A DNA stretch of 56,985 bases from Candidatus Buchananbacteria bacterium RIFCSPHIGHO2_02_FULL_39_17. GTDB lineage: Bacteria > Patescibacteriota > Patescibacteriia > Buchananbacterales > UBA6539. This document shows, piece after piece, positions 1 through 56,985 of this stretch. Every line of letters starts with the position of its first letter. Within the stretch, counting starts at the first letter, position 1. Both the position numbers and the translations under genes were made by a program. The notes under the pieces are model-generated. The model saw nothing but the letters and a program-made list of their open reading frames with translations, ran no database searches and was not told where the DNA came from. The stretch lies in contig MHII01000006.1 in NCBI GenBank assembly GCA_001817425.1, positions 1 through 56,985 of the forward strand, given 5' to 3'.

Positions 1-330
1 CTGTAAAACACTTTTAGGTTGGATGTATTGAAAAAGGAATTGAGCGGCTTGTTGTTTGTCCACGGAGTTTTTGAATATCATCTGGTGAGCCAATTTGTTA
101 GAGCCAACCTGTTTAGCTATAATCAGAGACAAGCTTCTAAAGTAGGCCTCATCCATTTGGACCTTACCCTGTAAAATTGGCTCTAAATCAGGCAAATGAA
201 GCCTAAACTGTCTAAACCAGTGGTAAACCGCTACTTCACTGGTATGGCATAGTTTGCAGGTTTGTTTGACCGGAATTTGCTGTGTCCAGCACCAAAGCAA
301 AGCCCAAAAAGTTCGCTTAGGTTTTTTACG
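1..330 (-). mobile_element. IS1595/ISXO2-like transposase-like reading frame, cut by the window edge, no ATG (possible remnant)
   Basis: Minus-strand frame is open from the stop at 331-333 to position 1. Translation ...CKLCHTSEVAVYHWFRQFRLHLPDLEPILQGKVQMDEAYF... resembles the HTH plus the start of the DDE domain (xVExDExYF). Recognised by eye only. Confidence 0.35.
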
Positions 331-376
331 TTAAAACTTAAAAATTTGGGCGGGTTGACATGATTTCTTATTAAAT

Positions 377-418
377 GTATGATTGGCTTAGTCTTTTGTA
401 TGATTGGCTTAGTCTTTT
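377..418. repeat. tandem direct repeat, 2 x 21 bp (GTATGATTGGCTTAGTCTTTT)
   Basis: Two perfect adjacent copies at 377-397 and 398-418, with a partial third copy after them, upstream of ORF 495..848. Confidence 0.8.
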
Positions 419-494
419 TAAAATTAGTCTTGATTTTTTACTAGACAAAAAAATTAAAATAAACCGCTCTTTGATTTAGGAGGAGTCATTACTA

Positions 495-848
495 ATGCCA
501 AACAATAGTCCGAAAGGAGAGATAGTTAAAGTTAAGTTCCCAGTGGTAGTTGATAGTGGCAGGTGCCCGACCTGCGACGCTGACGTCAATCAATACATCA
601 GAGCCGCGGAAAAAGGAGAAATTGCTTTACCAACCTGCTGTCCTCACTGCGGCCAGCCCTTTGCTGAAGGCATTAAGAAACGAGTCTGGCGTTGTGGAAA
701 ATGCAACGGGGTTGTCCTTAACTTTGGTGAACAAAGATATTGCACTCATTGCCGAGGCGAATTAGTTTATCCGAAAGAAGCTGGTTACGAGGAACTGCTG
801 GCAAAAATGGAAAAAGAATCAGCCCAAGCAACAAAAGAGGTCGAATAG
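495..848 (+). CDS. multi-CxxC zinc-ribbon protein, unknown function
   Basis: SD AGGAGG lies 8 nt upstream of the ATG. Four Cys pairs are present (CPTC, CCPHC, CGKC, CTHC). Confidence 0.6.
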   Translation: MPNNSPKGEIVKVKFPVVVDSGRCPTCDADVNQYIRAAEKGEIALPTCCPHCGQPFAEGIKKRVWRCGKCNGVVLNFGEQRYCTHCRGELVYPKEAGYEELLAKMEKESAQATKEVE

Positions 849-907
849 TTTTTCGCCTCTTTTTTTCTTTTCCTTAATTTTGAGATTTGAGATTTGATTT
901 TTGAGAT

Positions 908-1765
908 TTATTCCACCGGCATATAGACTGCCGGGTCTAAAATATTTACCTCCGGAATAATATCAACACGGCTGACATAAGAAAGCGATTCATACCAGCG
1001 CATCTCAACTGGCCGAGTTTCACCGGACTTAAAATTATCTAAAGCCAAATAATTCGCCCCAACGACTTGGTCGCCGCTGAATAAAACCATATAAACGCCC
1101 ACTTGCCAATAATTATAGGCGCTTTGATTAGTAATTTTAAAATTTAAGGTACTAACCGCCGAACTGCTGCTGCCCACGCCCGCATTTTTAAACTCAACTT
1201 CATTTGAACTAAACTGAAAGCGTTGCTGGCGGAAATCTTCATAATTAGAAACCCGCCGCCAATTAACTTGAGCTAAGCGAATCGCCGGCGCGGTGTCAGC
1301 GCTTGATTCTAAACCAAAAAAGGCAATGTATTTCTCTTCCCCCGGCAAAATAAAACTATGTTTTTCCGCCATCACTTGGCTACCAGCGACTAACTGAAAT
1401 AAGGCTTTAGCCGCGGTCAATTTCAAATTAGGATTTCTGACTTTAAGGATATAGTCAAAACGACCATCTCGACTGCCTAAAACCGCCGAATCTAAAATTT
1501 CTAACGGTATGGGCCGATTAATCTCATGAAAATAACGATAATCAATCAGGTTGCCGGAAAGCTGATTTAGATCCTGCTTTAAAAGCGGATCCTGAACCAC
1601 AAAAATTAAAAGCCCAAGGTATAAGCTATAGCTATAAAAAACCAAGTTCAAAAAAATTAAAAAACCAACTAAAATTTTTCGCAGCAGGAGTTTATGGGTG
1701 ACATACCAATAGCTGGCTTTGAGTTTAAAATCAATGATTTGATTGGGCAGGATTGGCTCGACCAT
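908..1765 (-). CDS. N-terminally membrane-anchored hypothetical protein
   Basis: 285-aa ORF with a hydrophobic helix near the N-terminus. No family recognised. Confidence 0.5.
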   Translation of the reverse strand: MVEPILPNQIIDFKLKASYWYVTHKLLLRKILVGFLIFLNLVFYSYSLYLGLLIFVVQDPLLKQDLNQLSGNLIDYRYFHEINRPIPLEILDSAVLGSRDGRFDYILKVRNPNLKLTAAKALFQLVAGSQVMAEKHSFILPGEEKYIAFFGLESSADTAPAIRLAQVNWRRVSNYEDFRQQRFQFSSNEVEFKNAGVGSSSSAVSTLNFKITNQSAYNYWQVGVYMVLFSGDQVVGANYLALDNFKSGETRPVEMRWYESLSYVSRVDIIPEVNILDPAVYMPVE

Positions 1766-2001
1766 AGAATTAAATAAATCAAGTTGGCAAGTAAATCAAG
1801 TTAGCAGGTTTAAACTAAATTGCCATCCCCTTACCCTTCGATAAACTTAAGGTGGACCCTGAATGTAACTGAAAGGTCACCCTTCCCTCTGCCCCTTATT
1901 TAAGGGGAGAGGGATCAAGGAAGAGGGGTTTACTTGATTTACTAATTCATTAACTTGCTTTTTATTATACCATAATTTATCCAAAAATTGTACTTTTCCC
2001 C

Positions 2002-2030
2002 TTGCCCAGCCGGCTTTTTAATGCTATAAT
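2002..2030 (+). promoter_or_regulatory. sigma70-like promoter for gyrB
   Basis: TTGCCC (2002-2007), 17-nt spacer, TATAAT (2025-2030). Confidence 0.5.
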
Positions 2031-2112
2031 GGAAGTATAATAAAATGACTCAGATTAAGCAAAATTAGATTGATTTTATAGGTCAAATACCTATATTTTT
2101 AATTTCCAATAA

Positions 2113-4146
<2,034 letters not shown>

Positions 4147-4339
4147 AGTTAAGCGCTTCAAAATTAATATTATCTGAGTCTCGCCCCGCTCTAAACTAAA
4201 ATTAAAACACTAATTCTCCACAAATCAGCCGAAGGCGGTCTCCGCGCCAAATAAACTTTACAACTATCTAAAATTTCTCCGCGAGTTTAGGGCGGTGGTC
4301 CATGCGCATGCGAAGAGCGTTAAAAACTTAGACATTTAA
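4147..4339. mobile_element. miniature insertion after gyrB: spacer, ~112-nt structured element (4184-4295) and a displaced copy of the gyrB 3' end (4298-4339)
   Basis: 4298-4339 encodes [13 protein letters not shown], against [13 protein letters not shown] at 4105-4146. There are 7 differences in 42 nt, 6 of them synonymous. The element has inverted ends CCCCGCTCTAAACT/AGTTTAGGGCGG. Confidence 0.75.
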
Positions 4340-4387
4340 AAAAAGCCTGCCAAAAATTTGGCAGACAGACGAAGCAATCAAAGCTGA

Positions 4388-4798
4388 TTAAATATCCTCT
4401 AATCTAAAAATCATTTGACTTAAAACTGCCTGCATCTTTGTTACTTCTTTATCAGTGATTAGATTCTGAACTCCTGGCCTTGATTTTTTCGCTTGGCTTG
4501 AGGCAGATGGAATTTTTGTTTCCTCTGGCTCTCTTGCTAAATCATTACCAACAAGCTCTCTCAAAATCTCATTAATATGAGTTAATTGTTCCACAAGAGA
4601 CTTACGAAAACGGTTATCGCTTAGACGAGCAACCCACCAGTGAAGACAGTCAGGTAAAAACCTAACCATCAACAAAACCAGAGGTTTTTTGCAAGCAGAA
4701 CAATGGAAAGCTGAAATATTAATACCAAGGAAATTGCTTAGATTAAATTGCATCAGCAAACCGCAATGTGGACAACGAAAATCAATCTGATTTTTCAT
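4388..4798 (-). CDS. zinc-ribbon protein, unknown function
   Basis: SD GGGAGGG lies 6 nt upstream of the ATG at 4798. CPHC and CSAC pairs are present. Confidence 0.55.
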   Translation of the reverse strand: MKNQIDFRCPHCGLLMQFNLSNFLGINISAFHCSACKKPLVLLMVRFLPDCLHWWVARLSDNRFRKSLVEQLTHINEILRELVGNDLAREPEETKIPSASSQAKKSRPGVQNLITDKEVTKMQAVLSQMIFRLEDI

Positions 4799-5054
4799 TT
4801 TCTGCCCTCCCGATGGTTTAACGTTCAAGGAACAAAAGATCTTAATTTTATTATAATATTAAATAATAAAAAAATCTACCCCCTTGACGAACTTAAATTT
4901 CCTGTGGTATTATGAAATTAAAAAATAATCAATAATCTAAAAAGTCCCCGGGGGGCTTTTTAAAATCCCGCAATTGATACCAATTACGGAATGATATAAA
5001 TAAATTCGTAGCATCTGAAGATTCGCATAAATTAGCAAATTAGCATTGTGTTTT

Positions 5055-5243
5055 ATGAATATTTCAAATAAAATCATAAACTACATTAAAGCTTCACAGC
5101 AAGAACTAAAAAAAGTCATTTGGCCTTCCCAAAAAGAGATCATCCAGCACACTTTATTAGTCATTGGCATTAGTCTTGGGGTATCAGTCTTTCTTGGAGT
5201 GATTGACTATATTTTAACCCTGATTTTAGAAGTTATCATTTAA
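5055..5243 (+). CDS. secE: preprotein translocase subunit SecE
   Basis: Small protein with ELKKVIWPSQKE followed by one TM helix, directly upstream of nusG. Confidence 0.85.
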   Translation: MNISNKIINYIKASQQELKKVIWPSQKEIIQHTLLVIGISLGVSVFLGVIDYILTLILEVII

Positions 5244-5346
5244 TAAATATGCCGCCATCAGGCGACTCAAAAATTTTAAATTCCCGCAAAAGGGATCAGT
5301 GGTTCCAACGGGACTTTACTGGTTTGATTTTTAAATTATTTAAGGT

Positions 5347-5892
5347 ATGCCTAAACAAACACTACAACAAGGTCGGCGCTGGTATGTGATTCATACTTAT
5401 TCCGGCTACGAAGAAAATGTCAAGCGTAATTTAGAACAAAGGACTGAATCAATGGATATGGAGGATAAAATTTTTAATGTTTTAATTCCGACTGAAAAAA
5501 AAATTAAAATTAAAAATGGCAAAAGAAAAGTGGTGACGGAAAAAATTTTCCCCGGTTATGTTTTAGTGGAAATGGTCGTTGACGATAACTCCTGGTACGT
5601 AGTGAGAAACACGCCAAATGTCACGGGCTTTATCGGCTCAGGCACCACCCCAACGCCAATCTCTGATCAAGAAATTAAAAATCTGCAAAAACGCATGGGC
5701 GTAGAGGAACCGACGTTTAAAATTGATGTCACGATCGGCGCGCCGGTCAGAATCGTTGACGGTCCATTTAAAGGCTACGAAGGCAAAGTTAATAAAATTG
5801 ATGAAGCCCGCGGCAAAATAAAAGTCTTAATTTCTATATTTGGCCGCGAAACCCCGGTAGAGCTTGATTTTCTACAAGTCAAAAAAATCTAA
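5347..5892 (+). CDS. nusG: transcription termination/antitermination factor NusG
   Basis: WYVIHTYSGYE, the NGN and KOW (GPFKGYEGKV) motifs, and the secE-nusG-rplK synteny. Confidence 0.95.
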   Translation: MPKQTLQQGRRWYVIHTYSGYEENVKRNLEQRTESMDMEDKIFNVLIPTEKKIKIKNGKRKVVTEKIFPGYVLVEMVVDDNSWYVVRNTPNVTGFIGSGTTPTPISDQEIKNLQKRMGVEEPTFKIDVTIGAPVRIVDGPFKGYEGKVNKIDEARGKIKVLISIFGRETPVELDFLQVKKI

Positions 5893-5985
5893 TATGATAC
5901 CAATTATACCAATCTACAAATAACATACCTTTATAAATTGTAGATTCGTAGATTAATATTCATTCGTAATTAGCATCATATTTAT

Positions 5986-6411
5986 ATGGCGAAAAAAATT
6001 AAAACTATAGTCAAAATTCAGATTCCAGGCGCTCAAGCTAACCCCGCGCCACCAGTCGGTCCGGCTTTAGGTCAGCATGGCTTAAATATTGCTGAATTCT
6101 GCCAAAAATTTAATGAACGAACAAAAGACCGACCAGGTGAATTAACTCCGGTTGAAGTCACGATCTATGAAGATCGCACTTATTCTTTTGCCACCAAAAC
6201 TTCACCCGCTTCGGAATTACTAAAAAAGGCGGCTAAAATTGAAAAAGGTTCTGGCGACATTTTGAAAAAAAAGGTAGGTAAAGTCACCAAAGCCCAAGTT
6301 CGAGAAATTGCCCAGAAAAAAATGCCGGATTTAAATGCGAAAAATTTAGCTGGGGCGATGAAGATAATAGAAGGTACGGCTAGACAAATGGGGCTAGAGA
6401 TTACTGATTAA
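5986..6411 (+). CDS. rplK: 50S ribosomal protein L11
   Basis: [24 protein letters not shown] motif. Confidence 0.97.
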
Positions 6412-6538
6412 GATAAGTTAATAGGTTGTCCCGCTTCGCCTGCGGCGGGTGGGATCCTCGATTTTGCGCCAAATCTAAGATTTGGGCAAAATCGGGAAGG
6501 GAACAGCCAGACAAATGGGATTAGAAATAATTGAATAG
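6412..6538. mobile_element. miniature insertion after rplK: spacer, hairpin element and a displaced copy of the rplK 3' end (6498-6538)
   Basis: 6503-6538 encodes [11 protein letters not shown], against [11 protein letters not shown] at 6376-6411. The differences are mostly third-position. Hairpins CGATTTTGCGCCAAATCT/AGATTTGGGCAAAATCG and CCCGC..GCGGG lie in between. Confidence 0.7.
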
Positions 6539-6540
6539 AA

Positions 6541-6655
6541 AATAAATTCCAAATTACAAATAAATTTCAATAGTCAAAATCCAAAATATTTTAATATTTT
6601 AAAAATTGTGATTTCTAATTTATTTGGAATTTAAAATTTGGATTTTGGATTTTAA
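6541..6655. repeat. AT-rich long imperfect palindrome (terminator-like repeat family)
   Basis: Arms AAATTCCAAAT...ATTTGGAATTT surround the centre AAATATTTTAATATTT. A homologous copy lies at 49641-49752. Confidence 0.7.
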
Positions 6656-6692
6656 AACTTTATTTAATTTTAAATATTAAATATCTAAATAT

Positions 6693-7658
6693 ATGGAACA
6701 ACAACTAAACCAAACTTTCCAAACAACGGCTGATAAAACCATCAAAGGACCAAAATCGCTTTTTTGGTATCTGACTTTATTTTTTACCCTCGGCATTACC
6801 GCCTTTCAGGTCGGCGGGCTTTGGTTTCAGTTCATTAACAAATGGCTGCCCAAAGAAGTGATTAGCGGCATGGTCCAGCCGTCTTTTGACCAAACCGCCC
6901 TAAAATTTGCGGTCGCCAGCATCATTGTCGCCACTCCCCTTTATTTTACCTTTAGTTATCTAATCCGCCGGGCATTAAAAAATCATAATTTAGACCCGAA
7001 AAATAAAATTCGGGTTTGGATTACTTATATCATTTTATTTTTAACCGTTGCCATTGCTGTTGGCGATTTAATTAATGCAATTTTCCATGTCTTAAATGGC
7101 GATTATACTCTGCGGTTTATTTTAAAAAGCTTATCCATTCTGATTATCATCAGCTGGATTTTTACTTATTATTGGCTTGAATTACGGTCAGAAAATTCAT
7201 TGACGACTTCAATTCTACCAAAACAAATGGCGGGCATTACTATCGCCGTCATTGTTGTTTCTTTTATCGGCTCTTTTTTCGTCGTTGATTCACCCCGATT
7301 AGCCAGAAGCAAAGCCTATGACCACACTCGAGCCGCTAACCTCCAAGAAATTGAATTTTCGGTTCAGAATTATTACTATCAAAATCAAAAATTGCCCGCT
7401 GACTTAGAAACCTTAAGATTAGACAATGTCACACTCGCCATCAGTGATCCTTCGACTGATAAACCTTATGAGTACCGAACCATTGACGATAAAAATTATG
7501 AACTTTGCGCGGAATTTGAAAATTCCAACCTAGACGTTAAAAATCGAGAATTCCAGCCATACTATTCGGAATTTGCTTATCAAAAAGGACGAAATTGTTT
7601 CACCAAAAAAGTGGTCTTGCCCACGGATCTTCAGGCAAAGCCATTACCGATTAGATGA
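6693..7658 (+). CDS. multi-pass membrane protein inserted between rplK and rplA (DUF5671-like, from memory)
   Basis: 321-aa ORF with several TM helices in the N-terminal two thirds. It interrupts the usual rplK-rplA adjacency. Confidence 0.6.
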   Translation: MEQQLNQTFQTTADKTIKGPKSLFWYLTLFFTLGITAFQVGGLWFQFINKWLPKEVISGMVQPSFDQTALKFAVASIIVATPLYFTFSYLIRRALKNHNLDPKNKIRVWITYIILFLTVAIAVGDLINAIFHVLNGDYTLRFILKSLSILIIISWIFTYYWLELRSENSLTTSILPKQMAGITIAVIVVSFIGSFFVVDSPRLARSKAYDHTRAANLQEIEFSVQNYYYQNQKLPADLETLRLDNVTLAISDPSTDKPYEYRTIDDKNYELCAEFENSNLDVKNREFQPYYSEFAYQKGRNCFTKKVVLPTDLQAKPLPIR

Positions 7659-7774
7659 AGCTTTGGAGGATTTACATAATAAATTTTAATTTTGCGGGAC
7701 CTAAAATTAGTCATTTAGGGTTTGCGCCGCGAAACCAACTGCTTGAGGGTAAGGTTTGGTAAAAAAAATGAACT

Positions 7775-8452
7775 ATGCGTTCAAAACGTTATTTAGAAAC
7801 TGTCAAAAAAATTGATAAGAATAAAACTTATCCGATCAATGAAGCCATTAAATTAATTAAGCAAACCGCAACCACCAAATTTGATGGTTCGATTGAGGTT
7901 CACTGCCACCTGGGGATTGACCCGGGTAAAAGCGAACAACAAGTCAGAGGCGTTGTCAGCTTGCCTTATGGTACCGGCAAAACCAAAAAAATTATTGCCT
8001 TTGTCGGTCCGGAACAAGAAAAAATCGCAAAAGCATCGGGCGCCGATATTATTGGCGGCACTGAATTAATTGACCAAATTAAAAACACCGGCAAAGTTGA
8101 TTTTGATATTGCTGTAGCCACGCCTGACTTAATGCCCAAACTCGCGGCGATTGCTAAAATTTTAGGTCCCAAAGGCTTAATGCCTTCGCCCAAAAATGAA
8201 ACCATTACCAAAAATTTAGAAAAAACAATCGCGGAATTAAAAAAAGGCAAAATCAATTTCAAAAGTGATGATACCGGAAATATCCATCAGGTCATCGGCA
8301 AAGTTTCCTTTGTTGAAAACCAGCTTGAAGAAAATTTCCGCACCCTTATCGAAGCCGTCAAAAAAGCAAAACCTGCTTCCGCGAAAGGAATTTATCTGCA
8401 GAATGTCAGTCTTTCTTCCTCAATGGGGCCGGGGATTAAAGTAGAAATATAA
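7775..8452 (+). CDS. rplA: 50S ribosomal protein L1
   Basis: Motifs FDGSIEVHCHLGIDP, VRGVVSLPYGTGK and LGPKGLMPSPK. Confidence 0.96.
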   Translation: MRSKRYLETVKKIDKNKTYPINEAIKLIKQTATTKFDGSIEVHCHLGIDPGKSEQQVRGVVSLPYGTGKTKKIIAFVGPEQEKIAKASGADIIGGTELIDQIKNTGKVDFDIAVATPDLMPKLAAIAKILGPKGLMPSPKNETITKNLEKTIAELKKGKINFKSDDTGNIHQVIGKVSFVENQLEENFRTLIEAVKKAKPASAKGIYLQNVSLSSSMGPGIKVEI

Positions 8453-8471
8453 ACTAATTTATATCAGAACT

Positions 8472-8498
8472 AACCCCGCCTAACTGGCGGGGTTTTAA
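8472..8498 (+). terminator. intrinsic terminator after rplA
   Basis: Stem CCCCGCC / GGCGGGG with loop TAACT, followed by TTTT. Confidence 0.75.
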
Positions 8499-8502
8499 TT
8501 AT

Positions 8503-8895
8503 TTAATGATCCTTACCAATCTTATTTTGCATCAACTGTTTTAGCTCAAAAGTATCAGCGTGCTGGCAAACTCCAAAATAAGATGAAAAATTGTGGCTGT
8601 TTATTCTGTACAAGAACCGATGTTTTGTTTTAGTTCGCAAAACGACACCATATGGCGAATGAACATAGCCGACAAAATCAATCCCCTGGCTCCAAGACCT
8701 AATGTTAATTTTGACCGGATGAATTTTTAATTTTAATTTCTCGTTTAAAAATACGCTAACTTTGGGAATAATGCTCAAAAGATAGTGACGAGATTGATTA
8801 ATAATTAAAAAATCATCGCAATACCTTAAGTACCATTTTTCTCTTAAGCTGTGCTTAATAAAATAATCAAGTTCATTTAAGATAAATATTAGCAA
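8503..8895 (-). CDS. DGR-type reverse transcriptase, C-terminal part (motif 5 YCDD, thumb)
   Basis: Contains NELDYFIKH...RYCDDFLII and GIDFVGY. It continues the upstream ORF if one A of the AAA run (plus-strand TTT at 8876-8878) is removed. Confidence 0.85.
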   Translation of the reverse strand: MLIFILNELDYFIKHSLREKWYLRYCDDFLIINQSRHYLLSIIPKVSVFLNEKLKLKIHPVKINIRSWSQGIDFVGYVHSPYGVVLRTKTKHRFLYRINSHNFSSYFGVCQHADTFELKQLMQNKIGKDH

Positions 8896-9571
8896 AAAGT
8901 TGACTTGTCAAATTACCAAGTGGCAGACCTTTGTTCGGCGCCTTAGAAAAACTACCAATAATATGCCTTAACAGTTTAATTGTTTTTTCGTCTTTAATTT
9001 GGCAGCAAATAAAATCTAAAAGAATATTATGGTCAATGCTGTCAAAAAATTTGCTGACATCACACTTTAAAGCATAAATAGTTTTAGTGTTATTCTGGCT
9101 AGCTTTTGACAAAAAATCACGCAGGCGATAGGAAGCGCCGTGAATGCCCTTGCCAATTCGGCAGGAAAAGCTATTAAAAATAAATCGTTTTTCAAAAATT
9201 GGCTCAATAATGTTGACTACGGCCTGATGGACAATTCTATCTTTTACCGTGGTTTTATGAATTTGGCGCTTTTTAGGATCATAAACAATAAAAGGCTGAT
9301 ATTTACCATGGCAATAATTTTGATTTTTTAATTCAGCCTGTAGATTAAAAAGATTCTCTTCTAAATTTCTTTCATAAATCATTACATCTCGGCGAGAGTG
9401 TTTGCTTTTGGCAAACTTATACCAAGCTAAAAAAACATTTTCTAGGAAGAAAATTTTATCATAAAGCGATTTACTGGTATAATTATTATTACCATGACCC
9501 AAAATGATTTTATTAATCCCCCCCCCAACGGGTCTTACGGAAAAAGCATGCTGGATATTCCGATTATTCAT
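8873..9571 (-). CDS. DGR-type reverse transcriptase, N-terminal part (motifs 1-4), ending at a frameshift
   Basis: Contains DPKKRQIHKTTVKDRIVHQAV, KCDVSKFFDSIDH and the motif-4 sequence GLPLGNLTSQ ([ILV]GxxxSQ, the DGR hallmark). The start is uncertain because it overlaps the divergent avd. Confidence 0.85.
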   Translation of the reverse strand: MNNRNIQHAFSVRPVGGGINKIILGHGNNNYTSKSLYDKIFFLENVFLAWYKFAKSKHSRRDVMIYERNLEENLFNLQAELKNQNYCHGKYQPFIVYDPKKRQIHKTTVKDRIVHQAVVNIIEPIFEKRFIFNSFSCRIGKGIHGASYRLRDFLSKASQNNTKTIYALKCDVSKFFDSIDHNILLDFICCQIKDEKTIKLLRHIIGSFSKAPNKGLPLGNLTSQLFANIYLK

Positions 9572-9889
9572 CTGCTTTATGATTTTTATAAATTATGGCA
9601 CAAAGTTAGTTTAAACTTCCCTAAATCCCAGCGCTACACCCTAGGGCAAATCTGCGGCACTGATTTGTTACTGCTTTTAAAAAATATCTTGGCCGCTTCG
9701 GCAACCAAAGATCGAAAAATAAAATTAGAAAAACTGCGCCAGGCCAGCATCAAGCTTGATCTGATAAAAATTCTTATCAGGTTAGCTAAAGACTGCGACT
9801 GCCTACAAAATAAATCATATTTAGAGCTTCAGTCAAAACTCCATGGTATCGGCAAGATGCTTGGCGGCTGGATTAAATCTCTTGAATAA
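9548..9889 (+). CDS. avd: four-helix-bundle protein, Avd-like (23S rRNA IVS protein family)
   Basis: PKSQRYTLGQ and ...LHGIGKMLGGWIKSL are typical of this family. It is adjacent to the RT and TR but on the opposite strand. Confidence 0.75.
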   Translation: MLDIPIIHLLYDFYKLWHKVSLNFPKSQRYTLGQICGTDLLLLLKNILAASATKDRKIKLEKLRQASIKLDLIKILIRLAKDCDCLQNKSYLELQSKLHGIGKMLGGWIKSLE

Positions 9890-9942
9890 AAATTTACACA
9901 AACACCCGGTAAATTAACCGAGTGTTTGCTATTTTTGGCAAG

Positions 9943-10076
9943 CATTCCCAAAGACAGGAACCGCCCGGTGGCCGTGACGATTAGAAGCGTCGTCGGCCTT
10001 GAGCTTGACTTGACGATTATCGCAATTCCAGTTCAAGTTCGGCACGTATGACCAAGGCTGGTTGCCCGAAACAGAT
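9943..10076 (-). repeat. DGR template repeat (TR)
   Basis: Non-coding copy of the VR. On the minus strand it carries AAY codons at the positions that differ in the VR. Confidence 0.85.
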
Positions 10077-10103
10077 TAAATATTTCTATTCTTCCATTGC
10101 ACC

Positions 10104-10125
10104 GGACACAGGCGCACCCGTGTCC
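10104..10125. promoter_or_regulatory. GC-rich hairpin flanking the TR
   Basis: GGACAC-A-GG CGCA CC-C-GTGTCC, 28 nt from the TR end. Confidence 0.5.
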
Positions 10126-10398
10126 TGAATTTTATGCAAGATATAAGCTTGAAGCTTTATCTTAAAATAGAAATACGGAGTGCTTTACCATTGCTCTGCT
10201 CTCTTTTGACCGCCAACAGAAGCAGCCAAAACTTTGACAGATAAATGCAAGATAAAAAATTTCGGCGATTCCGATTCTTAAACCGGAATTCATAAGCCTA
10301 CTCTTTCGGTAATAATTATAGCATAATAAAAACAGGGTTTGAAGACCAAGATCCAAAAACCTTGAATTTCCAAACCCCAAAAGGCCAAGTACCGAATA

Positions 10399-11175
10399 CT
10401 AACACTCCACAAAGACAGGAACCGCCCGGTGGTAGTGACGAATAGAAGCGTCGTCGGCACTGAGCCTGACTTGACGACACCCGTAATGCCAGCACAAGTC
10501 CGGCACGTACGACCAAGGCTGGCTGCCCGAAATAGATAGCTGATAGCCAGGCAACCAGACGAACGGCACTTTGACGCCGTCCATTGCCTGTATCCACCGG
10601 GGGAAACAAGATGCCGCCCACAAGATTGCCGAAGGCAGCGAGGTTTTAGGAGTATGGACAGTTGGAGCAATGCCGTCTTTCTTATCCCAGTTGGCGGCGA
10701 AGTCAACTACTCGCCAGTGCAAACCGCGCTGATGAATAATGCCATCGAGCAACTTGAGATGATTTTCGTCGGACTTTACCTCGGGCCAGCGCCATTCACC
10801 TGGCTGAACCGCTTTGGTGAAATACCAGCCTTCTTCAAAAGTCCGGCTAACCGTGTCCAAAGACACATCCAGCACGACGGCGCAAAGATAGCCATCTGGC
10901 CAGGCCGGTGGCGGGCCAAGCGCTTCAAAGTCGGCTTCGGTAAAACCCCAATGGCGCTCGGCATTGCGCTGTCTGGTCAGTTCAAGTTGTTTTTCCGGCG
11001 GGATGAAAAACGACCGTCGGTCAATCAGCTTTGACACCTCCCGCATCACCTCGTCGGGATTAAGCGAGCCTTTACGGACGCGCTCAAACACATCGTGCTG
11101 GTGGCGGGCAAATTCGCCCAGCTTATCATCGGTGGGCACTACTCTTTTTTCGTCCGCGACAATTTCGGTTGTCAT
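10399..11175 (-). CDS. DGR target protein with a C-terminal variable region
   Basis: 258-aa GC-rich ORF. The last ~45 codons are the VR (...SGSQPWSYVPDLCWHYGCRQVRLSADDASIRHYHRAVPVFVEC). Confidence 0.8.
   Translation of the reverse strand: MTTEIVADEKRVVPTDDKLGEFARHQHDVFERVRKGSLNPDEVMREVSKLIDRRSFFIPPEKQLELTRQRNAERHWGFTEADFEALGPPPAWPDGYLCAVVLDVSLDTVSRTFEEGWYFTKAVQPGEWRWPEVKSDENHLKLLDGIIHQRGLHWRVVDFAANWDKKDGIAPTVHTPKTSLPSAILWAASCFPRWIQAMDGVKVPFVWLPGYQLSISGSQPWSYVPDLCWHYGCRQVRLSADDASIRHYHRAVPVFVEC
10403..10537 (-). repeat. DGR variable repeat (VR) at the 3' end of the target gene
   Basis: The 127-bp core 10411-10537 aligns without gaps to 9950-10076 with 18 mismatches. Twelve of them are at TR adenines on the minus strand. 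Confidence 0.85.
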
Positions 11176-11332
11176 GACAAATCCTCCTTATCCTTATTTG
11201 ACTGTCTTACAACCGGCAAGACTACGGTTTCTCTACTTTAGAGAATAATTAATTATATCATAAATTATTAATTTGTCAAGTCATAAATAATCTGCTAAAA
11301 TACATAGACATTACTAATCATAAATACTAATT

Positions 11333-11830
11333 ATGACCGAAAAAAGAAAAGATTATTTAAACTGGGACGAGTGTTTCATCCAAATCGCTTTTGTCATGGC
11401 CCAGCGTTCAAAAGATCCTTCGACTCAGGCCGGCGCCGTCGTGGTTGACCAAGATAATATTGTCGTTGGTTTAGGTTACAACGGCTTCCCCCGCGGCTGC
11501 ACGGACGAAAATTTCCCTTGGTCGCGCGAAGGTGATTTTTTAGAAACTAAATACGCCTATGTCGTCCACGCCGAAGAAAATGCGATTTATAACGCTAATA
11601 AGCAGACCAACGGATGCAAAGTCTATACAACCATGTTTCCTTGCAATGAATGCGTCAAAACTTTAATCCAAAGCGGTATCGCTGAAATTATTTATGCTTC
11701 GGATAAATACCATGACCAGCCAGCCTGGCAGGCTGGCCGAAAAATGCTTGAAGCCGCCGGCGTCAAATATCGCCAGTATCAACCTCAATTTAATTTAAAT
11801 TTGAAAAAAATTGACCCCATTAGACATTAA
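11333..11830 (+). CDS. dCMP deaminase (ComEB/Dcd family cytidine/deoxycytidylate deaminase)
   Basis: HAEENA and PCNECVKTLIQSG zinc-binding motifs. Confidence 0.9.
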   Translation: MTEKRKDYLNWDECFIQIAFVMAQRSKDPSTQAGAVVVDQDNIVVGLGYNGFPRGCTDENFPWSREGDFLETKYAYVVHAEENAIYNANKQTNGCKVYTTMFPCNECVKTLIQSGIAEIIYASDKYHDQPAWQAGRKMLEAAGVKYRQYQPQFNLNLKKIDPIRH

Positions 11831-11895
11831 CTTAATTTTGTGTGATACCTCATAACAAATACTAATAATAAAATTTTAAATTCTAAAAATCCATT

Positions 11896-12462
11896 ATGTC
11901 TAACGGGGTGAATAAAATTATTTTAGGTTTTGTCGGTCCTCTCGCTTCCGGTAAAGGCGCAATTTGTCAGTATTTAAAAGAAAAACACGGAGCATCGGTT
12001 TTTCGCTTTTCCACTATGCTTCGTGATGTTTTAAATCGGCTTTATTTAGAAATCAGCCGCGACAATATGCAAAATCTTTCTTCGGCTTTAAGGCAGACTT
12101 TTGGTGATGATTTATTGGCTTCAGTAATCGCTAATGATGTTAAAAATGAAAAAAATGAATTTATTGTCATTGATGGCGTGAGGCGTGAACCCGACATTAA
12201 ATATTTAAAAGATTTCCCCAATTTCTACTTAATTGAAATAAAAGCTGACCAAAAAATTCGCTGGGAACGGATGAGAAAGCGCGGTGAAAATACCGACGAT
12301 AACACCAAAACTTTTGCTGAGTTTAAAAAAGACGAACAAAGAGAAGCGGAAAAAAATATTTCAGACGTAGCTAAGTTAGCTAAGTTTAAAATTGATAATA
12401 GCGGCACGTTAGCAGAGCTATATCGGCAAATGGAAAATATCTTAAAAAAATTCAAATTTTAA
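11896..12462 (+). CDS. P-loop nucleoside/deoxynucleoside monophosphate kinase-like protein
   Basis: Walker A GPLASGKG. The size and the dNMP-metabolism neighbourhood fit. Specificity is unknown. Confidence 0.5.
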   Translation: MSNGVNKIILGFVGPLASGKGAICQYLKEKHGASVFRFSTMLRDVLNRLYLEISRDNMQNLSSALRQTFGDDLLASVIANDVKNEKNEFIVIDGVRREPDIKYLKDFPNFYLIEIKADQKIRWERMRKRGENTDDNTKTFAEFKKDEQREAEKNISDVAKLAKFKIDNSGTLAELYRQMENILKKFKF

Positions 12463-12576
12463 ATTTCAAAAATACAATTCAAATCTGAAAACTTAAAAAT
12501 TTGATTTTTGAGATGTAATTTTGAGATTTGATTTTTGAGATTTAAGTTGTTTAATCTTTTTCTACAATATTAGCTA

Positions 12577-12999
12577 ATGAAGATTAAAATAAAAAAAATC
12601 AACCCAGATTGTATCATCCCCACTTACGCTCACCCCGGCGATGCCGGCCTTGATTTGCATAGTTTAGAAAATTATTCACTCAATCCGGGAGAAAGGAAAA
12701 TTTTTGCTCTTGGCTTTGCTCTGGAATTTCCCCTAGGCTTTGTCGCTATTGTTAAAGATAAAGGCGGTTTGCCTAAAAATGGTGGGGTTCATACCATGGG
12801 CGGGGTTTTTGATGCCGGCTATCGCGGCGAATATAATGTCAATTTAATTAATCTTTCCAGCCAGCCTTATCAAATTAATCAAGGCGACAAAATTGCCCAA
12901 TTAATTATTTTGCCGGTCTTCCAAGCGGTGTTGGAAAAAACTGAACACTTAACTGATACTGACCGCGGCCAAGGCCGCTTTGGTTCTACCGGCCACTAA
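12577..12999 (+). CDS. dut: dUTP diphosphatase
   Basis: Motifs AGLDL, GVFDAGYRGE, DKIAQLI and the C-terminal RGQGRFGSTG. Confidence 0.93.
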   Translation: MKIKIKKINPDCIIPTYAHPGDAGLDLHSLENYSLNPGERKIFALGFALEFPLGFVAIVKDKGGLPKNGGVHTMGGVFDAGYRGEYNVNLINLSSQPYQINQGDKIAQLIILPVFQAVLEKTEHLTDTDRGQGRFGSTGH

Positions 13000-13159
13000 C
13001 AATCTCTTTATTATTTTGACTCTACCCGCCTACCAACGCCTATATTAATTTACAAAACTGAAATTTTTATTCTATTAAATCTCCTAGCTCTAGTTGAAAT
13101 ATATACTAGGCAATGGCGGGCAGGTCTGGACTTATTAACTTTATCTTGACTAATTAAAT

Positions 13160-15484
13160 ATGGAGGATAATAAAATTTTTTACCTTATTGGTATTGGCGC
13201 CTTAATTGTTTTAATTTTGGCGGCCATCGGTTTTTTATTTGTTTTTATTTGGCAAAAACCATTTTCGGCTAAAGAACCAGCGCTAATCAATCAAGTCACG
13301 ACCACCCCGAGCTTTGGCACTTTACCTCAAACACCAGTTGACAGTAACGGACCCACCACCCCAAGCCCGGAAGAACAATTAGCCAAAGAAAAATATTTTA
13401 TTTCAACTTTTTACCAAGCCGCGACTTCAACCACTGTCGCTAAAATCCCTGATCTCGACCTGCCACTGGCTAATGTCAAAGAGCAAATATTAAACTATCG
13501 CGATTTTTCGCGTAAAATTCCAATTGAAAATGCTTTACCGAAACTAAGCAATAACGGTTTTGTCGTTATTAATAACCCGTTTGGCAATGTCACTTCTAAT
13601 TGGCAAACCGCCTTTTCCCTGATTAATGAAAAAAATGTGCCCGCGCTTATTACCAGCGATGCGGTTATCGGCCTTTATCAAGATACGTTGCAAATTATTT
13701 ATAAAGAAATTGAACAAGATAAATTTTATGCCTCGCTTTGGCAGCTTTTACATGATCTTTTTAATCAGGTCAAAGCGCGCTATGATGTCAAGCGCCAACA
13801 GTTTGGCATTGAAAGCGACCTAATCACTGAAGCCAATCGTCTGGAACTGGCTTACTTGACTGTGGCCTTGAAATTGCTGGCACCAGAGCCAAGCCAGCTC
13901 CGGGAATCAATCACCGCCCAGCGCCAATTTTTTTCCCCTTTTGAAAACGAAACTTATCAAATCACAGTTCCGCCTTATCTAATTAACGACGTTGAATCAG
14001 AAATCAGACTGATTGATGCTAAAGTTAAATCCGCCAAATCGCCAATTTTATTATATCAGCAAAGCTACACCCCTTATTTGATTCCTGCCCAGTATCAAGC
14101 TTCCGAAAAATTAAAAAATTATTATCTGGCGATCACTTGGTTAAATCAAGTCTTTTTCCCGCTAAACGCCAAAAACGGCGACTGCCCTGACTGCTTACTT
14201 GACGAGCCGGACCAACGTCTTGGTTTCTTAGCGGCTTTATATCTAAGCGATGACTTAGGCTCAAATCAGCGCTTGAAAAACCAGTGGGCAAATATTTATA
14301 AAACAATTGCCTTTTTTAAGGGCCTGGAAACCGATCTGACTTATCTTGATTATCATTACGCTCTTGAAAATGAATTTGGCAAGGATTTTCACCTTGACCA
14401 AATTTTTAAAACTGATGTCGAAACAATTAAGCAAAAACTAGATTTGTTGAAAAAAAGATTGCTAGACATTAAATTCTCCCGCGCCTTGCGTGCAAGCACT
14501 AAAGCAAAAGATTTAGGTTGGCGACTTTTGAGAAATTACTTCTTGACTGAAGAAAAAATTTTTACTGACTTGACCGGCCAAAACCCTGGCAATTATTTAG
14601 GCGCTGTTAACGACCCGAAAAGACCAAACACCAGCTGCTCCCAAAAACAAAACCTTTCCCGCTGCCGGCCGACTAGTTTAGATATTTTTAATGTTTTAGG
14701 CAATAATCAAGCTGCCGAAATTTTAACTGACACGAAAAATAACCAATACCAAAACTATCAGCAGATCACCGACTCATTAAAATCCGCTCTCCAAGAATTT
14801 GATCAAAACACTTGGCATGATAATTCTTATCTAAGTTTATTTTCTGCCCTCCAAAGCTTCAAAACTGATAACCTCAACGGCTATCCGGCTTTTATGAAAA
14901 ATGAAGTTTGGCAGAAAAAAAATCTTCAAACCGCACTGGGGGCTTGGACTAATTTCCATCGGGAAATCAAATACGAAAAAACTAGCTCTCAGAGTTTTGC
15001 CGGCTTTCCCAATTATTTTGGCTATGGCTACATTGAGCCTCAAGCCGAAACTTATGCCCAACTTTTAGCTAATGTTAAAATGATTAAAAAAGGCTTTAGC
15101 GCCCTTCAAATTATTGGCAGCGGCGAAAAATCTTATGAGCGCTTATCTAATCTTGAAAATTTACTCAACAATATCTTACAAATTACCAAAAAAGAACTGG
15201 CTAATAACGAACTATCGGCTGACGATTACAATTTTATCAATAATTTTTCTCGCACCATTAATTTATTGACGGGCGAAATTAAAAAAGAAAACCTACAAAA
15301 TCTTTATACTTTAAGCCTAGTTTTTCCCGGCCAAAAAGTTCTAAATGAATTTATTGATGGCTTTAATTATTTAATTGTGGTTTATCCGGATAAAAATGGT
15401 AAATTGTTTTTTGCCATTGGTCCGGTCTTAAACTATTTTGAAAATCAAAAAATCCCCGCCGCCTGGCAGAAAGAATTTAAATAA
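13160..15484 (+). CDS. large N-terminally anchored extracytoplasmic protein, unknown function
   Basis: 774-aa ORF with a single N-terminal TM helix. No catalytic motif recognised. Confidence 0.6.
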   Translation: MEDNKIFYLIGIGALIVLILAAIGFLFVFIWQKPFSAKEPALINQVTTTPSFGTLPQTPVDSNGPTTPSPEEQLAKEKYFISTFYQAATSTTVAKIPDLDLPLANVKEQILNYRDFSRKIPIENALPKLSNNGFVVINNPFGNVTSNWQTAFSLINEKNVPALITSDAVIGLYQDTLQIIYKEIEQDKFYASLWQLLHDLFNQVKARYDVKRQQFGIESDLITEANRLELAYLTVALKLLAPEPSQLRESITAQRQFFSPFENETYQITVPPYLINDVESEIRLIDAKVKSAKSPILLYQQSYTPYLIPAQYQASEKLKNYYLAITWLNQVFFPLNAKNGDCPDCLLDEPDQRLGFLAALYLSDDLGSNQRLKNQWANIYKTIAFFKGLETDLTYLDYHYALENEFGKDFHLDQIFKTDVETIKQKLDLLKKRLLDIKFSRALRASTKAKDLGWRLLRNYFLTEEKIFTDLTGQNPGNYLGAVNDPKRPNTSCSQKQNLSRCRPTSLDIFNVLGNNQAAEILTDTKNNQYQNYQQITDSLKSALQEFDQNTWHDNSYLSLFSALQSFKTDNLNGYPAFMKNEVWQKKNLQTALGAWTNFHREIKYEKTSSQSFAGFPNYFGYGYIEPQAETYAQLLANVKMIKKGFSALQIIGSGEKSYERLSNLENLLNNILQITKKELANNELSADDYNFINNFSRTINLLTGEIKKENLQNLYTLSLVFPGQKVLNEFIDGFNYLIVVYPDKNGKLFFAIGPVLNYFENQKIPAAWQKEFK

Positions 15485-15491
15485 TGAAATT

Positions 15492-16364
15492 ATGAAAGCT
15501 TATCTTGATATTGTTAAAAAAATTTTAGATACTGGTGAAAAAACCACGAACCGAACCGGCATTGACACCCTGGTAATTCCGGGTACGATTTTTCAGCATG
15601 AAATGAAAAATGGTTTTCCTCTTCTAACAACCAAAAAAGTGCCTTACCGATTAGTGGCTACGGAACTGGAATTTTTTATTAAGGGCATCACCGATAAAAA
15701 ATGGCTCCAGGACCGAAACAATCACATCTGGGATGAATGGTGCACGCCGCTTAAAATTCCTTATGCTAATGACGAGGAAAACAAAAAAAAGATGCTTGAG
15801 GAAAGAGATTTAGGAACAATCTACGGCTGGGAATGGCGTCATTTTGGCGCCGAATACAAATCTTATGACACTAATTATTCCGGCCAAGGTGTGGATCAGT
15901 TGCAAAAATTGGTCAATGATCTAAAAACTCACCCCGATAGTCGCCGAATGTTAGTCTTAGCTTGGAACCCTTTAGATATTGATAAGGCGGTGCCACCATA
16001 TTGCCACTATGCTTATCAGGTGACGGTCACGAACAACAAATTAAATTTATTCTGGAATCAGCGCTCCGTCGATGTTGCCTTAGGTTTGCCGTTTAATATT
16101 GCCAGCTATGCGACCTTGCTTCATTTATTGGCCAAGGAAACCGGCTATGAAGAAGGCAGATTAACTGGCTTTTTGGCGGACACGCATATTTATGTTAATC
16201 ATGTGGACGGGTTAAAAGAGCAATTGTCCCGTGACCCGAATAAATATCCCCTGCCGCAAATCAAAACCGAAAAGTTCACTTCCATTTTTGACTGGCAAGC
16301 CGAAGACACGGAGTTAATAAATTACCAAAGCTATCCGATGATTAAATTTGAAATCGCCGTCTAG
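15492..16364 (+). CDS. thyA: thymidylate synthase (ThyA)
   Basis: Motifs NRTGIDT, RRMLVLAWNP and PPYCHYAYQ. The start is moved to the ATG at 15492 (MKAYLDIVK). Confidence 0.95.
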   Translation: MKAYLDIVKKILDTGEKTTNRTGIDTLVIPGTIFQHEMKNGFPLLTTKKVPYRLVATELEFFIKGITDKKWLQDRNNHIWDEWCTPLKIPYANDEENKKKMLEERDLGTIYGWEWRHFGAEYKSYDTNYSGQGVDQLQKLVNDLKTHPDSRRMLVLAWNPLDIDKAVPPYCHYAYQVTVTNNKLNLFWNQRSVDVALGLPFNIASYATLLHLLAKETGYEEGRLTGFLADTHIYVNHVDGLKEQLSRDPNKYPLPQIKTEKFTSIFDWQAEDTELINYQSYPMIKFEIAV

Positions 16365-16628
16365 AAATCTCAAAAAATTAAACCCGCCTGCCGCGCCCGA
16401 TTTCGCTTTGACGAAGTCAAGGCGGGCGGGCCATCGCCTTGCTTAAATATTTAATAATAAATTTCAGTCCGAATAAACCTAAATTGTTTCACTGAAATTT
16501 TTTGGGGCAGGCATTGACGGGCAGGTCTCAAATCTCAAATATACATCTTAAAATTAAAAAATAAATGCCGCCAGAGACGGCCTCCAAAATTTTGACTTTT
16601 CCCGCTACCATAATCTATTTTAGAAGGT

Positions 16629-16689
16629 GCCGATGTAAAATCGGCATCCCGACTTTACGTCGGGAAAGGCGGGATCCCGCCGTAGGCGG
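16629..16689. repeat. four consecutive short GC hairpins/palindromes
   Basis: GCCGAT..ATCGGC, TCCCGAC..GTCGGGA, GGCGGGATCCCGCC and CCGCC-GTA-GGCGG. Confidence 0.6.
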
Positions 16690-16774
16690 TGATAAATTTT
16701 GAATTTTGATTTCTATAAAAATCTGAAGGATAAAACTAAAGATTAAAAAATTACAACATAAAATATACTTATCT

Positions 16775-17299
16775 ATGAAGCTGATATTAATGATGGCCAC
16801 CACGGTTGACGGCATTATTGCCAAAACCAAAGACCAAAAAGCCGATTGGACCACGCCGGCGGACAAAAAAGCCTTTATTGCCGAAACCAAAAAGCATGGG
16901 GTGATTATTATGGGCGATACGACTTTTGATACCATCGGCAAACCTTTACCCGGCCGGCTTAACTTAATTTTAAGTTTTACTCCGGAAAAATATAAAGAGC
17001 GTGAAATCCCCGGCACTTTAGAATTTGTCAAAATGCCGCCCGGAGATGTGGTTAAGATGCTTGAAAGCCGAAATTTTTCTTCCGCCATTTTAGGCGGCGG
17101 CGCCAGAACCAATGCCGCTTTTTTAAAAGCCGGCTTGGTGGATGAAATCTTAATTACCATTGAGCCAAAACTTTTCGGCGTGGGCATTAATTTTACCGAA
17201 GGTGAGGATTTAGATTTGAATTTAGAATTAATTGAAAGCAAAGAAATTGGCGACAATGCCGTGCAGTTGAAATATAAAGTGAAGCCTCCCCCGGCCTAA
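16775..17299 (+). CDS. dihydrofolate reductase family protein (RibD C-terminal domain type)
   Basis: Motifs MATTVDGIIA, VIIMGDTTFDTIG and RLNLILS, next to thyA. Confidence 0.75.
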   Translation: MKLILMMATTVDGIIAKTKDQKADWTTPADKKAFIAETKKHGVIIMGDTTFDTIGKPLPGRLNLILSFTPEKYKEREIPGTLEFVKMPPGDVVKMLESRNFSSAILGGGARTNAAFLKAGLVDEILITIEPKLFGVGINFTEGEDLDLNLELIESKEIGDNAVQLKYKVKPPPA

Positions 17300-17435
17300 A
17301 AATCAAGGTTTCTTCTCTTAACTAAGAGAGAGGCGAAACCCACGCACCGTCCGCCTAAGGCGGGCTGGTGCATGGGTAAAAAAATGACAGGCGAAAATCA
17401 ATTCACCTGTCGTTAATCTTATTTTACCGCCAAGG

Positions 17436-17735
17436 TTAGGTTATTTGATTGTCAGTTTCAACTGCGGCATAATTAATCAAGTTAATTACGAAACAACCAA
17501 CTGCGACCAGCCCTAGGCTCATTGTCCAGGACACTGATTCTATAAGAGAAAATTCACCGCCGAGTAAGTAAGACCACCAAAAAAAGGCAATACTGACTAA
17601 ACCAAGTACTAATGGTGAAAAGGCCACTATAAACCAGAAACCGCCAACAGTTACTGAAGTAACCTGATTTAACCGCCAAATATAAACGACGGTAACAAAA
17701 ATCAGCCACACCAAACAAATAATTCCAGCCATCAA
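17436..17735 (-). CDS. small membrane protein
   Basis: 99 aa with three predicted TM helices, preceded by SD GGAGGGA. Confidence 0.55.
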   Translation of the reverse strand: MMAGIICLVWLIFVTVVYIWRLNQVTSVTVGGFWFIVAFSPLVLGLVSIAFFWWSYLLGGEFSLIESVSWTMSLGLVAVGCFVINLINYAAVETDNQIT

Positions 17736-17756
17736 TCGTCCCTCCTATTTTTTCTT

Positions 17757-18047
17757 CTACATTCTGCGGTCAGGTACGACGAAAAAATCCTTAAGAAATA
17801 TAACTAACAGGGCAAGAGTAAGCGCAATCTTTGTCCTTAAATCAACTAAATTAGATCCGATACCCAACAATATCCATAGTATAACCAGCCAGCCTAACCA
17901 GTAGATTGACCGGATCCGGTCATAGCGCCACAAACAAAATTCAACAAATTTACTGCTACTGCCACAGTACTTTACCATTAGCCCGGTCACCAAAAACTGC
18001 AAAAGACGCAAGGCAAAATAACCGACTAAAATCATCAAGATCAGCAT
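17757..18047 (-). CDS. small membrane protein
   Basis: 96 aa and hydrophobic, with SD GGAGGG upstream. Confidence 0.55.
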   Translation of the reverse strand: MLILMILVGYFALRLLQFLVTGLMVKYCGSSSKFVEFCLWRYDRIRSIYWLGWLVILWILLGIGSNLVDLRTKIALTLALLVIFLKDFFVVPDRRM

Positions 18048-18118
18048 TATGCAACCCTCCGTTATTAAGGTTCCAAAACTTATTAAAAATTACTATATTT
18101 TGATTCTAATGTCAATTT

Positions 18119-18715
18119 ATGAAAAAAGTTGGCAAGTTCATTGTTTTATACGGCACCAATAACCTGGGCAAAACCACCCAGGCGAAATTATTAGTGGAAA
18201 AATTAAATCAAAATGGTTTTCCGGCCGAGTATCTAAAATATCCGATTTATGATTTAGCGCCCACTGGACGCAAGATCAATCAAATCTTGCGCGGCGGGGC
18301 TGACCAAAAAATTAGCGAGCTTGAACTGCAGGAACTTTACGCTCAAAACCGCCGCGATTTTGAACCAACGCTAAAAGAAAAATTAGAAGGCGGCATTAAT
18401 ATTGTGACCGAAGATTATATTGGCACTGGTCTGGCTTGGGGCGTGACCAAGGGTGCGCCGTTAACGCAATTAGAAAAACAAAATCAAAATTTACTCAAAG
18501 AAAATTTAGCGATTCTACTGGATGGTGAACGTTTTTTAGACGGCAAAGAACAAAATCATTTACATGAAAGCAGTGATGAATTAATAACAAAAAACCGGCG
18601 AATTCACTTGGATTTAGCCAAAAAATATGGCTGGCAGATTGTTTCTGCCAACCAATCAGTAGAAAAAGTCCAGCAAGACATCTGGCAAAAAGTCAGAAAA
18701 TTTATTTCTATTTAG
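18119..18715 (+). CDS. tmk: thymidylate kinase
   Basis: P-loop YGTNNLGKTTQ. The size and context fit. Confidence 0.8.
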   Translation: MKKVGKFIVLYGTNNLGKTTQAKLLVEKLNQNGFPAEYLKYPIYDLAPTGRKINQILRGGADQKISELELQELYAQNRRDFEPTLKEKLEGGINIVTEDYIGTGLAWGVTKGAPLTQLEKQNQNLLKENLAILLDGERFLDGKEQNHLHESSDELITKNRRIHLDLAKKYGWQIVSANQSVEKVQQDIWQKVRKFISI

Positions 18716-19088
18716 AGATAAAGGGGGTTATGATTCTTTGACTTGACGCTGTCTTTACTTCATAACTCCCCTAACCCGTCTTATCCTAAGAGGGGAATAC
18801 CTTAATAGATTTTTACCTTGTAATTGCCACGGCAAGTCGCATTTGATTACAGAAACGCAGACAGGTCTGACCTATTGACAAACACACTTTTTAAGTGTAA
18901 GATAATTTTGAAGTGCCAATCAAGCGTCATGGTTCAATGGCGAATCTAATTGATCAATACGGCTGGGAAGCTTCCTTTTGTAGAACTGACCAAAGTGTTC
19001 TAAATTATCTCTTCACCATCAGCGACTTAGGAAGCGATCTGCCTAAACAATTGAAACAAAAAAAATCATCAGTACGGAGGATAAAACC

Positions 19089-19205
19089 ATGAAGAAAAAA
19101 AGACATCGCTGGAGTTTAGGACGTTGTTGGATAAGACTAATGAAAAAGTTAGCCGGCCGCAGCACCAACCTCTATCAGCCGCATTTGGTACCAAAAAATC
19201 GGTGA
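19089..19205 (+). CDS. 38-aa basic peptide (MKKKRHRWSLGRCWIRLMKKLAGRSTNLYQPHLVPKNR)
   Basis: SD GGAGG lies 8 nt upstream and an intrinsic terminator 20 nt downstream. It is below the ORF-track size cutoff. Confidence 0.4.
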   Translation: MKKKRHRWSLGRCWIRLMKKLAGRSTNLYQPHLVPKNR

Positions 19206-19226
19206 TATCGCTCCATTTTTTCGTTT

Positions 19227-19255
19227 GAGTCCTCAACAGAGGACTCTCTTTTTTT
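19227..19255 (+). terminator. intrinsic terminator
   Basis: GAGTCCTC-AACA-GAGGACTC followed by TCTTTTTTT. Confidence 0.8.
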
Positions 19256-19430
19256 AATGTATTAACAAATACCAATATGAGTAAAGCCACGTCTAATAAA
19301 ATCATTCGGGGCTTTATTTTTTTTAAAATTTATGATAATATATAAAGCGATACCAATCTACAAATAACATGCGAATGATACGAATATATTTGCTGCATTC
19401 GCATAAATTCGTAATTTGCATTATATTTTT

Positions 19431-19612
19431 ATGAAATTAACACCCATCATCGGCCTAGAAATCCACCCCGCCCTAAGTTCGCGAATAAATTTTAAAAAAC
19501 TTTAGAGTTTATTCGGCGCGAATACGCCTTCGGCTTACATTATATAATTTTCAAGTTTAAATAATTAACTTAAGGCGGGGCAAGCGTTAATTCGATAATA
19601 TATATTAAATAT
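19431..19612. mobile_element. displaced gatB 5' end (19431-19466), ~114-nt structured element (19467-19580) and spacer (19581-19612)
   Basis: 19431-19466 encodes MKLTPIIGLEIH, identical to gatB codons 1-12 at 19613-19648, with 8 nucleotide differences that are all synonymous. The element is homologous, in inverted orientation, to the one after gyrB. Confidence 0.75.
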
Positions 19613-21187
19613 ATGAAACTCACCCCTATCATCGGATTAGAGATTCACGTTCAGCTAAAAACTAAATCCAAGATGTTTTGCGGCTGTGACAACAGCGGCG
19701 AAGACAAACCGGCGAATACGACGATTTGTCCAATTTGTCTTGGCCATCCCGGAGTTCTGCCGGTGGCCAACCGCCAAGCGATTGAATGGTCAGCGATGTC
19801 GGCTTTGGCTTTGAATTGCGAAATTCCCCAAACTTCAAAATTTGACCGCAAAAGTTATTTTTATCCCGACTTGCCAAAAAATTACCAAATCTCCCAATAC
19901 GATCAACCTCTTGGTGTTAGCGGCTACTTGATGATTCCGACCAAAAATGGAGAAAAAAAAATCGGCATTATTCGCCTCCATTTAGAAGAAGACGCCGCGA
20001 AAAATTTCCATTCTGCCGACGGCTCGCCTCGCTCGCCTAAAGGCGAAGCAAATGGCGAAGCGGGTAAAAATACTTTAGTTGATTACAACCGCGGCGGCAC
20101 GCCCCTAATGGAAATCGTCACCGAACCCGACCTGCGCTCGCCCCAAGAGGCAAAAACTTTTATGCAGGAGCTAAGGCTCATTATGCGCTATCTTAATGTC
20201 TCCGAAGCGGATATGGAAAAGGGCCACTTGCGCTGCGATGCCAATATTTCTTTGACCGACCAACCAGCAGAAAAAATTGACTTGAAAAAATTAAAACCAA
20301 AAACAGAAATTAAAAATTTAAACTCATTTAAAGCGGTTGAGCGCTCTTTGGAATATGAAATTAAAAGACAAGCAAAACTTTGGGCCGAAGGCCAAGCGCC
20401 AAAAAAGCAATCCACCCGCGGCTGGGACGAAGACGAAGGTATAACTGAAGATCAGCGAACCAAAGAGGAAGCGTCAGACTATCGCTATTTTCCCGAGCCA
20501 GATTTACCGCCAGTTAATTTCAACCCTCAAGCAAAAAATGGCATCAACCTGCAAATTTTACAAAACAAGTTGGGCGAGCTGCCCCAAAAAAAGCGCCGGC
20601 GTTTTATTCAAGAATTTGACTTAACCGCAGAAAATGCTAAGATTTTAACGGATGATGAAAGATTGGCTAATTTTTTTGAACAAGTAATTTCCGAATTGCA
20701 AGCTTGGTTGATTTCCTTAGGCGAAGCCGAAGGCACGGCCGAGGAGATCTGGCAAAAAAATAAGGCAAAACTTTCCAAACTAACCAGCAATTGGCTGATT
20801 AATAAACTTTTAGCTCTAATCTATAAGGATGGCAAACAAATCAAGGATTGCCCGCAGATCACCGCGGAAAATTTTGCCGAATTTATTACCTTAGTTCATC
20901 AAAATAAAATTAATTCAACGATTGCCCAAAAAATCTTAGAAAAAATGTACCAAACCGGAAAAGATCCATCGGTTATTATAACCGAAGAAGACTTGCAAGG
21001 CGGCCATGATGAAACCGCGCTAGAACAAATGATTGAAAAAATTATTAATCAAAGCCCAAAAGAAGTTGAACAATATAAAAAAGGCAAAGTAACTTTGCTC
21101 CAATATTTTATTGGTCAAGTCATGCGGGAAACTAAAGGCAAGGCCGACCCCCAGACAATTAAAAAAATTTTAATTAATAAATTATAA
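19613..21187 (+). CDS. gatB: Asp/Glu-tRNA amidotransferase subunit B
   Basis: Motifs IGLEIHVQL, CPICLGHPGVLP, LHLEEDA and VDYNRGGTPLMEIV, plus the C-terminal YqeY-like tail. Confidence 0.95.
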   Translation: MKLTPIIGLEIHVQLKTKSKMFCGCDNSGEDKPANTTICPICLGHPGVLPVANRQAIEWSAMSALALNCEIPQTSKFDRKSYFYPDLPKNYQISQYDQPLGVSGYLMIPTKNGEKKIGIIRLHLEEDAAKNFHSADGSPRSPKGEANGEAGKNTLVDYNRGGTPLMEIVTEPDLRSPQEAKTFMQELRLIMRYLNVSEADMEKGHLRCDANISLTDQPAEKIDLKKLKPKTEIKNLNSFKAVERSLEYEIKRQAKLWAEGQAPKKQSTRGWDEDEGITEDQRTKEEASDYRYFPEPDLPPVNFNPQAKNGINLQILQNKLGELPQKKRRRFIQEFDLTAENAKILTDDERLANFFEQVISELQAWLISLGEAEGTAEEIWQKNKAKLSKLTSNWLINKLLALIYKDGKQIKDCPQITAENFAEFITLVHQNKINSTIAQKILEKMYQTGKDPSVIITEEDLQGGHDETALEQMIEKIINQSPKEVEQYKKGKVTLLQYFIGQVMRETKGKADPQTIKKILINKL

Positions 21188-21191
21188 TAAT

Positions 21192-21509
21192 ATGGCGATG
21201 GAAAGAGCCGATATTTCCTTTGCGGCCGAAGAAAAAAAACGACAAGGCGAAGAAGAAGCCGATCTCACGCCAAAAGTAGAACAATCTTTGAAAATTTTAA
21301 AGGAAAGATTAGCGATGGTAAAAAAATATGATTCAACAGCATTAGTTGATTCTTCAGTGAGAATCACGCGAGACTGTTTAGACGGCGCCCGTTATCTGGT
21401 AACATCAGGAGAATATGACCGCTTAACACCAGCAGAACAAGAATATGTCGATGGCATTATTGAAACAGCTGGTTTACATGATTTAGGAGACGAAAAATTA
21501 AGAGAATAG
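21192..21509 (+). CDS. acidic hypothetical protein
   Basis: 105-aa ORF starting 5 nt after gatB. No family recognised. Confidence 0.45.
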   Translation: MAMERADISFAAEEKKRQGEEEADLTPKVEQSLKILKERLAMVKKYDSTALVDSSVRITRDCLDGARYLVTSGEYDRLTPAEQEYVDGIIETAGLHDLGDEKLRE

Positions 21510-21608
21510 AAAAAATACAACTAGAAACTCTAACCTTAATCGGTTTGAGTTTTTAATTAGACTTAAATTAATTTAAATGCTAAAATCAGAAAAGCTCATT
21601 GAAGGGAG

Positions 21609-21884
21609 GTGGTTATCTTGAGCGCTAATGCTTTAGCCGAATTTTTGACTGGACAAGGCTTGCCTCAGAGATTGGGTTGCCGGCACTTTGGCAATGGCGA
21701 TGTTTCCACTTGTTCTCATTGTGGTCAGATTGTTAGAGAATTGGTGGATTATCTTCTCCAAAGAATTTTTACCGTCCAGCAACTTGAGGCGATTAAAGAT
21801 CACCAGAGACCACGATTAGTGTCGGCAATAATCGAGGCCGTTTTAGCCAGAAGTAACGGGAGGGAGGGAAAACGAGATGGCTAA
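21609..21884 (+). CDS. hypothetical protein
   Basis: SD GGGAGGTGG sits at the GTG/TTG start and a terminator follows. Confidence 0.45.
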   Translation: MVILSANALAEFLTGQGLPQRLGCRHFGNGDVSTCSHCGQIVRELVDYLLQRIFTVQQLEAIKDHQRPRLVSAIIEAVLARSNGREGKRDG

Positions 21885-21904
21885 AACCAAGTGGCCACCA
21901 TTCT

Positions 21905-21942
21905 AAAGGACAGCACGAAATTTTGCTGTCCTTTATTTTTTT
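21905..21942 (+). terminator. intrinsic terminator (overlaps the miaA 3' end)
   Basis: AGGACAGCA..TGCTGTCCT followed by a T-run. Confidence 0.7.
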
Positions 21943-22937
21943 AAAAATTTAACAACGGTTTTAATGGCCTGATTAGAACTTTCAATCCACTTTATTTCTG
22001 CTGCCAATTGATGCTGAAACCATGTCATTTGCCTTTTGGCAAAATGAAAAATTTCTTTTTTTAATTGTTCAACCATTGTTTGATAACGAATTTCACCTTT
22101 AAGATATTTAGCAACCCAGCGATATTCCAAGCCAAAATCATCCAATCGTTGCCAGCTTAAATCTTGCTTATGCCAACGTTTCACTTCATTAATTAACCCC
22201 TGTTTTAAGCGCTCTGCTAAACGCTTGGCAATTCTCTTTTTCAAAATCGGATATGGATAAGTTAAACCTAAAAGCAAAAAATTGTATGACGGTTTTTGTT
22301 TTTTTAATTGCGCTGATTTGGGCCGACCGGTCTGATAATAAATTTCTAGCGCCCGTTGGACCCGCCGCCGATTTTTTTTATCAATGACTTGATAAGTTTT
22401 AAGGTCAATTTGCTTCAATTGTGCCAATAATTTTCCTAAAGTCAACTGATTAAGCCTGATTCTTAAATTTTGATTTTTGATTTTTGATTTTTGATTTTTT
22501 TCCGCCTCCGGCGGAAAATTGTATCCTTCAATTAAGGCGGAGATATATAATCCCGTGCCGCCGCAGACAATCGGTAATTTTTTTCTTTTTAAAATCTCTT
22601 CAATTTTTTGATAAGCCAATTTCTGCCACTTGGCCACGGTAAACTGCCTTTTCGGCGAAACAATATCAATCAAATGGTAAGGAATCTGAACCATTTTGGG
22701 ATTTGGGTATTGAAATTTGTAATTTATTTGAGATTTGAGATTTGAGATTTGAGATTTGACGACGTAGTCGTCCAAGTCTTTCCCCGTTCCAATATCCATC
22801 CCTTTGTAGACTTGCCGTGAATCAGCCGAAATAATTTCACCATTGAATTTCCTGGCTAATCTAACCGCCAGTTTGGTTTTGCCCGACGCCGTAGGGCCCA
22901 AAACCACAATTATTTTTGGATTTATTTCTTTAACCAT
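21933..22937 (-). CDS. miaA: tRNA dimethylallyltransferase
   Basis: Motifs GPTASGKT, IISADSRQVYKGMDIGTGK and YHLID. The start is set at MVKEINPK (22937). It carries two in-frame repeat insertions. Confidence 0.9.
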   Translation of the reverse strand: MVKEINPKIIVVLGPTASGKTKLAVRLARKFNGEIISADSRQVYKGMDIGTGKDLDDYVVKSQISNLKSQINYKFQYPNPKMVQIPYHLIDIVSPKRQFTVAKWQKLAYQKIEEILKRKKLPIVCGGTGLYISALIEGYNFPPEAEKNQKSKIKNQNLRIRLNQLTLGKLLAQLKQIDLKTYQVIDKKNRRRVQRALEIYYQTGRPKSAQLKKQKPSYNFLLLGLTYPYPILKKRIAKRLAERLKQGLINEVKRWHKQDLSWQRLDDFGLEYRWVAKYLKGEIRYQTMVEQLKKEIFHFAKRQMTWFQHQLAAEIKWIESSNQAIKTVVKFLKK

Positions 22938-23143
22938 ACCAACCAATTTTAATTTATTTTTATTAAATCCCGCACCTTTTTCCAAGGGATTAAACCTCAA
23001 AGAAAGTCTGTTTGTCTTCGTTCGCCTAAGATAAGCGAGGATATTCGGAAAAGGTGCGGGATAAATCAACCCAGCCCTTCGCGAAGGGCTGGGTTAAAAG
23101 ACGGGTCTAAAGGTCCCGATCTAAATTCAAAATTGACTAAATT

Positions 23144-24124
23144 TTAATTATCATTTGACTCATTGTCATCATTTTTTCCTGAATTATCATCACTGCTGCC
23201 GCGCCGCCCTTCTTTTTCCTCTCGCCGTTCCTCCATCCGCTCCTTGGCTCGCCTCATGATCACAGGCAGACTCGGCAAAGAATTTGGCACTTGACTACGA
23301 GTACGCTCTAAAATCTGCTGGGTAGTGGTTGCATCATCTAAGTTTTCCAAATAATCTTGAACTCTTTCCACTCTCTCCTCAAAAGTCATTTCCCGAAACT
23401 CTTCGCCTAAGCGCTTCAAAGTATTGGATTGGGCGCGGATAATCGCCTCTCCGGCTTGTTCAGAAACTTTATCTTTTAAACGCTCCAGAACTTGAAGATT
23501 GTAAAGATTCTTTTCCGTTGACGTCGCCGTATTCTCTAAGGCATTTTTAATTCTGGTTTCAATTTTTTCTAAGTCATTGTCTTCTAAAATTTCACCCCAA
23601 CGTTGAAGCATCCGTTCCCGCATCGCTTCCATTTTTTCAGCGTTTAATTTTTCTTCCAGGCGCTGCAAAATCCGCTGACGGATAAATTCCTGTTTGGTAA
23701 ATTGATTAACTAATCGCTCTACTCTTTCTTGAGTTTTATCTTGGACTTTGGCCAAATGTTCTTTTAATTTATTAATTTCTTTTTCATATTTGGCTAAAAT
23801 CCGATCCAGATGTTCTGGCGTAATCGTCCCTTCATCAGCAAGTTCTTGCAGCTCAGCCAGTCTTTCATTGGCGGTTTGTAAACGCATCTCGGCTTTTTTG
23901 ATTGGATCAAAGGTTGCCCACTGCCGAACACTGCGCCACAAACTTTTTGCCCAGTACCACGGGCTGTTGGGTAAAACTTTTGGTTCGCCAATATCTAAAT
24001 CATCATCAACTGGCGGGGTGGAAGTCGCGGTGGTGGTCGCCGTAGTGCTGTTTATATCTTGCGCCAAAATCGGCAAAGGCAGAATTAAACTTAAAATGAC
24101 AAAGGTAAAAAATAATTTTTTCAT
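23144..24124 (-). CDS. secreted coiled-coil protein (DUF5667-like, from memory)
   Basis: Signal peptide, PNSPWYWAKSLWRSV, a long charged helical region and an acidic tail. Confidence 0.6.
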   Translation of the reverse strand: MKKLFFTFVILSLILPLPILAQDINSTTATTTATSTPPVDDDLDIGEPKVLPNSPWYWAKSLWRSVRQWATFDPIKKAEMRLQTANERLAELQELADEGTITPEHLDRILAKYEKEINKLKEHLAKVQDKTQERVERLVNQFTKQEFIRQRILQRLEEKLNAEKMEAMRERMLQRWGEILEDNDLEKIETRIKNALENTATSTEKNLYNLQVLERLKDKVSEQAGEAIIRAQSNTLKRLGEEFREMTFEERVERVQDYLENLDDATTTQQILERTRSQVPNSLPSLPVIMRRAKERMEERREEKEGRRGSSDDNSGKNDDNESNDN

Positions 24125-24358
24125 AATTTTTGTTATGATTTATTTTATTGCTAATTTATTTATATTTTTATTTGACTCGACCTTAGTCAAATCTTTACTC
24201 ACATTATACTATTTATACACTTATTTGGGAAAATTGACAAAAATTTAACTTTATGCTATGCTAACATGTCTGTAAATTACGAACATTTGCTCTTCAAAAG
24301 CCAAGCTATTATGGCTTGGTAAAACATGGGGAAACAAAAAGAACGGAAGGAAAAGGTA

Positions 24359-25192
24359 ATGAAAACGCAACGTTTAATAGCGGTGGTGGCAGTAATGATG
24401 TTGGCTTTGGTCGGATGTCCCGAAGCGCCCATCGTTCCGGGCAACGGCGACGGCAACGATCAAGTCTTGACCGGCAGTTTGCTGGTCAAGGGAGATTTGT
24501 ACGGCCGCGACGGAAGCAAGGTGTTATCCCAAGATGACATGATTCAAATCGGAGAAGCCTTTATTGAGAAGGCTACTAGTATTGAGATTTATCTCAATGA
24601 TCCCAAAGACTACTCCAACTATCGCCGGTTTTCCATCCCAGTGGTGGACGGCCGATTTGAAGGCACCTGCAATGGTATTGTCCCGGGTACCTATGATGTC
24701 CGGGTCAGCGTCGTTGACAAAAATTACTATATCCTGTTTACCACATACGAAAGCAATACCGTCGTAATTGAAGCGGGAGAAACCAGTAGTCTCTTGTTAC
24801 AACTGGAATTTCTCTCGAGATACACGTTTAGGGTTATGATGAATGGCCTGCCCGGCAGTTACGACAAGGATGGCAACGCCATGATCCTTAATCAAAATGG
24901 CAATCACCATTACGCTTGGTGGTGGCGTGACAGTATTGAAGAACCGTTAGTCTTCAATTGCTCTCTGCCGTTGGACTTTGAAGGCGGCGCGCTTCAAGTG
25001 TTAGACCAAAACGGCGATGAGCAATGGGCCGACTTGCCACTCGTCCCCATCGACTTGGACTGGGAAACTTATAACTTCGGCGACGTGTTGGTCTTTGACT
25101 ATGTGCCGCCGACGTGGTTGGGTGGGCTAGACATTGACATCGTGTTCCCTTGGGAAGGCCCGAATCCGCCGATCCCCGTGCCCATCCCATAG
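24359..25192 (+). CDS. lipoprotein, GC-rich, unknown function
   Basis: SD GGAAGGAAAAGG and lipobox LALVGC. Its composition clearly differs from its neighbours. Confidence 0.65.
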   Translation: MKTQRLIAVVAVMMLALVGCPEAPIVPGNGDGNDQVLTGSLLVKGDLYGRDGSKVLSQDDMIQIGEAFIEKATSIEIYLNDPKDYSNYRRFSIPVVDGRFEGTCNGIVPGTYDVRVSVVDKNYYILFTTYESNTVVIEAGETSSLLLQLEFLSRYTFRVMMNGLPGSYDKDGNAMILNQNGNHHYAWWWRDSIEEPLVFNCSLPLDFEGGALQVLDQNGDEQWADLPLVPIDLDWETYNFGDVLVFDYVPPTWLGGLDIDIVFPWEGPNPPIPVPIP

Positions 25193-25368
25193 TCATATCC
25201 GCTGATAAGCGGCATTGACTTGAAAGTATTGACCCCGCCTCTGGCGCTTGCGCTCGAGACGGGGTTTCTTTTTAAAATATAATGCCAATAATGCGAATTT
25301 GTACGAATGATACTAATATTCGTATATTCGTAGCATTCGCATATCATTCGTAGATTGGCATTATATTA

Positions 25369-27141
25369 TTATTTCTTCTCCTTAATCTCTTTAGCCACTT
25401 GTTCAATAAATTTTTTCCGATTGACTGTTGCCACTTCTTTTTGCCCGCGGATGCGAACATTTAAATTTTTGCTCTTGGCTTCTTTTTCGCCAATCACTAA
25501 CATATAAGGCACTTTTTGCTTTTCCCCTTTTCTGATTTTATAACCAACGGTTTCATTCAAATCATCAAGCCAAACGCGAATACCAGAATTTTCCAATTCG
25601 CTAGTTAATTCGGCCGCCGCTTGGAAAAAATCTTTACTCACCGGAATAATTTGAACTTGCACCGGCGCCAGCCAAAGCGGAAACGCGCCTGCGTAATTTT
25701 CAATTAAAATGCTTAAAAACCGCTCAAATGAACCGGCCACGGCCTGATGAATCATTACTGGTTGGACGCGCTCGCCTTTTTCATCAATGTATTCAAGTTG
25801 AAAACGGTTAGGCATGTTAAAATCAAGCTGAATCGTGGCTAATTGCCATTTGCGACCAATCGAGTCTTTGGCTTCAAAATCAATTTTGGGCCCGTAAAAA
25901 GCGGCCTCGCCTTCAATCTCCTCAAAATGTTTGACTCGTTTTTTCAAAATCCGGCGCAGTTGATCTTCGGCTTTTGCCCACACTCTCCGCTCGCCAATAT
26001 ACTTGTCCGGATTTTTTGGATCGCTTAAAGACAGGCGCGGGATTAATTCCATTTTAAAAGTCCGATAAAATTCCGCAATAATATCGTAAATTAAGTTGAC
26101 CTCTTGCTCAATTTGGTCATAGCGGCAAAAACAATGAGCATCGTCAATGGTAATTGAACGCACCCGCGACAAGCCATGAAGCTGTCCGGCTTTTTCATCG
26201 CGATACATTGCCGTCACTTCAAAATAACGAATCGGCAATTCGCGATAACTGCGCTGGCGGCTGGCGTAAATTTGAGTATGATGCGGACAATTCATCGGTT
26301 TTAAAACAAAAATTTCTTCGCCCTTGCTGGCAACGTGAAAAATATCATCGCCGAATTTATCCCAATGACCGGAAACTTGATAAAGCTCTTTTTTCGCCAA
26401 ATGCGGAATCCAAACTTTTTGGTAACCGCGCGGAATCTGAAGCTCGGTTAGATAATTTTCAATTTCATTTCTGATGATGGTGCCGCGCGGGGTAAACATC
26501 GGCAATCCACCGCCGACTAAATCCGAAAAGGTAAATAAATCCAATTCTTGACCGAGTTTGCGGTGATCTCGTTCTTCGGCTTGCTTTAATTGCTCCAAAT
26601 AATCATTCAGTTCTTTTTCTGAAGTAAAGGCCGTGCCGTAAATTCGCTGCAGCATTTTATTTTTTTCATCGCCGCGCCAATAAGCCCCGGCGATTTTCAA
26701 AAGCTTAATCGCGCCGATTTCTTTGGTTAAATTTATATGGCCGCCGGCGCACAAATCAATAAATTTTTCTTTGCCCGAGTGGTCAATCATTTTGTTAAGG
26801 CCGACTTTTTTCTCACCCTGTTTTTTAAATTCCATCGCTAATTCCACTTTATACGGCTGTTTTTTAGTTTTAAAAAATTTAATCGCTTCCTCCGCCGTCA
26901 TTTCCGATTGCTCCATTTTCTGATTTTGCTTGATAATTTCCCGCATTTTTTTCTCCAGCCAGTCTAAATCAGCTTCCGTAAAAGTCTTACCGCCTAAATC
27001 AAAATCATAATAAAACCCCGTGTCAATCGCCGGGCCAATGGCGAGCTTAGCTTGGGGATAGCGCTCCAAAACCGCTTGGGCTAAAACATGGCTGGCGGAG
27101 TGGCGGATTGATTCTAAATTTTTTGACATAAAATTAAACAT
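25369..27141 (-). CDS. thrS: threonine-tRNA ligase (short N-terminus)
   Basis: Class II motifs are present: RHSASHVLAQAV, FRDEKAGQLHGLSRVR and GPKIDF, plus the anticodon-binding C-terminus. Confidence 0.95.
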   Translation of the reverse strand: MFNFMSKNLESIRHSASHVLAQAVLERYPQAKLAIGPAIDTGFYYDFDLGGKTFTEADLDWLEKKMREIIKQNQKMEQSEMTAEEAIKFFKTKKQPYKVELAMEFKKQGEKKVGLNKMIDHSGKEKFIDLCAGGHINLTKEIGAIKLLKIAGAYWRGDEKNKMLQRIYGTAFTSEKELNDYLEQLKQAEERDHRKLGQELDLFTFSDLVGGGLPMFTPRGTIIRNEIENYLTELQIPRGYQKVWIPHLAKKELYQVSGHWDKFGDDIFHVASKGEEIFVLKPMNCPHHTQIYASRQRSYRELPIRYFEVTAMYRDEKAGQLHGLSRVRSITIDDAHCFCRYDQIEQEVNLIYDIIAEFYRTFKMELIPRLSLSDPKNPDKYIGERRVWAKAEDQLRRILKKRVKHFEEIEGEAAFYGPKIDFEAKDSIGRKWQLATIQLDFNMPNRFQLEYIDEKGERVQPVMIHQAVAGSFERFLSILIENYAGAFPLWLAPVQVQIIPVSKDFFQAAAELTSELENSGIRVWLDDLNETVGYKIRKGEKQKVPYMLVIGEKEAKSKNLNVRIRGQKEVATVNRKKFIEQVAKEIKEKK

Positions 27142-27202
27142 TAAAAATAAAAAATTAAAAACACAAATTAAATCTAAAATGTTTCATTTTTGATTTGTAT
27201 AT

Positions 27203-27769
27203 TTATTTTTTAATCTTTAATTTTTTATTTTCTAAAATATCTGACTTTAATATTCCCATCATCACTTCATCATGCCACGCGCCGTCGCGAAAAGTGTGGT
27301 CGCGCTGCCGGCCTTCTAATTTAAAACCGATTTTTTTGTATGATTTCTGGCCGCGGATATTATAAGCAATAAAACGGAGATAGATCCGGTGCAGTTTTAA
27401 TTTTTTAAAACCATAATCAATTATTAATTTTCCCGCTTCCGTGCCATAACCTTGACCCCAATAGCGCTGGTCACCAATAAAAATACCATATTCCGCCCGC
27501 CGATGATATCGGTCAATTTTATTTAAGCCAATAGAACCAATTAGTTTGCCTTCGGTGGTGGTAATCGCTAAACGCAAATTATTTTTGTCGCGCCGGGCTT
27601 CCTTAATCCATTCAATTTCTTCTTTTAAAGCCGGCGGCGGCAGTTCGTAAATCGCCAAAAATTTGGTCACTTCCCGATCTTTTAACCAGCGGCAAAACCA
27701 CGGCGCGTCTTTCAAAGATAATGGACGCAGGACCACTGATCTTCCTTTAATAATTACTTTCTTTAACAT
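27203..27769 (-). CDS. GNAT family N-acetyltransferase (RimJ/RimL-like)
   Basis: YWGQGYGTEA and the surrounding GNAT core pattern. Confidence 0.8.
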   Translation of the reverse strand: MLKKVIIKGRSVVLRPLSLKDAPWFCRWLKDREVTKFLAIYELPPPALKEEIEWIKEARRDKNNLRLAITTTEGKLIGSIGLNKIDRYHRRAEYGIFIGDQRYWGQGYGTEAGKLIIDYGFKKLKLHRIYLRFIAYNIRGQKSYKKIGFKLEGRQRDHTFRDGAWHDEVMMGILKSDILENKKLKIKK

Positions 27770-27777
27770 ATCTGAAT

Positions 27778-27857
27778 AGCAAGATAAGTTATCAGCAAGA
27801 TAAGCAAGATAAGAAAAACGACTTATCTTGCTGATAACTTATCTTGCTTATCTTGCT
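27778..27857. repeat. very long hairpin built from the 9-mer CAAGATAAG family
   Basis: AGCAAGATAAGTTATCAG (27778-27795) pairs perfectly with CTGATAACTTATCTTGCT (27831-27848). An inner CAAGATAAG/CTTATCTTG stem is also present. The structure ends 9 nt from the GNAT start codon. Confidence 0.8.
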
Positions 27858-28308
27858 TAAAAAAAATCCAACCAGAAAAATTTTTCTGCCTGGGCCCCGG
27901 CCTGAATTATTTCAGGTGTCATCCTGAACTTGTTTCAGGATCTCGAGGAGGTTCCACCCTGCGAAAATACTCAATTTATTAAATTTGCCTAAGGTTTAGT
28001 CCCGGACAATGGGAGGTTTTTCGCCGCGGAGCTGGTAACTCCGCCAATCACCTTTAGGTGATTTTATTATAAAACCAATCTGAACTGCTGTCAATAAATT
28101 TAATACTTAACTAGGAAACCTCCTTTAAATAAAAAAAGTGTCATTGCGAGTCCCGACGTCAAGTCGGGACGAGGCAATCCATATTTAAGGATTGCAGAGC
28201 CTATCTCGAGCCCTTCAATTTCATTCAGGCTAAACTCCAGCGAGAGATCTCCTCCTCCTCGCAATGACAAAATAGCAATTATTTGTTATTATTTAATTAA
28301 TAAAAAGT

Positions 28309-28337
28309 CAACAAGTTCGTATAAAACTAGTTGTATG
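28309..28337 (+). repeat. minimal attC/attI-like site (S0)
   Basis: CAACAAGTT-CGTATAA-AACTAGTTG, then G|TTGTATG. Confidence 0.45.
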
Positions 28338-28411
28338 TCATTTTGTTTTTTACAATCGCTATAAAAAAAGATAGATGGAACTTCATCTATCATATGGGTA
28401 AAGAATAATGG

Positions 28412-28567
28412 TCAATCCACAAGTGTGACGACTGACCAACTAGCCCCGCATTTACCACACCAGAATGGCGTTTTTGTCCGACGATTGCATTCTGGGCATT
28501 TGTAAGCTTCAGGTGGTAAATACAGGTCACCTTTATTCATCTTAGCTTTAGTTTTACATGCTGGCAT
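28412..28567 (-). CDS. 51-aa zinc-ribbon cassette protein
   Basis: SD GGAGGG lies 8 nt upstream. CPEC and CGKC pairs are present. Below the ORF-track cutoff. Confidence 0.5.
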   Translation of the reverse strand: MPACKTKAKMNKGDLYLPPEAYKCPECNRRTKTPFWCGKCGASWSVVTLVD

Positions 28568-28643
28568 AGCCTATACCCTCCATAAAGAACCATTTATATT
28601 ATTAAATAACTATTCTTGTTTGTCAAACAAAAAAACAAAACGA

Positions 28644-28799
28644 CATATAACACGGTTTATGTGATTCCCCTCTCGACTCGTCGCTATGCTCCTCACTCGA
28701 GGTTCACCCAAATTTTGATATTATTTCTGTGATTTACTCCGCAATATTATATCACAGAAATAATTATCAAAACTTCATATAAACTGGTAACGTTAGGTG
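28644..28799 (+). repeat. attC-like imperfect palindrome (S1)
   Basis: Starts CATATAAC-ACGGT-TTATGTG and ends CATATAA-ACTGGTAAC-G|TTAGGTG. Extra unpaired bases lie on the 3' arm. Confidence 0.6.
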
Positions 28800-28842
28800 A
28801 TATAAATTTTTATTTATTACTAATAATAAATGTATGGGTTTA

Positions 28843-28992
28843 ATGGAACCAGCAATAAAGAGCAAAGAAGCTCTTGAAGCCATAGCTAGTGTCGCATCTA
28901 AGCCGTGGTATAAAAGAGTTGATTCTTGGCTTGTTATTGTCAATATTGTTGCATTGATAGTTAATATAACTATCATGTTAAAGCAACAATAA
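28843..28992 (+). CDS. 49-aa single-TM cassette peptide
   Basis: MEPAIKSKEALEAIASVASKPWYKRVDSWLVIVNIVALIVNITIMLKQQ fits inside cassette X. No clear SD. Confidence 0.3.
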   Translation: MEPAIKSKEALEAIASVASKPWYKRVDSWLVIVNIVALIVNITIMLKQQ

Positions 28993-29002
28993 AAATTTAC
29001 AC

Positions 29003-29044
29003 CACCTAACACCTGCTATACGGTTCGCTCCGGTAAATAAAATT
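29003..29044 (+). repeat. attC-like site, 5' half (S2 left)
   Basis: CACCTAAC-ACCTG-CTATACGG. CACCTAAC is the exact reverse complement of TTAGGTG at the start of cassette X. Confidence 0.55.
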
Positions 29045-29053
29045 AACATAAAT

Positions 29054-29359
29054 ATGACTTACTATATACTAACAATTATATTTTTACTTTTTCTAGGAGC
29101 TACAGCATCCGCTACGTTTGCGGAAAAAAGTCCAAGATCAGATCGACCAAGAATTTATTGGAATGAATCATTCTTAAAACTCATTGGTCTATTTTTATGG
29201 CCAACATTATTGCTTGGAATTATTATTCTATCCATGAATTGGAAATTATCTTTATTAATAATTATTCTTGCACTATTTCTACAAAAAATGATTTTAGTGC
29301 CAATATCTGAAAAAATAATTATTTCACCACTACACCTTCTGTTAAACAAGAAAAAGTAA
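29054..29359 (+). CDS. 101-aa membrane protein, bracketed by a 13-bp perfect inverted repeat
   Basis: Three hydrophobic helices. It lies between GGTAAATAAAATT (29032-29044) and AATTTTATTTACC (29380-29392). Confidence 0.5.
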   Translation: MTYYILTIIFLLFLGATASATFAEKSPRSDRPRIYWNESFLKLIGLFLWPTLLLGIIILSMNWKLSLLIIILALFLQKMILVPISEKIIISPLHLLLNKKK

Positions 29360-29379
29360 AAATATAATAATTAGGTACG

Positions 29380-29489
29380 AATTTTATTTACCTCGCTCAC
29401 CCAAATTTCGTTTTCACTTAGGCGGTTGCCTCCGGCAAATTATACCGCCACATTCAAACGAAACTTCGGCTAGCCCGTTCCGTTATACG
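29380..29489 (+). repeat. attC-like site, 3' half (S2 right)
   Basis: Central long stem (TTAGGCGGT..ACCGCCAC), then CTTCGGCTAGCCCGTTCC-G|TTATACG. It shares 25 identical nt with S5. Confidence 0.55.
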
Positions 29490-29516
29490 AAATTTTTGTA
29501 AAAATCCTTTAATATT

Positions 29517-30161
29517 ATGTTTTCAGAAAAAAAATTTTCTCTCGCTAACGAGGGTGAACCAAAAATAATTATCAAGCGTTCTACGGATGCCCCACCAGAT
29601 GTCAAACAAAACCCTTTTTACGATTCCGAATTTTGGGGGCGCGCTAATTCCCCAGATGATATCTACTTACCAGATTCTGATGAGGCGATATCTTTTGCGA
29701 TGGCGGCGCATGAGATCGGCCATCTAGTTAAAGCGGGTGAGAGAAATGACGCTCGTTTGGATAATTTTGAGGCTACCCGCGCCGAAGAACAACGTGCTTG
29801 GGATAAAGGCTGGGAATATTTGCAAGAATTTGTAGACGAGTATTATGCGGATAAACCAGAATGCGCCCCCAAAATTCGCCAAGCTTTTGAGCGTATAAAA
29901 ACCTTGCTTTTGCAAGCGACCGATTTAAGTAAAGGTATGTATCTTGAAAATGGTGCGCTTGATAATTTAGCTCCAGATGAAATTCAACGTATATTGGTAG
30001 AAAAACGAGAAAAATTTTTTTCTGAAAAAGGCGAACTCTTTAAAAATATTTTCGACGAAATGAAAAAAGAGAAAATTGGAATTAAGCCTGACTGGGACAA
30101 ATTCACCGCTATTGTTACTAAGGCCGTCGAAAATATTTTAAAAGACAACGATAAGGAGTAG
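29517..30161 (+). CDS. HExxH-motif protein (putative zinc metallopeptidase-like), cassette Y
   Basis: AAHEIGHLV motif. 214 aa. No closer family recognised. Confidence 0.55.
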   Translation: MFSEKKFSLANEGEPKIIIKRSTDAPPDVKQNPFYDSEFWGRANSPDDIYLPDSDEAISFAMAAHEIGHLVKAGERNDARLDNFEATRAEEQRAWDKGWEYLQEFVDEYYADKPECAPKIRQAFERIKTLLLQATDLSKGMYLENGALDNLAPDEIQRILVEKREKFFSEKGELFKNIFDEMKKEKIGIKPDWDKFTAIVTKAVENILKDNDKE

Positions 30162-30178
30162 AATTTTTACAAAAACAT

Positions 30179-30305
30179 CGTATAACACCGAATATACGGC
30201 TACGATAAAATTCCTTTTTACATTAATGAATTGATTTTTATCTCCGCCAAAATTTTTCTCCGCCTTTGGCTCCGAAAAACTTCGTATATTCGGATACGTT
30301 GTATG
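30179..30305 (+). repeat. attC-like imperfect palindrome (S3)
   Basis: Starts CGTATAAC-ACCGAATATACGG and ends CGTATATTCGG-ATAC-G|TTGTATG. The L arms are an 11-bp perfect inverted repeat. Confidence 0.65.
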
Positions 30306-30367
30306 ATATGTAACTTGTTGTTTAAGAAAGAAGACCCAGCATGAACTGAGTCTGTATGCAAGGTGTA

Positions 30368-30655
30368 TTAGTCAGCGAGACCAGCGGCGGCAATGAATTC
30401 CCGCAGTTCCCTTCTTTGCCCTTCTGGTCGGGCTAGGAATTTGGCGCGCTTTGGCAGAGTAAATAGGACACTACCATCCTGTTTAAGTTCTGCCTGCAGC
30501 GACCAGTGATCCTCGTCGGTAAGATCGTGAGTCGCTGATATTTCACCATCTGGTTTAACGGAAACATGGAAATTCGTAAACCATCTTTTCCGGTGCCTGA
30601 ACTCAAGTTCAAGCTTAAGGCCCATTCCTTCCAGTACCTCGACTTTTAGAAACAT
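30368..30655 (-). CDS. 95-aa GC-rich hypothetical protein, cassette Z
   Basis: SD GAGGAGGAGG lies 6 nt upstream of the ATG at 30655. Confidence 0.55.
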   Translation of the reverse strand: MFLKVEVLEGMGLKLELEFRHRKRWFTNFHVSVKPDGEISATHDLTDEDHWSLQAELKQDGSVLFTLPKRAKFLARPEGQRRELREFIAAAGLAD

Positions 30656-30806
30656 TGGATTCACCTCCTCCTCAAAGAACATTGACGATCTAGTCGTCTG
30701 GCAATGAGGCTAGGCCTCAGTTATTTCTTATTTGCCACTAGATCACAGATTACTTTATCATTATTAACAGTAGATGTCAAATCAAATCTAACAACAAGTT
30801 ACACAT

Positions 30807-30978
30807 CATACAACACGTTTTATGTGGTTCCCCTCTCGACTCGGCCGCTTTGGATAAACTCTGAGGCCTCGCTCGAGGTTCACCCAAATCGCTTGTCGTC
30901 TTAGGTGGTAGCGCCCACAGGCGCAATTATACCACCACGACGACTGCGCGACTTCATATAAACTGATAACGTTGTGTG
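30807..30978 (+). repeat. attC-like imperfect palindrome (S4), paralog of S1
   Basis: Starts CATACAAC-ACGTT-TTATGTGG and ends CATATAA-ACTGATAAC-G|TTGTGTG. Confidence 0.6.
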
Positions 30979-31105
30979 CCATTTTATTCAAAATATTTTA
31001 AATTTTATGATTAGAGCCCTTTTGAAATTTTTCTGAAATAAAAACCCCGCATCAGATGTTCCGAAGAACTCTCCGATACAGGGCGTTTGTACATGGCAGT
31101 GCGAC

Positions 31106-31243
31106 CTATGAGAGCCATACTAACAGCGCGGCAAGGCCGACGATGACGAAGTTTATGCCAATTCCAATTGCCCAGTCTTTCCATGAGTGAAACGGCCACA
31201 TATCATCTTGCCGAGGAAACGCTTTGACTGACAGAAAGAACAT
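31106..31243 (-). CDS. 45-aa single-TM peptide, cassette V
   Basis: SD GGAGAA is upstream. The sequence is MFFLSVKAFPRQDDMWPFHSWKDWAIGIGINFVIVGLAALLVWLS. Confidence 0.35.
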   Translation of the reverse strand: MFFLSVKAFPRQDDMWPFHSWKDWAIGIGINFVIVGLAALLVWLS

Positions 31244-31387
31244 ATTGTTCTCCTTTCCGATTATTAACTTTCACTATAAGTTACATCTCCTAATTTAGTA
31301 AGATAGCATGTTCTAACTAAAAAATCAAACCCATAGCAAAAAAATTTCAAAAGGGCTCTAATAATAAGGTATTTTTTAATAAAACAT

Positions 31388-31540
31388 CACCTAACACGTT
31401 TTATAAGGCTCGCGCCTTACCTAAGTCTTTCGGCTCGCGGATATTTTGTTCTCGCTTATGTGGTGTCCTCCGGACAATTTTACCACAACGTTCAAACGAA
31501 ACTTCGGCTAGCCCGATAACACGGTCTATCCGATTCGCGA
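31388..31540 (+). repeat. attC-like site (S5), apparently composite, last in the array
   Basis: Starts CACCTAAC-ACGTT-TTATAAGG and ends CTTCGGCTAGCCCG followed by ATAACACGGTCTATCCG, which looks like a new 5' half. Confidence 0.5.
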
Positions 31541-31564
31541 GTTAAATTTTGATAAGGCTAAAAT

Positions 31565-31594
31565 TTGACTTATTTATATTTTATCTAGTATAAT
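31565..31594 (+). promoter_or_regulatory. sigma70-like promoter for hicBA
   Basis: TTGACT, 18-nt spacer, TATAAT. Confidence 0.6.
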
Positions 31595-31602
31595 AAAGGC
31601 GT

Positions 31603-31827
31603 ATGAAAAATTCTTTTTTTACAGTCTATATTGAACAAGACGAGGATGGCATTTTCATCGGATCAGTACCATTAATACCAAGTTGTTATGCCCAAGGCAA
31701 AACTCAAGCAGAAATGCTTGACAATCTACAGGATGTTTTAAGGTTATGCCTTAGAAATATTGACAAGAAAATTTTAGAAAAAACGAAATTTGTCGGAGTC
31801 AAAAATGTAAAAGTCAAACATGCCTAA
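31603..31827 (+). CDS. hicB: HicB-family antitoxin (UPF0150-like)
   Basis: FTVYIEQDEDGIFIGSVPLIPSCYAQGKTQAEMLDNL. It overlaps hicA by 8 nt. Confidence 0.8.
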   Translation: MKNSFFTVYIEQDEDGIFIGSVPLIPSCYAQGKTQAEMLDNLQDVLRLCLRNIDKKILEKTKFVGVKNVKVKHA

Positions 31828-32044
31828 ACTCGTACCGATAAAGCCAAAAAAAATTATCAAAATTTTGCTTAAGCTTGGATTTACAAAACGTGATGCCGAA
31901 GGGTCTCACGTATTTTTTAAACATCTTGACGGACGAACTACAGTCGTGCCAATTCATTCTCAAGAAATTAGCAAAGGATTACTTAGAAAAATACTTAATG
32001 ATATCCAATTGGCTGTAGAAGAATACGATAAATTAAGAAAATAA
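31820..32044 (+). CDS. hicA: HicA-family mRNA interferase toxin
   Basis: KKIIKILLKLGF...GSHVFFKH...VVPIHSQEISKGLLRKIL pattern. Confidence 0.85.
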   Translation: MPKLVPIKPKKIIKILLKLGFTKRDAEGSHVFFKHLDGRTTVVPIHSQEISKGLLRKILNDIQLAVEEYDKLRK

Positions 32045-32201
32045 AAAAAACTAATTTTTCAATTCCTCTTTTTTCATTTCATTAATACAAAATTCTAGCA
32101 AAGCCTTCCTCCCCTTAAGATAGGGGGGGGGTAGGAGGGGTTATAATTTCAAAACTTCATAACTTCCCTTACAACTCTTAATCTTAAGAGAGGCATTAAA
32201 A

Positions 32202-33356
32202 TTACTCCCCAATCTTAATCTCAATCTTGTCTTGCAGCCTTGGCGTTTTTTTCAGCCAAAATGGTTTGAATTTGATTTGAACAGATTTAATTTGCGGAAA
32301 TTGGGAAAAGTAGGACTGAACTTGTTCTTCGGTTAAACCGGTTAGTTTAGCTTTATCAATTAAAGAGGCGGCTTGGGCTAACACTGAACTGGCCAACAAT
32401 TTAACTTTAATTTTGGCGGTTTTGTTTTCCAAATTATACTCTAAAACTTCGTATTTAAAACTTTTAGGATCCAAATCAACCAATTGTTTTTCCGCCGGTA
32501 AACCGGCTTTGATTTTCTCTCTGGCTTTAGCGATTAAAGCGGGCTCGTCAAAAACCACGACAATCGCTTTTAATTTCATCGTGCCACTAAACTGCGTTGC
32601 CTCGGCGTTGGCTTGAGTATCAAACTTAGCCTCTTCCATGTTGGCCGAGACCAATTTTGGCCACAAAGATTGCTGCTGGTCTAACTGCTGGTTTACTTGA
32701 GTTAAAGCCCGCCGGTAAAGTTGGTCTTTTAAGGTCGCCTCGGCGTTAGTTAAATCTTTTTGCTCAACGAAATTAATGATATTACTGCCAGCACTCAAAG
32801 TTGTTTCATTTTCGGCATAAATTTTATCTTGCAAACCCGCCCACAAACCAGGAATAATCAGGCGGGCTGGTTTCAATTCCTTAAAATTTTCTTTATCCTC
32901 GGCGTAAACCGGCACTTTTATTTTTTTGCCCGCCGACACCGCCACATTACTTTTTAGACGCAAAATCACTTTTTCCGGATTAGCCGGTAAGGCCAAACGG
33001 GTTGAAGCAATTAGCGCTTGCTCTTTTGAATAATTATTGATAATCGTCACCTCGCCGACAATATCAGACTCGCCTTTTTTACTGCCCGTGGCCGTAAAAC
33101 TGCTGGTTTGGGAAACTTCAACCATTTTAATTATTCCCTTAATAATGTCATTGATTTCCAAGCTAGTTAGGCCAACATCTTCTTTAATAATAAAATCAAA
33201 TTCTTGATTAATCTGTTCGGCACTGGGCGCTAAATGAATCGTGACCTTGGCCCAAATCAGATAGCTCGTCAAAATTAAAATCAACAAAGATAGGCTAAAA
33301 AAAACCACGCCAATTTTACCATAAATTTTTGGCAATAAAATATCTTTTTTGACCAT
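32202..33356 (-). CDS. N-terminally anchored hypothetical protein
   Basis: 384-aa ORF with one TM helix and a beta-rich extracytoplasmic part. Confidence 0.55.
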   Translation of the reverse strand: MVKKDILLPKIYGKIGVVFFSLSLLILILTSYLIWAKVTIHLAPSAEQINQEFDFIIKEDVGLTSLEINDIIKGIIKMVEVSQTSSFTATGSKKGESDIVGEVTIINNYSKEQALIASTRLALPANPEKVILRLKSNVAVSAGKKIKVPVYAEDKENFKELKPARLIIPGLWAGLQDKIYAENETTLSAGSNIINFVEQKDLTNAEATLKDQLYRRALTQVNQQLDQQQSLWPKLVSANMEEAKFDTQANAEATQFSGTMKLKAIVVVFDEPALIAKAREKIKAGLPAEKQLVDLDPKSFKYEVLEYNLENKTAKIKVKLLASSVLAQAASLIDKAKLTGLTEEQVQSYFSQFPQIKSVQIKFKPFWLKKTPRLQDKIEIKIGE

Positions 33357-33610
33357 AGATTAATAATAATACTTTTTGTTTGATTAAACAATCTTTTAAA
33401 ACCTCTAACTTATGCTTATATATTAACTAGAGCTAAATTTTAAATAATTCAAATGTTAATTATGAGTTTCCCTCTCCGGTTACAGAGAGGGTTAGGGTGA
33501 GGTGGCTAACTTCATAATCTCACCTCTAACTCCTCTCCCTTGTGGGAGAGGAGAACTATTTTAATTAATTAGAGGGAGTAATAATTGATTAACCTTGACT
33601 TTTTAATTTT

Positions 33611-36600
33611 TTATTCGTATTTCTCCACCCGAAAGGAATCCTTGCCTAAAATTTCTTCGATTTCTGATTTGATTTTGGCGCCGGCATCAACTAAAAAATT
33701 AGTGCTAATTTTTTTAAAGCCAAAACTATTTTTAACTACCAAAACCGCTTTATATTTCCCGTGGTGCTTTTTAAAAATTTCTTTTAGTTTCTCGCCGTCA
33801 GCCGTTAGTAGGCTTGGCGGCAACGTAATAAAAGCGGTCCCGCCAATCAAAAGTTCTTTGGTGTTATCAACGATACGGTGATTAAATTTTTTCGCCCAAA
33901 AGCCATTGCGGCCGTTGCCATTCCCATTAGCGACCGCGAGCTGATCCAACTCTTTAACCACTGAAGAAACATTTTTTACTTCTAATTCTCTAACTTGGTT
34001 GCAGATTAATTTTGCCTCACCGTCTTTATCCGATAAACGGCAGTTCATCATTATGATCTTATCTTCCTGCCAAATATTTTGGTCGGCTTTAAGAATACTG
34101 GGGAAAACTAAAACTTCAATCCCGCTTGAAATATCTTCAATTCGGACAAAAAGCATGGCATCACCGCTTTTGGTAATAATTTTTTTAATTTTGGTAATCA
34201 CCCCGGCCACCTTCATGGCCGAATCGCGCTCATAGTGGTTAGTCGTTATTTCTTTAATCGGCACGACATAATCACGAAGTTGACTCTGGAATTCACTAAG
34301 CGGATGGGCGGAAACATAAAGGCCTAAAAATTCTTTTTCCCAATTTAATTTTTGTTTGTCATCAGCCGATTCAATCAGATCCAAAATTAGTTTTGGAATA
34401 GCCGCGGTCGTGGCCAGCATCCCAAACAGGCTTGATTGTTTAGACTCGGCCTCGGCATTGATATTTTTGATAAAGACCAAAAGCTTATCCATATTATAAA
34501 GCAAGCGATTGCGCTCGCCTAATTTATCAAGCACGCCCGCTTTAACCAACGCCTCTAAAGATTTTTTATTCAAATCTTTAGTTTTAACCCGACTCAAAAA
34601 GTCTTCCAAATTTTGGTAAGGACCATTCGCTTTACGCTCCTTGATAATTTCTTTAATAATATTTTCACCCAAATTTTTTACCGCCGAAAGGCCAAAACGG
34701 ATTTTTTTACTTTCTTTATCCGCTTTAACTTCCAGCGAATCATAAACCACGGTAAAAGTGGAAAAACTTTCATTAATATCCGGCGGCAAAACTTCCAGCC
34801 CCATCTGCCGGCACTCTTCAACCTCCACCGCAATCCGGTCAATATTGCCATGGTCCGCCGTCAAAAGCGAGGCCATAAATTCCGCTGGATAACGCGATTT
34901 CAAATAAGCGGTTTGGTAAGCAATTAAAGCATAACAAGCGGCGTGCGACCGATTAAAGCCATAGCGGGCAAAAGGCAAAATATAATCCCAAATTTGTTTT
35001 GCCACCCTGCGGGTAATGCCATTTTTCATCATGCCGGAAACCATTTTTTCTTCCTGCTCATTTAATAAAGAAGCGATTTTTTTCCCTACGGCTTTTCGTA
35101 AAACATCCGCTTCGCTGTAGGAAAATCCCGCTAATTTTCTGGCAATTTCCATCAATTGTTCTTGATAGATAATAATGCCATAAGTTTTTTCCAAAATTGG
35201 CTCCATCCGTTCATCTAAATAATAGACTTTTTTTAAACCATGCTTGGCGGCAATATAATCAGAAATAAATTCCATCGGGCCGGGCCGATAAAGGGAAACC
35301 ATGGCAATAATGTCTTCTAGCTCCGTGGGCACAAGCATTTTTAAATAGCGCTTCATGCCGGAGCTTTCTAATTGAAAAACGCCGGTGGTTTCCGCTCGCT
35401 GCAAAAGAGCAAAAGCATTTTTATCGCCCAAAGGCAGCTCATCAATGTTAATTTCCAAGCCCCGGGCTTTTTTTAAAATTTCTAAGGTATTTTCAATAAT
35501 CGTTAAATTTTTTAAGCCCAAGAGGTCAATTTTCAATAAACCCAAATCTTCAATGGTGTGCATTTCATACTGGGTGACAATTTCTTCCGGATTTTGGCTT
35601 GAACGCTGGCGCGGCACGTAATTATCCATCGGTTTAGGGGTTACAACCACACCGCAGGCGTGCGTCGAGGCGTGCCGGGCACTGCCTTCAAGTTTTTTGG
35701 CGATTTCGAGTAAGCGCTTGCCGTCCGGATCCGCCATCACCCCTTGAAGGTCAGGAACGGTTTTAATGGCTTGGCCAAGAGACATAAACATGGGAATCAT
35801 TTTCGCTACCTTGTCGCAGTAGTTATAAGGCAACCCCATGACCCGGCCGACATCGCGGACCGCGGCGCGCGCCGCCATTGTACCAAAAGTAATAATTTGC
35901 GCCACGTGGTCCTGTCCATATTTGTCCGCCACATAATCAATCACTTCGTCGCGGCGCGCGTCCGCAAAATCAGAATCAATATCCGGCATGGAAATTCTTT
36001 CTAGATTTAAAAACCGCTCAAAAAGCAAATCATATTTCAACGGATCAATATTAGTGATATTGGTCAAATAGGAAACCAGGCTGCCCGCGGCGGAACCACG
36101 GCCCGGCCCAACCACAATTCCGTTATTTTTTGCCCAATTGATAAAATCAGCGACAATCAAAAAATAAGAGGCAAAGCCAGTTTTGGCAATCACCGATAAT
36201 TCATAATCAAGCCGTTTAGTAATTTCCTCGCTAACTTGATTTTGCCCAAATCTCCTTTTTAATCCCTCCTGACAAAGATCAGTGAGATATTGTTCTTCGG
36301 TCTTGCCATTTGGCACTTCAAAATGCGGCAATAAAGTTTTCCGCAGTTCTAACTCAAGGTTACATTTTTCTGCCAGCGCTAAAGTGTTAGTAATAATCTG
36401 TGGCTGATTTGGCCAGGCGTTTTTCATCTGCTCCGGGGTTTTCATTGAAAAATCCTCGCCTAAATATGACATCCGGTCAGTGTCAGCTAAAGTCTTTTTC
36501 GTTTGGATACAAAGCAGGGCATCTTGAGCATAATCATCATCGGAATTCAAATAATGAATGTCATTCGTAGTGACCACCGGAATGCCTAATTTTTTCCCTA

Positions 36601-37174
36601 AATCAATCACTCTTTTATTAACCTCAATTTGTTTAGTTAAATTCGGATGCGGCTGAACCTCCAAATAATAGTTACCTTCGCCAAATATTTTTAAATAGCG
36701 AATTGCTGTTTCTCCGGCCTTTTTTTCATCAATCATTAAATTTTTGGCAATCTCGCCCTGGAGACAAGCCGAACAACAAATTAATCCCTCATGATATTTT
36801 TCTAAAAGTTCCAAATCAACCCTCGGCCGATAATAAAAACCGTCTAAGTGAGCAATGGTGGTCAGTTTAATCAAATGGCGATAACCGGTTTCATCTTTGG
36901 CCAATAATAAAAGATGATAAGGATTATCATCAATTTTCGGCCGCTTATCTTTATGGCCATTTCGCGCGACATAAGCCTCAACACCCAGAATCGGCTTAAT
37001 GCCGGCTTTCTTCGCTTTCTGATAAAACTCAATTAAACCATACATCACGCCGTGATCTGTTAAAGCCAGCGCCGGCATGCCCAGATCCTTTGCCTTTTTG
37101 ATTAAATCGTCAATTTTTGGCTGACCGTCAAGCAAAGAATAATGGGAATGAGTATGCAGATGAACAAAAGACAT
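33611..37174 (-). CDS. dnaE: DNA polymerase III subunit alpha
   Basis: PHP domain FVHLHTHSHYSLLDG, then GPGRGSAAGSLVSY and MPDIDSDF. 1187 aa. Confidence 0.97.
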   Translation of the reverse strand: MSFVHLHTHSHYSLLDGQPKIDDLIKKAKDLGMPALALTDHGVMYGLIEFYQKAKKAGIKPILGVEAYVARNGHKDKRPKIDDNPYHLLLLAKDETGYRHLIKLTTIAHLDGFYYRPRVDLELLEKYHEGLICCSACLQGEIAKNLMIDEKKAGETAIRYLKIFGEGNYYLEVQPHPNLTKQIEVNKRVIDLGKKLGIPVVTTNDIHYLNSDDDYAQDALLCIQTKKTLADTDRMSYLGEDFSMKTPEQMKNAWPNQPQIITNTLALAEKCNLELELRKTLLPHFEVPNGKTEEQYLTDLCQEGLKRRFGQNQVSEEITKRLDYELSVIAKTGFASYFLIVADFINWAKNNGIVVGPGRGSAAGSLVSYLTNITNIDPLKYDLLFERFLNLERISMPDIDSDFADARRDEVIDYVADKYGQDHVAQIITFGTMAARAAVRDVGRVMGLPYNYCDKVAKMIPMFMSLGQAIKTVPDLQGVMADPDGKRLLEIAKKLEGSARHASTHACGVVVTPKPMDNYVPRQRSSQNPEEIVTQYEMHTIEDLGLLKIDLLGLKNLTIIENTLEILKKARGLEINIDELPLGDKNAFALLQRAETTGVFQLESSGMKRYLKMLVPTELEDIIAMVSLYRPGPMEFISDYIAAKHGLKKVYYLDERMEPILEKTYGIIIYQEQLMEIARKLAGFSYSEADVLRKAVGKKIASLLNEQEEKMVSGMMKNGITRRVAKQIWDYILPFARYGFNRSHAACYALIAYQTAYLKSRYPAEFMASLLTADHGNIDRIAVEVEECRQMGLEVLPPDINESFSTFTVVYDSLEVKADKESKKIRFGLSAVKNLGENIIKEIIKERKANGPYQNLEDFLSRVKTKDLNKKSLEALVKAGVLDKLGERNRLLYNMDKLLVFIKNINAEAESKQSSLFGMLATTAAIPKLILDLIESADDKQKLNWEKEFLGLYVSAHPLSEFQSQLRDYVVPIKEITTNHYERDSAMKVAGVITKIKKIITKSGDAMLFVRIEDISSGIEVLVFPSILKADQNIWQEDKIIMMNCRLSDKDGEAKLICNQVRELEVKNVSSVVKELDQLAVANGNGNGRNGFWAKKFNHRIVDNTKELLIGGTAFITLPPSLLTADGEKLKEIFKKHHGKYKAVLVVKNSFGFKKISTNFLVDAGAKIKSEIEEILGKDSFRVEKYE

Positions 37175-37346
37175 AGGTTATAGTAGATTTTTAGAAGCCG
37201 GAATCAATCCTTGGCCTCTAAGGAAAGATAAACTCCCCCTCAAAGTTTAATGATAATTCAAAAGTCAAATCTCAAAAATCAAAAGTTTGGTAACCGCCTT
37301 CGGCGGTTTTTATTCACTTTTGAATTTTAACTTGAAATTTTGACTT

Positions 37347-37673
37347 TCACCTTTTGAATTTTGACTTATTTTTTCTTGCCTCTCTTCCCTGTTTTTCCAT
37401 CAAAAATCCGACCAACTTAATCGCGGAATCGGCGATAACCGCCATATGGTTTGACCCTTTTTCCAATTTTTCTTTAACCAGTTTTAAAATCTTATCAACG
37501 GTTTCCAGTTTTTCCCGGACACTGGTGGTCATCTTGCTGAAATTGCGCAGCATGACAATGACATAATAAAGCGCCCAACAGAAAAATACGGTCAGCCAAA
37601 GCACGGCCAAGGAGATAACAATAAATAATAGATCTTTTGAAGTTTCTAACATATTATTGGAATTATGAATCAA
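37347..37673 (-). CDS. small membrane protein with a coiled C-terminus (DUF948-like, from memory)
   Basis: One TM helix followed by a helical charged tail. Confidence 0.5.
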   Translation of the reverse strand: MIHNSNNMLETSKDLLFIVISLAVLWLTVFFCWALYYVIVMLRNFSKMTTSVREKLETVDKILKLVKEKLEKGSNHMAVIADSAIKLVGFLMEKQGREARKNKSKFKR

Positions 37674-37731
37674 GAATTAAGAATTAAGAATTAAGACCTC
37701 CGCTTAATTCATAATTCTTAATTCTTAATTC

Positions 37732-40149
37732 TTACCTTAATCGCGCGCCGAATTTTTTTTCCAAGCTGCTGACGACCTTTTCTACGACTGCCTCAACTTC
37801 CTCGACTTTTAAGGTCCGATCTGGCGCGCGAAAAGTCAGACGAAAGGCTAAACTCTTTTTATTTTCACCCAGAGCCGGACTAACAAAAGTGCTTAAATAT
37901 TCAACTTTTTCTAACAAAGGGTTACTTTGATTAACTAATTCACTGACCTCCTGCCAAGTAATTTTCTGATCAACCACGATCGCTAAATCACGATTGACAT
38001 CAGGAAATTCCGGCATTGGCACATAAATTTTTTGCTTATTAGCCAGTTTCACTAGAGTCGTGAAGTCAAAATCAAGACAAGCGACCGGAAAATCAAGATC
38101 AAATTTTTCTAAAACATCGCTGCGGATTAAACCGAACTGGCCCAAAAAATTATTTTCTTGATAAACATCAAGACCCTTGCCTTTTTCCCAAATTGGGCAA
38201 TTTTCATCAGTAATTTTGAACTGATAATTATTAATGCCAAATTTTTCCAAAAGTAATTCCGCGATACCCTTAACCGCCAAAAAATTATCTTTGCCCCCGC
38301 CAACGGCAGCCGTCAGCCGCAATAATTCTTTGGGCAGTTTATTGTTTTCCGTTAAATAAACATGACTTAATTCAAAAATTTTTAGGCGAGAAAAATTTTT
38401 TTGATTTATTTTGATATTAACTAAAATTTGGGGCAGTAACGTTAAACGCAGATACGCCATCTCTTCATTTAAAGGATTAGCAATTCTGACTGCTTTTTTT
38501 ACTGGAAAATCAAGATCAGTCAAAAGCTGAGCCGAAACCATGGAGTAGTTGTAGACCTCAGTAAAGCCCCAACCCACTAATAAATTTTTGGCTAATGATT
38601 CCCAAGCAAAAGACGAATCCTCAACTAAGCCTGGTAATTCGCCGCTTGGCAACGTCCGTGGCAATTCATCATAACCATAAATTCGGGCAATTTCTTCAAT
38701 AATATCGTGTTGGGCGGTAATATCATTGGCTCGCCACCAAGGCACTTCAAGGTTTAAAATCTTTTTGCCTTTGACTTTAAAGCCAAGCGATTCTAAAATT
38801 TTTCTGATTTTATCTTCCGGAATTTCAAGGGCCAAATACTGCTTAACATTTGCCAAATCAAAATTAATCTTTGTCGGCAACGCCGCTTTAGCGCCAAGGT
38901 CAATGAGAGATGAAGCGACTTCACCATCAGCCAATTTTTGGGTTAACTCAACAGCACGCAGTATCGCCAGCTTCGTGCTGAACGTTGACAAACCTTTTTC
39001 AAATAAATCAGAAGATTCCGAACGAAGATTTATGGCTCGGGTAGTTTTCCTCACCGTCAGTGGCTGAAAATTGGCTGATTCAAAAACAATGGTTTTAGTT
39101 TCAGCAGTCGTGGCTGAAAATTCACCGCCCATCACGCCAGCAATGGCCACGGGATTTTGCTGGTCAGCGATAATTAAATTATTCTCATTGAGATCATAAT
39201 TTTTGCCGTCCAAAGCCATAATTTTTTCACCATTTTTCGCCGGGCGAACAATGATTTTCTGACCATTTAATTTATCGTAATCAAAAACATGCAACGGCTG
39301 GCCCAGCTCAAGTAAAACGTAATTAGTAATGTCAACCAAATTATTAATTGGCCTCAACCCGGCCAAAATCAAACGCATTTGCAACCAAAGCGGCGATGGG
39401 CCAACTTTAACATTAGTCATCACCATGGCTTGATAACGCGGACATAATTTTGGCTCTTTGACTTCTACTTTTAATAACAAATTTTGCTTATTTTTTGTCA
39501 TCCCCGACCTGATCGGGGATCCAGCAGCCTGGATTCCCGCTTTCGCGGGAATGACAAGCGAGGGTTTTGGTTCGCGATATAAAAATTTCTTGCCAAAAAC
39601 CGCGGCGGCTTCCCGAGCCAAACCAACAACCGACATCGCATCCGGCCGATTGGAGGTCACCTCAATTTCCAACAAATAATCATTGAGTTTTAAAGCGTCA
39701 ACAATGGAAGTGCCCGGCGCCACGCTCGCATCAAAAAACATCACCTCATCTCGGTCTGATAAGCCTAATTCACTATTTAAACAAAACATACCTTCCGAAT
39801 TAACGCCGCGGATATTAGCCGCTTGAACCTCGATGCCAGTTGGCAATTTAACCGGCGCCACGGCTACCGGCAGTTGATCACCAACCACTACCTTAGCCAT
39901 TTGGCCAAAAATTAATTCCAGTGGTTTTCTTCGGCCAATATCCACTTTTGCCAGCGAAAGACGGTCAGCATTTGGATGTTTTTCAATTTCTAAAATTTTC
40001 CCCACGACCACGCCACCTAAGCCTTGTCCGATTAATTTAATTTTTTCCACGCTTTGGCTTTTTAATGAAAATTCTTTGGCAAAATCCGTCACCGATTGAT
40101 TCGTTTTAAAATATTCCCTCAGCCAATTGTAAGAAATTTTTAGATTCAT
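37732..40149 (-). CDS. pheT: phenylalanine-tRNA ligase beta subunit
   Basis: N-terminal tRNA-binding domain (HPNADRL), the B3/4 and B5 domains, and the FDX-ACB C-terminus. Confidence 0.95.
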   Translation of the reverse strand: MNLKISYNWLREYFKTNQSVTDFAKEFSLKSQSVEKIKLIGQGLGGVVVGKILEIEKHPNADRLSLAKVDIGRRKPLELIFGQMAKVVVGDQLPVAVAPVKLPTGIEVQAANIRGVNSEGMFCLNSELGLSDRDEVMFFDASVAPGTSIVDALKLNDYLLEIEVTSNRPDAMSVVGLAREAAAVFGKKFLYREPKPSLVIPAKAGIQAAGSPIRSGMTKNKQNLLLKVEVKEPKLCPRYQAMVMTNVKVGPSPLWLQMRLILAGLRPINNLVDITNYVLLELGQPLHVFDYDKLNGQKIIVRPAKNGEKIMALDGKNYDLNENNLIIADQQNPVAIAGVMGGEFSATTAETKTIVFESANFQPLTVRKTTRAINLRSESSDLFEKGLSTFSTKLAILRAVELTQKLADGEVASSLIDLGAKAALPTKINFDLANVKQYLALEIPEDKIRKILESLGFKVKGKKILNLEVPWWRANDITAQHDIIEEIARIYGYDELPRTLPSGELPGLVEDSSFAWESLAKNLLVGWGFTEVYNYSMVSAQLLTDLDFPVKKAVRIANPLNEEMAYLRLTLLPQILVNIKINQKNFSRLKIFELSHVYLTENNKLPKELLRLTAAVGGGKDNFLAVKGIAELLLEKFGINNYQFKITDENCPIWEKGKGLDVYQENNFLGQFGLIRSDVLEKFDLDFPVACLDFDFTTLVKLANKQKIYVPMPEFPDVNRDLAIVVDQKITWQEVSELVNQSNPLLEKVEYLSTFVSPALGENKKSLAFRLTFRAPDRTLKVEEVEAVVEKVVSSLEKKFGARLR
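39497..39555. repeat. REP-like double palindrome embedded in frame in pheT
   Basis: GTCATCCCCGACCTGATCGGGGATCC...GGATTCCCGCTTTCGCGGGAATGAC, translated as ...VIPAKAGIQAAGSPIRSGMT... Confidence 0.75.
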
Positions 40150-40175
40150 CTTTAGTTAGAATTAGGAATCAGAAA

Positions 40176-40340
40176 TTAAGAATTATGAATATTGTTATTC
40201 CCACGATACATAATACTAATATGACAATTATCACATTCCCAATAAATTCGCTTTCTGCCGTCACGATGTTGCCTAATAGAATCAACCTCTACTTTCTTGC
40301 CACAAGCCGGACAATTGATATTTTGGTTTTCAGTGATCAT
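40176..40340 (-). CDS. 54-aa zinc-ribbon protein between pheS and pheT
   Basis: The ATG lies 3 nt after the pheS stop. CPAC and CDNC pairs are present. Below the ORF-track cutoff. Confidence 0.45.
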   Translation of the reverse strand: MITENQNINCPACGKKVEVDSIRQHRDGRKRIYWECDNCHISIMYRGNNNIHNS

Positions 40341-40343
40341 AGC

Positions 40344-41375
40344 CTAGAATTGATTTAAAAATCTTAAATCGTTTTGGTAAAGCATCCTAATGTCTGGAAT
40401 GCTTAAACCGGCTTTCATTAGATAACATCTTTCCACGCCCCAACCGAAGGCAAAACCGGAATATTTTTTTGGATCAACTTTTCCGGCTTTTAAAACATTG
40501 GGGTGAATCATACCAGCGCCACCCAGTTCCAGCCAACCGGCTTTGCACATTTTACAACCCTGACCATCGCATAAACCACAAGAGACATCCACCTCAAAGC
40601 TCGGTTCAGTAAATTGAAAATGAGACGGCCGAATACGCGCCCGGCGGTTTGATCCAAAAAATTGTTTGACAAAATAATCAAGCGTGCCCTTTAAGTCAGC
40701 AATCGTCACTTGCTGATCAATCAAAAGTCCTTCAAACTGATGAAACATTGGCACATGCGAAATGTCAATTTGCCGGCGATAACATTTGGAAATATTAATC
40801 ATTCGTATCGGCAACTGCCCTTTTTCCATTTCCCTAACCTGCCCCGAGGAAGTATGAGGCGTCAAAATTCTCTGACCTTTTGGTCCAACCGGCTTTAGAT
40901 CAATAAAAAAAGTTTCCCATTCATCGCGGGCCGGATGATTGGGCGGCATATTTAATGATTCAAAAGCATACCACTCCCATTCCACTTCCGGATAACGGCG
41001 GCGGCTAAAACCGATTCGTTCAAAAATTTCAACAATTTCTTCAATGGCTTGAGTGACCAAATGCTTATGCCCTTCAGTTGGCTTAAGGCCCGGAACGGTG
41101 ACATCAAAAACTGCTGATTGACTGGCTTGATTTTTTAATAATTGAAAAACCTCTCTAATTTTTTGTGCCAACTCTTTTTTTAATTGATTAGCCAACACCC
41201 CAATTTCCTGCCGCTCGGTCACCGGCAAGTCCCTGAGTTGGCGCAAAATCTTGGTTAATTCGCCTGCCTTGCGACCCAAATATTTAATTTCAATTTTTTC
41301 CAAAGCAGTTAAATCAGAAATTTTCTCAATTTCATTAAAAAAATCATTTTTAAGTTGTTTAATTTTTTCCTTCAT
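40344..41375 (-). CDS. pheS: phenylalanine-tRNA ligase alpha subunit
   Basis: Motifs HPARDEWETFF, LTPHTSSGQVR, FEGL and GFAFGWGVERC. Confidence 0.96.
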   Translation of the reverse strand: MKEKIKQLKNDFFNEIEKISDLTALEKIEIKYLGRKAGELTKILRQLRDLPVTERQEIGVLANQLKKELAQKIREVFQLLKNQASQSAVFDVTVPGLKPTEGHKHLVTQAIEEIVEIFERIGFSRRRYPEVEWEWYAFESLNMPPNHPARDEWETFFIDLKPVGPKGQRILTPHTSSGQVREMEKGQLPIRMINISKCYRRQIDISHVPMFHQFEGLLIDQQVTIADLKGTLDYFVKQFFGSNRRARIRPSHFQFTEPSFEVDVSCGLCDGQGCKMCKAGWLELGGAGMIHPNVLKAGKVDPKKYSGFAFGWGVERCYLMKAGLSIPDIRMLYQNDLRFLNQF

Positions 41376-41760
41376 AAATCGTTTTTGGTTTTTGCAAAGA
41401 AATAAAGAAAAATTCTAAAGCAGTCAAAATGAGAATAAATAAAATTAAAACCCACCATCTTAAAAGTTTTTGACTTTTTAAAAAAGCCCAGCCGGTTAAG
41501 ATTAACGAGAAAAAAATGGCATGCCGAATTGAAGTCCGAACCCGCTGATACCAAAGCTGATTTTTTAAAATTTTTTTCTTCAGCCAATCGCTAATTAAAA
41601 AAATCAGCCCAGCCAAAGTAAAAAATAAGCTTAAATAAAAAAGTAAAAAAGTAAAAAAACTAATCTGGTTGGGGTCAAAATTAGCTAAAATGAATACCAA
41701 GTTAAATCCAGAAAATACAGTGCCTAAAATAATCAACAAAAAAAATATTTTTAAACTCAT
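41359..41760 (-). CDS. multi-pass membrane protein
   Basis: Hydrophobic ORF. The start is set at the ATG (MSLKIFF). Confidence 0.5.
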   Translation of the reverse strand: MSLKIFFLLIILGTVFSGFNLVFILANFDPNQISFFTFLLFYLSLFFTLAGLIFLISDWLKKKILKNQLWYQRVRTSIRHAIFFSLILTGWAFLKSQKLLRWWVLILFILILTALEFFFISLQKPKTIYEGKN

Positions 41761-41829
41761 AGACTTATTTATTATACCAAACAAATCTGCTCCTGACAAT
41801 CCAACTTAAACCAATAAAATCAAGAAAAT

Positions 41830-44800
41830 TTAAAGGTTGCTTAAATCCCGGTTAAAACAAGTGCAATCCGAGGCCTTGGCCGGCCAAGGATATTGATAGA
41901 TATCGTTAATAGTTTTGATAATTTTTTGTTTTAAAGAATTTAAGTCTTTCTCTGTCCCCAAAAAAGAATACTTTTTGTCTTCAGCCAAATAGTAATAAGA
42001 AAGTTTTTCAATTTTTTCTTTAAGATACATTTCCGCCGCCAATTGATAAATCAATAACTGTTCTTTATCCTCGGCTGATAACTCCCGGCCATTTTTTCCC
42101 TCGCCTGTCTTGTAGTCAATAATTTCAAGGCCATTATTGAGCGGATCAATCCGATCAATTTTACCGGTAATAAAATAATTTTGCGAATCTTTTTTGTCAG
42201 TAATCACTAAATTAAAAGGGGCTTCAAGATACTTCGGCTGAATTGGCGCTTTTTGATACTCTTGATAAAAAATTTTGAGCATTTTTTTGCCCTTGGCCTT
42301 ATATTCATCGTGGCGCTGACGCGTCTGATACCAATCATCAATCCAAATTTTTTCATAAATTGCGATTAGCTCATCAAAAGTCATTTTGGGCTTCTGATCT
42401 CTAATCTCTAATTTCTGATCTCTGATCTTATCACTGAATAGATCAATTTGCTTGATTTCTGACCGCTGTTTAATCTGAAGAAAAAACTGAAGCAAGGTAT
42501 TATGAATTGATGAACCAAAAGAAAAAATGTCTTTTCCTTTTTGGGGAATTTTTAAAATATATTCCAACCAATAGTGATAAGGACAATTTTTAAACGCGCT
42601 CAGTTGAGTGTAGGAAAATTTCTTGGGCAAAAGATAATTAATGTCTTCGGCGCTGATTTGTCGGTTGCTATTTTCCGTCGTTAATTGGCGAGGCCTTAAT
42701 TTTTTGTCAGCTGAAACAACGGCGGCTTGATCAAGCGGCAAACCAAAATTTTCTAGTTCCATTAAAAACCGGGATAATTTCTTTTTGCGCGCCCCGCCGT
42801 AATCCGCGGCGGAAGTAAAAAATAGTCCCCGCCGCGCTCGCGTCATAGCGACATAAAACAAACGGCGCTCTTCCTGGAGATGGATATCGCCTTGCGGTAA
42901 AATTTCTTTGATTAAAGCGTCAGGCAAACTAATTAAATCCGGCCGGTCATCGCTTGGAAACCGGCGATCAACCAAATTAACCAGCCAAACATACTTAAAT
43001 TCCAAGCCCTTGGCCGCATGGACGGTCATCACTTTAAGCGCCTCTGGCCCTTCATCTAAATTTTGAGTTAAGCTGCCGGTTTCACCGGCTTCCAGCTCAA
43101 AATTGATTAAGGCCAAAAAATTTTTGACATTTGGTTCAATGGTTTCTTTTTCAAACTCTTTAATTTTTTGGTAAAACTGGTTTAAATAGCTGGTTTGGGC
43201 AATCATGGCTAAATTTTGCTGGCCGGTTAAATAATTTAAATAGCCAGAATCTTCCAAAAAAGCCAACACGACCTCGCTCACATTTTTTTGTCGGGCAAGC
43301 TGACTGTGTTTTTCCACCCAACCGACAAATTTACGAATTTTTTCTTTCACTTCCGGTATTGATTGGTTAATCACTTCCGTTTGCGGTAAAGTGGCAAAAA
43401 GAGAATAACCCTTGCGCCGCGACCAATAATTAAGCTGGACGATGGTTTTGTCATCAAGACCGATGACTGGTGAATTTAAAATCCGATAAACCGCGCGGCT
43501 TTCATGGTAATCATCAAGCAAACGCAAATAAGCTAAAATATCCAAAATCACCGGCTTGGTGTAAAGCCCGCGGGAAGCCAAAAAGCGGTGGGGAATTTGG
43601 GTTTGGCTTAAAACTTGGGAAAACCAATTCGCCGCTTCATTCGTTCTCGCTAAAATGGCAAAATCATTCCAGCTCGCTTTTTCATCTTTACTTTTTAGTT
43701 CCGCGACTTGTTCCAAAACGCCGCGGATTTCCTCGTCGCCACTAATAAAATGATAATGCTTAATGCCGCCCTTTTCTGTTGTTTCTGCGATTAATTTTTT
43801 ACTTAAAATTTTTCCCGTCTCGTCTTTTTCTTTGGCTAACTTAACTTCCAAACGATGGGGATTATTTTGAGTAATGAATTGATAAGCTAAATCCAAAATA
43901 TTTTGGGTTGACCGGTAATTTTTGGTTAAAAATATTTCGGCTGATTTCGGATAGTCTTTTTTAAATTCCAAAATATTGGAAATAGAGGCGCCGCGAAATT
44001 TATAAATTGACTGGTCATCATCGCCCACCACCGTAATATTATTTTTCGGCGCGGCCAAAAGCTTCACCAGCTCATATTGGGCATAATTAGTGTCCTGAAA
44101 TTCATCAACCAAAATGTATTTAAACTTCTGGCGGTATTTGGCTAAAATTGCCGGCCGGTTCTGGAATAATTCCAGAGAATAATTGATTAAATCGCCAAAA
44201 TCCAAGGCATTATTTTCCAGCAACAACTGCTGATAGACGTGAAAGGCGTTAGCCACTTCTTCAGTTTTTTGAATTTCCTGGGCTAAAAACTCTTTTCTTT
44301 CTTTTTTCGTCAAGGCTTTAATCGTCTCGGGATCTAGAAAATTTTTGATAAAATCGCTTGAATCGGCATTTAATTTCAAATTTTTGGCATAGGCTAAATA
44401 ATCTTTTGGCGTCACTAATTCATCTTTGGCGCGGGAAAAGAGCTTAACTAAAGCGTGAATAAATTTGGTCGGATTACCAAGTGGCCGATAAAAATCTAAA
44501 TCAAACTTTTCTAAATTCTGCCGGACAATCAGCCACTGTTGGGTTTGGTCAAAAATTTTAAAATCATTAGGCAAGCCGATTTCTAAGGCGTGCTGTTTTA
44601 AAATTTTTTCGGCAAAAGAATGAAAAGTCAAAATCCACAAATCAGTGTAGCCGTAAGGTAAAACCAAATCCACCCGCTCTTCCATTTCCGCCGCGGCTTT
44701 GTCGGTAAAAGTCAAGGCTAAAATTTCATCCGGCTTGCATTTTTCCTGCTCAATCAGCCAGCCGATTCTTTGGGTAATAACTGTAGTTTTGCCCGTGCCA

Positions 44801-44889
44801 GCACCCGCCACGATTAAAAGCGGCCCCCCTTCGTGGACCACTGCTCTCTTTTGCTCTGGATTTAAATTTTTGATATTTAATTCTGGCAT
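41830..44889 (-). CDS. UvrD/PcrA-family SF1 helicase fused to a C-terminal PD-(D/E)XK (Cas4/AddB-like) nuclease
   Basis: Motifs AGAGTGKT, VDEFQDTN, TVHAAKGLEF and VAMTRAR. The C-terminus has IDRID...IIDYKTG and terminal Cys residues. Confidence 0.9.
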   Translation of the reverse strand: MPELNIKNLNPEQKRAVVHEGGPLLIVAGAGTGKTTVITQRIGWLIEQEKCKPDEILALTFTDKAAAEMEERVDLVLPYGYTDLWILTFHSFAEKILKQHALEIGLPNDFKIFDQTQQWLIVRQNLEKFDLDFYRPLGNPTKFIHALVKLFSRAKDELVTPKDYLAYAKNLKLNADSSDFIKNFLDPETIKALTKKERKEFLAQEIQKTEEVANAFHVYQQLLLENNALDFGDLINYSLELFQNRPAILAKYRQKFKYILVDEFQDTNYAQYELVKLLAAPKNNITVVGDDDQSIYKFRGASISNILEFKKDYPKSAEIFLTKNYRSTQNILDLAYQFITQNNPHRLEVKLAKEKDETGKILSKKLIAETTEKGGIKHYHFISGDEEIRGVLEQVAELKSKDEKASWNDFAILARTNEAANWFSQVLSQTQIPHRFLASRGLYTKPVILDILAYLRLLDDYHESRAVYRILNSPVIGLDDKTIVQLNYWSRRKGYSLFATLPQTEVINQSIPEVKEKIRKFVGWVEKHSQLARQKNVSEVVLAFLEDSGYLNYLTGQQNLAMIAQTSYLNQFYQKIKEFEKETIEPNVKNFLALINFELEAGETGSLTQNLDEGPEALKVMTVHAAKGLEFKYVWLVNLVDRRFPSDDRPDLISLPDALIKEILPQGDIHLQEERRLFYVAMTRARRGLFFTSAADYGGARKKKLSRFLMELENFGLPLDQAAVVSADKKLRPRQLTTENSNRQISAEDINYLLPKKFSYTQLSAFKNCPYHYWLEYILKIPQKGKDIFSFGSSIHNTLLQFFLQIKQRSEIKQIDLFSDKIRDQKLEIRDQKPKMTFDELIAIYEKIWIDDWYQTRQRHDEYKAKGKKMLKIFYQEYQKAPIQPKYLEAPFNLVITDKKDSQNYFITGKIDRIDPLNNGLEIIDYKTGEGKNGRELSAEDKEQLLIYQLAAEMYLKEKIEKLSYYYLAEDKKYSFLGTEKDLNSLKQKIIKTINDIYQYPWPAKASDCTCFNRDLSNL

Positions 44890-45136
44890 GAAACTTTTTT
44901 TCTTGCCCCGCACTAATTCCAAATATTAATTGGGTTTAAAAAAATGTAAGCCATAGGCGATTTCGCGCGAAATTAACAAAAAATAAAGTGGGGCTATTCG
45001 CGGAATTTAGTGCGTGGTGCTCGTCATTCAAACTTTTCAAATTCAATTCCATAGATATACTTTAGCATAAAAACATGATTAATTTAAGGGTTATTTTTAA
45101 CATTCGCATGTGCACATTCGTAGTGCGCTTTCGCAT

Positions 45137-45189
45137 ACAAAAAATCCGCTTTCGGTCTTCGTGAAAACAAAGAATTCCGAAAGCGGATT
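45137..45189 (-). terminator. intrinsic terminator of the fucose-isomerase-like gene
   Basis: AATCCGCTTTCGG / CCGAAAGCGGATT stem, followed by a T-run on the minus strand. Confidence 0.75.
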
Positions 45190-45209
45190 GGGAGTTGAAG
45201 TTTACCCTC

Positions 45210-46805
45210 CTAAGCGGCCAAAAGTTTTTGACCAGCTTCGCCTGCCACCCGGGTGGGAATTCCCAAATGCAGACAGGTGGCGATCAATTCCGGCAAAATA
45301 TCGCCGTAACCGATGGTAATGTGATTGCTCATATGAGTTGCCATCAGCTGATCTCGGTCATAGCCCGGAATATGGACATTGGCAATCGGCCAAACATTTG
45401 TTGTCTGATCCAGCCGATTTTTGACCTCGATGTCGGGCATCTCTATGACTTCACCGATGCCGCAATCCATGCCGATTTGACCAAAACTCTCATAGAAACG
45501 CGCCCAAGTAATGGTGCCGGGTTTAGAAACCCCAGAACAAGTACCGCCGCCCTTAGGAAAATACATCTTGGGCTGGCGATAAATCTTGGTTTTCTCCCAG
45601 CCGCCGAAATGAGCTGGTGGCGCTGCGCCGGAAATCTCAAAAACCCAGACGAATCGGCCGTCATAATCCTTGCCGTACCGAACATCATGAAGCGTGGTTT
45701 CTGTCGGCATACCCTTGAGCTTATAAATATCATGCATTAGGATTTGCGGCACGCCAGAGCCAACATCACCCTCGTTAAAGTGAGGAACCGCTTGATTAAG
45801 TCGAATGGCTCTACCGGTTTCCGGATCCACGATAATTGGCCGATCTTCGTTGTTCAACATTCCTTCAACTAAATCTGACGCCGGGACACATCGTACCAAA
45901 CCAAGCTGGTATGGAATGCCAATCGCAGCTAAACCATAACGTTGAACAAACCGTCCGGCCGCCGAATACATCTTCATTTGAGACATCACCATCGCTTCTG
46001 TTAACTGTTCATCGGGATTATTGCCCCAATCAAACCAAACATTATTACCTTTCAACCAGTCGAAGTGCCCGGTGGCCTCTTCGTCACTGACCAGCTCCAT
46101 CTCGGCTAAAAGGTCAGACTGATTCAGTAATTCAAGGGGCATACCAATGCCTGCCAAATTGCCAAGATCCATGACCGCGTTCAACATACCCATACAGCCA
46201 GGATCCAATTGGCCGAGAATACGCTTGTAGCGCAAAATATCAACGGCCAGCTTTTCACCAAAATGATCAGCCGCTCTTGATAAAGTCAGATCTCTTCCGT
46301 CAATGAGATGGTCTTTTTTATAGCTGATTGAGCCAGCGGTAACCCAGTGGCTAAGCCGCTTCATGAAAATCGGATCATCACCAAAATTCTTGCTCCACAA
46401 CCGGGAATACTTAACTCCCAGCCGGTCCAAAGTGCCAGCGTGGTTAAGTAAGGCCACCAGCCCGGGCCAAGTCCCGTCGAAATTCGCGATGAGCACAATC
46501 GGACCACGGTGGGTCTTAAGGCAAGTGCAAACATGATGAGCATACGCCCAGCAACTAAGCACAATCACGACTGGCGCTTCAGGAGGTATCTGGGCAAAAA
46601 TTGCCGCACCTTCACATTGCTTGGTGACAAAACCGTGTTTGCGGTCCGGATTGAATTCCGGCAAAACTTTGGTTTTAACACTAAGCTTCTTAAAAGCGGC
46701 TTGGACCGCCCGTAAAGTTTCTTGATGCTTTGGCCAGCAAACCACACCAGCTGAGTCTCGAAAATCACCGTTTGACACCAAATAAACCGTTTTCTTGTTT
46801 CCCAT
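45210..46805 (-). CDS. L-fucose/L-arabinose isomerase family-like protein (specificity unknown)
   Basis: 531 aa. The overall pattern and the C-terminal ...ATHMSNHITIGYGD... resemble FucI-type isomerases. GC-rich. SD GGAG. Confidence 0.5.
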   Translation of the reverse strand: MGNKKTVYLVSNGDFRDSAGVVCWPKHQETLRAVQAAFKKLSVKTKVLPEFNPDRKHGFVTKQCEGAAIFAQIPPEAPVVIVLSCWAYAHHVCTCLKTHRGPIVLIANFDGTWPGLVALLNHAGTLDRLGVKYSRLWSKNFGDDPIFMKRLSHWVTAGSISYKKDHLIDGRDLTLSRAADHFGEKLAVDILRYKRILGQLDPGCMGMLNAVMDLGNLAGIGMPLELLNQSDLLAEMELVSDEEATGHFDWLKGNNVWFDWGNNPDEQLTEAMVMSQMKMYSAAGRFVQRYGLAAIGIPYQLGLVRCVPASDLVEGMLNNEDRPIIVDPETGRAIRLNQAVPHFNEGDVGSGVPQILMHDIYKLKGMPTETTLHDVRYGKDYDGRFVWVFEISGAAPPAHFGGWEKTKIYRQPKMYFPKGGGTCSGVSKPGTITWARFYESFGQIGMDCGIGEVIEMPDIEVKNRLDQTTNVWPIANVHIPGYDRDQLMATHMSNHITIGYGDILPELIATCLHLGIPTRVAGEAGQKLLAA

Positions 46806-46854
46806 TCAAACTTTCTCCTTTCTGCCAAACCCAGTTTCTATAGATCCCTATATC

Positions 46855-46923
46855 AAAAATTGGAAAGGAACAGCCCCTCCAAAAACTACCCCCTATCTTA
46901 ACCAATCACTAATAAAAAGTCAA
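46855..46923 (-). promoter_or_regulatory. promoter plus conserved leader hairpin (copy 1)
   Basis: On the minus strand: TTGACT, 17 nt, TAAGAT, then the leader GTTTTTGGAGGGGCTGTTCCTTTCCAATTTTT. A paralogous copy lies at 49114-49177. Confidence 0.6.
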
Positions 46924-47108
46924 GGTTATTAATTTTTCTTATTATTTATCCTTGATTTATCATACTAATATATTAATATGTTAATATATTAATTTATTAA
47001 TATAAAAAAATAAATAAAAAACCCGCTCTGATATTTTCATACCAAAACGGGCAAAATTCAAATAACAAATCACCAACGCGAATAGCACCACCGAGCGGCA
47101 CGACGAGA

Positions 47109-47252
47109 CTAAGGCTCAAAGACGTTTATGCCTAAACGCGCGGCTTCGGCCTTATCTTGTGCCAAACGTCTCTGCCGGTTTCTTTTCTTGTGCGCCGAAG
47201 CCCGGAGCTGATTTGGCGTGCCCTGACTTTTTCGACCACGATTATTGTCCAT
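47109..47252 (-). CDS. 47-aa highly basic peptide
   Basis: SD AAGGAGGG lies 4 nt upstream of the ATG at 47252. The sequence is MDNNRGRKSQGTPNQLRASAHKKRNRQRRLAQDKAEAARLGINVFEP. Confidence 0.45.
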   Translation of the reverse strand: MDNNRGRKSQGTPNQLRASAHKKRNRQRRLAQDKAEAARLGINVFEP

Positions 47253-47424
47253 CTCGCCCTCCTTGTTTAGCTTGCCAAGCCGTGCAGCATCGGCAAAGCA
47301 TCCCGCTATTTCTCCGCGTCTTTTCACAGGCGCGGCTGCCAGGTTGATTATTGCATCTTTTGGGCTTGCCGGGAACGCGGCTCTGATGTTGTCCGTGTTT
47401 TCCACTCATGCCATCATCTCTCCT

Positions 47425-48297
47425 TTATAGGTAAGAGGGTGATGAACTCGGTGCAATTGATTGAGCCGAAACCACCACTAATGCCTTGTTAATCTGATCG
47501 CGCAATTCTTCGGCTTTTTTGGCCGCGACTTCAGCGAAATCCCGGCCGCGCGAGGCATGAATAATCCCGCTGGAGGAGTTAATGACGTAAAGATATTTGC
47601 CGGCATTGGTCAGGGTTTTTTTTAAATCACCTTTTTGTGTGCCAATGCCCGGAATCAGCATCAAGCAGTCATCTGGCACATTCCCGTCAAGTTCCTTTAA
47701 TTGATCCGGAAAGGTCGCACCCATAACAATGCCCACGGCCGCGGTTTCAGGCGTTTTAAGTTTGGTCGCTGCAGCGGCTATAATCACAAACAGCCCCACA
47801 TTAAAAGGATGCGGCTGGGCTTCCTGAAATTCCCGCGCACCTTCGTTTGAAGTATGAGACAAAACCAAAATCGCATGCTTTGGGCCCCACTTCAGAAATG
47901 GTACGAGCGTATCAGTTCCAAGATAAGCATTGACCGTCACGGCATCAGCGCCATAGCGTTCAAAAGCGGCCCGGGCATATTTCTCTGCGGTTCTGCCGAT
48001 GTCGCCGTATTTAGCGTCCAAAATCACGGGCAATCCGTGTTCGTGCTTGATGAAACGAATCAATTTTGCCAGTTCGTTTTCCGCGCCAATCGCCGCCCAA
48101 AAACCCAGATTCGGTTTAAAAACACAGGCAAATTTGGCAGTGGCTTCAACGATTCTGGTCGCAAAATTAAGCAAACCGCCGGGTGAATAATCTACGCCTT
48201 CAGGCCACTTTTCGTCGTCAGGATCAATGCCGATGCAAACATGAGATTGACGCTCATGCTGAATCTCTCGCAAACGTTGTTCAAAACTTTCACTCAT
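47425..48297 (-). CDS. pyrF: orotidine 5'-phosphate decarboxylase, type 2
   Basis: Motifs CIGIDP, ILDAKYGDIGRTA, DAVTVNAYLG, HTSNEGA and LIPGIGTQKGD. Confidence 0.85.
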   Translation of the reverse strand: MSESFEQRLREIQHERQSHVCIGIDPDDEKWPEGVDYSPGGLLNFATRIVEATAKFACVFKPNLGFWAAIGAENELAKLIRFIKHEHGLPVILDAKYGDIGRTAEKYARAAFERYGADAVTVNAYLGTDTLVPFLKWGPKHAILVLSHTSNEGAREFQEAQPHPFNVGLFVIIAAAATKLKTPETAAVGIVMGATFPDQLKELDGNVPDDCLMLIPGIGTQKGDLKKTLTNAGKYLYVINSSSGIIHASRGRDFAEVAAKKAEELRDQINKALVVVSAQSIAPSSSPSYL

Positions 48298-48345
48298 CTA
48301 TTATTCCTCCTTTCCTCTTGACTTGATGCTTTTACTCCAACAAGA

Positions 48346-49080
48346 TTACGCTGCGGTTGTTAATTCGGCCCAGCCCTCCGGCGTATTAGGCCTGATGGCT
48401 TTAGAGCCAAGCGCACATAACGGGCAATCATCTTTCCAGCTTTTAATTTCGTACCTGACCATCGGTAGAATCTGGACACCGTCAACCGCAGCCTCTCGGA
48501 CCGTACGCCGATCCACAACCAAAGGCAGAAACGGAATGAATTCTGTTTCAGGGTTAGCTTCCTGAAAACCCGCCGTGACTAAACGGAAAGTCTTAGCCGT
48601 GGTCATTAGTTCTTCAACCCGAAGAACTTTTGTTCCAGCCGGCATCTTTGGTCCCGTGTATTTCTGCTTTTCAACTTCCTCGCCGCATTCTTTAACCGTG
48701 ACTTTGTGCATCGGATAGACGCGCGCGCCAAACAGACGGCCAACCGCATAAGCAAGATTGAGAGAAGCCGTATCCGAACCAATGACACAGTCAACCGAAC
48801 CCTTATGGCATGACCGCAGAAGGGCAACGAGCTGTGCCGCCAAGACATCGCAGAGATTGGTCATTGACATAACAATCCTTAAATTGACAAAACCAGTGCT
48901 GCAATCTCCAGCTGTCAATTTAGCATGAGGCACTTCAGCCCGAAATTCACCCGGATAAAGCCAAAGTGAATTTGTGGCCTGAATGATTGCCGTGACATCA
49001 TCCGGCGACAAAGGGCCACTGAACGAACCGACCTGCAACTTAATCAGTTCTTCACTTGAAACTCCAGCAAGTAATCCCAT
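48346..49080 (-). CDS. pyrE: orotate phosphoribosyltransferase-like type I PRTase
   Basis: PRPP loop VLRVEELMTTAKT, HAKLTAGDCS and the C-terminal CPLCALG, as in the Thermus-type PyrE subfamily. Substrate is inferred. Confidence 0.6.
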   Translation of the reverse strand: MGLLAGVSSEELIKLQVGSFSGPLSPDDVTAIIQATNSLWLYPGEFRAEVPHAKLTAGDCSTGFVNLRIVMSMTNLCDVLAAQLVALLRSCHKGSVDCVIGSDTASLNLAYAVGRLFGARVYPMHKVTVKECGEEVEKQKYTGPKMPAGTKVLRVEELMTTAKTFRLVTAGFQEANPETEFIPFLPLVVDRRTVREAAVDGVQILPMVRYEIKSWKDDCPLCALGSKAIRPNTPEGWAELTTAA

Positions 49081-49113
49081 AAGCTATTTCTCCCTCAGTT
49101 CAGAATGACACGT

Positions 49114-49177
49114 AAAAATTGGAAGGAACACCCCTCCAAAACTGTACTCATTTTAACTAATATTAAAAATAAGTCAA
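49114..49177 (-). promoter_or_regulatory. promoter plus conserved leader hairpin (copy 2)
   Basis: On the minus strand: TTGACT, 16 nt, TAAAAT, then the leader GTTTTGGAGGGGTGTTCCTTCCAATTTTT. Confidence 0.6.
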
Positions 49178-49186
49178 GACAAATAT

Positions 49187-49218
49187 TAAAAAAGGCGATT
49201 CCAAAACTCGGAATCGCC
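49187..49218 (-). terminator. intrinsic terminator
   Basis: GGCGATTCCGAGTTTTGGAATCGCC followed by TTTTTT on the minus strand. Confidence 0.8.
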
Positions 49219-49549
49219 GCAGAGGAGCCATTAGGCCTTCTCGGACGCTAGTCATATCCAATTTTCATATTTTTGGTATCTTTTTCCAGCATTAAACGAT
49301 TAGACCCGCCAAATGGTTTCAAATCAAACTCACCGTCTCTCTAAAATTTTATCAGTATTGCCTTGGGAGAAAAGACCGACAAACCGAGTCAGGCGAATCT
49401 GATCTGCCGCGTCAAATCAAATCTCTCCCTCAAGCGTCTAAGCTTAAAAGCGTTATACCTCCAGGATTTCCCTTTGGCATCAGCAGATTAAGCCAGTGCC
49501 TGACGGCTTGATTCCCTCTCACTCAACTTCCTGACATTTGGCACTAAAT
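49219..49549 (-). ncRNA. candidate ~330-nt non-coding transcript (family unknown)
   Basis: A TTGACT-16 nt-TAAATT promoter lies at 49550-49577 and the terminator at 49187-49218. No ORF of 60 aa or more on either strand; only peptides of 20 aa or fewer. Confidence 0.3.
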
Positions 49550-49640
49550 AATTTATCATATTAAAAAATAAAGTCAATCCTCATGGGATAATAGATATGT
49601 CTTGTTAAATTCTCTAAACTCAATCAAAACCAAAACGTTT

Positions 49641-49752
49641 TAAATTCCAAATCTCAAATCACAAATCCCAAATAAATTCCAATAACCAAATTCAAAATAT
49701 TTTAATATTTGAAAATTGAAATTTTAAATTTATTTGGAGCTTGAAATTTAGC
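49641..49752. repeat. AT-rich long imperfect palindrome (same family as 6541-6655)
   Basis: Shares the ...CAAATAAATTCCAA...AAAATATTTTAATATTT...AATTTATTTGGA... architecture. Confidence 0.7.
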
Positions 49753-49929
49753 GCTTGGTGCTTATTATTCGCTTATAGCAAGCTCCTCTAAACCATAACC
49801 GAAATTTGAAAGATAAGGCCACTTCTAAAAAAGCTCCTAATAGCAGCACTCGCTAGCCGGCAAGCCCGAGCCGCAAGGGCAATCATCCCTTAAACGGGGC
49901 ATATTTGAATAAATCCTAAATTCTAATAT

Positions 49930-50727
49930 CTAAACTCTAAATAATTTTTTGGCATTAATCGCGGTTTGCTCCGCAATTTTATTGTAATCAATTTTTTTTA
50001 TCTGGGCAATTTTTTCCACGACATAACGGACATATTGAGGCTGATTGCGTTTGCCCCGAAAAGGGACGGGTGCCAAATACGGCGAATCAGTTTCAACCAA
50101 AATTGAATCAAGTGACAATTGATCTATAGTTTCAGCGAGTTGTTCAGTCTGATCAAACGTAATAACCCCAGTAAAACCAACACAAAAACCTAATTTAATA
50201 AATGCCATTGCCTCATCTTTAGTCCCACCAAAACAATGAATCACTCCCCTAATCTCTGATCTCTGATCTCTGATCACTTTGATTATTTCCTGATAAGCAT
50301 TTTTTTTACCATCACGACTATTTCGGGCATGAATAACAACCGGCAGATTAAATGCTTGGGCTAAATTAATATGCTCAATAAAAATTTCTTTTTGCTTTTC
50401 AAAATTTTTGTCGTCATGAAAAAAATCAATGCCCGTCTCACCGATGGCGACAATTTTTTTTGATGCCTCAATTAATTGCCGATATTGTTCTCGGTCAAAT
50501 TTTTCCGGATGGAATTTACTGCCTAAAACATGGATTGGATGCAAACCAACGGCCGCATAAACTCCGACTTCAAAATTGTTACTAATCTCAACTGCCTTTT
50601 TGCTGGTTTCAAACTGGGAACCAACATTAGCCACCCAAACATTTTGTTTCTGGCAATCATCAATGATTTGTCGCCAATCATTTTCAAATTCTTGAAAATT
50701 AAGATGAGCGTGGGAATCAAAAAGCAT
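49930..50727 (-). CDS. tatD: TatD family metal-dependent DNase/hydrolase
   Basis: Motifs FDSHAHL, AIGETGIDF, PVVIHAR and VETDSPYLAP. The start is set at MLFDSHAHL. Confidence 0.9.
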   Translation of the reverse strand: MLFDSHAHLNFQEFENDWRQIIDDCQKQNVWVANVGSQFETSKKAVEISNNFEVGVYAAVGLHPIHVLGSKFHPEKFDREQYRQLIEASKKIVAIGETGIDFFHDDKNFEKQKEIFIEHINLAQAFNLPVVIHARNSRDGKKNAYQEIIKVIRDQRSEIRGVIHCFGGTKDEAMAFIKLGFCVGFTGVITFDQTEQLAETIDQLSLDSILVETDSPYLAPVPFRGKRNQPQYVRYVVEKIAQIKKIDYNKIAEQTAINAKKLFRV

Positions 50728-50732
50728 ATTTT

Positions 50733-51251
50733 TTAGATAGCCTCTTTCACTTGCCTGGCGATTTCTGGCAGAAGTGGCATTAAAACACCGGCAATTACCA
50801 TTAGCCAACCAGCGACTTGTGAGCCATTAATCACATGGCTTAACCAATCAGAACCCGTAGCCTGAGAAATAAAAATTAGAATTAATCCTAAAGCCAAAGT
50901 TCCTTCAACCAAACCCAAAAACGCACCCAAAAGCCGATTAATCATTTTAGTGAAAGGAATAATTGAAACCAAATGAAAAATTTTTCCAATCAACCAAAAA
51001 ACGATACCCACGCCTCGATTAACTATAGTAAAAAGCAAAATAAAAGAAATAATCTCGGCGGTTGTTTGCTGGCCAAGCAAAATCGGGCTAAGCCAACTGC
51101 TTAACGGCGAATAATAGTTTGCCGCTATCCAACCCCCGATCACGACTCCAACTAAAGCCCCTAAAGTATGGATAAAACCTAAAGCAAAGCCAAAAGCGAT
51201 GAAGAGAAATAAAATTAGAATTAAAATGAGATCTAAAATAGTGAGAAACAT
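50733..51251 (-). CDS. cvpA: CvpA family membrane protein
   Basis: N-terminal ILDLILILILFLFIAFGFALGFI and four TM helices. Confidence 0.75.
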   Translation of the reverse strand: MFLTILDLILILILFLFIAFGFALGFIHTLGALVGVVIGGWIAANYYSPLSSWLSPILLGQQTTAEIISFILLFTIVNRGVGIVFWLIGKIFHLVSIIPFTKMINRLLGAFLGLVEGTLALGLILIFISQATGSDWLSHVINGSQVAGWLMVIAGVLMPLLPEIARQVKEAI

Positions 51252-51326
51252 AGATTAAAAATTCAAAAGTCAAATCTCAAAAGTCAAAAGTTTTGAAGCC
51301 GCTTTCGGCGGCTAAATTTTGTTTGA

Positions 51327-52760
51327 CTATTTTTCAAATCTAGGAAATAATGGTTCCCCTTTTTTAATCTGCTTAGTGGTAAAAATTTTTTCAATTTTTT
51401 CCGCGGTTTGGGGCAAGAATGGTTTTAATAATTGACTAATTTGAAAAATGCCATTAGCCGCTTGATTTAAAATTTTGCTTAACTCCGCCTTTTTACCAGC
51501 CTTAGCTAACTCCCACGGTTTTGTGGTGGTAATCAAACTATCTAATGCTGCGATTTTATCCCAAATATATTTTAACGCCTGATCAAACGAGAAACTCTCA
51601 ATTATTTGATCAAACTGCTTATCTTGCTTATCTTGCTTATCTTGCTTTATCTTGACTTTATTTTGTTCAATGAGCCCCGCTACCCGGCTGACTAAATTGC
51701 CCAAACCATTGGCTAAATCCGCTTGATAAGCGGCTTCTAATTTTTCCAACGAAAAATCCGAATCTTGAACCGGATGAATATAGCGCAAAAGATAATAACG
51801 AACAACTTCACTGCCGTATTTTTCTACCAACACAAAAGGGTCAACTACGTTACCCAATGATTTTGACATTTTTTCACCGGCAATGTTAATGTAACCGTGG
51901 ACAAATAATTTTTTCGGCAGAGGCAAACCAGCGGACAAAAGCATCACCGGCCAATAAACCGCGTGAAACCGGATAATGCCTTTGCCAATTATATGAACAT
52001 CAGCCGGCCAAAACTTTTTAAAATTTTTGCCGTTTCTATCATAATCAAGAGCGGTAATATAATTGCTTAAAGCATCATACCAAACATACATTACTTGGCT
52101 TTGGTCACCCGGCACCGGCACGCCCCAGTTTTTCGCCCGCGCCTGCGAACGCGAAATAGAAAAATCTTCCAATCCCATCTCAATAAAACTTAATACTTCA
52201 TTTTTTCGGCTGGCCGGCATAATCTGATATTCGTCACTTTTAATCAACTTTTTTAATTTGTCTTGATAGGCAGAAAGGCGAAAAAAATAGTTTTCTTCCT
52301 CAACTACTTGAAGTTTTGTTTGGTGCTCCGGGCATTTATTATCCACTAATTCTTTTTCGGCATAAAATTGTTCACAGCCAACACAATAAAGCCCCTTATA
52401 TTTTTTTTTGTAAATGTCTTTTGATTTTGTTGCCTGCCAAAGCTTTTGGCAGCCGATGAAATGTTTCTTGGCCGTGGTCTGAATAAAGTCATTATTTGAA
52501 ATATTTAAAACTTTGCCTAACTCAATAAAACGTTTCGTGTTTCGATCAACAAATTTCTGAACCGTCAAACCCTCTTTTTCCGCGGCTAAGACATTTTTCA
52601 AACTGTTTTCGTCAGTGCCAGTTAAGAAAAAAACCTCATCGCCTTTTTGCCGATGATAACGCGCGACGGCATCGGTCTGGATCAATTCTAAAGCAAAGCC
52701 AATATGCGGCGCGGCATTAACGTATGGAATAGCCGTGGTGATGTAAAATTTTTTTGACAT
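51327..52760 (-). CDS. metG: methionine-tRNA ligase (short form)
   Basis: Motifs TTAIPYVNAAPHIGF (HIGH), CVGCEQF and KMSKSLGN. Confidence 0.96.
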   Translation of the reverse strand: MSKKFYITTAIPYVNAAPHIGFALELIQTDAVARYHRQKGDEVFFLTGTDENSLKNVLAAEKEGLTVQKFVDRNTKRFIELGKVLNISNNDFIQTTAKKHFIGCQKLWQATKSKDIYKKKYKGLYCVGCEQFYAEKELVDNKCPEHQTKLQVVEEENYFFRLSAYQDKLKKLIKSDEYQIMPASRKNEVLSFIEMGLEDFSISRSQARAKNWGVPVPGDQSQVMYVWYDALSNYITALDYDRNGKNFKKFWPADVHIIGKGIIRFHAVYWPVMLLSAGLPLPKKLFVHGYINIAGEKMSKSLGNVVDPFVLVEKYGSEVVRYYLLRYIHPVQDSDFSLEKLEAAYQADLANGLGNLVSRVAGLIEQNKVKIKQDKQDKQDKQFDQIIESFSFDQALKYIWDKIAALDSLITTTKPWELAKAGKKAELSKILNQAANGIFQISQLLKPFLPQTAEKIEKIFTTKQIKKGEPLFPRFEK

Positions 52761-52761
52761 A

Positions 52762-53031
52762 TTATTTATTATTTCGGCCGAACCTGAACCAGCCTATGAT
52801 CACTGCATCAACACTAATAAAAGCAAAAATATTAGGAATAACAATTATTGGATTACGTAACTCAATACCATAAAGTGTCCATAATATAATACTAATAAAA
52901 ATAATTAAATAGGTAACAATTGAAATATCACCAGCACTTTTTCTTTTGAATATTTTATAGGCTTGAGGAAAGTTGGCGCAACCACCAATTACTCCAAAAA
53001 TCCCTGCTAAAATTTCTAATAAGCTCATCAA
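52762..53031 (-). CDS. SemiSWEET / PQ-loop family transporter
   Basis: 89 aa, three TM helices and an FPQAYKI PQ motif. Confidence 0.75.
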   Translation of the reverse strand: MMSLLEILAGIFGVIGGCANFPQAYKIFKRKSAGDISIVTYLIIFISIILWTLYGIELRNPIIVIPNIFAFISVDAVIIGWFRFGRNNK

Positions 53032-53039
53032 TTTTTTTG

Positions 53040-53705
53040 TTACTTATTCGAAACAATCACCACAAACTCTCCCTTAACTCTATCTTTTAATAATTGCTCT
53101 AAAACCTCTTCAACCGTGCCGCGGTAAATGCTTTCAAATTTTTTAGTCAGCTCGCGACAGACGACAAGCTGCCGCTTTAAACCAAATTGCTTGAGCTGCC
53201 CTAGGGTTTTTAAAATCCGGTGAACTGATTCATAAAAAATTACCGACTGCTCTGACGCAATAATCTCCTTAATCATAGTTTCCCGACCTTTTTTATGAGG
53301 CAAAAAACCTAAAAATAAAAACCGGTCAACCGGTAAACCAGAAACAGAAAGCGCGGCCGTGGCCGCTGAAGGCCCCGGGATTACTTCAACTTTAATATTC
53401 TCTTGCACTGCCGCTTTAACCAATAGACTACCGGGATCAGAAATGCCCGGCATTCCCGCGTCAGTGACTAAGGCAACTTTTTTTCCAACCATCAATTCTT
53501 GAATTAAAAAATTGATTTTAGAAATTTGACTATGTTGATGATAGCTGACCAATGGTTTATTAATTTGATAATGAACCAATAATTTTTTGGTGACGCGAGT
53601 ATCTTCGCAAGCAATTAAATCAACTTCTTTTAAAATTCTTAACGCCCGCAAAGTCATATCTTCTAAATTGCCGATGGGCGTGCCAACAACATATAAAACA
53701 GCCAT
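53040..53705 (-). CDS. rsmI: 16S rRNA (cytidine1402-2'-O)-methyltransferase
   Basis: Motifs LYVVGTPIGNLEDMTLRAL, IACEDTR and TDAGMPGISDPG. Confidence 0.92.
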   Translation of the reverse strand: MAVLYVVGTPIGNLEDMTLRALRILKEVDLIACEDTRVTKKLLVHYQINKPLVSYHQHSQISKINFLIQELMVGKKVALVTDAGMPGISDPGSLLVKAAVQENIKVEVIPGPSAATAALSVSGLPVDRFLFLGFLPHKKGRETMIKEIIASEQSVIFYESVHRILKTLGQLKQFGLKRQLVVCRELTKKFESIYRGTVEEVLEQLLKDRVKGEFVVIVSNK

Positions 53706-53707
53706 AA

Positions 53708-54013
53708 CTATTTCCTTGCCAAAAAAGCGAAAGGCATTAAATAATTAAGCAAATCGCCAAGCGTGACCTGAAAAACTTCGGCTTGAATCAATAAGTCAGC
53801 AATAACTTCGCGCAGCCGGCAAACTTCCTTGAGATGACCAAAATGGCGCTGGTCGTCAATCGCCAAATCAGTCATCGCTAAGGCTCTTTCCAAAGCGTTA
53901 TTGCGCGCCGCTAAATCACCCCGCCCTTCCCAATAATTGGCGCGAGAAATTTCACTGCCAATATTGCCAAGCTGTTGGGTTAAAGATAATTCTTTCCAGT
54001 CTTTTGGTGCCAT
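53708..54013 (-). CDS. helical hypothetical protein
   Basis: 101-aa ORF tightly packed between neighbouring genes. Confidence 0.5.
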   Translation of the reverse strand: MAPKDWKELSLTQQLGNIGSEISRANYWEGRGDLAARNNALERALAMTDLAIDDQRHFGHLKEVCRLREVIADLLIQAEVFQVTLGDLLNYLMPFAFLARK

Positions 54014-54016
54014 AAA

Positions 54017-54361
54017 TTAAATTATCATCTCGCCAATAATTTCTATAATTTTTGCCCTGACTTCCGGTATTTCAACTATCATTGTGCGATTGCCGATTTT
54101 TGGCCGAATATTAATTAAAGAGGAAAATTCAATTATTTGTTCTTGTGAACGAAAAGGATAAAGATTAATGCCCCACAGATCCGACTGAAGCGATCCGTCT
54201 TTCAATAAAATTTCTTCCGCATCTGAATGCCACTCGCCGCCAAGCGCCATTTTTCTTTTTTCAATATTAACTACGGCTTTAACCATTTCGCCAAAACCCG
54301 CTTCGGCCATTTTCTTTACCTCTTCTAAACTGATTTTTTCGTTGACAATTTTAATTTCCAT
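54017..54361 (-). CDS. small conserved hypothetical protein (DUF5674-like, from memory)
   Basis: ...MVKAVVNIEKRKMALGGEWHSDAEEILLKDGSLQSDLWGINLYP... pattern. Confidence 0.5.
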   Translation of the reverse strand: MEIKIVNEKISLEEVKKMAEAGFGEMVKAVVNIEKRKMALGGEWHSDAEEILLKDGSLQSDLWGINLYPFRSQEQIIEFSSLINIRPKIGNRTMIVEIPEVRAKIIEIIGEMII

Positions 54362-54411
54362 ATTTTAAAAATAGCATAATATTCAAATTTTTTCAAGTGA
54401 ATAAAGTTTCG

Positions 54412-54440
54412 GTGGGCAGGGCATCAGACCCTGCCCACCG
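54412..54440 (-). terminator. strong GC hairpin (terminator-like)
   Basis: GGTGGGCAGGG-CATCAGA-CCCTGCCCACC, an 11-bp perfect stem. The T-tract is weak. Confidence 0.5.
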
Positions 54441-54527
54441 ACCAAGGGAGTATCCTCCTTTGGAATCCTCTTATGATCAGTGTTCGCTCGCTACCGCTCG
54501 CTCACAGATTTTATTATTGACTCCGCC

Positions 54528-55088
54528 TCATCCCTGCGGCAGAGACCGCAGGGTATTCGGCGGATTTGCATAATAAAAAACCACCCCGAATTTTGGAGTG
54601 GCAAAGGAGTGGCAAAACTGATCTGTCTCAAGCTTATCGTTGAGATCACTGAGAGGTAAATGAGAAATTGCGGAAATGACCTGCCGACTAGATTGAGAAA
54701 GGCTGGCAATTGTCTCTTCGATCGTGGGCATTACTTTAGTCTCAGCATATCTTTCCACTTGACATTCGCCTACAGTCAAATCTTTAAACCGATAAAGCGA
54801 AAGCCAGAGCTCTTTTTGCTGATTGACCCAAAGAACGGCAAAACCGTTCTTGTAATAGCGCCGAAGTTCAGCGAAAAACTCTTGGCTTTTTTCCGTAGGC
54901 AATCCGTACTGAATTTTACCGGTATCTAAATTAACGATCTCAACTGGTTGACCGCCGGTGACCGTGAATTCAAGATACTCATAGAATTTATGATGATTTG
55001 GCTGAAAATCCCGAGTAGCAAAATAGAGCATAAGTAATCCGAAAAAGAAAATCAAGTAGCGTGTTTTATGTTCGGCCTTGGTTAGCAT
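54528..55088 (-). CDS. N-terminally anchored hypothetical protein
   Basis: 186-aa ORF with one TM helix and SD AGGAGGG upstream. Confidence 0.5.
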   Translation of the reverse strand: MLTKAEHKTRYLIFFFGLLMLYFATRDFQPNHHKFYEYLEFTVTGGQPVEIVNLDTGKIQYGLPTEKSQEFFAELRRYYKNGFAVLWVNQQKELWLSLYRFKDLTVGECQVERYAETKVMPTIEETIASLSQSSRQVISAISHLPLSDLNDKLETDQFCHSFATPKFGVVFYYANPPNTLRSLPQG

Positions 55089-55176
55089 AAACCCTCCTTA
55101 CTTTTGTCTCAACCAAAAACCTTAAAGGAACTTGGGTTGTTATCTTAACAAATAACAAAAAAATTGTCAATGGTCC

Positions 55177-55362
55177 TTACGGGCGCAATAACCGCTGATA
55201 ATTAATGGCAAAACGGTGGGCTTCATTACGAATTTTTTGAATGAGTTTTAAGGTAGGTGAAATTTTCGGCAATTTAATCGGAAACTTACTCTTTAAAGTG
55301 TATATTTCTTCTTCTCTTTTGGCTAAAGCAATAATCGGTAATTCTAAACCTAATAGTTTCAA
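55177..55362 (-). pseudogene. uvrC: isolated C-proximal fragment of excinuclease subunit UvrC
   Basis: LPIIALAKREEEIY...LIQKIRNEAHRFAINYQR matches the UvrC endonuclease-domain end. The ~500 upstream residues are absent because grx abuts it. Confidence 0.65.
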
Positions 55363-55592
55363 AGCCCGAGGGTCCGATCAACTGCTGGTTTATTAAAACC
55401 AATAATGATTGTGTCATTGATAATAATTACCGGCACGCCTAAGTGGCCGGTTTTTTCAATCATGGCTTGCGCCTCTTTCGGATCAGCGGCAACGTCAATT
55501 TCAGCATAATTAATATTTTTTTCTTTAAAATAATTTTTCGCCATGGTGCAGTACGGGCAAGTCGGGGTGGTATCAATCGTCACTTTTGGCAT
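55359..55592 (-). CDS. glutaredoxin-like protein
   Basis: CPYC active site. 77 aa. Confidence 0.85.
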   Translation of the reverse strand: MPKVTIDTTPTCPYCTMAKNYFKEKNINYAEIDVAADPKEAQAMIEKTGHLGVPVIIINDTIIIGFNKPAVDRTLGL

Positions 55593-55625
55593 TTGGCATA
55601 TTGATGATTGATTTAAAATAATTTT

Positions 55626-56138
55626 TTACTCCGAAAGCAAGTAAGCCAACTTTTCGCCAAACTCCTTGGCGGCATTTGGATCTTTAGCCGTGACAACCAG
55701 CCCATCAATTTCCACTGTCATCCCCGTATAATCCGCGCCCTTGTTTTTCAAATTTTCTTCCTGAGACGGAAAAGCGGTGGCGGTCTTTCCTATCAAAACT
55801 CCGGCATTAGCTAAAATTGAAGGCCCAATGCAAATCGCGGCGGTAATTTTTCCCGCAATTTTAAAATCTTTGGCCAACTTTAAAGCAGTTAAATCATCAA
55901 AATATTCAGTTGCCCCCGAGCCACCGACAAAGGCAATGGCATCAAAATCAGTAACTTTTATTTCCGCCAAAGCCAAGTCCGGCTGAATTTCCGCGCCCAA
56001 TTTGCCAATGGCCTTATTTTTGGTCCGAGCAGCGACCTTAACCATGAAACCATGATTGACTAAAATTTCTTTGGGCACCAAAAGCTCCTCGTCGCGAAAG
56101 TTCTTTTGAGCAATGATAAAAACGACTTTTTTGGACAT
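55626..56138 (-). CDS. DJ-1/PfpI family protein
   Basis: Motifs DAIAFVGGSG and AAICIGP (nucleophile elbow Cys). Confidence 0.85.
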   Translation of the reverse strand: MSKKVVFIIAQKNFRDEELLVPKEILVNHGFMVKVAARTKNKAIGKLGAEIQPDLALAEIKVTDFDAIAFVGGSGATEYFDDLTALKLAKDFKIAGKITAAICIGPSILANAGVLIGKTATAFPSQEENLKNKGADYTGMTVEIDGLVVTAKDPNAAKEFGEKLAYLLSE

Positions 56139-56218
56139 AAATTAGGAATTATGAATCATGAATTATGAATCCAGGGAATAAATATCTAACCATAATTCCT
56201 ACTTTTATTATATCATAA

Positions 56219-56256
56219 ATAAAAAAGTAGCGACACGACAATGTCCGATCGCTACT
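56219..56256 (-). terminator. intrinsic terminator after the pilin gene
   Basis: AGTAGCGA...TCGCTACT followed by TTTTTT on the minus strand. Confidence 0.7.
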
Positions 56257-56266
56257 TTTGAAAAAT

Positions 56267-56752
56267 TTAACGGCTCACGCTAATCGTCGGCGTACTCCCG
56301 CCCACGGCTTCTGGGTCGCAAGCACCCACGGCAATCCGGCCATTGGCAGTCTTACGAATATAATAATCAGTTTTAGCCGCACTGCCAGAAGAGGGATCAA
56401 ATGGAATAGAAGCAATATAAGTATCAACTAAACTGGAAGTTAAATCCAAACAGGCCGCAGCTGTGGTTTGCGCCGTGCAGCCAGAATCGCAGCCTGAACC
56501 AGAAGTGCCTAAGGTATAATAAGTTCCGGCAGTGGCGGCGGCTAAGGGCGCCGGCAAACTACCGCGGTTATCAACCGTGTATTTCAAAATCGCATTTAAA
56601 ATTGAATTAGTTGAACTCCAACGTTCGGCATTGCGCGCTTCGGCAAACCGCCGGGCCGGGTCAACCGCGACATAGATAATCGCCGCCAAAATGGAAATAA
56701 TGCCAATAACAATTAATAATTCAATTAAGGTAAAACCTTGTTTTTTTCTCAT
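56267..56752 (-). CDS. type IV pilin-like protein (prepilin-type N-terminal cleavage/methylation domain)
   Basis: The sequence starts MRKKQGFTLIELLIVIGIISILAAI. Confidence 0.9.
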   Translation of the reverse strand: MRKKQGFTLIELLIVIGIISILAAIIYVAVDPARRFAEARNAERWSSTNSILNAILKYTVDNRGSLPAPLAAATAGTYYTLGTSGSGCDSGCTAQTTAAACLDLTSSLVDTYIASIPFDPSSGSAAKTDYYIRKTANGRIAVGACDPEAVGGSTPTISVSR

Positions 56753-56985
56753 AAATTTTAAGAATAATTATTTAATAATTCTCAAATAAAATGAATTACC
56801 CAACCGCAGCAGAGCTGCGGGGATATCAAATATTCTTAAAAATCATAAGTTGATTTTTCACCGGCCATAATTTTTTATTTAATTATTAAACTAAATTAAT
56901 TATAGCACAAAGTAAAAATTAGTGCTACTTTATGTATAAGTCCACCCAACTTTGCACTCTTGAGGCAAATTAAAGTTATTAGGTT

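Follow-up and report, generated by a model that had tools for sequence, protein, structure and literature searches.

The closest described system is the prophage e14 of E. coli, which is flanked by an icd gene that extends into the prophage and by icdC, a C-terminal pseudogene, and whose excision changes synonymous sites and two D->E residues in icd (PMC13626634). The unit at the 3' end of rplK described here resembles e14 and phage 21 in E. coli icd in several respects: the 3' end of the gene is duplicated as direct repeats around an insert, the working gene is intact while the second copy survives as a C-terminal orphan (icdC for e14), and the copies differ by synonymous and conservative changes, with D->E occurring in both. 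However, e14 is 15 kb long, has its own integrase, excises on SOS induction and is bounded by a repeat of about 165 bp, whereas the rplK insert comprises 88 nt without a gene between repeats of 39 nt; excision was not seen, and a 45-nt palindrome within the insert is conserved across species. Also known are derivatives of integrative elements that lack an integrase but keep flanking att sites, for instance the cis-mobilisable element (CIME) that Streptococcus thermophilus carries at the 3' end of fda, and decayed islands at tRNA/tmRNA genes. Like the rplK unit, these are short, non-autonomous segments between an attL and an attR derived from the 3' end of a conserved gene; they are, however, kilobases in length and lie beside, or derive from, identifiable ICEs, while the rplK unit measures less than 100 nt, belongs to a CPR host and has no known parent element. 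The rplK unit shares its small size, its strong hairpin and its place directly past a stop codon with REP/BIME, Correia, RPE and MITE sequences, but members of those families recur many times per genome and duplicate little or none of their target. The rplK unit is single-copy and gene-specific, and its classification as a dispersed repeat of the MITE or REP kind was rejected (one copy in 57 kb, one per genome, a 39-nt flanking repeat). Finally, in the template/variable pair of a DGR, too, the 3' coding end of a gene is nearly repeated a short way off and a hairpin lies in between. In the present case, mismatches are not specific to adenines, the repeat is 39 nt long, and rplK and gyrB are the targets, not a variable ligand-binding protein.

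The window, meaning the whole stretch of 56,985 nt that was analysed, comes from a groundwater CPR bacterium. The genomes of CPR bacteria are tiny, and few mobile elements have been recognised in them. The features of the rplK unit are as follows:

5986–6411, forward strand: rplK, ribosomal protein L11, an intact frame of 141 aa (ORF list; Pfam Ribosomal_L11_N and Ribosomal_L11)
6373–6411, forward strand: direct repeat copy 1, the last 12 codons and stop of functional rplK, a putative attL-like junction (repeat comparison, shuffles)
6412–6424, forward strand: spacer after the rplK stop (4, 11, 13 or 21 nt long according to species)
6425–6455, forward strand: conserved GTTG, then hairpin 1 with a GC-rich stem (folds of four species; segment identities)
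6455–6499, forward strand: hairpin 2, the 45-nt conserved palindrome TCCTCGATTTTGCGCCAAATCTAAGATTTGGGCAAAATCGGGAAG (four-species alignment, folds)
6500–6538, forward strand: direct repeat copy 2, the orphan L11 tail, a putative attR-like junction (repeat comparison, shuffles)

The predicted L11 was 79% identical to Buchananbacteria L11. Its last 12 codons and stop (GGTACGGCTAGACAAATGGGGCTAGAGATTACTGATTAA) matched the second copy (GGAACAGCCAGACAAATGGGATTAGAAATAATTGAATAG) at 29 of 39 nt and at 10 of 12 residues. Eight of the 10 nucleotide mismatches fell at third codon positions and 8 were synonymous, counting the stop codon; the two non-synonymous changes were T->I and D->E. When the 600 nt downstream were shuffled 3000 times, the best residue match was 6 of 12, and the maximum 39-mer identity over 1000 shuffles was 24; a chance origin is therefore excluded. 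The preliminary description had reported this duplication, with mostly third-position mismatches and a double hairpin between the copies, and each of these points was borne out, the similarity lying well above both nucleotide and residue shuffles. The region was present in eight independent assemblies (NCBI, ENA, JGI, Logan) with 0–2 differences, and so the duplication is not an assembly artefact. That the second copy is a DGR by-product was suggested by the presence of a DGR 2 kb away and by 6 of the 10 mismatches having A in the orphan copy. However, the other 4 mismatches, and most of those in a second species (L064), were not at adenines, and a template/variable pair belonging to the DGR itself lies at 9949–10076 and 10410–10537. 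Together with artefact and chance, against which stand the agreeing assemblies, the four species with the unit and the shuffles, this explanation was refuted and is vanishingly improbable.

The 88-nt insert consisted of a 13-nt spacer, the GC hairpin and the 45-nt palindrome. Hairpin 1 itself spanned 6428–6455 and hairpin 2 spanned 6457–6496, the latter with a stem of 18 bp, interrupted by one bulge and capped by a loop of 3 nt; the 45-nt palindrome immediately adjoins the orphan tail. The fold energy of the region was -41.8 kcal/mol (z = -4.4), and none of 200 shuffles folded as well. Between species, hairpin 1 retained its structure but not its sequence (55–80% identity). Hairpin 2, by comparison, was 87–96% identical for all pairs of the four species, while the last 120 nt of the rplK body were 71–79% identical; in L064 it showed one compensatory change, from a C-G to a U-A pair. 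The palindrome is the sequence-conserved core of the element, and it was found once only in the 57-kb window. No match to the hairpins was obtained with the Rfam 15 covariance models at gathering scores; a relaxed threshold returned only mir-4520 (E = 0.52), a chance hairpin match. An intrinsic terminator was also considered and rejected, there being no call at 6428–6496 and no T-tract (ATCCTCGATTTTG follows hairpin 1 and GGGAAGGG follows hairpin 2). Two features are unexplained: the palindrome is more conserved than the adjoining ribosomal protein gene, and the orphan tails keep their coding shape.

The hairpin unit, with its own orphan L11 tail, occurred in four species and always at the rplK tail: the window, two Buchananbacteria-like genomes (L086 and L001) and one of the Portnoybacteria (L064). 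It was present as one copy per genome in the species-representative collection, and was not found at approximately 150 other rplK loci, which included those of the nearest relatives, L002 and L003. Scans of the genome collection, metagenomes and viral contigs returned no hairpin-family members beyond the same four species; likewise, no further members were recovered by a covariance model of the unit over 100 loci (0.83 Mb) or by blastn over the collected locus DNA, and a second rplK survey around L064 yielded no further tail duplications. Occupied and single-tail rplK sites therefore coexist among relatives, and the four species carry the unit at the identical codon. The host phylogeny was ((window, L086), (L002, L003)), L001, and divergence of the element followed divergence of the hosts, which fits long vertical inheritance.

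In all four species, gene-3'-end direct repeats flanked the insert, rplK was intact and the second copy was an orphan, which is the arrangement expected of att-type duplications. The identical block within a tail pair measured 27 nt in L086, 11 nt in the window (AGACAAATGGG), 8 nt in L001 and 5 nt in L064. The idea that the repeat continues upstream, into hairpin 2, was rejected, since a 10-mer match existed in L086 only (5 of 500 shuffles) and none in the others; continuation past the stop codon was significant only for gyrB in L002. The window orphan seems to be untranslated, as far as its reading frame can tell. An in-frame stop lay 8 codons upstream, within the loop of hairpin 2, and the frame of the orphan relative to rplK varied across the four species (+1, +2, +1, +2), and no start codon was conserved. 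Translation by readthrough, frameshift or a small ORF was rejected because of these varying frames and the stop in the window. In L064, an ATG overlapping the rplK stop opened a frame of 39 codons through the hairpins to the orphan stop, and a frame into the orphan was also open for 25–28 codons in L086 and L001.

The explanation preferred here, with moderate confidence, is that the insert represents an attL/attR-type duplication from a site-specific integrative element that has been reduced to about 90 nt; most likely, this was an event of a known kind, distinguished by a new target and an unusually small size. A small element would have entered the 3' end of rplK by site-specific recombination of the tyrosine-recombinase type, and the two L11 tails would be its attL-like left and attR-like right junctions. 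The incoming element would have brought its own copy of the last codons of its target, thereby leaving rplK intact after integration, and the displaced native tail would remain as an untranslated orphan on the far side. The present remainder would comprise the spacer, the GC hairpin and the conserved palindrome, the recombinase gene having gone; without that gene, it would persist as a stable remnant or, as a non-autonomous mini-element, depend on movement in trans. The palindrome may be a site for the recombinase or an accessory protein, or a 3' stem-loop of the mRNA. If the unit is mobile, the empty-site junction would read ...AAGATAATAGAA -> single tail -> AAAATAAATTCC, and the circle or attP junction ...CAAAATCGGGAAG-tail-GATAAGTTAATAGGTTGTCCC; recombination between the tails would remove the element cleanly.

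Motif scans and Pfam found no recombinase gene in the insert or among the ORFs of the 57-kb window, and a motif scan of all loci identified none near rplK and none adjoining the hairpin unit in any of its species; the formation of this one insertion by a recombinase is an inference. There was no empty-site variant or excised form among same-strain assemblies and no L11 protein with a hybrid tail in the protein cluster, and viral contigs contained no copies of the hairpin unit. A parent element was sought in viral contigs with degenerate tail patterns, which returned only ordinary rplK genes or chance matches; one match (L259) lay inside an RNA-virus polyprotein. Against the att interpretation, the identical core common to both tails was short (5 nt in L064), and a mere scar does not predict strong conservation of the palindrome.

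Tail duplications affected a second gene in the window, and a further rplK:

4106–4340, forward strand: gyrB case, with functional tail at 4106–4146, a 152-nt insert at 4147–4298 and orphan tail at 4299–4339

The gyrB repeat was identical at 36 of 42 nt (4106–4147 against 4299–4340) and the 12-residue protein tail was identical throughout. Its insert was closed by a 15-bp terminal stem; members of the same family occurred in L002, with a covarying closing stem and a near-identical repeat of 62 nt, and, for the left part, in L003. The gyrB and rplK inserts were unlike in sequence, which upholds the earlier statement that they share an architecture and belong to different element families. A third gyrB tail duplication, in L059, carried an 83-aa ORF as cargo, while 80 further gyrB loci provided no more. 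The rplK of L035, from the Nealsonbacteria, was also tail-duplicated, around an insert unrelated to the hairpin family. This insert contained a C-terminal fragment of a tyrosine recombinase (LGHSQLASSFQYTQV), which matched PDB XerA 4a8e (E = 0.006), NCBIfam XerA (E = 0.0018) and Pfam Phage_integrase (E = 0.052; positions 139–170 of 172); the three libraries returned tyrosine recombinases only, aligned at the end with the catalytic Tyr, with a sub-threshold match in each. A word search with the remnant produced no homologues. In all cases except one, the insert sat between two direct repeats whose end coincided exactly with the stop codon. The rplK repeats of the hairpin family and of L035 both began at the glycine codon of GTAR, and the gyrB repeats of the window/L002 family and of L059 began no more than 3 nt apart. 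Unrelated inserts at the same two gene tails, with the same repeat start, point to site specificity.

Most tail differences were silent. The seven tail pairs differed by 4–11 nt each but by only 0–3 residues, and a model of duplication in situ with neutral decay of the orphan gave a Fisher combined P of 6e-13; a freely decaying duplicate was rejected on this evidence. The L064 pair was the clearest example, having 10 nucleotide differences, among them Ser TCA versus AGT, and no residue differences. According to the preferred explanation, the tails would differ almost only synonymously since both evolved as parts of a functional L11, one in prior hosts of the element and the other in this lineage, while occasional gene conversion between the copies would homogenise parts of them. 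Such conversion is visible in the 27-nt identical tract of the L086 tails and in the 62-nt gyrB repeat of L002. Under vertical descent, the orphans would have stayed intact only under continued constraint, and a dead remnant offers no reason for such constraint. As to which tail arrived with the element, the functional copy ended in D-TAA, resembling element-free relatives, and the orphans ended in E-TAG or E-TAA; codon usage gave mixed signs and was uninformative. The orphan adjoins the DUF5671 gene, as the native rplK tail does in L002, and this position, with the analogy to e14 and icd, favours the orphan as the ancestral end of rplK; the functional tail would then be the incoming one.

An unlikely alternative is that the rplK tail was duplicated locally and retained, with the hairpins, because the structure is useful to the cell. 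The stem-loops might, as 3'-UTR elements, stabilise the rplK message or insulate it from the DUF5671-rplA message, and the coding shape of the orphan might be kept by some translation or through gene conversion into the working copy. The occurrence of the unit in the window, L086 and L001, with divergence that tracks the hosts, fits descent from a Buchananbacteria ancestor with all orphans intact, and the conservation of hairpin 2, the conversion tracts and the open frames of L064, L086 and L001 are also accommodated. However, the stop in the hairpin-2 loop of the window, the differing offsets and unconserved start codon, and the lack of both an Rfam match and a terminator-like T-tract all argue against it, as does the absence of the unit from so many rplK loci, nearest relatives included. 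Furthermore, identity of 72–74% over 36–39 nt should nearly block conversion, yet L064 has no residue differences, and the unrelated inserts at the same tail positions and the recombinase remnant in L035 are left unexplained.

Homology-driven import would dispense with a dedicated recombinase: the rplK tail of a related CPR cell, plus downstream DNA, would have recombined into the recipient, with the left crossover in the conserved rplK body and the right join at the recipient tail, the only conserved sequence in the rightward direction. The unit would then spread by ordinary homologous recombination with the orphan as its right homology arm. This would account for foreign-looking, synonymously recoded tails, for cargo ranging from hairpins to the 83-aa ORF of L059, and for the lack of a recombinase in the window. 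Moreover, the minimal length at which recombination is efficient, as established for minimal processing segments and recombineering arms, is close to that of the repeats (36–62 nt). Nevertheless, illegitimate joins would be expected at varied positions, whereas unrelated inserts share a repeat boundary in both genes; tails with 72–76% identity over 39 nt are poor substrates for RecA; and neither the conserved palindrome nor the L035 remnant is predicted. Import in this form is decidedly unlikely.

The first position at which the tails differ, nt 3, distinguished the resident functional tail from the orphan in 4 of 4 species, which bears on the notion of RNA-guided homing, where the hairpins would be a scaffold and the orphan on their 3' side a guide that brings an RNA-guided nuclease or recombinase, encoded in trans, to unoccupied rplK tails. 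In guide RNAs of the Cas12/TnpB type, the stretch that matches the target likewise lies 3' of a structured RNA, and a guide matching a coding target would look codon-conserved without being translated. Homing of this kind is highly improbable: no such enzyme was found in the window, nothing comparable to the scaffold accompanies the duplications of L035 and L059, a guide of 39 nt would be a long one of its type, and the idea is purely architectural. Stated more broadly, there is a slim possibility that the hairpins and orphan form a working module, as RNA or DNA, that steers a trans-encoded enzyme to unoccupied rplK tails; its codon-like conservation would then follow from the target being coding sequence. 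The unit would in that case be a gene-specific, self-propagating mini-element, with gyrB having an analogous module on a different scaffold.

If the preferred explanation of a reduced integrative element is true, the tails of rplK and gyrB are attachment sites for tyrosine-recombinase elements in CPR bacteria, and element remainders may shrink below 100 nt yet persist across species. An orphan tail with synonymous recoding, lying no more than a few hundred nt from the stop of a conserved gene, would then provide a signature of integration for metagenome-assembled genomes, and in annotation such orphan tails should not be taken for assembly errors.

Between rplK and rplA, 1363 nt separated the stop and start codons in the window, and gaps above 400 nt were seen at 12 of 54 loci. 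The preliminary description had treated this as a single interruption of about 1.36 kb in the L11-L1 operon; instead, the interval is made up of at least three separate things, the hairpin element, a DUF5671 gene and an AT-rich spacer, which are of separate origins. Beyond the orphan tail, the features are:

6539–6692, forward strand: AT-rich spacer, outside the element, containing short tandem repeats and one weak inverted repeat (fold shuffles)
6693–7658, forward strand: DUF5671 membrane-protein gene, 321 aa (Pfam PF18920, E = 1.8e-18)
7694–7731, forward strand: L1-leader-like motif, GCGGGACC-hairpin-GCGCCGCG, upstream of rplA (motif survey)
7775–8452, forward strand: rplA, ribosomal protein L1 (ORF list)

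The multi-TM ORF previously proposed before rplA is real, and corresponds to the DUF5671 protein. Orthologues lay at the same place in L086 (63% identity), L002 (51%) and L001 (45%), beginning 35 nt after the tail in L001 and 19 nt after rplK in L002, where rplK has neither the hairpin element nor an orphan tail. Its presence beside an element-free rplK shows that the gene is an older, clade-wide feature of gene order, unrelated to the duplication. Synteny divided the interruption seen in relatives: the DUF5671 portion was clade-wide, while the orphan-tail unit was confined to the four species. The AT-rich stretch, missing in L001 and L002, is a low-complexity spacer of short tandem repeats; a 115-bp palindrome had been described here, but its arms (6544–6590 and 6593–6639) were only 72% complementary and their fold was within the range of shuffled sequence (z = -1.6, 12 of 200 shuffles). 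Autoregulation by L1 works through mimicry of rRNA, in that a GGGA-containing helix imitates the L1 site of 23S rRNA. The suggestion that rplA retains an L1 leader within 7659–7774 was supported by the motif at 7694–7731, which is L1-leader-like and, given this known mode, may be autoregulatory. Its general form, G(Y)GGGA(S)-hairpin-CC(R)C, was found upstream of rplA at 32 of 54 loci, and its closing helix covaried across loci, with UGG/CCA in 24 and CGG/CCG in 7; the window has GCGG...CCGC.

The end of rplK was duplicated in the window (40% G+C), and this duplication was real and reproducible across species. The window matched contig MHIB01000012.1, which belongs to a Candidatus Buchananbacteria genome recovered from groundwater at Rifle. 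Local gene order was gyrB, a convergent zinc-ribbon gene, secE, nusG, rplK, a DUF5671 membrane-protein gene, rplA and then a diversity-generating retroelement (DGR). A repeat of the rplK tail around a double hairpin had been claimed in the preliminary description and was upheld; the second, 'orphan' copy lay beyond a hairpin unit comprising a spacer and two hairpins.

6373–6411: last 12 codons and stop of rplK (gene end at 6411), working copy
13 nt: spacer between the two L11 tails
6428–6455: hairpin 1, GC-rich
6457–6496: hairpin 2, an 18-bp bulged stem with a 3-nt loop
6500–6538: orphan L11 tail, second copy

The two tails agreed at 29/39 nt and 10/12 residues, their stop codons were in register, and 8 of the 10 nucleotide differences were synonymous; shuffles of the 600 nt downstream of rplK reached at best 6/12 residues and 24/39 nt. 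The segment between the tails had a fold energy of -41.8 kcal/mol (z = -4.4). Eight independent assemblies carried the region with 0–2 differences, which excluded an assembly artefact. The DGR beyond rplA comprised the following features.

8503–11175: DGR, full extent
8873–9571 and 8503–8895, minus strand: reverse transcriptase, two overlapping ORFs
9494–9889: bAvd accessory gene
9949–10076: template repeat
10410–10537: variable repeat, at the 3' end of the target gene
10399–11175, minus strand: target gene, 258 aa

Its template and variable repeats were 86% identical, with 12 of 18 mismatches at template adenines, and gene calls for the reverse transcriptase varied among assemblies (169, 209 or 232 aa). 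That the duplicated rplK tail might be a by-product of this DGR, an artefact or a product of chance was scarcely conceivable and is refuted: its mismatches include non-adenine positions, the DGR has a repeat pair of its own, the assemblies agree and shuffles fall short of the match.

Among about 160 distinct rplK loci surveyed, those of three further species carried the hairpin unit with an orphan L11 tail behind it.

L086: DATDWV010000088
L001: Buchananbacteria MHIE01000016
L064: Portnoybacteria MHMW01000016

A scan for the conserved hairpin pattern across species-representative genomes, a metagenome collection and viral contigs recovered no genomes beyond these four species, and a covariance model run over 0.83 Mb of rplK loci recovered no further units. 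A REP/MITE-type repeat was rejected, the unit occurring once per genome with a flanking repeat of 39 nt, as was a terminator, there being no T-tract at the unit; it matched no Rfam family. Conservation was uneven along the unit. The 45-nt palindrome containing hairpin 2 (6455–6499) was 87–96% identical in all species pairs, compared with 71–79% over the final 120 nt of the rplK body, while hairpin 1 kept its structure and not its sequence, and the spacer varied from 4 to 21 nt. The orphan in each species resembled that species' own L11 tail: GIKVE and a stop ended both copies in L064, and GLE(I/V)... occurred in working and orphan tails alike in the Buchananbacteria with the unit. Homology-driven import, in which the orphan would serve as the right homology arm, was considered rather improbable, and an RNA-guided homing module, consisting of scaffold and guide, highly improbable.

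Across the four species, the orphan frame was offset from rplK by +1, +2, +1 and +2, a stop codon occupied the palindrome loop in the window, and no start codon for the orphan frame was conserved across the four; translation of the orphan is therefore unlikely, judging from the sequences. In L064 (4417–4539), the rplK stop is overlapped by an ATG (GAATGA) from which a frame of 39 codons runs across both hairpins as far as the orphan stop; the other three species do not share this frame.

When the last 11–12 residues of every ORF in the surveyed loci (~1.8 Mb) were sought downstream, real tail duplications were found only at rplK and gyrB. The parallel with gyrB, drawn beforehand, was confirmed, with the tail repeated around a stem-closed insert.

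Window, 4106–4340: gyrB tails at 4106–4146 and 4299–4339, with a 152-nt insert between, closed by a 15-bp terminal stem (GTCTCGCCCCGCTCTAAACT pairing with AGTTTAGGGCGGTGG)
L002 (close relative lacking the hairpin unit), 1766–2010: gyrB insert of the window's family, with covarying closing stem CCTCAAGCC/GGCTTGAGG
L003 (likewise), 2330–2440: gyrB insert of the window's family, left part only
L059 (CAZMYO010000050), 1771–2119: gyrB tail duplication, tail QTYAKSVQNLDI and stop
L035 (Nealsonbacteria VGKE01000009), 3549–3976: rplK tail duplication

The L002 gyrB orphan had a 9-nt in-frame deletion. In L059, an 83-aa ORF without Pfam match lay between tails that encoded identical protein and differed at 7 nt, all synonymous; the next gene began 8 nt past the orphan stop. 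The L035 orphan (TARNMGIEVE and a stop) lay 393 nt past the rplK stop, and its insert, unrelated to the hairpin unit, contained a hairpin resembling a terminator, two palindromes, both perfect and 22 nt long, and what would be the 3'-terminal ~40 codons of a gene for a tyrosine recombinase. The encoded peptide (...IISEALGHSQLASSFQYTQVNNEDLEFALRK) matched only tyrosine recombinases in three libraries, aligned at the catalytic-tyrosine end: PDB XerA 4a8e (E = 0.006), NCBIfam XerA (E = 0.0018) and Pfam Phage_integrase (E = 0.052, positions 139–170 of 172). Since only some 40 residues were left, each match fell below the threshold for its family; given the agreement of three libraries, a decayed recombinase gene is a reasonable reading. 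Unrelated inserts in each gene shared the repeat boundary, which was the GTAR glycine codon in rplK and, in gyrB, lay within 3 nt of the codon 12–13 positions before the stop.

The seven tail pairs had 4–11 nucleotide differences each, yet only 0–3 residue differences. In-situ duplication was simulated with constraint on the working copy only and a drifting orphan; P was highest for L086 (0.54), whose copies were recently homogenised, and lowest for L064 (2.5e-5), and free drift of the orphan was rejected overall (Fisher combined P = 6e-13). Both copies had therefore been under coding constraint for nearly all their divergence. Gene conversion was visible in L086, as a 27-nt identical tract between L11 tails, and in L002 gyrB, as a near-identical 62-nt repeat including 21 nt past the stop. 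Pointers to the native copy were mixed. Position favoured the orphan, which adjoined the DUF5671 gene just as L002 has its native tail beside that gene; the working L11 copy, for its part, ended in D-TAA like element-free relatives, and codon usage of the two L11 tails was uninformative.

Anatomy, site specificity, recoded tails and the recombinase remnant all fit an attL/attR-type duplication from a site-specific integrative element, a reading given about an even chance. Such an element would bring its own gene tail and leave the duplication behind, and would now be shrunken to about 90 nt, or else be a non-autonomous mini-element. The classic example is the e14 prophage of E. coli: icd runs into the prophage, a C-terminal pseudogene, icdC, lies at the other end, and excision exchanges two D->E residues as well as synonymous sites (PMC13626634). 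By analogy, the hairpin unit may work as e14-type att duplications do, but no recombinase was associated with the hairpin family, which weakens the attL/attR reading and leaves membership of the e14-type class incomplete. It is also weakened by the short identical core common to both tails, and by the lack of any empty site, hybrid-tail protein or circle among the assemblies and the L11 protein cluster. Finally, the unit is carried by the window, L086 and L001 but not by L002 or L003, and its divergence follows that of the hosts; both points agree with long vertical descent. Had the unit been inherited in that way, intact orphans and a very conserved palindrome would require a function that a scar lacks. 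A 3'-UTR structure retained by the host, its pseudo-tail under constraint, was considered unlikely. A known kind of event, att duplication, would mostly explain the observations, the novelty being its occurrence in CPR bacteria, at rplK and gyrB tails and in miniature; the conserved palindrome and durable orphan tails are the residue beyond it.

The gap between rplK and rplA, which exceeded 400 nt in 12/54 loci, had been described as a single interruption of ~1.36 kb. This did not survive a comparison of synteny: DUF5671 orthologues occupied the same position in L086, L002 and L001, and in L002 the gene began 19 nt past rplK with neither hairpins nor orphan. With the phylogeny from NusG, L1 and GyrB identities, ((window, L086), (L002, L003)), L001, this placed the DUF5671 insertion as ancestral to the clade; on sequence comparison, the gene is a matter separate from the hairpin unit. 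The AT-rich stretch downstream (6539–6692), in which a palindrome had been reported, consisted of tandem repeats of low complexity, and the weak inverted repeat in it fell within the range of shuffles. Short AT-rich tandem motifs (aaattccaaatt, attttaa, cgaaata, cattact) directly followed rplK in many CPR loci, for example L015, L026, L028, L036 and L054 as well as here, and in L026 they added 10 residues to the L11 frame.

L1 is known to recognise its own mRNA at a site that resembles rRNA. A putative L1 leader, whose retention had been in question, was present upstream of rplA (GCGGGACC-hairpin-GCGCCGCG, 7694–7731), and among loci L001–L080 the motif G(Y)GGGA(S)-hairpin-CC(R)C occurred at this position in 32/54, its closing helix covarying (UGG/CCA in 24, CGG/CCG in 7). 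No Rfam model matched it; as a candidate leader, it fits the known mode of L1 recognition. L086 seemed to be without the motif, with only 35 nt from the DUF5671 gene to rplA.

Directly after the gyrB orphan, the convergent 146-aa gene (4388–4828, minus strand) weakly matched the zinc ribbon of the IS1595 transposase, below cutoff (E = 5.6e-4). In sister assemblies the contig edge carried a fragment of a DDE transposase of IS1595 type, to the left of a 117-aa ORF (window 495–848). Between 28704 and 31467, where ORFs had no Pfam match, four related direct repeats of 33–48 nt (TCACCCAAATTT...) began at 28704, 29397, 30880 and 31435, spaced 555–1483 nt apart.

Follow-up and report, generated by a model that had tools for sequence, protein, structure and literature searches.

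Diversity-generating retroelements (DGRs) of CPR/Patescibacteria were reportedly first surveyed by Paul et al. in 2017. The experimental prototype of these elements is the mtd-avd-TR-brt cassette of Bordetella phage BPP-1. The CPR elements correspond to "DGR clade 2" of Roux et al. 2021 (PMC8144416), and 90% of them have architecture B3, in which the TR is followed by avd on the reverse strand and by the reverse transcriptase (RT) gene (Wu et al. 2018, PMC5758913). The current view is of a systematic link between annotated VRs and C-type-lectin folds (Roux et al. 2021, PMC8144416), the latter being the fold of Mtd, TvpA, archaeal AvpA, and TaqVP.

We analyzed a stretch of 56,985 nucleotides from Candidatus Buchananbacteria (hereafter, the window), in which an initial annotation had placed a DGR cassette at 8503-11175. 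The locus is a genuine chromosomal DGR of an already catalogued type, because it combines an adenine-biased TR/VR pair, a DGR-clade RT, Avd, and a VR at the 3' end of the target gene, and also because at least 12 related loci contain this cassette as well, with nearly all mismatches falling at adenines. The identification made in the initial annotation was thus borne out; its picture of an intact, standard element was not, the RT being frameshifted and avd inverted, as is known for the CPR B3 layout. The best overall explanation, to which we assign a probability of about 75%, is a CPR-clade chromosomal DGR with a Bordetella-like mechanism that most likely no longer works in this genome. A DGR in a CPR genome is as such ordinary, such elements having been surveyed between 2017 and 2021 from the same groundwater dataset.

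Read on the minus strand, the locus consists of the target gene with its C-terminal VR, a YTYGG-rich hairpin, a promoter, a leader RNA, the TR, a second hairpin, the reversed avd, and the RT. The core of this order (TR from 10076 to 9950, minus strand; avd at 9548-9889, plus strand; RT from 9571 to 8503, minus strand) corresponds to the B3 definition of Wu et al. 2018 (PMC5758913). The window contains no tRNA genes. The features of the locus are as follows:

11252..11279, minus strand: sigma-70-like promoter of the target gene, TTGACA-16-TATAAT, 12/12 matches
10399..11175, minus strand: target (variable protein) gene, 258 aa, GC 0.55 compared with 0.38 in the flanks
10411..10537, minus strand: VR, the last ~45 codons of the target gene, from the repeat match and our own count
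10410..10432, minus strand: CCACCGGGCGGTTCCTGTCTTTG, the IMH-like end of the VR on its 3' side; the TR has the identical sequence at 9949-9971
10318..10398, minus strand: conserved element beyond the VR, with about six YTYGG motifs spaced 8-12 nt apart that lead into a long hairpin and a T-run
10315..10343, minus strand: TTCAAA-17-TATAAT with a TG extension, a promoter-like site shortly upstream of where the conserved RNA starts
10077..10305, minus strand: structured leader RNA adjoining the TR on its 5' side, 8 helices with covariation
9950..10076, minus strand: TR, from the ungapped repeat match and our own count, 6 AAY codons
9898..9929, minus strand: 13-bp hairpin with a T-run, located 20 nt past the TR and immediately preceding the stop codon of avd
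9548..9889, plus strand: avd, opposite to the RT, TR, and target; alternative start at 9494
9456-9483: promoter-like site upstream of avd
8873..9571, minus strand: N-terminal RT ORF, 232 aa, RVT_1 profile positions 8-134, ending in ...LGNLTSQLFANIYLK and a stop
8876..8878, minus strand: RT frameshift site, an AAA run; AA would give ...ANIYLNELDYF...
8503..8895, minus strand: C-terminal RT ORF, 130 aa, in another frame, RVT_1 profile positions 138-203, YCDD and thumb

A repeat finder matched 9949-10076 to 10410-10537 over 128 nt at 86% identity and without gaps. Our own minus-strand count over 9950-10076 and 10411-10537 (127 nt) reproduced exactly the figures given earlier for this ungapped pair, namely 18 mismatches in all, of which 12 fall on the 27 adenines of the TR. 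This adenine bias exceeds chance (binomial p = 4.3e-5; Fisher p = 6.8e-6), and 24 of the 27 TR adenines occupy codon positions 1-2. The remaining 6 mismatches, at non-A bases of the TR, are 10072 G>A, 10023 G>A, 10019 T>G, 9998 G>T, 9973 G>T, and 9972 G>A. The ORF and repeat coordinates confirmed that the VR closes ORF 10399-11175 (minus strand), and translation of the TR in the VR frame (...SGNQPWSYVPNLNWNCDNRQVKLKADDASNRHGHRAVPVF) and of the VR (...SGSQPWSYVPDLCWHYGCRQVRLSADDASIRHYHRAVPVF) confirmed that the 6 AAY codons of the TR read S, D, C, H, C, and I in the VR. The hypervariable columns of the target-family alignment coincide exactly with the VR, and the VR of the closest relative, L001, differs from that of the window mainly at positions of TR adenines. 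The TR/VR homology closes with 11 nt of G and C only and a block of 23 identical nt, with divergence from 9948/10409 onward; by analogy, this VR 3' end would be IMH-like in function. The differences at 9972-73, earlier taken for the difference between IMH and IMH*, cannot be such because their position is 5' of the GC tract, with 23 identical bases after them.

The RT is interrupted by a 1-nt insertion between motifs 4 and 5, and deletion of one A restores a continuous RT of 355 aa. The two motifs on which the initial annotation had relied, LGNLTSQ and YCDD, are both present (motif 4 as LPLGNLTSQLFAN, matching the DGR pattern [LIV]GxxxSQ) but lie in separate ORFs, 8873-9571 and 8503-8895, with the frameshift between them. 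Rescue of the RT by reading UGA as Gly (genetic code 25) was rejected, as the frame still stops a few codons on. Homologues of the RT number at least 6,987 at E ≤ 1e-40, mostly from Patescibacteria. ORF 9548-9889, described earlier as Avd-like, indeed matches Pfam bAvd (1e-17, 65 bits, cutoff 40) and NCBIfam DivGenRetAVD (4.5e-20, 72 bits, slightly below the cutoff of 80), with the correction that it is encoded on the plus strand, against the RT, TR, and target. The hairpin at 9898-9929 resembles a terminator on both strands.

The 334-nt spacer from the VR to the TR holds a promoter-like site and a structured RNA. A long hairpin lies 30-80 nt downstream of the VR, and the conserved element at 10318-10398 is probably the terminator of the target gene and possibly a DGR target-site structure. 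The leader RNA, ~230-250 nt in length, is conserved in 12 related cassettes and contains the invariant motifs GAGTAGG, TCRCCGAAAT, ACTCCGT, and ATAAAATWCA. In the leader alignment, 95% of cells are paired, compared with 40%-53% in slid controls, and 39 of 50 pairs carry compensatory changes, values reached by 0 of 500 shuffles; the covariation persists with 12 sequences. A search of the whole window against Rfam at gathering thresholds returned no match, and a search of 9850-10450 at E ≤ 10 returned only chance matches to LhrC and U4. Pattern scans for further leaders yielded 120 stretches each in metagenome_contigs and viral_contigs, none of which matched the leader nhmmer profile, as for chance. 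A 72-aa ORF at 10162-10380 was rejected as a gene because of its overlap with the conserved structured RNA and the lack of a family match.

Compared with BPP-1, the locus shares an RT homologous to bRT (1.2e-41) with a common motif 4 (I/LGxxxSQLFAN), the four-helix-bundle partner Avd, a ~130-nt VR at the 3' end of the target with AAY-rich TR codons, and a GC-rich tract at the VR 3' end with a hairpin downstream of the VR. Unlike BPP-1, it is chromosomal rather than phage-borne, lacks the space 3' of the TR for a BPP-1-type spacer RNA (RT-10 motif region; Weinberg 2017), carries a ~230-nt covarying structured RNA 5' of the TR, and encodes a target that appears cytoplasmic and in which no C-type-lectin fold was found. 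By analogy with BPP-1, a leader-TR RNA of ~400 nt, with a predicted extent from about 10305 to about 9895, would be bound by an RT-Avd complex, the TR would be reverse transcribed with misincorporation opposite adenines, and the cDNA would replace the VR, thereby recoding ~10-12 codons on a C-terminal β-hairpin of the target protein; we infer both the homing mechanism and the role of the leader RNA from this analogy. In this genome, the element has most likely ceased to operate; its RT bears a fixed 1-nt frameshift between motifs 4 and 5, several Asn (AAY) codons have been lost from the TR, and ordinary non-adenine substitutions have accrued in the TR and VR after the last homing event.

The target protein has no family match in Pfam and NCBIfam and no predicted transmembrane segment or signal peptide, and its sequence suggests a cytoplasmic location. 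Pfam searches over 31 target-family members at E ≤ 1 gave scattered single matches only and no FGE-sulfatase or lectin, and a target profile search against PDB sequences gave only noise (haemagglutinin HA2, E ≥ 0.13, against the N-terminal helices). Two AlphaFold models for the target are confident (pLDDT 91.5 and 95.5), and the VR is modeled as a β-hairpin and short C-terminal strands. In Foldseek comparisons of the two models, the best E values were 0.95 and 1.1 with TM-scores of at most 0.16, and searches of the PDB (twice) and BFVD gave no match below E = 0.6. The C-type-lectin/FGE fold that had been predicted for the target C-terminus was therefore not found, and judging from the models a C-type-lectin fold is not detectable, which is unusual for a DGR target; the DGR call stands nonetheless because the RT and TR/VR evidence outweighs the missing fold. 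Like Mtd, TvpA, AvpA, and TaqVP, the target has its variable residues within the last ~45 residues, with conserved scaffold positions (W, VP, L.W, R, and AVP) interleaved with the hypervariable ones; no sequence or fold similarity to these proteins is detectable. The target family comprises ~1,000 sequence clusters and is also found in ~65 Actinomycetota loci without any DGR; the gene neighborhoods of the actinobacterial homologues showed no conserved synteny and no functional clue.

In its host group, in its gene order with reversed avd, in an RT clade with thousands of Patescibacteria members, and in a target without an annotated domain, as in the "UVR" classes of VRs, the locus resembles the CPR DGRs described previously (PMC5758913, PMC8144416), and the target family is possibly one of UVR1-6. 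What sets the window copy apart from these elements is the frameshift in its RT, the depletion of adenines in its TR, and an exceptionally large proportion of non-A mismatches. The same layout of target, TR, (avd), and RT is present in L006, L007, L009, L010, L013, L015, L334, L337, and L338. In the nine relatives with a TR, 0-1 of 9-20 mismatches fall at non-A bases, compared with 5-6 in the window (Fisher p from ~4e-5 to 3e-4), and the TR carries 9-12 AAY codons, compared with 6 in the window. At four ancestral Asn positions (now Tyr, Asp, His, and His), the window TR carries the same substituted codon as its own VR. With its frameshifted RT, excess of non-A mismatches, and fewer AAY codons, the cassette looks eroded at the sequence level, and the element is probably inactive in this genome. 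The C-terminal RT ORF remains entirely open and retains its motifs, so the frameshift is young, whereas the 5%-6% divergence at non-A positions suggests a longer period, so that as clocks the two agree only loosely. CPR DGRs often carry several non-A substitutions (Wu et al. 2018, PMC5758913), and part of the non-A excess could therefore reflect RT infidelity.

Other relatives retain less of the cassette. L004 and L005 have lost the RT, none lying within 6 kb, but retain the target, the leader, the TR, and avd; all 16 mismatches of L004 fall at adenines, which implies that trans action or very recent loss occurs in the clade. L023 retains only a 65-nt leader remnant, and L001, L003, L008, and L014 are bare targets, the VRs of the first three differing from those of relatives at the canonical variable positions.

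We consider it unlikely that the DGR still functions, with the frameshift being a sequencing or assembly error, being bypassed by a +1 shift at CUU-AAA-UGA, or being tolerated because two RT fragments assemble. In favor of continued function, 130 codons of the downstream RT ORF are intact, including the conserved YCDD and thumb motifs; avd, the leader RNA, TR, promoters, and target are all intact; and the AAA run is directly followed by an in-frame UGA, a context able to promote +1 slippage. However, the identical AAA is present in the L332 and L333 contigs, which were obtained in other assemblies with other assemblers, and are 99.88% and 99.93% identical to the window, the three contigs differing from one another at 1-2 other positions, so that an assembly error is not the cause. 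Nor is the gene split or shifted at this site in the other RTs examined (single ORFs in five loci checked) or among the listed homologues (~290-400 aa), L007 being unconfirmed, and no Shine-Dalgarno-like sequence was found before the TTG of the second RT ORF. Disuse is signaled independently by the surplus of non-A mismatches and by the erosion of the TR. Less probable still is that the cis RT is dead and the target is diversified by another DGR RT of the genome that recognizes the same leader-TR RNA, a possibility for which L004 and L005 and the variable VRs of the orphan targets L001, L003, and L008 speak. No second RT or TR is present within the 57-kb window, CPR genomes are small and usually have few RTs, and under frequent homing neither the non-A mismatches nor the loss of AAY codons would be expected to accumulate.

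We give next to no credence to the reading in which the locus is not a DGR at all and the "TR" is a decayed partial duplication of the target 3' end beside a group II intron, retron, or defense RT. It would fit with one third of the mismatches lying outside adenines, a target without a known DGR-target fold, and the top NCBIfam match of the RT fragments, a group II intron RT/maturase model (group_II_RT_mat). That match, however, scores 88 bits against a cutoff of 300 (retron St85, 23 against 235), and the best PDB match of the repaired RT is Bordetella bRT (8ub7, 1.2e-41), whose 146 bits are twice the score of any group II intron RT (76 bits). Rfam detects no group II intron or retron RNA in the window, Avd adjoins the RT, the adenine bias has p = 4e-5, and the arrangement recurs in at least 12 loci with differences that are almost purely A-to-N; the comparative data effectively refute the non-DGR alternative.

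With the locus read as a probably inactive CPR-clade DGR, it is the lineage-level features that are worth following up. Around one target family, the loci present a series of decay stages (intact, frameshifted and adenine-depleted, RT-less, leader remnant, and bare targets) that shows how DGRs are lost. A VR-bearing domain without C-type-lectin similarity is a possible non-lectin variable domain and a concrete candidate for structure determination, and the strongly covarying RNA on the 5' side of the TR, for which Rfam has no match, allows assembly and cDNA priming in reversed-avd DGRs to be tested. More tentatively, and with somewhat less than even probability, these features may together define a large CPR DGR lineage in which the variable domain is a new non-C-type-lectin fold and the template RNA is organized by its 5' leader. 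If so, both features would be undescribed for any studied DGR, and the target family would be an ordinary, non-diversified protein in Actinomycetota, which CPR bacteria would have acquired by horizontal transfer, since in all CPR genomes examined the target gene stands out as GC-rich. If the leader 5' of the TR does organize the template RNA, the RT-Avd complex would be recruited and primed differently from that of BPP-1.

[quoted passage not shown]

10399-11175, minus strand: target (variable-protein) gene, 258 aa, with a perfect sigma-70-like promoter upstream
10318-10398, minus strand: element following the VR (alignment A5 of the relatives)
9548-9889, plus strand: avd (accessory variability determinant; Pfam bAvd, 1e-17; NCBIfam DivGenRetAVD, 4.5e-20)
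8873-9571, minus strand: N-terminal ORF of the reverse transcriptase (RT), RVT_1 positions 8-134, ending in LGNLTSQLFANIYLK*
8503-8895, minus strand: C-terminal ORF of the RT, RVT_1 positions 138-203, containing YCDD

The repeat counts of the initial annotation were reproduced: on the minus strand, its coordinates (TR 9950-10076, VR 10411-10537) yield 127 nt without gaps and 18 mismatches, 12 of them at the 27 TR adenines, a bias with a binomial p of 4.3e-5 given that adenine makes up 21% of the TR. The 6 other mismatches comprise 3 G>A, 2 G>T, and 1 T>G. In the VR frame, 24 of the 27 TR adenines occupy codon positions 1 or 2, and the six AAY (Asn) codons of the TR read S, D, C, H, C, and I in the VR, as had been noted; the proposed detail of the IMH, the GC-rich 3′ end of the VR, was not upheld. 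The 57-kb window contains no further TR-like copy.

The gene order, target→TR→(avd)→RT, corresponds to architecture B3, which accounts for 90% of the DGRs of the candidate phyla radiation (CPR) and is almost never found elsewhere (Wu et al. 2018, PMC5758913). The profile matches confirm the Avd assignment, and the gene lies on the plus strand, opposite to the RT; because the B3 layout is typical of CPR DGRs (Wu et al. 2018, PMC5758913), this inversion is a known lineage trait rather than an anomaly. With a single A removed from the AAA run at 8876-8878, the 2 RT ORFs join into a continuous protein of 355 aa (...ANIYLNELDYF...), whose top solved relative is the Bordetella RT (bRT; 8ub7, 1.2e-41, 146 bits) versus at most 76 bits for group II intron RTs, bearing out the DGR-type RT that had been proposed. 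The cassette is a genuine DGR of a known, catalogued kind (CPR B3-type). Its neighbors are cellular: rplA and ORFs resembling dCMP deaminase and dUTPase, the latter two confirmed by Pfam in the syntenic relative L001. The rplA gene (ribosomal protein L1, read from the translation; 7775-8494) and the RT gene converge at the RT 3′ end, with a strong rplA terminator hairpin at 8472-8494; in several CPR DGRs, genes for ribosomal proteins are interspersed with those of the element (Wu et al. 2018, PMC5758913).

The RT frameshift is real: a truncated product of 232 aa is recorded from 2 further contigs (an Anantharaman-2016 sample assembly and a MEGAHIT assembly); their identity to the window is 99.88% and 99.93%, and each reads cttAAAtga. 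In 5 other clade members examined (L006, L009, L010, L013, and L015), the RT is a single ORF, which was not confirmed for L007, and RT homologues among the matches listed measure approximately 290-400 aa. A contig of 1849 nt (L332, ENA ERZ28563591) matches window positions 8076-9726 at 99.9% identity; the match breaks off within avd, at 9726 of the window, and positions 1-198 of the contig are unrelated sequence. The contig represents either a population variant with other sequence in place of the 3′ half of avd, the TR, and the target, or a chimeric assembly.

Comparison with related loci indicates that erosion extends to the TR. Thirty-one close homologues of the target were identified, and Pfam assigns it no domain. 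The target-based search recovered the window layout in L006/L011, L007, L009, L010, L013, and L015, as well as 2 loci clipped by contig ends that retain target and TR (L002 and L012, with an avd match in L012 only), and the RT-based search added 3 loci with targets of the same family (L334, L337, and L338). Of the 9-20 TR/VR mismatches in each of 9 TR-bearing relatives, 0-1 lie outside adenines (pooled, 3/153), versus 5-6 of 17-18 in the window (Fisher, p from 4e-5 to 3e-4). Polarized against the VR of the closest relative, the syntenic L001 (81% protein identity), the differences at 10072, 10023, and 10019 appear to have arisen in the window VR and the one at 9998 in the TR (AAY→AAG). The window TR carries 6 AAY codons versus 9-12 in the relatives; at 4 canonical Asn positions it reads TAC, GAC, CAC, and CAC, the same codons as in its own VR, and at a fifth it has AAG (Lys) versus AGT in the VR. 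The codons common to both repeats suggest VR-to-TR gene conversion or self-homing, which would have worn away the mutagenic capacity of the TR.

Later stages of DGR loss than that of the window are shown by L004/L005, which lack the RT and keep target, leader, TR, and avd; by L023, with a leader remnant of only 65 nt; and by the bare targets L001, L003, L008, and L014. We consider the window cassette to be probably a decaying, inactive copy. Activity through trans-complementation or bypass of the frameshift is nevertheless a possible alternative, since the C-terminal RT ORF is still open, implying that the frameshift is young. In L004 (6001-8020)/L005, where target, leader RNA, TR, and reversed avd are followed directly by hrcA, all 16 of 16 TR/VR mismatches fall at adenines despite the missing RT, so that RT loss was very recent or an RT acts in trans; a second Avd-like gene (23S_rRNA_IVP) lies upstream in L004, at 4647-5087. 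Other cassettes vary in layout: 2 tandem paralogous targets are associated with one TR at L006:4908-6858 (also L011) and L337:1188-3032, and L338 has the order leader, TR, (avd), RT, and then, on the opposite strand (5201-6004, minus), a divergent member of the target family. L006 adjoins phage-like genes (terminase, ParB-methylase, and S24 peptidase), and part of this DGR lineage may therefore be phage- or prophage-borne.

The "spacer" between VR and TR is a structured RNA. In all cassettes, a TATAAT-type −10 box lies between the target terminator and the TR (promoter-like site at 10343-10315 in the window) and is followed by a conserved start, GAGAGTAGGYTYATGAAY, and a leader of approximately 230-250 nt in which invariant motifs alternate with hairpins of variable sequence. 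Across 9 loci, RNAalifold gave 8 helices with 50 pairs, 39 of which show compensatory changes; 95.3% of cells are paired, versus 40-53% after the partners were shifted by 1-3 columns, and 0 of 500 shuffles equaled the observed values on any measure. The structure was kept upon addition of the 3 RT-selected loci (46 pairs, 33 compensatory), and the leader has no match in Rfam 15. Abutting the avd stop codon, ~20 nt downstream of the TR, is a 13-bp hairpin that carries a T-run on either strand, and we infer a DGR RNA consisting of leader, TR, and hairpin, from ~10305 to ~9895. By analogy with the Bordetella phage prototype BPP-1, in which flanking avd and spacer RNA serve as scaffold, the leader would take the scaffold role in the window lineage. 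RNAalifold also proposed a 3-bp long-range pairing between the leader GCCAGA motif and the first TR bases (alignment A4 of the relatives, columns 96-98 with 306-308), with a few compensatory changes and support too weak to claim; if true, it could bring the leader beside the end of cDNA synthesis.

Directly 3′ of the target stop codon, the element following the VR comprises ~6 YTYGG motifs spaced 8-12 nt apart, which merge into a long hairpin with a T-run. It is kept in 14 loci, including orphan targets without a DGR, and its stem shows some covariation. The element is at least the target terminator. In addition, it may correspond to the BPP-1 hairpin/cruciform needed for homing, and it could be a protein-binding array or the DGR target-site structure.

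With a maximum hydropathy of 1.01, the target shows neither a transmembrane segment nor a signal peptide and is therefore probably cytoplasmic. AlphaFold2 modeled it with confidence from the 31-sequence alignment (pLDDT 91.5, pTM 0.80; C-terminal domain alone, residues 86-258, 95.5 and 0.90), with the VR as a β-hairpin (residues 223-242) and short C-terminal strands. A lectin/FGE fold had been predicted for this C-terminus. The PDB includes the C-type-lectin DGR proteins Mtd, TvpA, AvpA, and TaqVP; Foldseek matched the models neither to the PDB (best E 0.95 and 1.1, TM-scores ≤0.16) nor to BFVD (best E 0.61), and a profile search of PDB sequences was empty, leaving that prediction unsupported. 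The family may be one of the 6 CPR VR classes left unassigned by Wu et al. (2018, PMC5758913).

A profile search placed 1,059 clusters (50% identity) in the target family. Approximately 65 genome loci with homologues are from Actinomycetota (MAG contigs, L017-L086). Within 5 kb of these actinobacterial targets there is neither RT nor Avd, no conserved synteny hints at their function, and 0 of 56 loci scanned contain a TR-like repeat; the aligned actinobacterial members have a conserved C-terminus. A neighbor-joining tree cleanly splits 16 CPR-type from 69 actinobacterial sequences. Target GC exceeds that of the flanks by ~6-28 points in every CPR locus examined (window, 0.55 versus 0.38; GC3, 0.61 versus 0.29-0.42 for RT, rplA, and avd), and actinobacterial homologues equal their genomes in GC. 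As the simplest reading, this composition suggests horizontal acquisition of the target by CPR from a high-GC donor. CPR lineages that diverge from one another have all kept this GC excess. Beyond the DGR itself, the locus brings to light a 5′ structured leader RNA, an apparently non-lectin target fold, and a GC-anomalous target whose family also occurs in Actinomycetota.

Follow-up and report, generated by a model that had tools for sequence, protein, structure and literature searches.

The first twelve codons of gatB are present twice in the window, i.e. the whole stretch of 56,985 nucleotides that was analysed and that comes from a Candidatus Buchananbacteria MAG of groundwater origin, and the two copies are separated by a structured element of about 119 nt, here called E, which recurs at the ends of other genes in the window and in other genomes. 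At such sites the copy of the gene end that is fused to the gene has diverged at the DNA level from the displaced copy, mostly by synonymous changes. We favor, with some reserve, the view that E may be a non-autonomous structured mobile DNA of Buchananbacteria-like CPR bacteria that resides in a terminus-replacing cassette at conserved gene and tRNA ends.

Duplicated gene ends in the window

Direct reading of the sequence confirmed what an earlier sequence-only reading had reported for gatB, namely that codons 1 to 12 occur twice with eight synonymous differences. These eight nucleotide differences fall in seven codons, and the encoded peptide, MKLTPIIGLEIH, is common to both copies; of random substitutions in these codons, about 22% are expected to be synonymous. 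All four bases are affected, with no restriction to adenine (3 of 8). The orphan copy runs into E and terminates after 24 codons at a stop codon within the element, as had been stated before. Counted from an upstream TTG the same open reading frame has 29 aa (19416-19505).

The claim that the upstream copy is the original gatB start held up on several features. A promoter-like -10 box, TATATT, ends 3 nt upstream of the orphan ATG in the promoter scan, implying a start that would be leaderless or near-leaderless. The orphan start is preceded by GCATTATATTTTT-ATG, and a close variant is located ahead of the rplK start at 5973-5988, in agreement with the upstream motif noted there earlier; the motif common to both starts is GCATTATATTTTTATG (GCATnATATTTwT-ATG). 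ATTCGYA-type repeats lie before orphan gatB and are also found upstream of gatB in L151 and L153, two relatives in which the site is empty.

The spacer between E and the functional gatB start begins with about 4 nt (CGTT) that continue the orphan gene, the functional copy reading CAC/GTTCAG. The remainder is unique and AT-rich and ends ...TATATTAAATAT directly ahead of the functional ATG. Its resemblance to the native upstream region was not significant (p = 0.13), and a source copy was not found at any other locus examined. Sliding-window identity against five relatives gave no signal of a foreign mosaic tract in the gatB body. As a guide to the native copy the sequences of relatives are saturated, both for gatB and for the rplK C-terminus.

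An assembly chimera was ruled out: 360 nt across the gatB orphan, the element and the gene start are 100% identical in ten assemblies obtained independently, of which 2 are NCBI MAGs and 8 are ENA metagenome contigs, and of the 15 contigs that carry the GyrB of the window, the two that were read both have the occupied spacing seen in the window.

Table 1. Coordinates of the duplicated gene ends and of the elements between them
Feature	Position	Strand	Basis or remark
gyrB	2116..4146	+	GyrB Pfam domains; last 41 nt (4106-4146) are the functional replacement 3' terminus
gyrB spacer/tail, stop codon to E copy 2, 33 nt	4147..4179	+	sequence reading
E copy 2	4180..4298	-	cmsearch 88.5 bits, alignment A3; right end toward gyrB
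orphan gyrB 3' terminus	4299..4339	+	6 differences from functional copy, all synonymous
rplK duplicated 3' end around non-E element	6376..6538	+	same architecture as E loci
native promoter-proximal region of gatB	19398..19430	+	promoter scan: TTCGCA-18 nt-TATATT, then TTT, then ATG
orphan, displaced gatB codons 1-12 (presumably native)	19431..19466	+	ATGAAATTAACACCCATCATCGGCCTAGAAATCCAC, encoding MKLTPIIGLEIH
E copy 1	19465..19584	+	cmsearch 104.7 bits, E=4.6e-26; fold z-score -5.2; alignments A2/A3
gatB spacer, 28 nt	19585..19612	+	sequence reading
functional gatB, 524 aa	19613..21187	+	GatB_N and GatB_Yqey domains; first 36 nt (19613-19648), ATGAAACTCACCCCTATCATCGGATTAGAGATTCAC, are the replacement terminus
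UvrD-helicase/PD-(D/E)XK (AddA-like) gene	41830..44889	-	first ~36 nt (MPELNIKNLNPEQ) are the replacement terminus
helicase spacer, 12 nt, AAAAAAAGTTTC	44890..44901	-	
E copy 3	44902..45018	-	cmsearch 100.9 bits; inverted-repeat match to copy 1
orphan helicase 5' terminus (MELNLKSLNDE...)	45019..45052	-	BLOSUM score 35 vs background mean 13, sd 6

The window holds three copies of E, at the gatB 5' end, the gyrB 3' end and the 5' end of a UvrD/AddA-like helicase gene. The covariance model and the alignments bore out that the gatB and gyrB elements are homologous and lie in opposite orientation. The gyrB spacer reads ACTCAGATAATATTA... on the element strand, and this tail is found in L140 too; on the minus strand, 3' of the orphan gyrB end, a hairpin with the features of a terminator was detected (4345-4366). 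ATTCGYA-type repeats precede the orphan helicase terminus as well. The inserts at gatB (146 nt) and gyrB (152 nt) contain no ORF above 29 aa.

When every ORF end in the window was scanned, exactly four end duplications were found, with a hairpin element between the copies of each pair; the sole additional match was the TR/VR pair of a DGR (9949-10076 / 10410-10537). The helicase copy of E and the fourth duplication, at rplK, had been overlooked before. At rplK the functional 3' end extends to 6411 and is followed by a 16-nt spacer, the element (6428-6505) and the orphan end (6503-6538). The rplK element is GC-rich, comprises about 78 nt with two hairpins, and has TCGCCTGCGGC in common with the core of E.

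Structure of E and its copies elsewhere

E is bounded by the ends CCCGCCCTAAGTT/AACTTAAGGCGGGG. In copy 1 the closing stem is formed by CCCCGCCCTAAGTT/AACTTAAGGCGGGG and followed by an inner CGCG/CGCG helix, the invariant core GCGCGAATACGCCTTCGGCT and the right end GCGGGGCAAG. The closing stem is paired in 95.7% of cells, and its covariation was exceeded by 0 of 500 shuffles. The core is invariant between copies, while hairpin loops and inner hairpins vary in sequence; the right end has an additional asymmetric CRAG. In an attempt at strand assignment (RNA or DNA, sense or antisense) the counts of G.U and C.A pairs in the closing stem were balanced. A known structured RNA family was ruled out for E, with no Rfam match at the gathering score or at a lax E-value: Rfam 15 gave no match at the gathering score over the whole window, and only chance-level hits with E of at least 2 at 19300-19700. 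Blastn of E against phage and plasmid collections yielded no match, a pattern scan of viral contigs gave 0 matches, and literature searches found no prior description of E in CPR/Patescibacteria.

Further copies of E, for which the earlier reading had suggested a scan, occupy twelve insertion sites outside the window in other genomes and metagenomes. Among them are two response-regulator sites and a third with tandem units, uvrA, gatB, gyrB, two sites in tRNA-Leu, one in tRNA-Thr, a pilin ribosome-binding site and an intergenic duplication (L136). Genome contigs were scanned with a GC-rich pattern that has many chance matches in GC-rich genomes, and L039 was the sole relevant locus among the matches listed. 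A stricter pattern applied to metagenomes gave 15 loci, one of which (L147) is a GC-rich chance match. L039 also contains a second hairpin family, which acts as an ordinary MITE with 4-nt target duplications.

The sites have a common layout, in which the native orphan end is followed by E without a target duplication, by 0-16 nt that continue the orphan, by a unique spacer and by the diverged functional end fused to the gene. Spacers are 12-70 nt and whole inserts about 150-300 nt long. This order of fragment, element, spacer and terminus, described previously for gatB and gyrB (spacers of 28 and 33 nt), was found at both of these loci, at the third copy in the window and at 11 of the 12 further sites; the twelfth, L143, has only a similarity of about 10 nt, and its significance is doubtful. 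The catalogue of duplicated termini that had been proposed shows a duplicated end for about 13 of 16 copies of E. Copies are dispersed singly at gene ends and occur in tandem only in L140, with a repeated unit of E, spacer and end, and in L144. On the two sides of E the orphan sequence stays colinear in L142 (15/15 nt), L148 (14/16) and L137 (8/8 and 6/7). Identical or near-identical end pairs were found in L140 (31/31), L136 (20/20) and L145 (3 differences in 42); despite this, the spacers of L140 and L145 are unrelated to the native flank. The repeat ends within 0-3 nt of a start or stop codon in at least eight cases. Left flanks of E show a weak [G/C]A^ preference only. The sequence common to both junctions is 16 nt in L039, 7 nt at gyrB of the window, CAC at both gatB loci and about 1 nt in L145, with later mutation possible.

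The gatB site is empty in L153 (GatB identity 77%), L011 (76%), L151 (75%) and L013 (75%), and the same codon is occupied by E in the more distant genome MHIE (68% identical). Likewise, the gyrB site is empty in L013 and occupied at the same position in L145 (C-terminal region 66% identical). Where different lineages have E at one and the same target, the copies are 59% and 56% identical, compared to 63-66% within the window, and their tails and spacers differ too. Because same-target copies are not mutual closest relatives, cassettes seem to form repeatedly. A single horizontally spreading cassette lineage per target is not supported, as E copies do not cluster by target. None of the conditions set earlier for refuting the proposal applies, as further copies exist, relatives have empty sites and independent assemblies agree; at the level of sequence comparison the proposal of a terminus-replacing insertion is supported.

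Eight end pairs together hold 35 synonymous and 9 nonsynonymous codon differences, with about 20% synonymous expected at random. Third positions hold 41 of the 58 nucleotide differences, and multi-step synonymous changes such as CGT/AGA and TTA/CTG are included. The codons of the invariant motifs of gatB and gyrB show no nonsynonymous differences between the end copies. Judged by their sequences, the two copies of an end differ as orthologues from different lineages do.

No integrase, transposase or homing endonuclease was detected in the window (20 ORFs scanned and precomputed Pfam), and neither TnpA nor TnpB in the window ORFs scanned or among the families listed for ORFs flanking other copies. 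For the 59 ORFs that flank other copies of E, the 25 best-matched of 92 Pfam families were listed, and a single XerA/integron-integrase-like gene was found there (NF040815, 237 bits at a cutoff of 220). This gene (L148) is located outside the insert, at a distance of 2.2 kb from the gatB site that E occupies in genome MHIE. A longer version of E with an ORF was not found at any locus examined, and neither a circular or excised form nor an occupied/empty polymorphism within a species was observed among the loci compared. In relatives, the surroundings of gatB contain selfish small ORFs, one with a GxxExxY nuclease fold in L151 and others of the GIY-YIG type in L011.

Proposed formation of cassettes and alternative explanations

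If E resides in a cassette, entry would occur by conservative recombination of the Campbell or the homing type. The incoming small DNA would carry the hairpin between target-homologous sequences, with the replacement end on one side and, on the opposite side, a few nucleotides belonging to the downstream gene, and the crossover would take place at the hairpin base, in most cases at A^C or A^T. Catalysis would be provided in trans, and a candidate is the XerA/integron-integrase-like tyrosine recombinase, which might act on the folded hairpin as IntI does on attC. The native end would become the orphan and the essential gene would remain intact, because the cassette supplies its own gene end and a short flank. 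Motifs like IGLEIH, FIHAHAK, LLVEDD and GAREH and the tRNA loops would be good targets because they are highly conserved and found in every lineage, and the tandem unit in L140 is the expected product of re-using a regenerated target. Several points count against the cassette. Neither circles or excised forms nor an occupied/empty polymorphism within a species was observed, the enzyme candidate comes from one genome only, E is without the R-box consensus of integron attC, and a simple site-specific model has no use for the 0-16 nt by which the orphan continues on the right of E. Furthermore, in several cases the junctions have no more than 1-3 nt in common (CAC at gatB), not enough for the overlap of a classical tyrosine recombinase.

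A more specific claim would be that E represents a new class of bacterial mobile element, an ORF-less folded hairpin of about 119 nt that is recombined, along with a replacement terminus from another lineage, into conserved ends of genes and tRNAs by a XerA/integron-integrase-like enzyme of the host or by another enzyme acting in trans. We consider this possible, if doubtful. Were it true, E would be a homing-like parasite of essential genes without an endonuclease gene of its own, and short pieces of essential genes would be continually shuttled among CPR lineages.

Some points for another origin of the duplicated ends come from the orphan copies, inside which E acts as a simple insertion without target duplication, with a native-like continuation in L142 and L148. 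E might be a plain, cargo-free hairpin transposon, inserted by an HUH- or recombinase-type enzyme, whose insertions near essential gene ends survive only if a break or replication stall at the hairpin is patched by short-tract copying from a diverged intact homologue. The donor could be DNA taken up from related community members, and the tract would then be end-joined (SDSA or homology-facilitated illegitimate recombination), giving the native end, E and a few nucleotides, joined to a foreign flank and foreign end on the native gene. The spacer does resemble an unrelated upstream or downstream flank, no mosaic tract is seen in the gatB body, and subtypes of E are independent of the target, which fits repeated local events. 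In addition, a different hairpin element had the same outcome at rplK, and two or three copies of E look like plain or tandem intergenic insertions (L143, L144). Yet harmless intergenic copies should then far exceed the rescued ones, while most copies have a duplicated end. A lethal first step and a very rare repair would be needed repeatedly, twice at the identical nucleotide of gatB and of gyrB in distant lineages, and the near-identical end pairs of L140 and L145 nonetheless have spacers unlike the native flank. We regard such a rescue as unlikely on balance, but as an explanation to be reckoned with.

It is improbable that the sites are scars of larger elements, i.e. of a kilobase-sized integrative element or a homing-endonuclease mORF that brought a replacement end and lost its body by deletion, leaving the hairpin as part of attP or as a terminator. 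The logic of the sites is like that of attL and attR, the orphan being made up of the native end and of a short homology, a few nucleotides long, that the element brought; tRNA anticodon loops and 3'-halves are classic integrase sites, and the selfish small ORFs near gatB in L151 and L011 would suit this origin. A precedent is documented for mORFs (PMC3630166). On the other hand, independent deletions would not leave one and the same 119-nt E, its core invariant and its ends conserved, at more than 12 different loci, E is placed between the native end and the short homology rather than at the expected position of an element body, and neither an ORF-bearing longer version nor a phage, plasmid or viral-contig match was obtained. 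If instead the copies had arisen as a long, variable target-site duplication and diverged in place, an untranslated orphan should have gained mostly nonsynonymous changes; the substitution pattern of the end pairs is the reverse and largely refutes this explanation, which we consider very improbable. Long target duplications are reported for IS1634-type elements, direct repeats of 10-45 nt do flank the element, and the (near-)identical pairs of L140, L136 and L145 and the tandem unit of L140 are compatible with them. But the repeat stops at the start or stop codon in the cases given above, and beyond the right end of E the loci L142, L148 and L137 carry on with the orphan sequence, with no restart of the repeat. 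Finally, the 5' cases have a stably folding E on the same strand between a short ORF and the gene, as expected of an RNA attenuator or riboswitch-like structure behind a leader peptide that mimics the N-terminus. We give this hardly any credence: E is located downstream of gyrB in opposite orientation and interrupts tRNA genes, four closer relatives are without such a leader at gatB, Rfam holds no match, and the read-through peptides are not conserved between MHIB and MHIE.

Insertions that replace a gene end are known from elements of kilobase size with their own enzyme. Here they are seen with a non-coding structured element of 119 nt, repeatedly and at many targets, and four such events are found in 57 kb of a streamlined CPR genome. 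If E truly is part of a mobile cassette, it would be the smallest known element able to live in essential genes and a route for micro-scale horizontal transfer of the most conserved gene parts. It would also be a source of annotation errors in CPR genomes (false small ORFs, wrong start sites and split tRNAs), and it could constitute a compact structure-guided integration system. If instead hairpin breakage is patched by foreign DNA, the sites would document, at the level of sequence, that uncultured bacteria undergo natural transformation and illegitimate repair.

Comparison with known systems

A second, diverged copy of a gene 3' end nearby is also a feature of the TR/VR pairs of DGRs, and the window contains a DGR 10 kb from the gatB site with its own TR/VR pair. 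DGRs produce adenine-specific, protein-changing differences and have an RT and Avd adjacent. DGR-type adenine mutagenesis was ruled out, as the gatB differences span four bases and are synonymous.

IS200/IS605-type elements insert 3' of a conserved 4-5-nt target/TAM and possess subterminal hairpins without inverted ends. An element of this (HUH) type or a PATE with omega-RNA was rejected for E, the ends of which are complementary, with a weak flank preference and no TnpA/TnpB found among the ORFs scanned. Likewise, a MITE of a DDE transposase was rejected: E has inverted ends but no target duplication, the orphan being colinear in L142, L148 and L137. With MITE-like and palindromic repeats in general (REP/BIME, Correia, Rickettsia RPE, mitochondrial GC clusters and double-hairpin elements) E shares that it is small, GC-rich within an AT-rich genome, structured, dispersed and non-autonomous. 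Such repeats have short fixed target duplications or none, and we know of none that comes with a replacement gene end.

The attC sites of integrons are ORF-less imperfect hairpins of 57-141 nt that are recognised by structure and moved in trans by a tyrosine recombinase. E resembles them as a 119-nt imperfect hairpin of conserved structure and variable sequence at one end of a cargo cassette, in that the cleavage proposed for E adjoins A^C, and in that one host genome has a XerA/integron-integrase-like gene. In contrast to attC, E ends CCCCGCAC.../...GTGCGGGGCRAG and has no R''/R' (RYYYAAC/GTTRRRY) or AAC...GTT boxes at the stem base in 15 aligned copies. It is also without an attI platform, Pc promoter or cassette array; its cargo mimics a gene end, and the insertion site is the homologous gene.

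Integrative elements that carry a gene end in attP include phage 21 and e14 in icd, genomic islands in tRNA/tmRNA 3'-halves and CIMEs. Their Campbell-type insertion preserves the gene and displaces its native end; the end carried by the element has diverged, mostly by synonymous changes. Such elements measure kilobases, and their integrase, self-encoded or borrowed, depends on a 6-8 bp core that is identical at the two junctions. E likewise uses tRNA anticodon-loop and 3'-half targets, and the short homology beyond the crossover of attP elements resembles the 0-16 nt continuation. However, the E insert is only about 150-300 nt long, its junctions share 1-3 nt in several cases, one E family serves at least 10 different targets, and no tyrosine or serine integrase was found in the insert or among the window ORFs scanned.

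The closest layout is that of the mORF gene hybrids of fungal mitochondria, which were described for atp6-ORF360 of Allomyces macrogynus and for atp6, atp9, cox2 and nad3 of Glomus sp. (Beaudet et al. 2013, PMC3630166). There, the gene core is followed by an inserted foreign terminus, the mobile element and the displaced native terminus; inserted and native termini are 64-81% identical in DNA and nearly identical in protein, and the hybrids were interpreted as an element transferred horizontally together with a gene end (PMC3630166). The mORFs encode a LAGLIDADG or GIY-YIG homing endonuclease that drives mobility, and they affect 3' ends only, in organelle genomes (PMC3630166). The E loci also have a gene-fused terminus that is diverged in DNA and conserved in protein, a displaced native terminus and empty sites in relatives. 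Unlike an mORF, E has 119 nt without an ORF or a linked nuclease, resides in a bacterial chromosome, and replaces gene ends of either kind (5' or 3') as well as tRNA halves. The earlier reading could not assign E to a described element class. E matches no Rfam family, and larger gene-end-replacing elements of the mORF and attP kinds have been described. The kind is not without precedent, since gene-end-replacing architectures are known for larger elements, while its small, ORF-less version appears to be undescribed.

Gene ends duplicated in the window

Sequence comparison showed that codons 1-12 of gatB are present twice in the window. The copies differ at 8 nucleotides, synonymous throughout, exactly as the sequence-only reading had it; the differences are spread over 7 codons. 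The upstream copy enters E, a folded 119-nt hairpin element devoid of ORFs, and ORF reading bore out the earlier claim that it stops after 24 codons. We call such a displaced gene end the orphan, and the second copy, which is fused to the gene body, the functional end. The ends of the gatB element are complementary (CCCCGCCCTAAGTT/AACTTAAGGCGGGG) and its fold is far better than that of shuffled sequence (z = -5.2). No foreign tract was visible further into the gatB body.

At gyrB the element proposed in reverse orientation was confirmed, and the last 13 codons are doubled with 6 differences, synonymous in every case. A third E copy, overlooked by the sequence-only reading, lies upstream of a helicase gene. 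The orphan N-terminus ahead of it reads MELNLKSLNDE versus MPELNIKNLNPE at the functional end. A scan of all ORF ends in the window yielded four terminus duplications well above background, one at each of the three E loci and one at the rplK 3' end, with a hairpin element present in every gene-end duplication; the sole further match was the TR/VR pair of a diversity-generating retroelement (DGR). Of the codon differences between the two rplK ends, 5 are synonymous and 2 conservative. The element at rplK (~78 nt, GC-rich, two hairpins) differs from E, and the motif TCGCCTGCGGC is common to it and the E core. Thus the terminus-replacing layout is not restricted to one element family.

The -10 box of a promoter-like TTCGCA-18-TATATT ends 3 nt before the orphan gatB ATG, the motif GCATnATATTTwT-ATG at this start is common to the rplK start, and the ATTCGYA-type repeats before it also occur upstream of gatB in relatives with an empty site. 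Behind the orphan gyrB end there is a hairpin with terminator features. Therefore the orphans are in native context, in line with what had been proposed. Arrays of ATTCGYA/TRCGAAT half-sites, partly palindromic, were also seen just upstream of several, apparently leaderless, gene starts. Their position is conserved in element-free relatives, and the arrays may represent a clade-typical operator or promoter module. In addition, 19350-19388 (39 nt) is 87% complementary to 25323-25361.

Features of the window and of related loci (window positions, unless a locus of another genome or metagenome contig is named)
Feature	Position	Strand	Remarks
gatB codons 1-12, orphan and functional	19431-19466, 19613-19648
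E at gyrB	4180-4298	minus	inverted relative to gatB copy
gyrB, last 13 codons	4106-4146, 4299-4339		in gene; orphan
Third E copy	44902-45018	minus	upstream of UvrD/PD-(D/E)XK helicase
rplK (L11) 3' end, duplicated	6376-6538		functional and orphan ends around different element
Response regulators, three lineages			E at LLVEDD codons
uvrA			E at GAREH
gatB, genome MHIE			identical codon-12 position; 8 differences between copies, all synonymous
gyrB, L145			position identical to window gyrB site
tRNA-Thr			E within anticodon loop of orphan copy
tRNA-Leu			between two inward-facing E copies; orphan 3' half and orphan 5' part on opposite sides
Pilin-like gene			E at ribosome-binding site; 13 nt duplicated
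L136			intergenic; 20-nt duplication
L143			merely ~10-nt similarity, significance doubtful
L144			two tandem E copies; no obvious duplication
Second hairpin family, unrelated to E	L039 2010-2141, 5048-5143, 4154-4250		CCCCGTTAGAAAT...ATTTCTAACGGGG
Candidate XerA/integron-integrase-like tyrosine recombinase, 274 aa, with Avd-like ORF	L148 3633-4862	minus	NF040815, TIGR02249
DGR	8503-11175		RVT_1 8873-9571 (minus strand); bAvd ORF ~9494-9889
DGR repeat pair	9949-10076, 10410-10537		128 nt, 86% identity
ATTCGYA/TRCGAAT arrays, window	19358-19430; 45085-45140 (minus strand); 5004-5033; 25318-25361
ATTCGYA/TRCGAAT arrays, relatives	L151 1795-1860; L153 2370-2470
83-nt repeat	29395-29477, 31433-31515		80%
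37-nt repeat	28644-28680, 30807-30843		92%
31-nt inverted repeat	31005-31035, 31337-31367		94%
TTTGAGATTTGAGATTTGA/AAATCTCAAATC-type repeats	870-909, 12504-12543, 22446-22757, 6544-6661, 49634-49758

Structure, insertion and distribution of E

An alignment of 15 copies (~119 nt) draws on the window, on one GTDB genome and on 13 metagenome contigs. The closing stem comprises 11-14 bp with 95.7% of cells paired, and its covariation was exceeded in 0 of 500 shuffles. An inner CGCG/CGCG helix encloses a hairpin that differs in sequence in every copy, while the invariant core GCGCGrA-n2-3-CGCCUnnGGCU holds a 3-bp stem whose loop varies. The right end is asymmetric (GCGGGGC(A/G)AG), and a tail, ACGAGGnnTnATTTAGT or ACTCArATA, is conserved in the CGAG-ended subfamily. 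As G.U and C.A pairs are balanced in number within the stem, the folded form may be RNA or single-stranded DNA, and either strand may be the active one. With the covariance model built from this alignment, three strong copies and no more were found in the window (88-105 bits); no match to E was obtained in Rfam at any threshold or in viral contigs, phage records and plasmid records. A 52-nt direct repeat (37255-37306 and 51260-51311, 90% identity), ending in a CCGCCTTCGGCGG hairpin, gave a weak partial match of 21 bits to the E model. Its copies are intergenic, beside a dnaE-like ORF (33611-37174) and the metG ORF (51327-52760).

All window copies and most of the others share one layout. Along the E strand, the orphan in its native context (A) is followed by E, by x (0-16 nt), by a unique spacer S (12-70 nt) and by the second copy of the gene end (A') fused to the gene. 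E runs in gene direction at 5' ends and opposite to it at 3' ends, therefore the functional copy is always to the right of E. In the L140 response regulator the unit of E, spacer and end is found twice in tandem. The sequence-only reading had raised the question whether each copy abuts a duplicated gene terminus; there are more copies beyond gatB and gyrB, and a duplicated end accompanies ~13 of 16.

The 360 nt of the gatB structure are 100% identical in ten independent assemblies. The exact GyrB of the window occurs on 15 contigs, and both contigs read (2/15) had the occupied spacing. A chimeric assembly is therefore excluded. Four syntenic relatives (L153, L011, L151 and L013; GatB 75-77% identical to that of the window) have a single gatB start without the element, and in L013 the gyrB 3' end is empty as well. 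Thus, none of the outcomes that had been named as speaking against the proposed reading, i.e. no further copies, no empty sites or a chimera, was found. On the other hand, GatB of MHIE is only 68% and the GyrB C-terminal region of L145 only 66% identical, yet E occupies the same nucleotide positions. Such a patchy distribution means that E either inserted independently at the same conserved sites or was lost repeatedly. Same-target copies in different lineages are not each other's nearest kin, being 59% and 56% identical when the window's own three copies share 63-66%. Their tails and spacers differ too, and the occupied sites therefore do not resemble one recently spread cassette lineage.

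In the CAAG-ended subfamily the orphan gene carries on in the bases to the right of E (15/15 in L142, 14/16 in L148, 8/8 and 6/7 in L137, CGTT at the window gatB), thus the orphan is colinear across E. E is an insertion that has moved, and it is precisely inserted into the orphan copy without target duplication, mostly at A^C or A^T with a weak purine-rich context ahead. The second hairpin family of L039, one copy of which is nested within the tail of an E element, shows ordinary MITE behaviour with 4-nt target duplications (TATG at a start codon, TTGA within a -35 box, and CGAG). Long duplications bounded by gene ends are thus not general to repeats in these genomes.

Other repeats were seen in passing. 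The gene-poor stretch 28644-31515 contains several structured repeats, and AT-rich repeats with a short period (TTTGAGATTTGAGATTTGA/AAATCTCAAATC type) occur in many intergenic regions in both orientations. In L148, the gatB locus of MHIE, the palindromic unit TGTCATTCCCGCGAAAGCGGGAATCCAG occurs twice (2179-2206 and 2559-2586, 380 nt apart); one copy forms the called miaA 3' end (...GFPLSRE*). This unit, too, may be a small repeat creating or extending ORF ends.

Origin of the second gene end

In eight coding pairs the codon differences were 35 synonymous versus 9 nonsynonymous, whereas random substitutions would be only ~20% synonymous; 41 of 58 nucleotide differences are at third codon positions. 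Multi-step synonymous changes occur (CGT/AGA, TTA/CTG), and amino acid differences are confined to sites that also vary among orthologues, e.g. N-terminal residues 2-4. This pattern would not be expected of an untranslated orphan evolving in place, thus most of the divergence is older than the juxtaposition of the copies. Either one copy stems from another lineage, with a paralogue as a possible source in the case of response regulators, or both have been under protein-level selection. The likeness ends 0-3 nt from the start or stop codon, and the spacer showed no relation to the native flank or to the other loci compared.

A Pfam search of 20 window ORFs and precomputed Pfam matches of the gatB neighbourhood revealed no integrase, transposase or homing endonuclease. 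Among the ORFs scanned, the sole reverse transcriptase belongs to the DGR 10 kb away; a 258-aa ORF (10399-11175, minus strand) without Pfam match holds the second DGR repeat at its 3' end, hence the pair is presumably TR/VR. Among E-flanking ORFs elsewhere (n = 59), the matches listed (best 25 of 92 Pfam families) included one recombinase. A tyrosine recombinase ORF in MHIE, 2.2 kb downstream of the occupied gatB, adjoins a four-helix-bundle (Avd-like) ORF and scored 237 bits with NF040815 (cutoff 220) and 230 bits with TIGR02249 (cutoff 265). This pair is absent at the corresponding place in the window. We regard the recombinase as a candidate for the enzyme of E, a lead and not a finding. 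In L151, a GxxExxY ORF (PD-(D/E)XK fold, PDDEXK_3; 1416-1817) is inserted directly upstream of the element-free gatB, and the GatB N-terminus (MNLTPVIGLEIHIQLK) resembles the distant MHIE protein, unlike closer relatives. Another selfish element may have caused co-conversion at this same hotspot.

E is conserved, folded and ORF-less and inserts without target duplication, and each gene-end insertion comes with an orthologue-like second end and a short flank of unrelated sequence, which leaves the gene intact. We tentatively infer, with somewhat less than even confidence, that a putative small DNA integrates by a conservative Campbell-type crossover catalysed in trans. The incoming DNA would carry the hairpin between two target-homologous stretches, A' and x, equivalent to a putative circle A'-E-x-S, and an enzyme in trans would act at the hairpin base. 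The product would reproduce all features of the layout, and because it regenerates the target it would explain the tandem unit of L140. Integron attC recombination and attP sites with gene-end mimics would be parallels. Weak points are that an excised form was not observed, that junction identity is often just 1-3 nt, that the attC consensus is absent, that E subtypes are not sorted by target and that the first capture of a new end is unaccounted for.

As the main alternative, E could be a plain hairpin transposon whose insertions near essential gene ends are rescued by repair. Where a break or stall arises at the hairpin, a short tract would be copied from diverged homologous DNA, which plausibly came from community uptake, and end joining would follow. 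This would account for x, the unrelated spacer and a gene body without mosaic, and it covers rplK with its different hairpin. Yet it predicts mostly harmless bare copies, at odds with the prevalence of duplicated ends, and requires a lethal and then rescued event twice at identical nucleotides in two genes; we consider it rather unlikely. That the loci are scars left by larger elements, integrative or endonuclease ones, is improbable, a long target duplication with later divergence in place is still more so, and a regulatory leader is the least credible; each of these fails on specific evidence.

Relation to known systems

The E phenomenon is real, recurrent and dense with four events in 57 kb, it hits essential genes and tRNAs in their most conserved parts, and its mechanism is directly testable. 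Integrase attP sites can carry gene ends, as in phage 21 and e14 in icd and in tRNA islands. E loci are similar, but have no linked integrase or consistent identical core. They also resemble integron cassettes, but without R boxes or an attI platform. The closest described architecture is that of the fungal mitochondrial mORF gene hybrids, i.e. Allomyces atp6 and Glomus atp6, atp9, cox2 and nad3 (PMC3630166). In these hybrids the gene core is followed by an inserted foreign C-terminus, a homing-endonuclease ORF and the displaced native C*-terminus, and the termini share 64-81% DNA identity with nearly identical protein (PMC3630166). E loci work alike, but lack the defining feature because the endonuclease ORF is absent. 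E is therefore placed in none of these families, and a gene-end-replacing element without an ORF appears to be undescribed.

Follow-up and report, generated by a model that had tools for sequence, protein, structure and literature searches.

A probable integron-like cassette array, apparently of an undescribed type, in a Patescibacteria genome

Introduction

What kind of element strings together a few very small genes between structured repeats, and do its parts move? The question is raised by a contig of Candidatus Buchananbacteria bacterium RIFCSPHIGHO2_02_FULL_39_17, of which we analyzed a stretch of 56,985 nt (hereafter, the 57-kb window). A sequence-only reading had described part of it as a cassette array without an integrase, its units set between attC-like sites and obeying the rule expected if each unit had once been a circle closed through one site. 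Here we compare the array with related loci and weigh that description against other explanations. In the motifs below, a slash marks a boundary, as in G/TT.

Results

Anatomy of the array

From 28300 to 31560, ORF-bearing modules alternate with structured junctions of 110-170 nt, here called S elements. The features are as follows (strand is given where one was assigned).

27770-28299: non-coding stretch, in the place of the recombinase gene and its promoter in related loci
28300-28330, + strand: attI-like core site, ATAAAAAGTCAACAAGTTCGTATAAAACTAG/TT, a match to the conserved site of related loci
28331-28651: gene module 1, arms 28330-51 and 28630-51
28652-28791, + strand: S1 junction, hit by the nhmmer L and R profiles
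28792-29010, + strand: gene module 2, arms GTTAGGTGATAT... and ...ACACCACCTAAC, arm match 18/20
29011-29481, + strand: S2, split junction, left half 29011-29044, right half 29381-29481
29482-30186, + strand: gene module 3, arms GTTATACGAAATTTTTGTAAAAAT and ATTTTTACAAAAACATCGTATAAC
30187-30297, + strand: S3 junction, short hairpin-2 type, perfect 11-bp L stem CCGAATATACG and CGTATATTCGG
30298-30814: gene module 4, framed by inverted repeat I5, arm match 19/20
30815-30970, + strand: S4 junction, same type as S1 (repeats D4, D10, D15)
30971-31395: gene module 5, arm tips degenerate (14/20), 31-nt inner inverted repeat
31396-31520, + strand: S5, hybrid junction, right half 80% identical to the right half of S2
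31521-31560, + strand: further left-half start (ACGGTCTATCCGATTCGCGAG), then arm-like TTAAATTTTGATAAGGCT; abuts S5, array end
31603-32044, + strand: HicB-HicA toxin-antitoxin pair (Pfam), just past the last site

The array starts between G28330 and T28331, and its modules share the frame G/TT, arm, reverse complement of the arm, AAC/. All six junctions of the sequence-only reading exist at the positions it gave, with corrections to their anatomy. Its 5-nt gap from AAC to the L arm is 1-3 nt instead, and its first site, S0 (28300-28330), is no attC-like hairpin but a copy of the attI-like core. The element that it joined from 29003-44 and 29380-29489 is real and proves to be one site, S2, split by an embedded ORF for a 101-aa membrane protein (29054-29359), with the hairpin-1 stem, GGTAAATAAAATT and AATTTTATTTACC, on either side; this layout recurs in L055, L047, L045, L061, L088, and L043, and is thus a regular architecture elsewhere (L numbers denote related loci). 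S1 displays the order L'' GTTTATGTG, hairpin 1, TCACCCAAAT, long hairpin 2, ACTTC, L' CATATAAAC, and TGGTAAC. The short type of S3 resembles the first site of L073. In S5, L'' and L' do not pair with each other, and the terminus is GATAAC without GTT (...CCCGATAAC), set directly against another left-half start (ACGGTCTATCCG...) with no module between.

Modules 1 to 5 encode, respectively, a 51-aa zinc-ribbon protein (28412-28567, minus strand), a 52-aa ORF (28834-28992), a 214-aa HExxH protein (29517-30161), and ORFs of 104 aa (30368-30682, minus strand) and 45 aa (31106-31243, minus strand); modules 1 and 4 have their own promoter-like and terminator-like sites. The non-coding stretch at 27770-28299 contains a perfect 27-nt palindrome (27778-27848, I2) and GC-rich stem-loops, and within it we found no ORF with a family hit, no Rfam hit, and no similarity to recombinases.

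The inverted repeats said to frame the modules are present: I4 (28321-51/28630-60, 31 nt, 84%), I12 (28792-814/28988-29010, 23 nt, 91%), I7 (29482-508/30160-86, 27 nt, 89%), and I5 (30298-322/30790-814, 25 nt, 96%). As had also been claimed, each arm matches the next site rather than its own: when the 20 nt from GTT are compared with the reverse-complemented 20 nt up to and including the next AAC, 18, 18, 19, and 14 positions agree, against 11-12 at best on the own-site side. The lowest value belongs to the fifth pair, already recognized as degenerate, and just inside it lies a further repeat, I1 (31005-35/31337-67, 31 nt, 94%). The mosaic sharing of parts is equally evident, with S1 and S4 alike at their left ends (D4, 37 nt, 92%) and right ends (D10, 28 nt, 89%), and the right half of S2 alike to S5 (D3, 83 nt, 80%, tail identical). 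The arm rule cannot by itself fix the crossover at G/TT.

A family of sites in other genomes

The hairpin-2 motif alone retrieved 60 metagenome loci, where we estimate about 5 by chance, and 12 loci in GTDB genomes, mostly named Patescibacteria. Features that the search did not force recur in them, namely TCACCCAAAT, YAAC/AC, and GTT followed by RNNYG-MMAT. Our nhmmer profiles locate 110 right halves in 60 loci, in a single orientation per locus and with up to 13 in 9.7 kb. The arm rule holds at 16-19 of 20 positions in about 55 of 93 cassettes (control side, about 11), with systematic differences at positions 10-11. Most related sequence consists of metagenome assemblies, in which repeats can give chimeras.

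The S elements of the family have perfect L stems of 9-11 bp and 3-4 extra nt (xAAC) on the L'-R' side. Extra unpaired bases on the 3' arm had been predicted; the likeness to attC drawn from them fails, as real attC sites have the extra base on the opposite arm, in L'' (aadA2 GTTCAAGCC/GGCTTAAC, VIM-2, aacA4). At least 9 types of L arm occur, free in sequence and complementary without exception, which points to recognition of structure rather than sequence. Hairpins 1 and 2 covary. At least two Watson-Crick types are seen at 16 of 25 consensus pairs, and the pairing cells are Watson-Crick in 560 of 575 cases, with 2 G.T and 5 A.C, counts that reveal no strand preference. ORFs can sit inside S sites, and in L055 the positions 'between' and 'inside' alternate. 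By inspection, attI-like sites and left junctions have an 11-6-11 geometry and right junctions 11-9/10-11, with dif-like arms; there are no binding or cleavage data. We found no account of the system in the searchable literature, and we assign the array to an apparently undescribed integron-like system of the Patescibacteria (CPR bacteria) with a Xer-like recombinase.

The recombinase and its adjoining site

The claim that the window encodes no recombinase stands: tblastn with IntI1, XerD, three recombinases of the array-linked family, and Hin gives only background across the 57 kb, and Pfam identifies none among the unassigned ORFs. Within these 57 kb, a scope that leaves out the rest of the genome, this copy has lost the recombinase gene or never had one; any activity must therefore come in trans, and only in trans could the array be rearranged.

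Related loci do have such genes. Searches with tblastn found tyrosine recombinase genes in L073, L061, L088/L090, and L050/L087, all of them divergent from their arrays; starting from the protein instead led to L118 and to L115, an 842-kb Nomurabacteria contig, where the arrays are likewise divergent. In each of six independent loci, 45-80 nt separate the divergent gene from the start of the array upstream of it, with the attI-like core in between; this is the integron arrangement of an integrase gene divergent from its array with attI at the junction. The conserved site, TAAAATGTCAACAGGTRCRTATATACAKT/GTT, lies at this distance of 45-80 nt in L061, L088, L115, L117, L118, and L119, and the window keeps a copy of it at 28300-28330, without the gene. 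HicB-HicA homologues adjoin the recombinase gene in L088/L090 and lie within the L041 array.

The array-linked recombinases are 282-295 aa long, and their neighbours are conserved housekeeping genes. Their best NCBIfam match is NF040815 (XerA/'integron integrase'), above its cut-off, and their best PDB matches are XerA structures. The integron integrase model TIGR02249 gives only 196-220 against a cut-off of 265, aligning in two stretches, and in alignments with IntI1 both IntI-specific insertion segments are missing. The array-linked recombinase may simply be the chromosomal Xer.

Cargo turnover at the module ends

Recombinase and attI are identical between L118 and L119, whose first cassettes differ. 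In two further sets of loci (L063/L067; L072/L059/L082), the same cassette plus S element is shared and the DNA changes immediately after its GTT. At the other boundary, one ORF-bearing S module occurs in four different upstream contexts, with divergence at YAAC/A, and a homologue of module 3 in L085 (75% identical, same arms) has different S elements on both sides. The AAC/ boundary is as sharp as /GTT, and gene modules and S modules reassort independently. Such turnover of cargo exactly at GTT and AAC between the same sites, for which the sequence-only reading had proposed a search, means that its interpretation as recombination sites and cassettes was right. That core is borne out as well by the occurrence of the site family in arrays, the adjoining tyrosine recombinases with an attI-like site, and the arm rule elsewhere; the integrase-less array and its circle logic are supported, and the closeness to integrons is not.

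Variants and contig breaks in the population cluster in S elements. The two best-documented structural variants, neither of them a crossover at G/TT, are a deletion of 28716-29396 that passes through the TCACCCAAATTT repeat, and L028, which diverges inside S5 and continues with a different complete right half and a methyltransferase cassette.

Discussion

A model for the array

We think it probable that the cassette array in the window belongs to a platform for site-specific recombination that is integron-like and widespread in Patescibacteria, with junctions that fold single-stranded and modules that are rearranged in trans. Where a copy is complete, the gene for a tyrosine recombinase of Xer/XerA type points outward from the array, a dif-like duplex core (attI-like, 11-6-11) lies 45-80 nt upstream of this gene, and modules would be added or exchanged at the conserved ...G/TT. 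Each S element would comprise two inverted imperfect core copies, one per end, the left junction being arm-TAA/C-A-L'' and the right one ACTTC-L'-xAAC-G/TT-arm. On a single strand both copies are predicted to pair, the L stem and arm stem stacking to give a dif-like duplex in which 3-4 nt bulge out, and the S element may resemble attC, or the attP of phage CTX, in its folded form. Cutting after TAA by a recombinase monomer on the ATTTC/ACAYC...TAA arm is inferred without binding or cleavage data. The enzyme lacks the I2 domain and the sites lack attC-type extrahelical bases, from which we infer that either strand can react; this would account for reassortment on both sides, of gene modules and of S modules alike, whether or not the latter contain an ORF. 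In the window itself, five to six modules are left together with the attI-like site, without a recombinase gene. Single-strand folding, on which the model depends, has no direct evidence, and the complementarity of module ends would also follow from inverted duplex sites carried with the modules.

Alternative explanations

Such duplex sites are the basis of the strongest alternative, which we regard as unlikely without setting it aside. On this view the array is built of modules with duplex Xer sites, comparable to the pdif modules on Acinetobacter plasmids: every junction would be an ordinary double-stranded dif-like site in alternating orientation, with no single-strand folding, each gene or S module would carry half of each flanking site, and the interior of S (its hairpins and TCACCCAAAT) would be accessory sequence. 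The alternation of modules with inverted arms, and of 'between' and 'inside' ORFs in L055, suits it, as do the two sharp boundaries with independent reassortment, the 11-6-11 geometry, judged by eye, of the left junction and attI-like site, and the Xer-like recombinase. The sequence of the right arm, TTAKGYGAAAT, is similar to that of the XerD arm in E. coli dif, TTATGTTAAAT. There is also precedent in pdif modules between inversely oriented sites (cited in PMC9771954). Inverted duplex sites, however, would invert DNA rather than move it, yet each array keeps one orientation; and the right-junction spacer, 9-10 nt by inspection, is long for a duplex tyrosine-recombinase site. Nor would plain duplex sites lead one to expect the unfailing complementarity of at least 9 sequence-free L-arm types or the covariation of hairpins 1 and 2.

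Non-autonomous transposons, either MITE-like elements with terminal inverted repeats or hairpin elements of the IS200/IS605 type inserting after TAAC, are a very improbable source. Their case rests on the 20-24-nt terminal inverted repeats of the gene modules, TAAC on both sides of several modules, and one 'empty' junction, GATAAC/ACGG at 31515-31524, which is unique among the loci examined. Target-site duplications are lacking (left flank xAAC, ATAC, or TTCC; right flank ACNG), deleting S leaves no palindromic target, and neither the window nor the flanks of the arrays contain a transposase, HUH (Y1), or TnpB. The S ends pair with each other, without the separate subterminal hairpins of IS200/IS605, and orientation within the arrays is strictly uniform, with a recombinase gene and its conserved core site as their anchor.

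It is harder still to maintain that the array is a canonical integron remnant (CALIN), with ordinary attC sites and IntI encoded elsewhere. The AAC...GTT polarity and arm rule fit, as do the array layout, the nearby toxin-antitoxin pair, and relatives with a divergent recombinase and adjoining attI; exchange at GTT is seen, and five S sites without a recombinase stand in the 57-kb window, though they are not attC by the model test below. AAC and GTT occur at all complete sites; strict R 7-mers occur at only two left ends (29004, 31389) and one right end (28792), and the rest read RYRYAAC/GTTRYRY. A covariance check of the kind proposed with the original claim put the S elements at background. 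Our proxy model (R1, from 8 class-1 attCs) scores true attCs, including 2 held out, at 47-69 bits, yet no S element comes within E<=10, whether from the window or from the 7 related arrays scanned; with filters off, its best score in 27700-32300 is 8.5 bits. The S sites are thus not attC by model test, and they lack the extrahelical bases on L'' and the 5/6-nt unpaired central spacer, the bulge being on the opposite arm. The recombinases are without the IntI insertion (the TIGR02249 shortfall above), and genes do not keep their own downstream site, contrary to the integron rule of a gene with its own attC exchanged only at G/TT.

Finally, the idea that the junctions play no part in recombination and are structured RNAs made by transcription (the refuting outcome named in the sequence-only reading), or else intrinsic terminators or REP-like repeats, would account for the strong structural conservation with invariant unpaired TCACCCAAAT, ACTTC, and AATTATA, but hardly merits belief given no Rfam match at gathering score in the window (only hairpin-like miRNA noise at E<=10), no terminator-like S element where cassettes carry their own terminators, G.U-type pairs at 2/575, cargo turnover exactly at site ends, and linkage of the sites to a recombinase.

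Comparison with known systems

With integrons, the family shares a recombinase gene divergent from a co-oriented array with a duplex attI adjoining, imperfect palindromes with invariant AAC...GTT and crossover at G/TT (inferred here), complementarity between a cassette's start and its far end, and small, mostly unknown cargo plus toxin-antitoxin pairs. Integrase-less attC arrays, or CALINs, are common (PMC9668308). The family differs in that its recombinase has no IntI-specific domain and its sites fail the attC covariance model, with R-L spacings of 1-3 and 4-7 nt rather than 5 and 6 nt, unpaired bases on the other arm, and R-box pairing over 12-24 bp rather than 7 bp. The interior of S is a conserved three-way structure with invariant motifs that can hold an ORF, genes are not tied to one site, and cassettes have their own promoters.

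CTX-phi and other IMEX, which enter the chromosome at dif by means of the host Xer recombinases, share with the family a Xer-type enzyme without the I2 domain, arms that resemble dif arms, and two inverted dif-like sites that fold, as a single strand, into a duplex-like stem with a bulged centre (in the S elements, a predicted fold). The IMEX reaction was named the sole one resembling cassette recombination (Escudero et al., 2016; PMC4792948). Unlike these elements, the family does not consist of a single phage genome but strings many small gene modules into arrays, with a dedicated conserved site beside the recombinase gene and a folded site conserved across many genomes.

The pdif (XerC-XerD) modules are similar as discrete units, carrying toxin-antitoxin and accessory genes between inversely oriented Xer-type sites that alternate along the array, and as modules found in different contexts. 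Their sites, in contrast, are plain 28-bp duplexes for XerC and XerD, borne on Acinetobacter plasmids, without a 110-170-nt structured element, a recombinase-adjacent entry site, or 20-24-nt arms.

Among the single-recombinase Xer systems (XerS/difSL, XerH/difH, and archaeal XerA), XerA is the nearest both by solved structure and by NCBIfam model, and the XerS and XerH systems have their site beside the recombinase gene, as the attI-like site is here. Their function is chromosome dimer resolution, and no cassette arrays are known from them.

Structured junctions alternate with gene modules

Across 28300–31560, stretches bearing open reading frames (ORFs) alternate with structured junctions, here called S elements (S1 to S5), an arrangement claimed in the sequence-only reading and borne out by our own reading of 27800–32200 and by a repeat finder. 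The locus is found in many aquifer metagenome assemblies and is set among housekeeping genes:

One side of the array: ThrRS and a GNAT acetyltransferase
Other side of the array: a 384-aa protein, DnaE, PheT and PheS

A search of genome contigs found no relatives of the 384-aa protein. There are no tRNA or tmRNA genes in the window and no Rfam matches in the window or the array region, and Pfam returned only weak zinc-ribbon matches and HicAB for the cassette ORFs.

The S elements share one layout: ...YAAC|A(C), an inner arm L'' (9–11 nt), hairpin 1, TCACCCAAAT, a long hairpin 2, (A)ACTTC, the complementary inner arm L', 4–7 nt, and |GTT.... Folding as a single strand with DNA parameters, a check suggested at the outset, pairs L'' with L' and leaves two internal hairpins. 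The 20–24 nt that follow GTT are the reverse complement of the 20–24 nt ending at the next AAC (inverted repeats I4, I12, I7 and I5), and this rule, also proposed earlier, holds in the window at 18, 18, 19 and 14 of 20 positions versus 11–12 on the site's own side. Elsewhere, roughly 55 of 93 cassettes match at 16–19 of 20. It follows from the rule that the two arms are parts of a single unit; on its own the rule does not place the crossover at G|TT, because any breakpoint within S would give the same pattern, and comparative data are therefore needed. Arm positions 10–11 differ systematically (GAAAT in the right arm versus GATGT in the reverse complement of the left arm), so that a folded site would carry a conserved two-base mismatch. 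As had been noticed, the sites share modules: according to the repeat finder, S1 and S4 have both ends in common (repeats D4 and D10), and the right part of S2 has 83 nt in common with S5 (D3).

ORFs can also lie inside a site. The hairpin-1 loop of S2 holds one of 101 aa, and the same split layout, YAAC-A-L''-GGTTC...TAAATAAAATTATT, an ORF of 300–800 nt, then AATAATTTTATTTA...TCACCCAAAT...L'-GTT, occurs in six related loci (L055, where it appears three times, L047, L045, L061, L088 and L043). In L055, ORF positions alternate between sites and inside them. Several cassettes have promoter-like and terminator-like sites of their own; the S elements are not terminator-like.

Two further features of the arms were observed. 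Seven loci of one sub-family (L052, L057, L060, L063, L067, L073, L086) have a GC-rich, conserved insertion of about 60 nt (..CCACGCTGCGCTCTCGC..CGCTCGGGG) between the left arm and YAAC. In L042, L045, L072, L084 and L086, one arm pair (GTTAGCTGAAATATTCCTTT and its complement) frames modules of 504 to 3974 nt, measured to the matching arm; such a pair may serve repeatedly to frame different cargo.

A family of structured sites in Patescibacteria

A pattern taken from hairpin 2 only (CTTAKGYGGT...AATTWTACCRC...ACTTC) matched 60 loci in public metagenome contigs versus an estimated 5 or so by chance, and 12 loci in GTDB reference genomes, most of them titled Patescibacteria or Nomura-, Komeili-, Peri-, Sacchari- or Gracilibacteria. 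Features that the pattern does not force recur in the matches: TCACCCAAAT, the left end YAAC|AC, and GTT followed by RNNYG-MMAT. Two scans of viral contigs gave no match to S patterns. With profile HMMs built from the two S halves, we found 110 right halves in the 60 loci, co-oriented within every locus; L041, a contig of 368 kb, has 13 within 9.7 kb, L038 has 7 and L080 has 6. Arrays are present in reference genomes too. The array in the window belongs to a widespread Patescibacteria system.

Twenty-five base pairs make up the consensus fold of 23 complete elements; 16 of them occur as two or more Watson-Crick types, and 560 of the 575 pair cells are Watson-Crick, with 2 G.T and 5 A.C. Complementarity is kept through at least nine different L''/L' sequences. 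Judged from this sequence covariation, the S structure is under selection, and with wobble pairs nearly absent DNA is a better fit than RNA. The difference between G.T and A.C counts, like that between alifold energies (−14.0 for the top strand, −16.7 for the bottom), is too weak to call the reactive strand.

An attI-like site beside a Xer-like recombinase gene

Searches of the window agree with the earlier claim that it encodes no recombinase, and no remnant of one was found in the 530 nt upstream of its attI-like site. In related loci, tblastn with XerD and IntI1 (the latter query matching plasmid copies at 100% identity) detected tyrosine recombinases in L073, L061, L088/L090 and L050/L087, all divergent from the array. 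A protein-first homologue search gave divergent arrays in L118 and in L115, an 842-kb Nomurabacteria contig continuous with array locus L113; two short loci, L117 and L119, contain cassette starts.

The array-linked recombinases are 282–295 aa long. Their best NCBIfam model, scoring above its cut-off, is NF040815 (XerA, ‘site-specific tyrosine recombinase/integron integrase’); the integron integrase model TIGR02249 falls short of its cut-off, its alignment broken into two stretches. Among solved structures those of XerA come closest, followed by VchIntIA. In the alignment, both IntI-specific insertion segments are absent, and a C-terminal SPLD motif is held in common with IntI1. Xer-related enzymes of candidate phyla have been grouped as ‘Cand’, a subgroup with no assigned element (Smyshlyaev et al., PMC8138268).

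Between the recombinase gene and the array lies a conserved site, TAAAATGTCAACAGGTRCRTATATACAKT|GTT, 45–80 nt upstream of the recombinase start codon, and the first cassette starts at its GTT. By inspection, this attI-like site can be read as 11-6-11, for example AGTTCGCCTAT CCACAG TTAGGCGAAAT in L061. Its arms, like those of the junctions, resemble the arms of dif; in E. coli the XerD arm is TTATGTTAAAT. The window holds a clear copy at 28300–28330, ATAAAAAGTCAACAAGTTCGTATAAAACTAG|TT, so what had been read as the first attC-like junction (28309–28337) is instead an orphan attI-like site.

Cassettes turn over, and gene and site modules reassort

That the same sites would flank different cargo in related loci was confirmed. 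L118 and L119 have an identical recombinase and attI-like site followed by different first cassettes, and elements at least 95% identical over the 200 nt before G|TT lead into unrelated DNA from the fourth base on (L063 versus L067; L072, L059 and L082). One ORF-bearing S module occurs in four upstream contexts that diverge at YAAC|A, and a homologue of the 214-aa gene of the window, 75% identical, is found in L085, where the arms are almost the same and the S elements to either side are different. Each kind of module, gene or S, reassorts independently of the other.

The region is variable in the population, as seen from variants and from the many contigs of other samples that end within S elements. 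A 681-bp deletion (28716–29396) through a 12-nt TCACCCAAATTT repeat is present in at least three samples (L011/L023, L025, L027); it joins the left of S1 to the right of S2 and removes module 2 with the embedded 101-aa ORF. TCACCCAAAT could serve as a secondary site, given its resemblance to the left-arm consensus TCACCTAAC. L028, another variant, keeps the left part of S5 and continues with a different right half and a methyltransferase cassette. In the window, S5 ends in GATAAC and abuts a new left half, as would be expected after the precise loss of one gene module; no other such empty junction was found among the loci examined. Simple crossovers at G|TT do not account for the best-documented variants in the population. 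L022, which had looked like a variant, was rejected as a scaffold gap of N's only.

Other differences between samples were observed nearby. L025 has a replaced segment in the GNAT gene (window 27407–27473) and a 65-bp tandem duplication in module 1 (28357–28421). The window's last 50 nt (56934–56985, GTATAAGTCCACCCAAC TTTGCACTCTTGAGG...) appear as their reverse complement immediately upstream of hicB in other samples (L014, L015, L018, L032; compare 31541–31560), which suggests a strain variant in which roughly 25 kb is inverted, or some other rearrangement, with ends at arm-like GTT sequences. A further arrangement, with hicA truncated at 31849, is found in L032.

An alternative is that the junctions are duplex pdif-like sites that recombine without single-strand folding. 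This would account for the alternation and for independent reassortment, but not for the uniform orientation of the arrays or for L arms conserved in structure only. We dropped the idea that each junction is the attC of its upstream gene, since the same gene module occurs with different junctions and the same junction module with different upstream genes. Insertion of S as a MITE into a palindromic AAC|GTT target is rejected, as an S element is not flanked by matching arms.

Flanking sequence

Just beyond the GNAT gene, at 27778–27862, a perfect 27-nt palindrome (27778–27804/27822–27848) overlaps tandem CTTATCTTGCT repeats; miRNA-like Rfam matches there are spurious. The following 440 nt or so (27860–28299), the position at which relatives have the recombinase gene, contain no ORF and have GC-rich stems (for example GTCATTGCGAG...CTCGCAATGAC at 28139–28270), with no Rfam match and no similarity to other loci.

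At 8503–9889, a reverse transcriptase gene (RVT_1) is split into two ORFs (8873–9571 and 8503–8895, minus strand) and adjoins a 131-aa four-helix-bundle-like ORF (9494–9889); together they look like a decayed diversity-generating retroelement. L115 has an intact RVT_1 and bAvd pair between its recombinase gene and S array. HicAB pairs sharing 69–80% identity with the pair in the window occur immediately next to the recombinase gene in L088/L090 (8612–9047) and inside the array in L041 (7278–7715). Two blocks, 10000–11200 and 45000–49000, have a G+C of 0.47–0.50 versus about 0.38; one holds an ORF without family match (10399–11175), the other a fucose-isomerase-like gene and pyrimidine-pathway-like genes, and both may have been acquired horizontally.

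A proposed site logic

The right junction may be read as ACTTC-RYATAW, 8–10 nt, TTAKGYGAAAT, and the left as an inverted, imperfect copy of it with a 6-nt centre. Pairing between the two within a single strand would give a dif-like duplex bulged by 3–4 nt. If a monomer on the ...TAA arm cuts after TAA, the break would fall at G|TT in one strand and at TAA|C in the opposite one, and reactivity of both strands would account for the two sharp boundaries.

The feature is real, and reading it as a recombination-site cassette array without an integrase was right. What it represents we can propose only tentatively, and with somewhat less than even conviction: an undescribed gene-capture platform of Patescibacteria, standing between Xer/dif and integrons as an evolutionary intermediate or a parallel invention. 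It would combine a Xer/XerA-type recombinase lacking the I2 helix, an entry site resembling dif next to the recombinase gene, and folded sites with dif-like sequence at each end, inside which genes can ride. Both strands would be reactive, so that gene modules and site modules shuffle independently, and incoming single strands could be the natural substrate, given that Patescibacteria depend on DNA uptake. If true, these reduced, symbiotic CPR bacteria have a dedicated route for taking up and shuffling accessory genes; cargo seen includes toxin-antitoxins, restriction and methylation genes, transporters and many small proteins.

We did not find the system described in the searchable literature, whose coverage is incomplete, and a description elsewhere is possible. 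On integrons or attC in Patescibacteria/CPR, only resistome surveys were found, and the IntegronFinder 2.0 paper makes no mention of these phyla. Standard integron finders need an IntI domain and a classical attC model, and would probably overlook the whole family.

Comparison with integrons and Xer/dif

The origin of integrons is open; IntI is believed to have arisen from a Xer-like enzyme by gain of the I2 helix, which brought single-strand recombination with it, and the hijacking of XerCD by CTX-phi has until now been the only comparable reaction (PMC4792948, PMC7790495). A Xer-type cassette platform without I2, with dif-like arms, a folded site and attI beside the gene, would make the Xer-to-IntI transition testable. 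The proposed pairing of junctions follows the same logic as folded attC and folded CTX-phi attP (PMC4792948).

The resemblance to attC is only partial. What stood of that claim is an array of recombination sites and cassettes. A covariance model of eight real attC sites, from class-1 integrons on plasmids, scored true attCs at 47–69 bits, including two left out of the model, but S elements went undetected both in the window and in seven related arrays; run without filters, the model scored no higher than 8.5 bits in 27700–32300. The extra bases reported on the 3' arm are there (xAAC, 3–4 bases, beside perfect L stems), yet not as in attC, since real attCs carry theirs on L'', with spacers of 5 and 6 nt. 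S elements can, moreover, hold an ORF within the site, and the array-linked recombinase lacks the IntI-specific insertion. The system works like an integron, yet fails several of the tests that define one.
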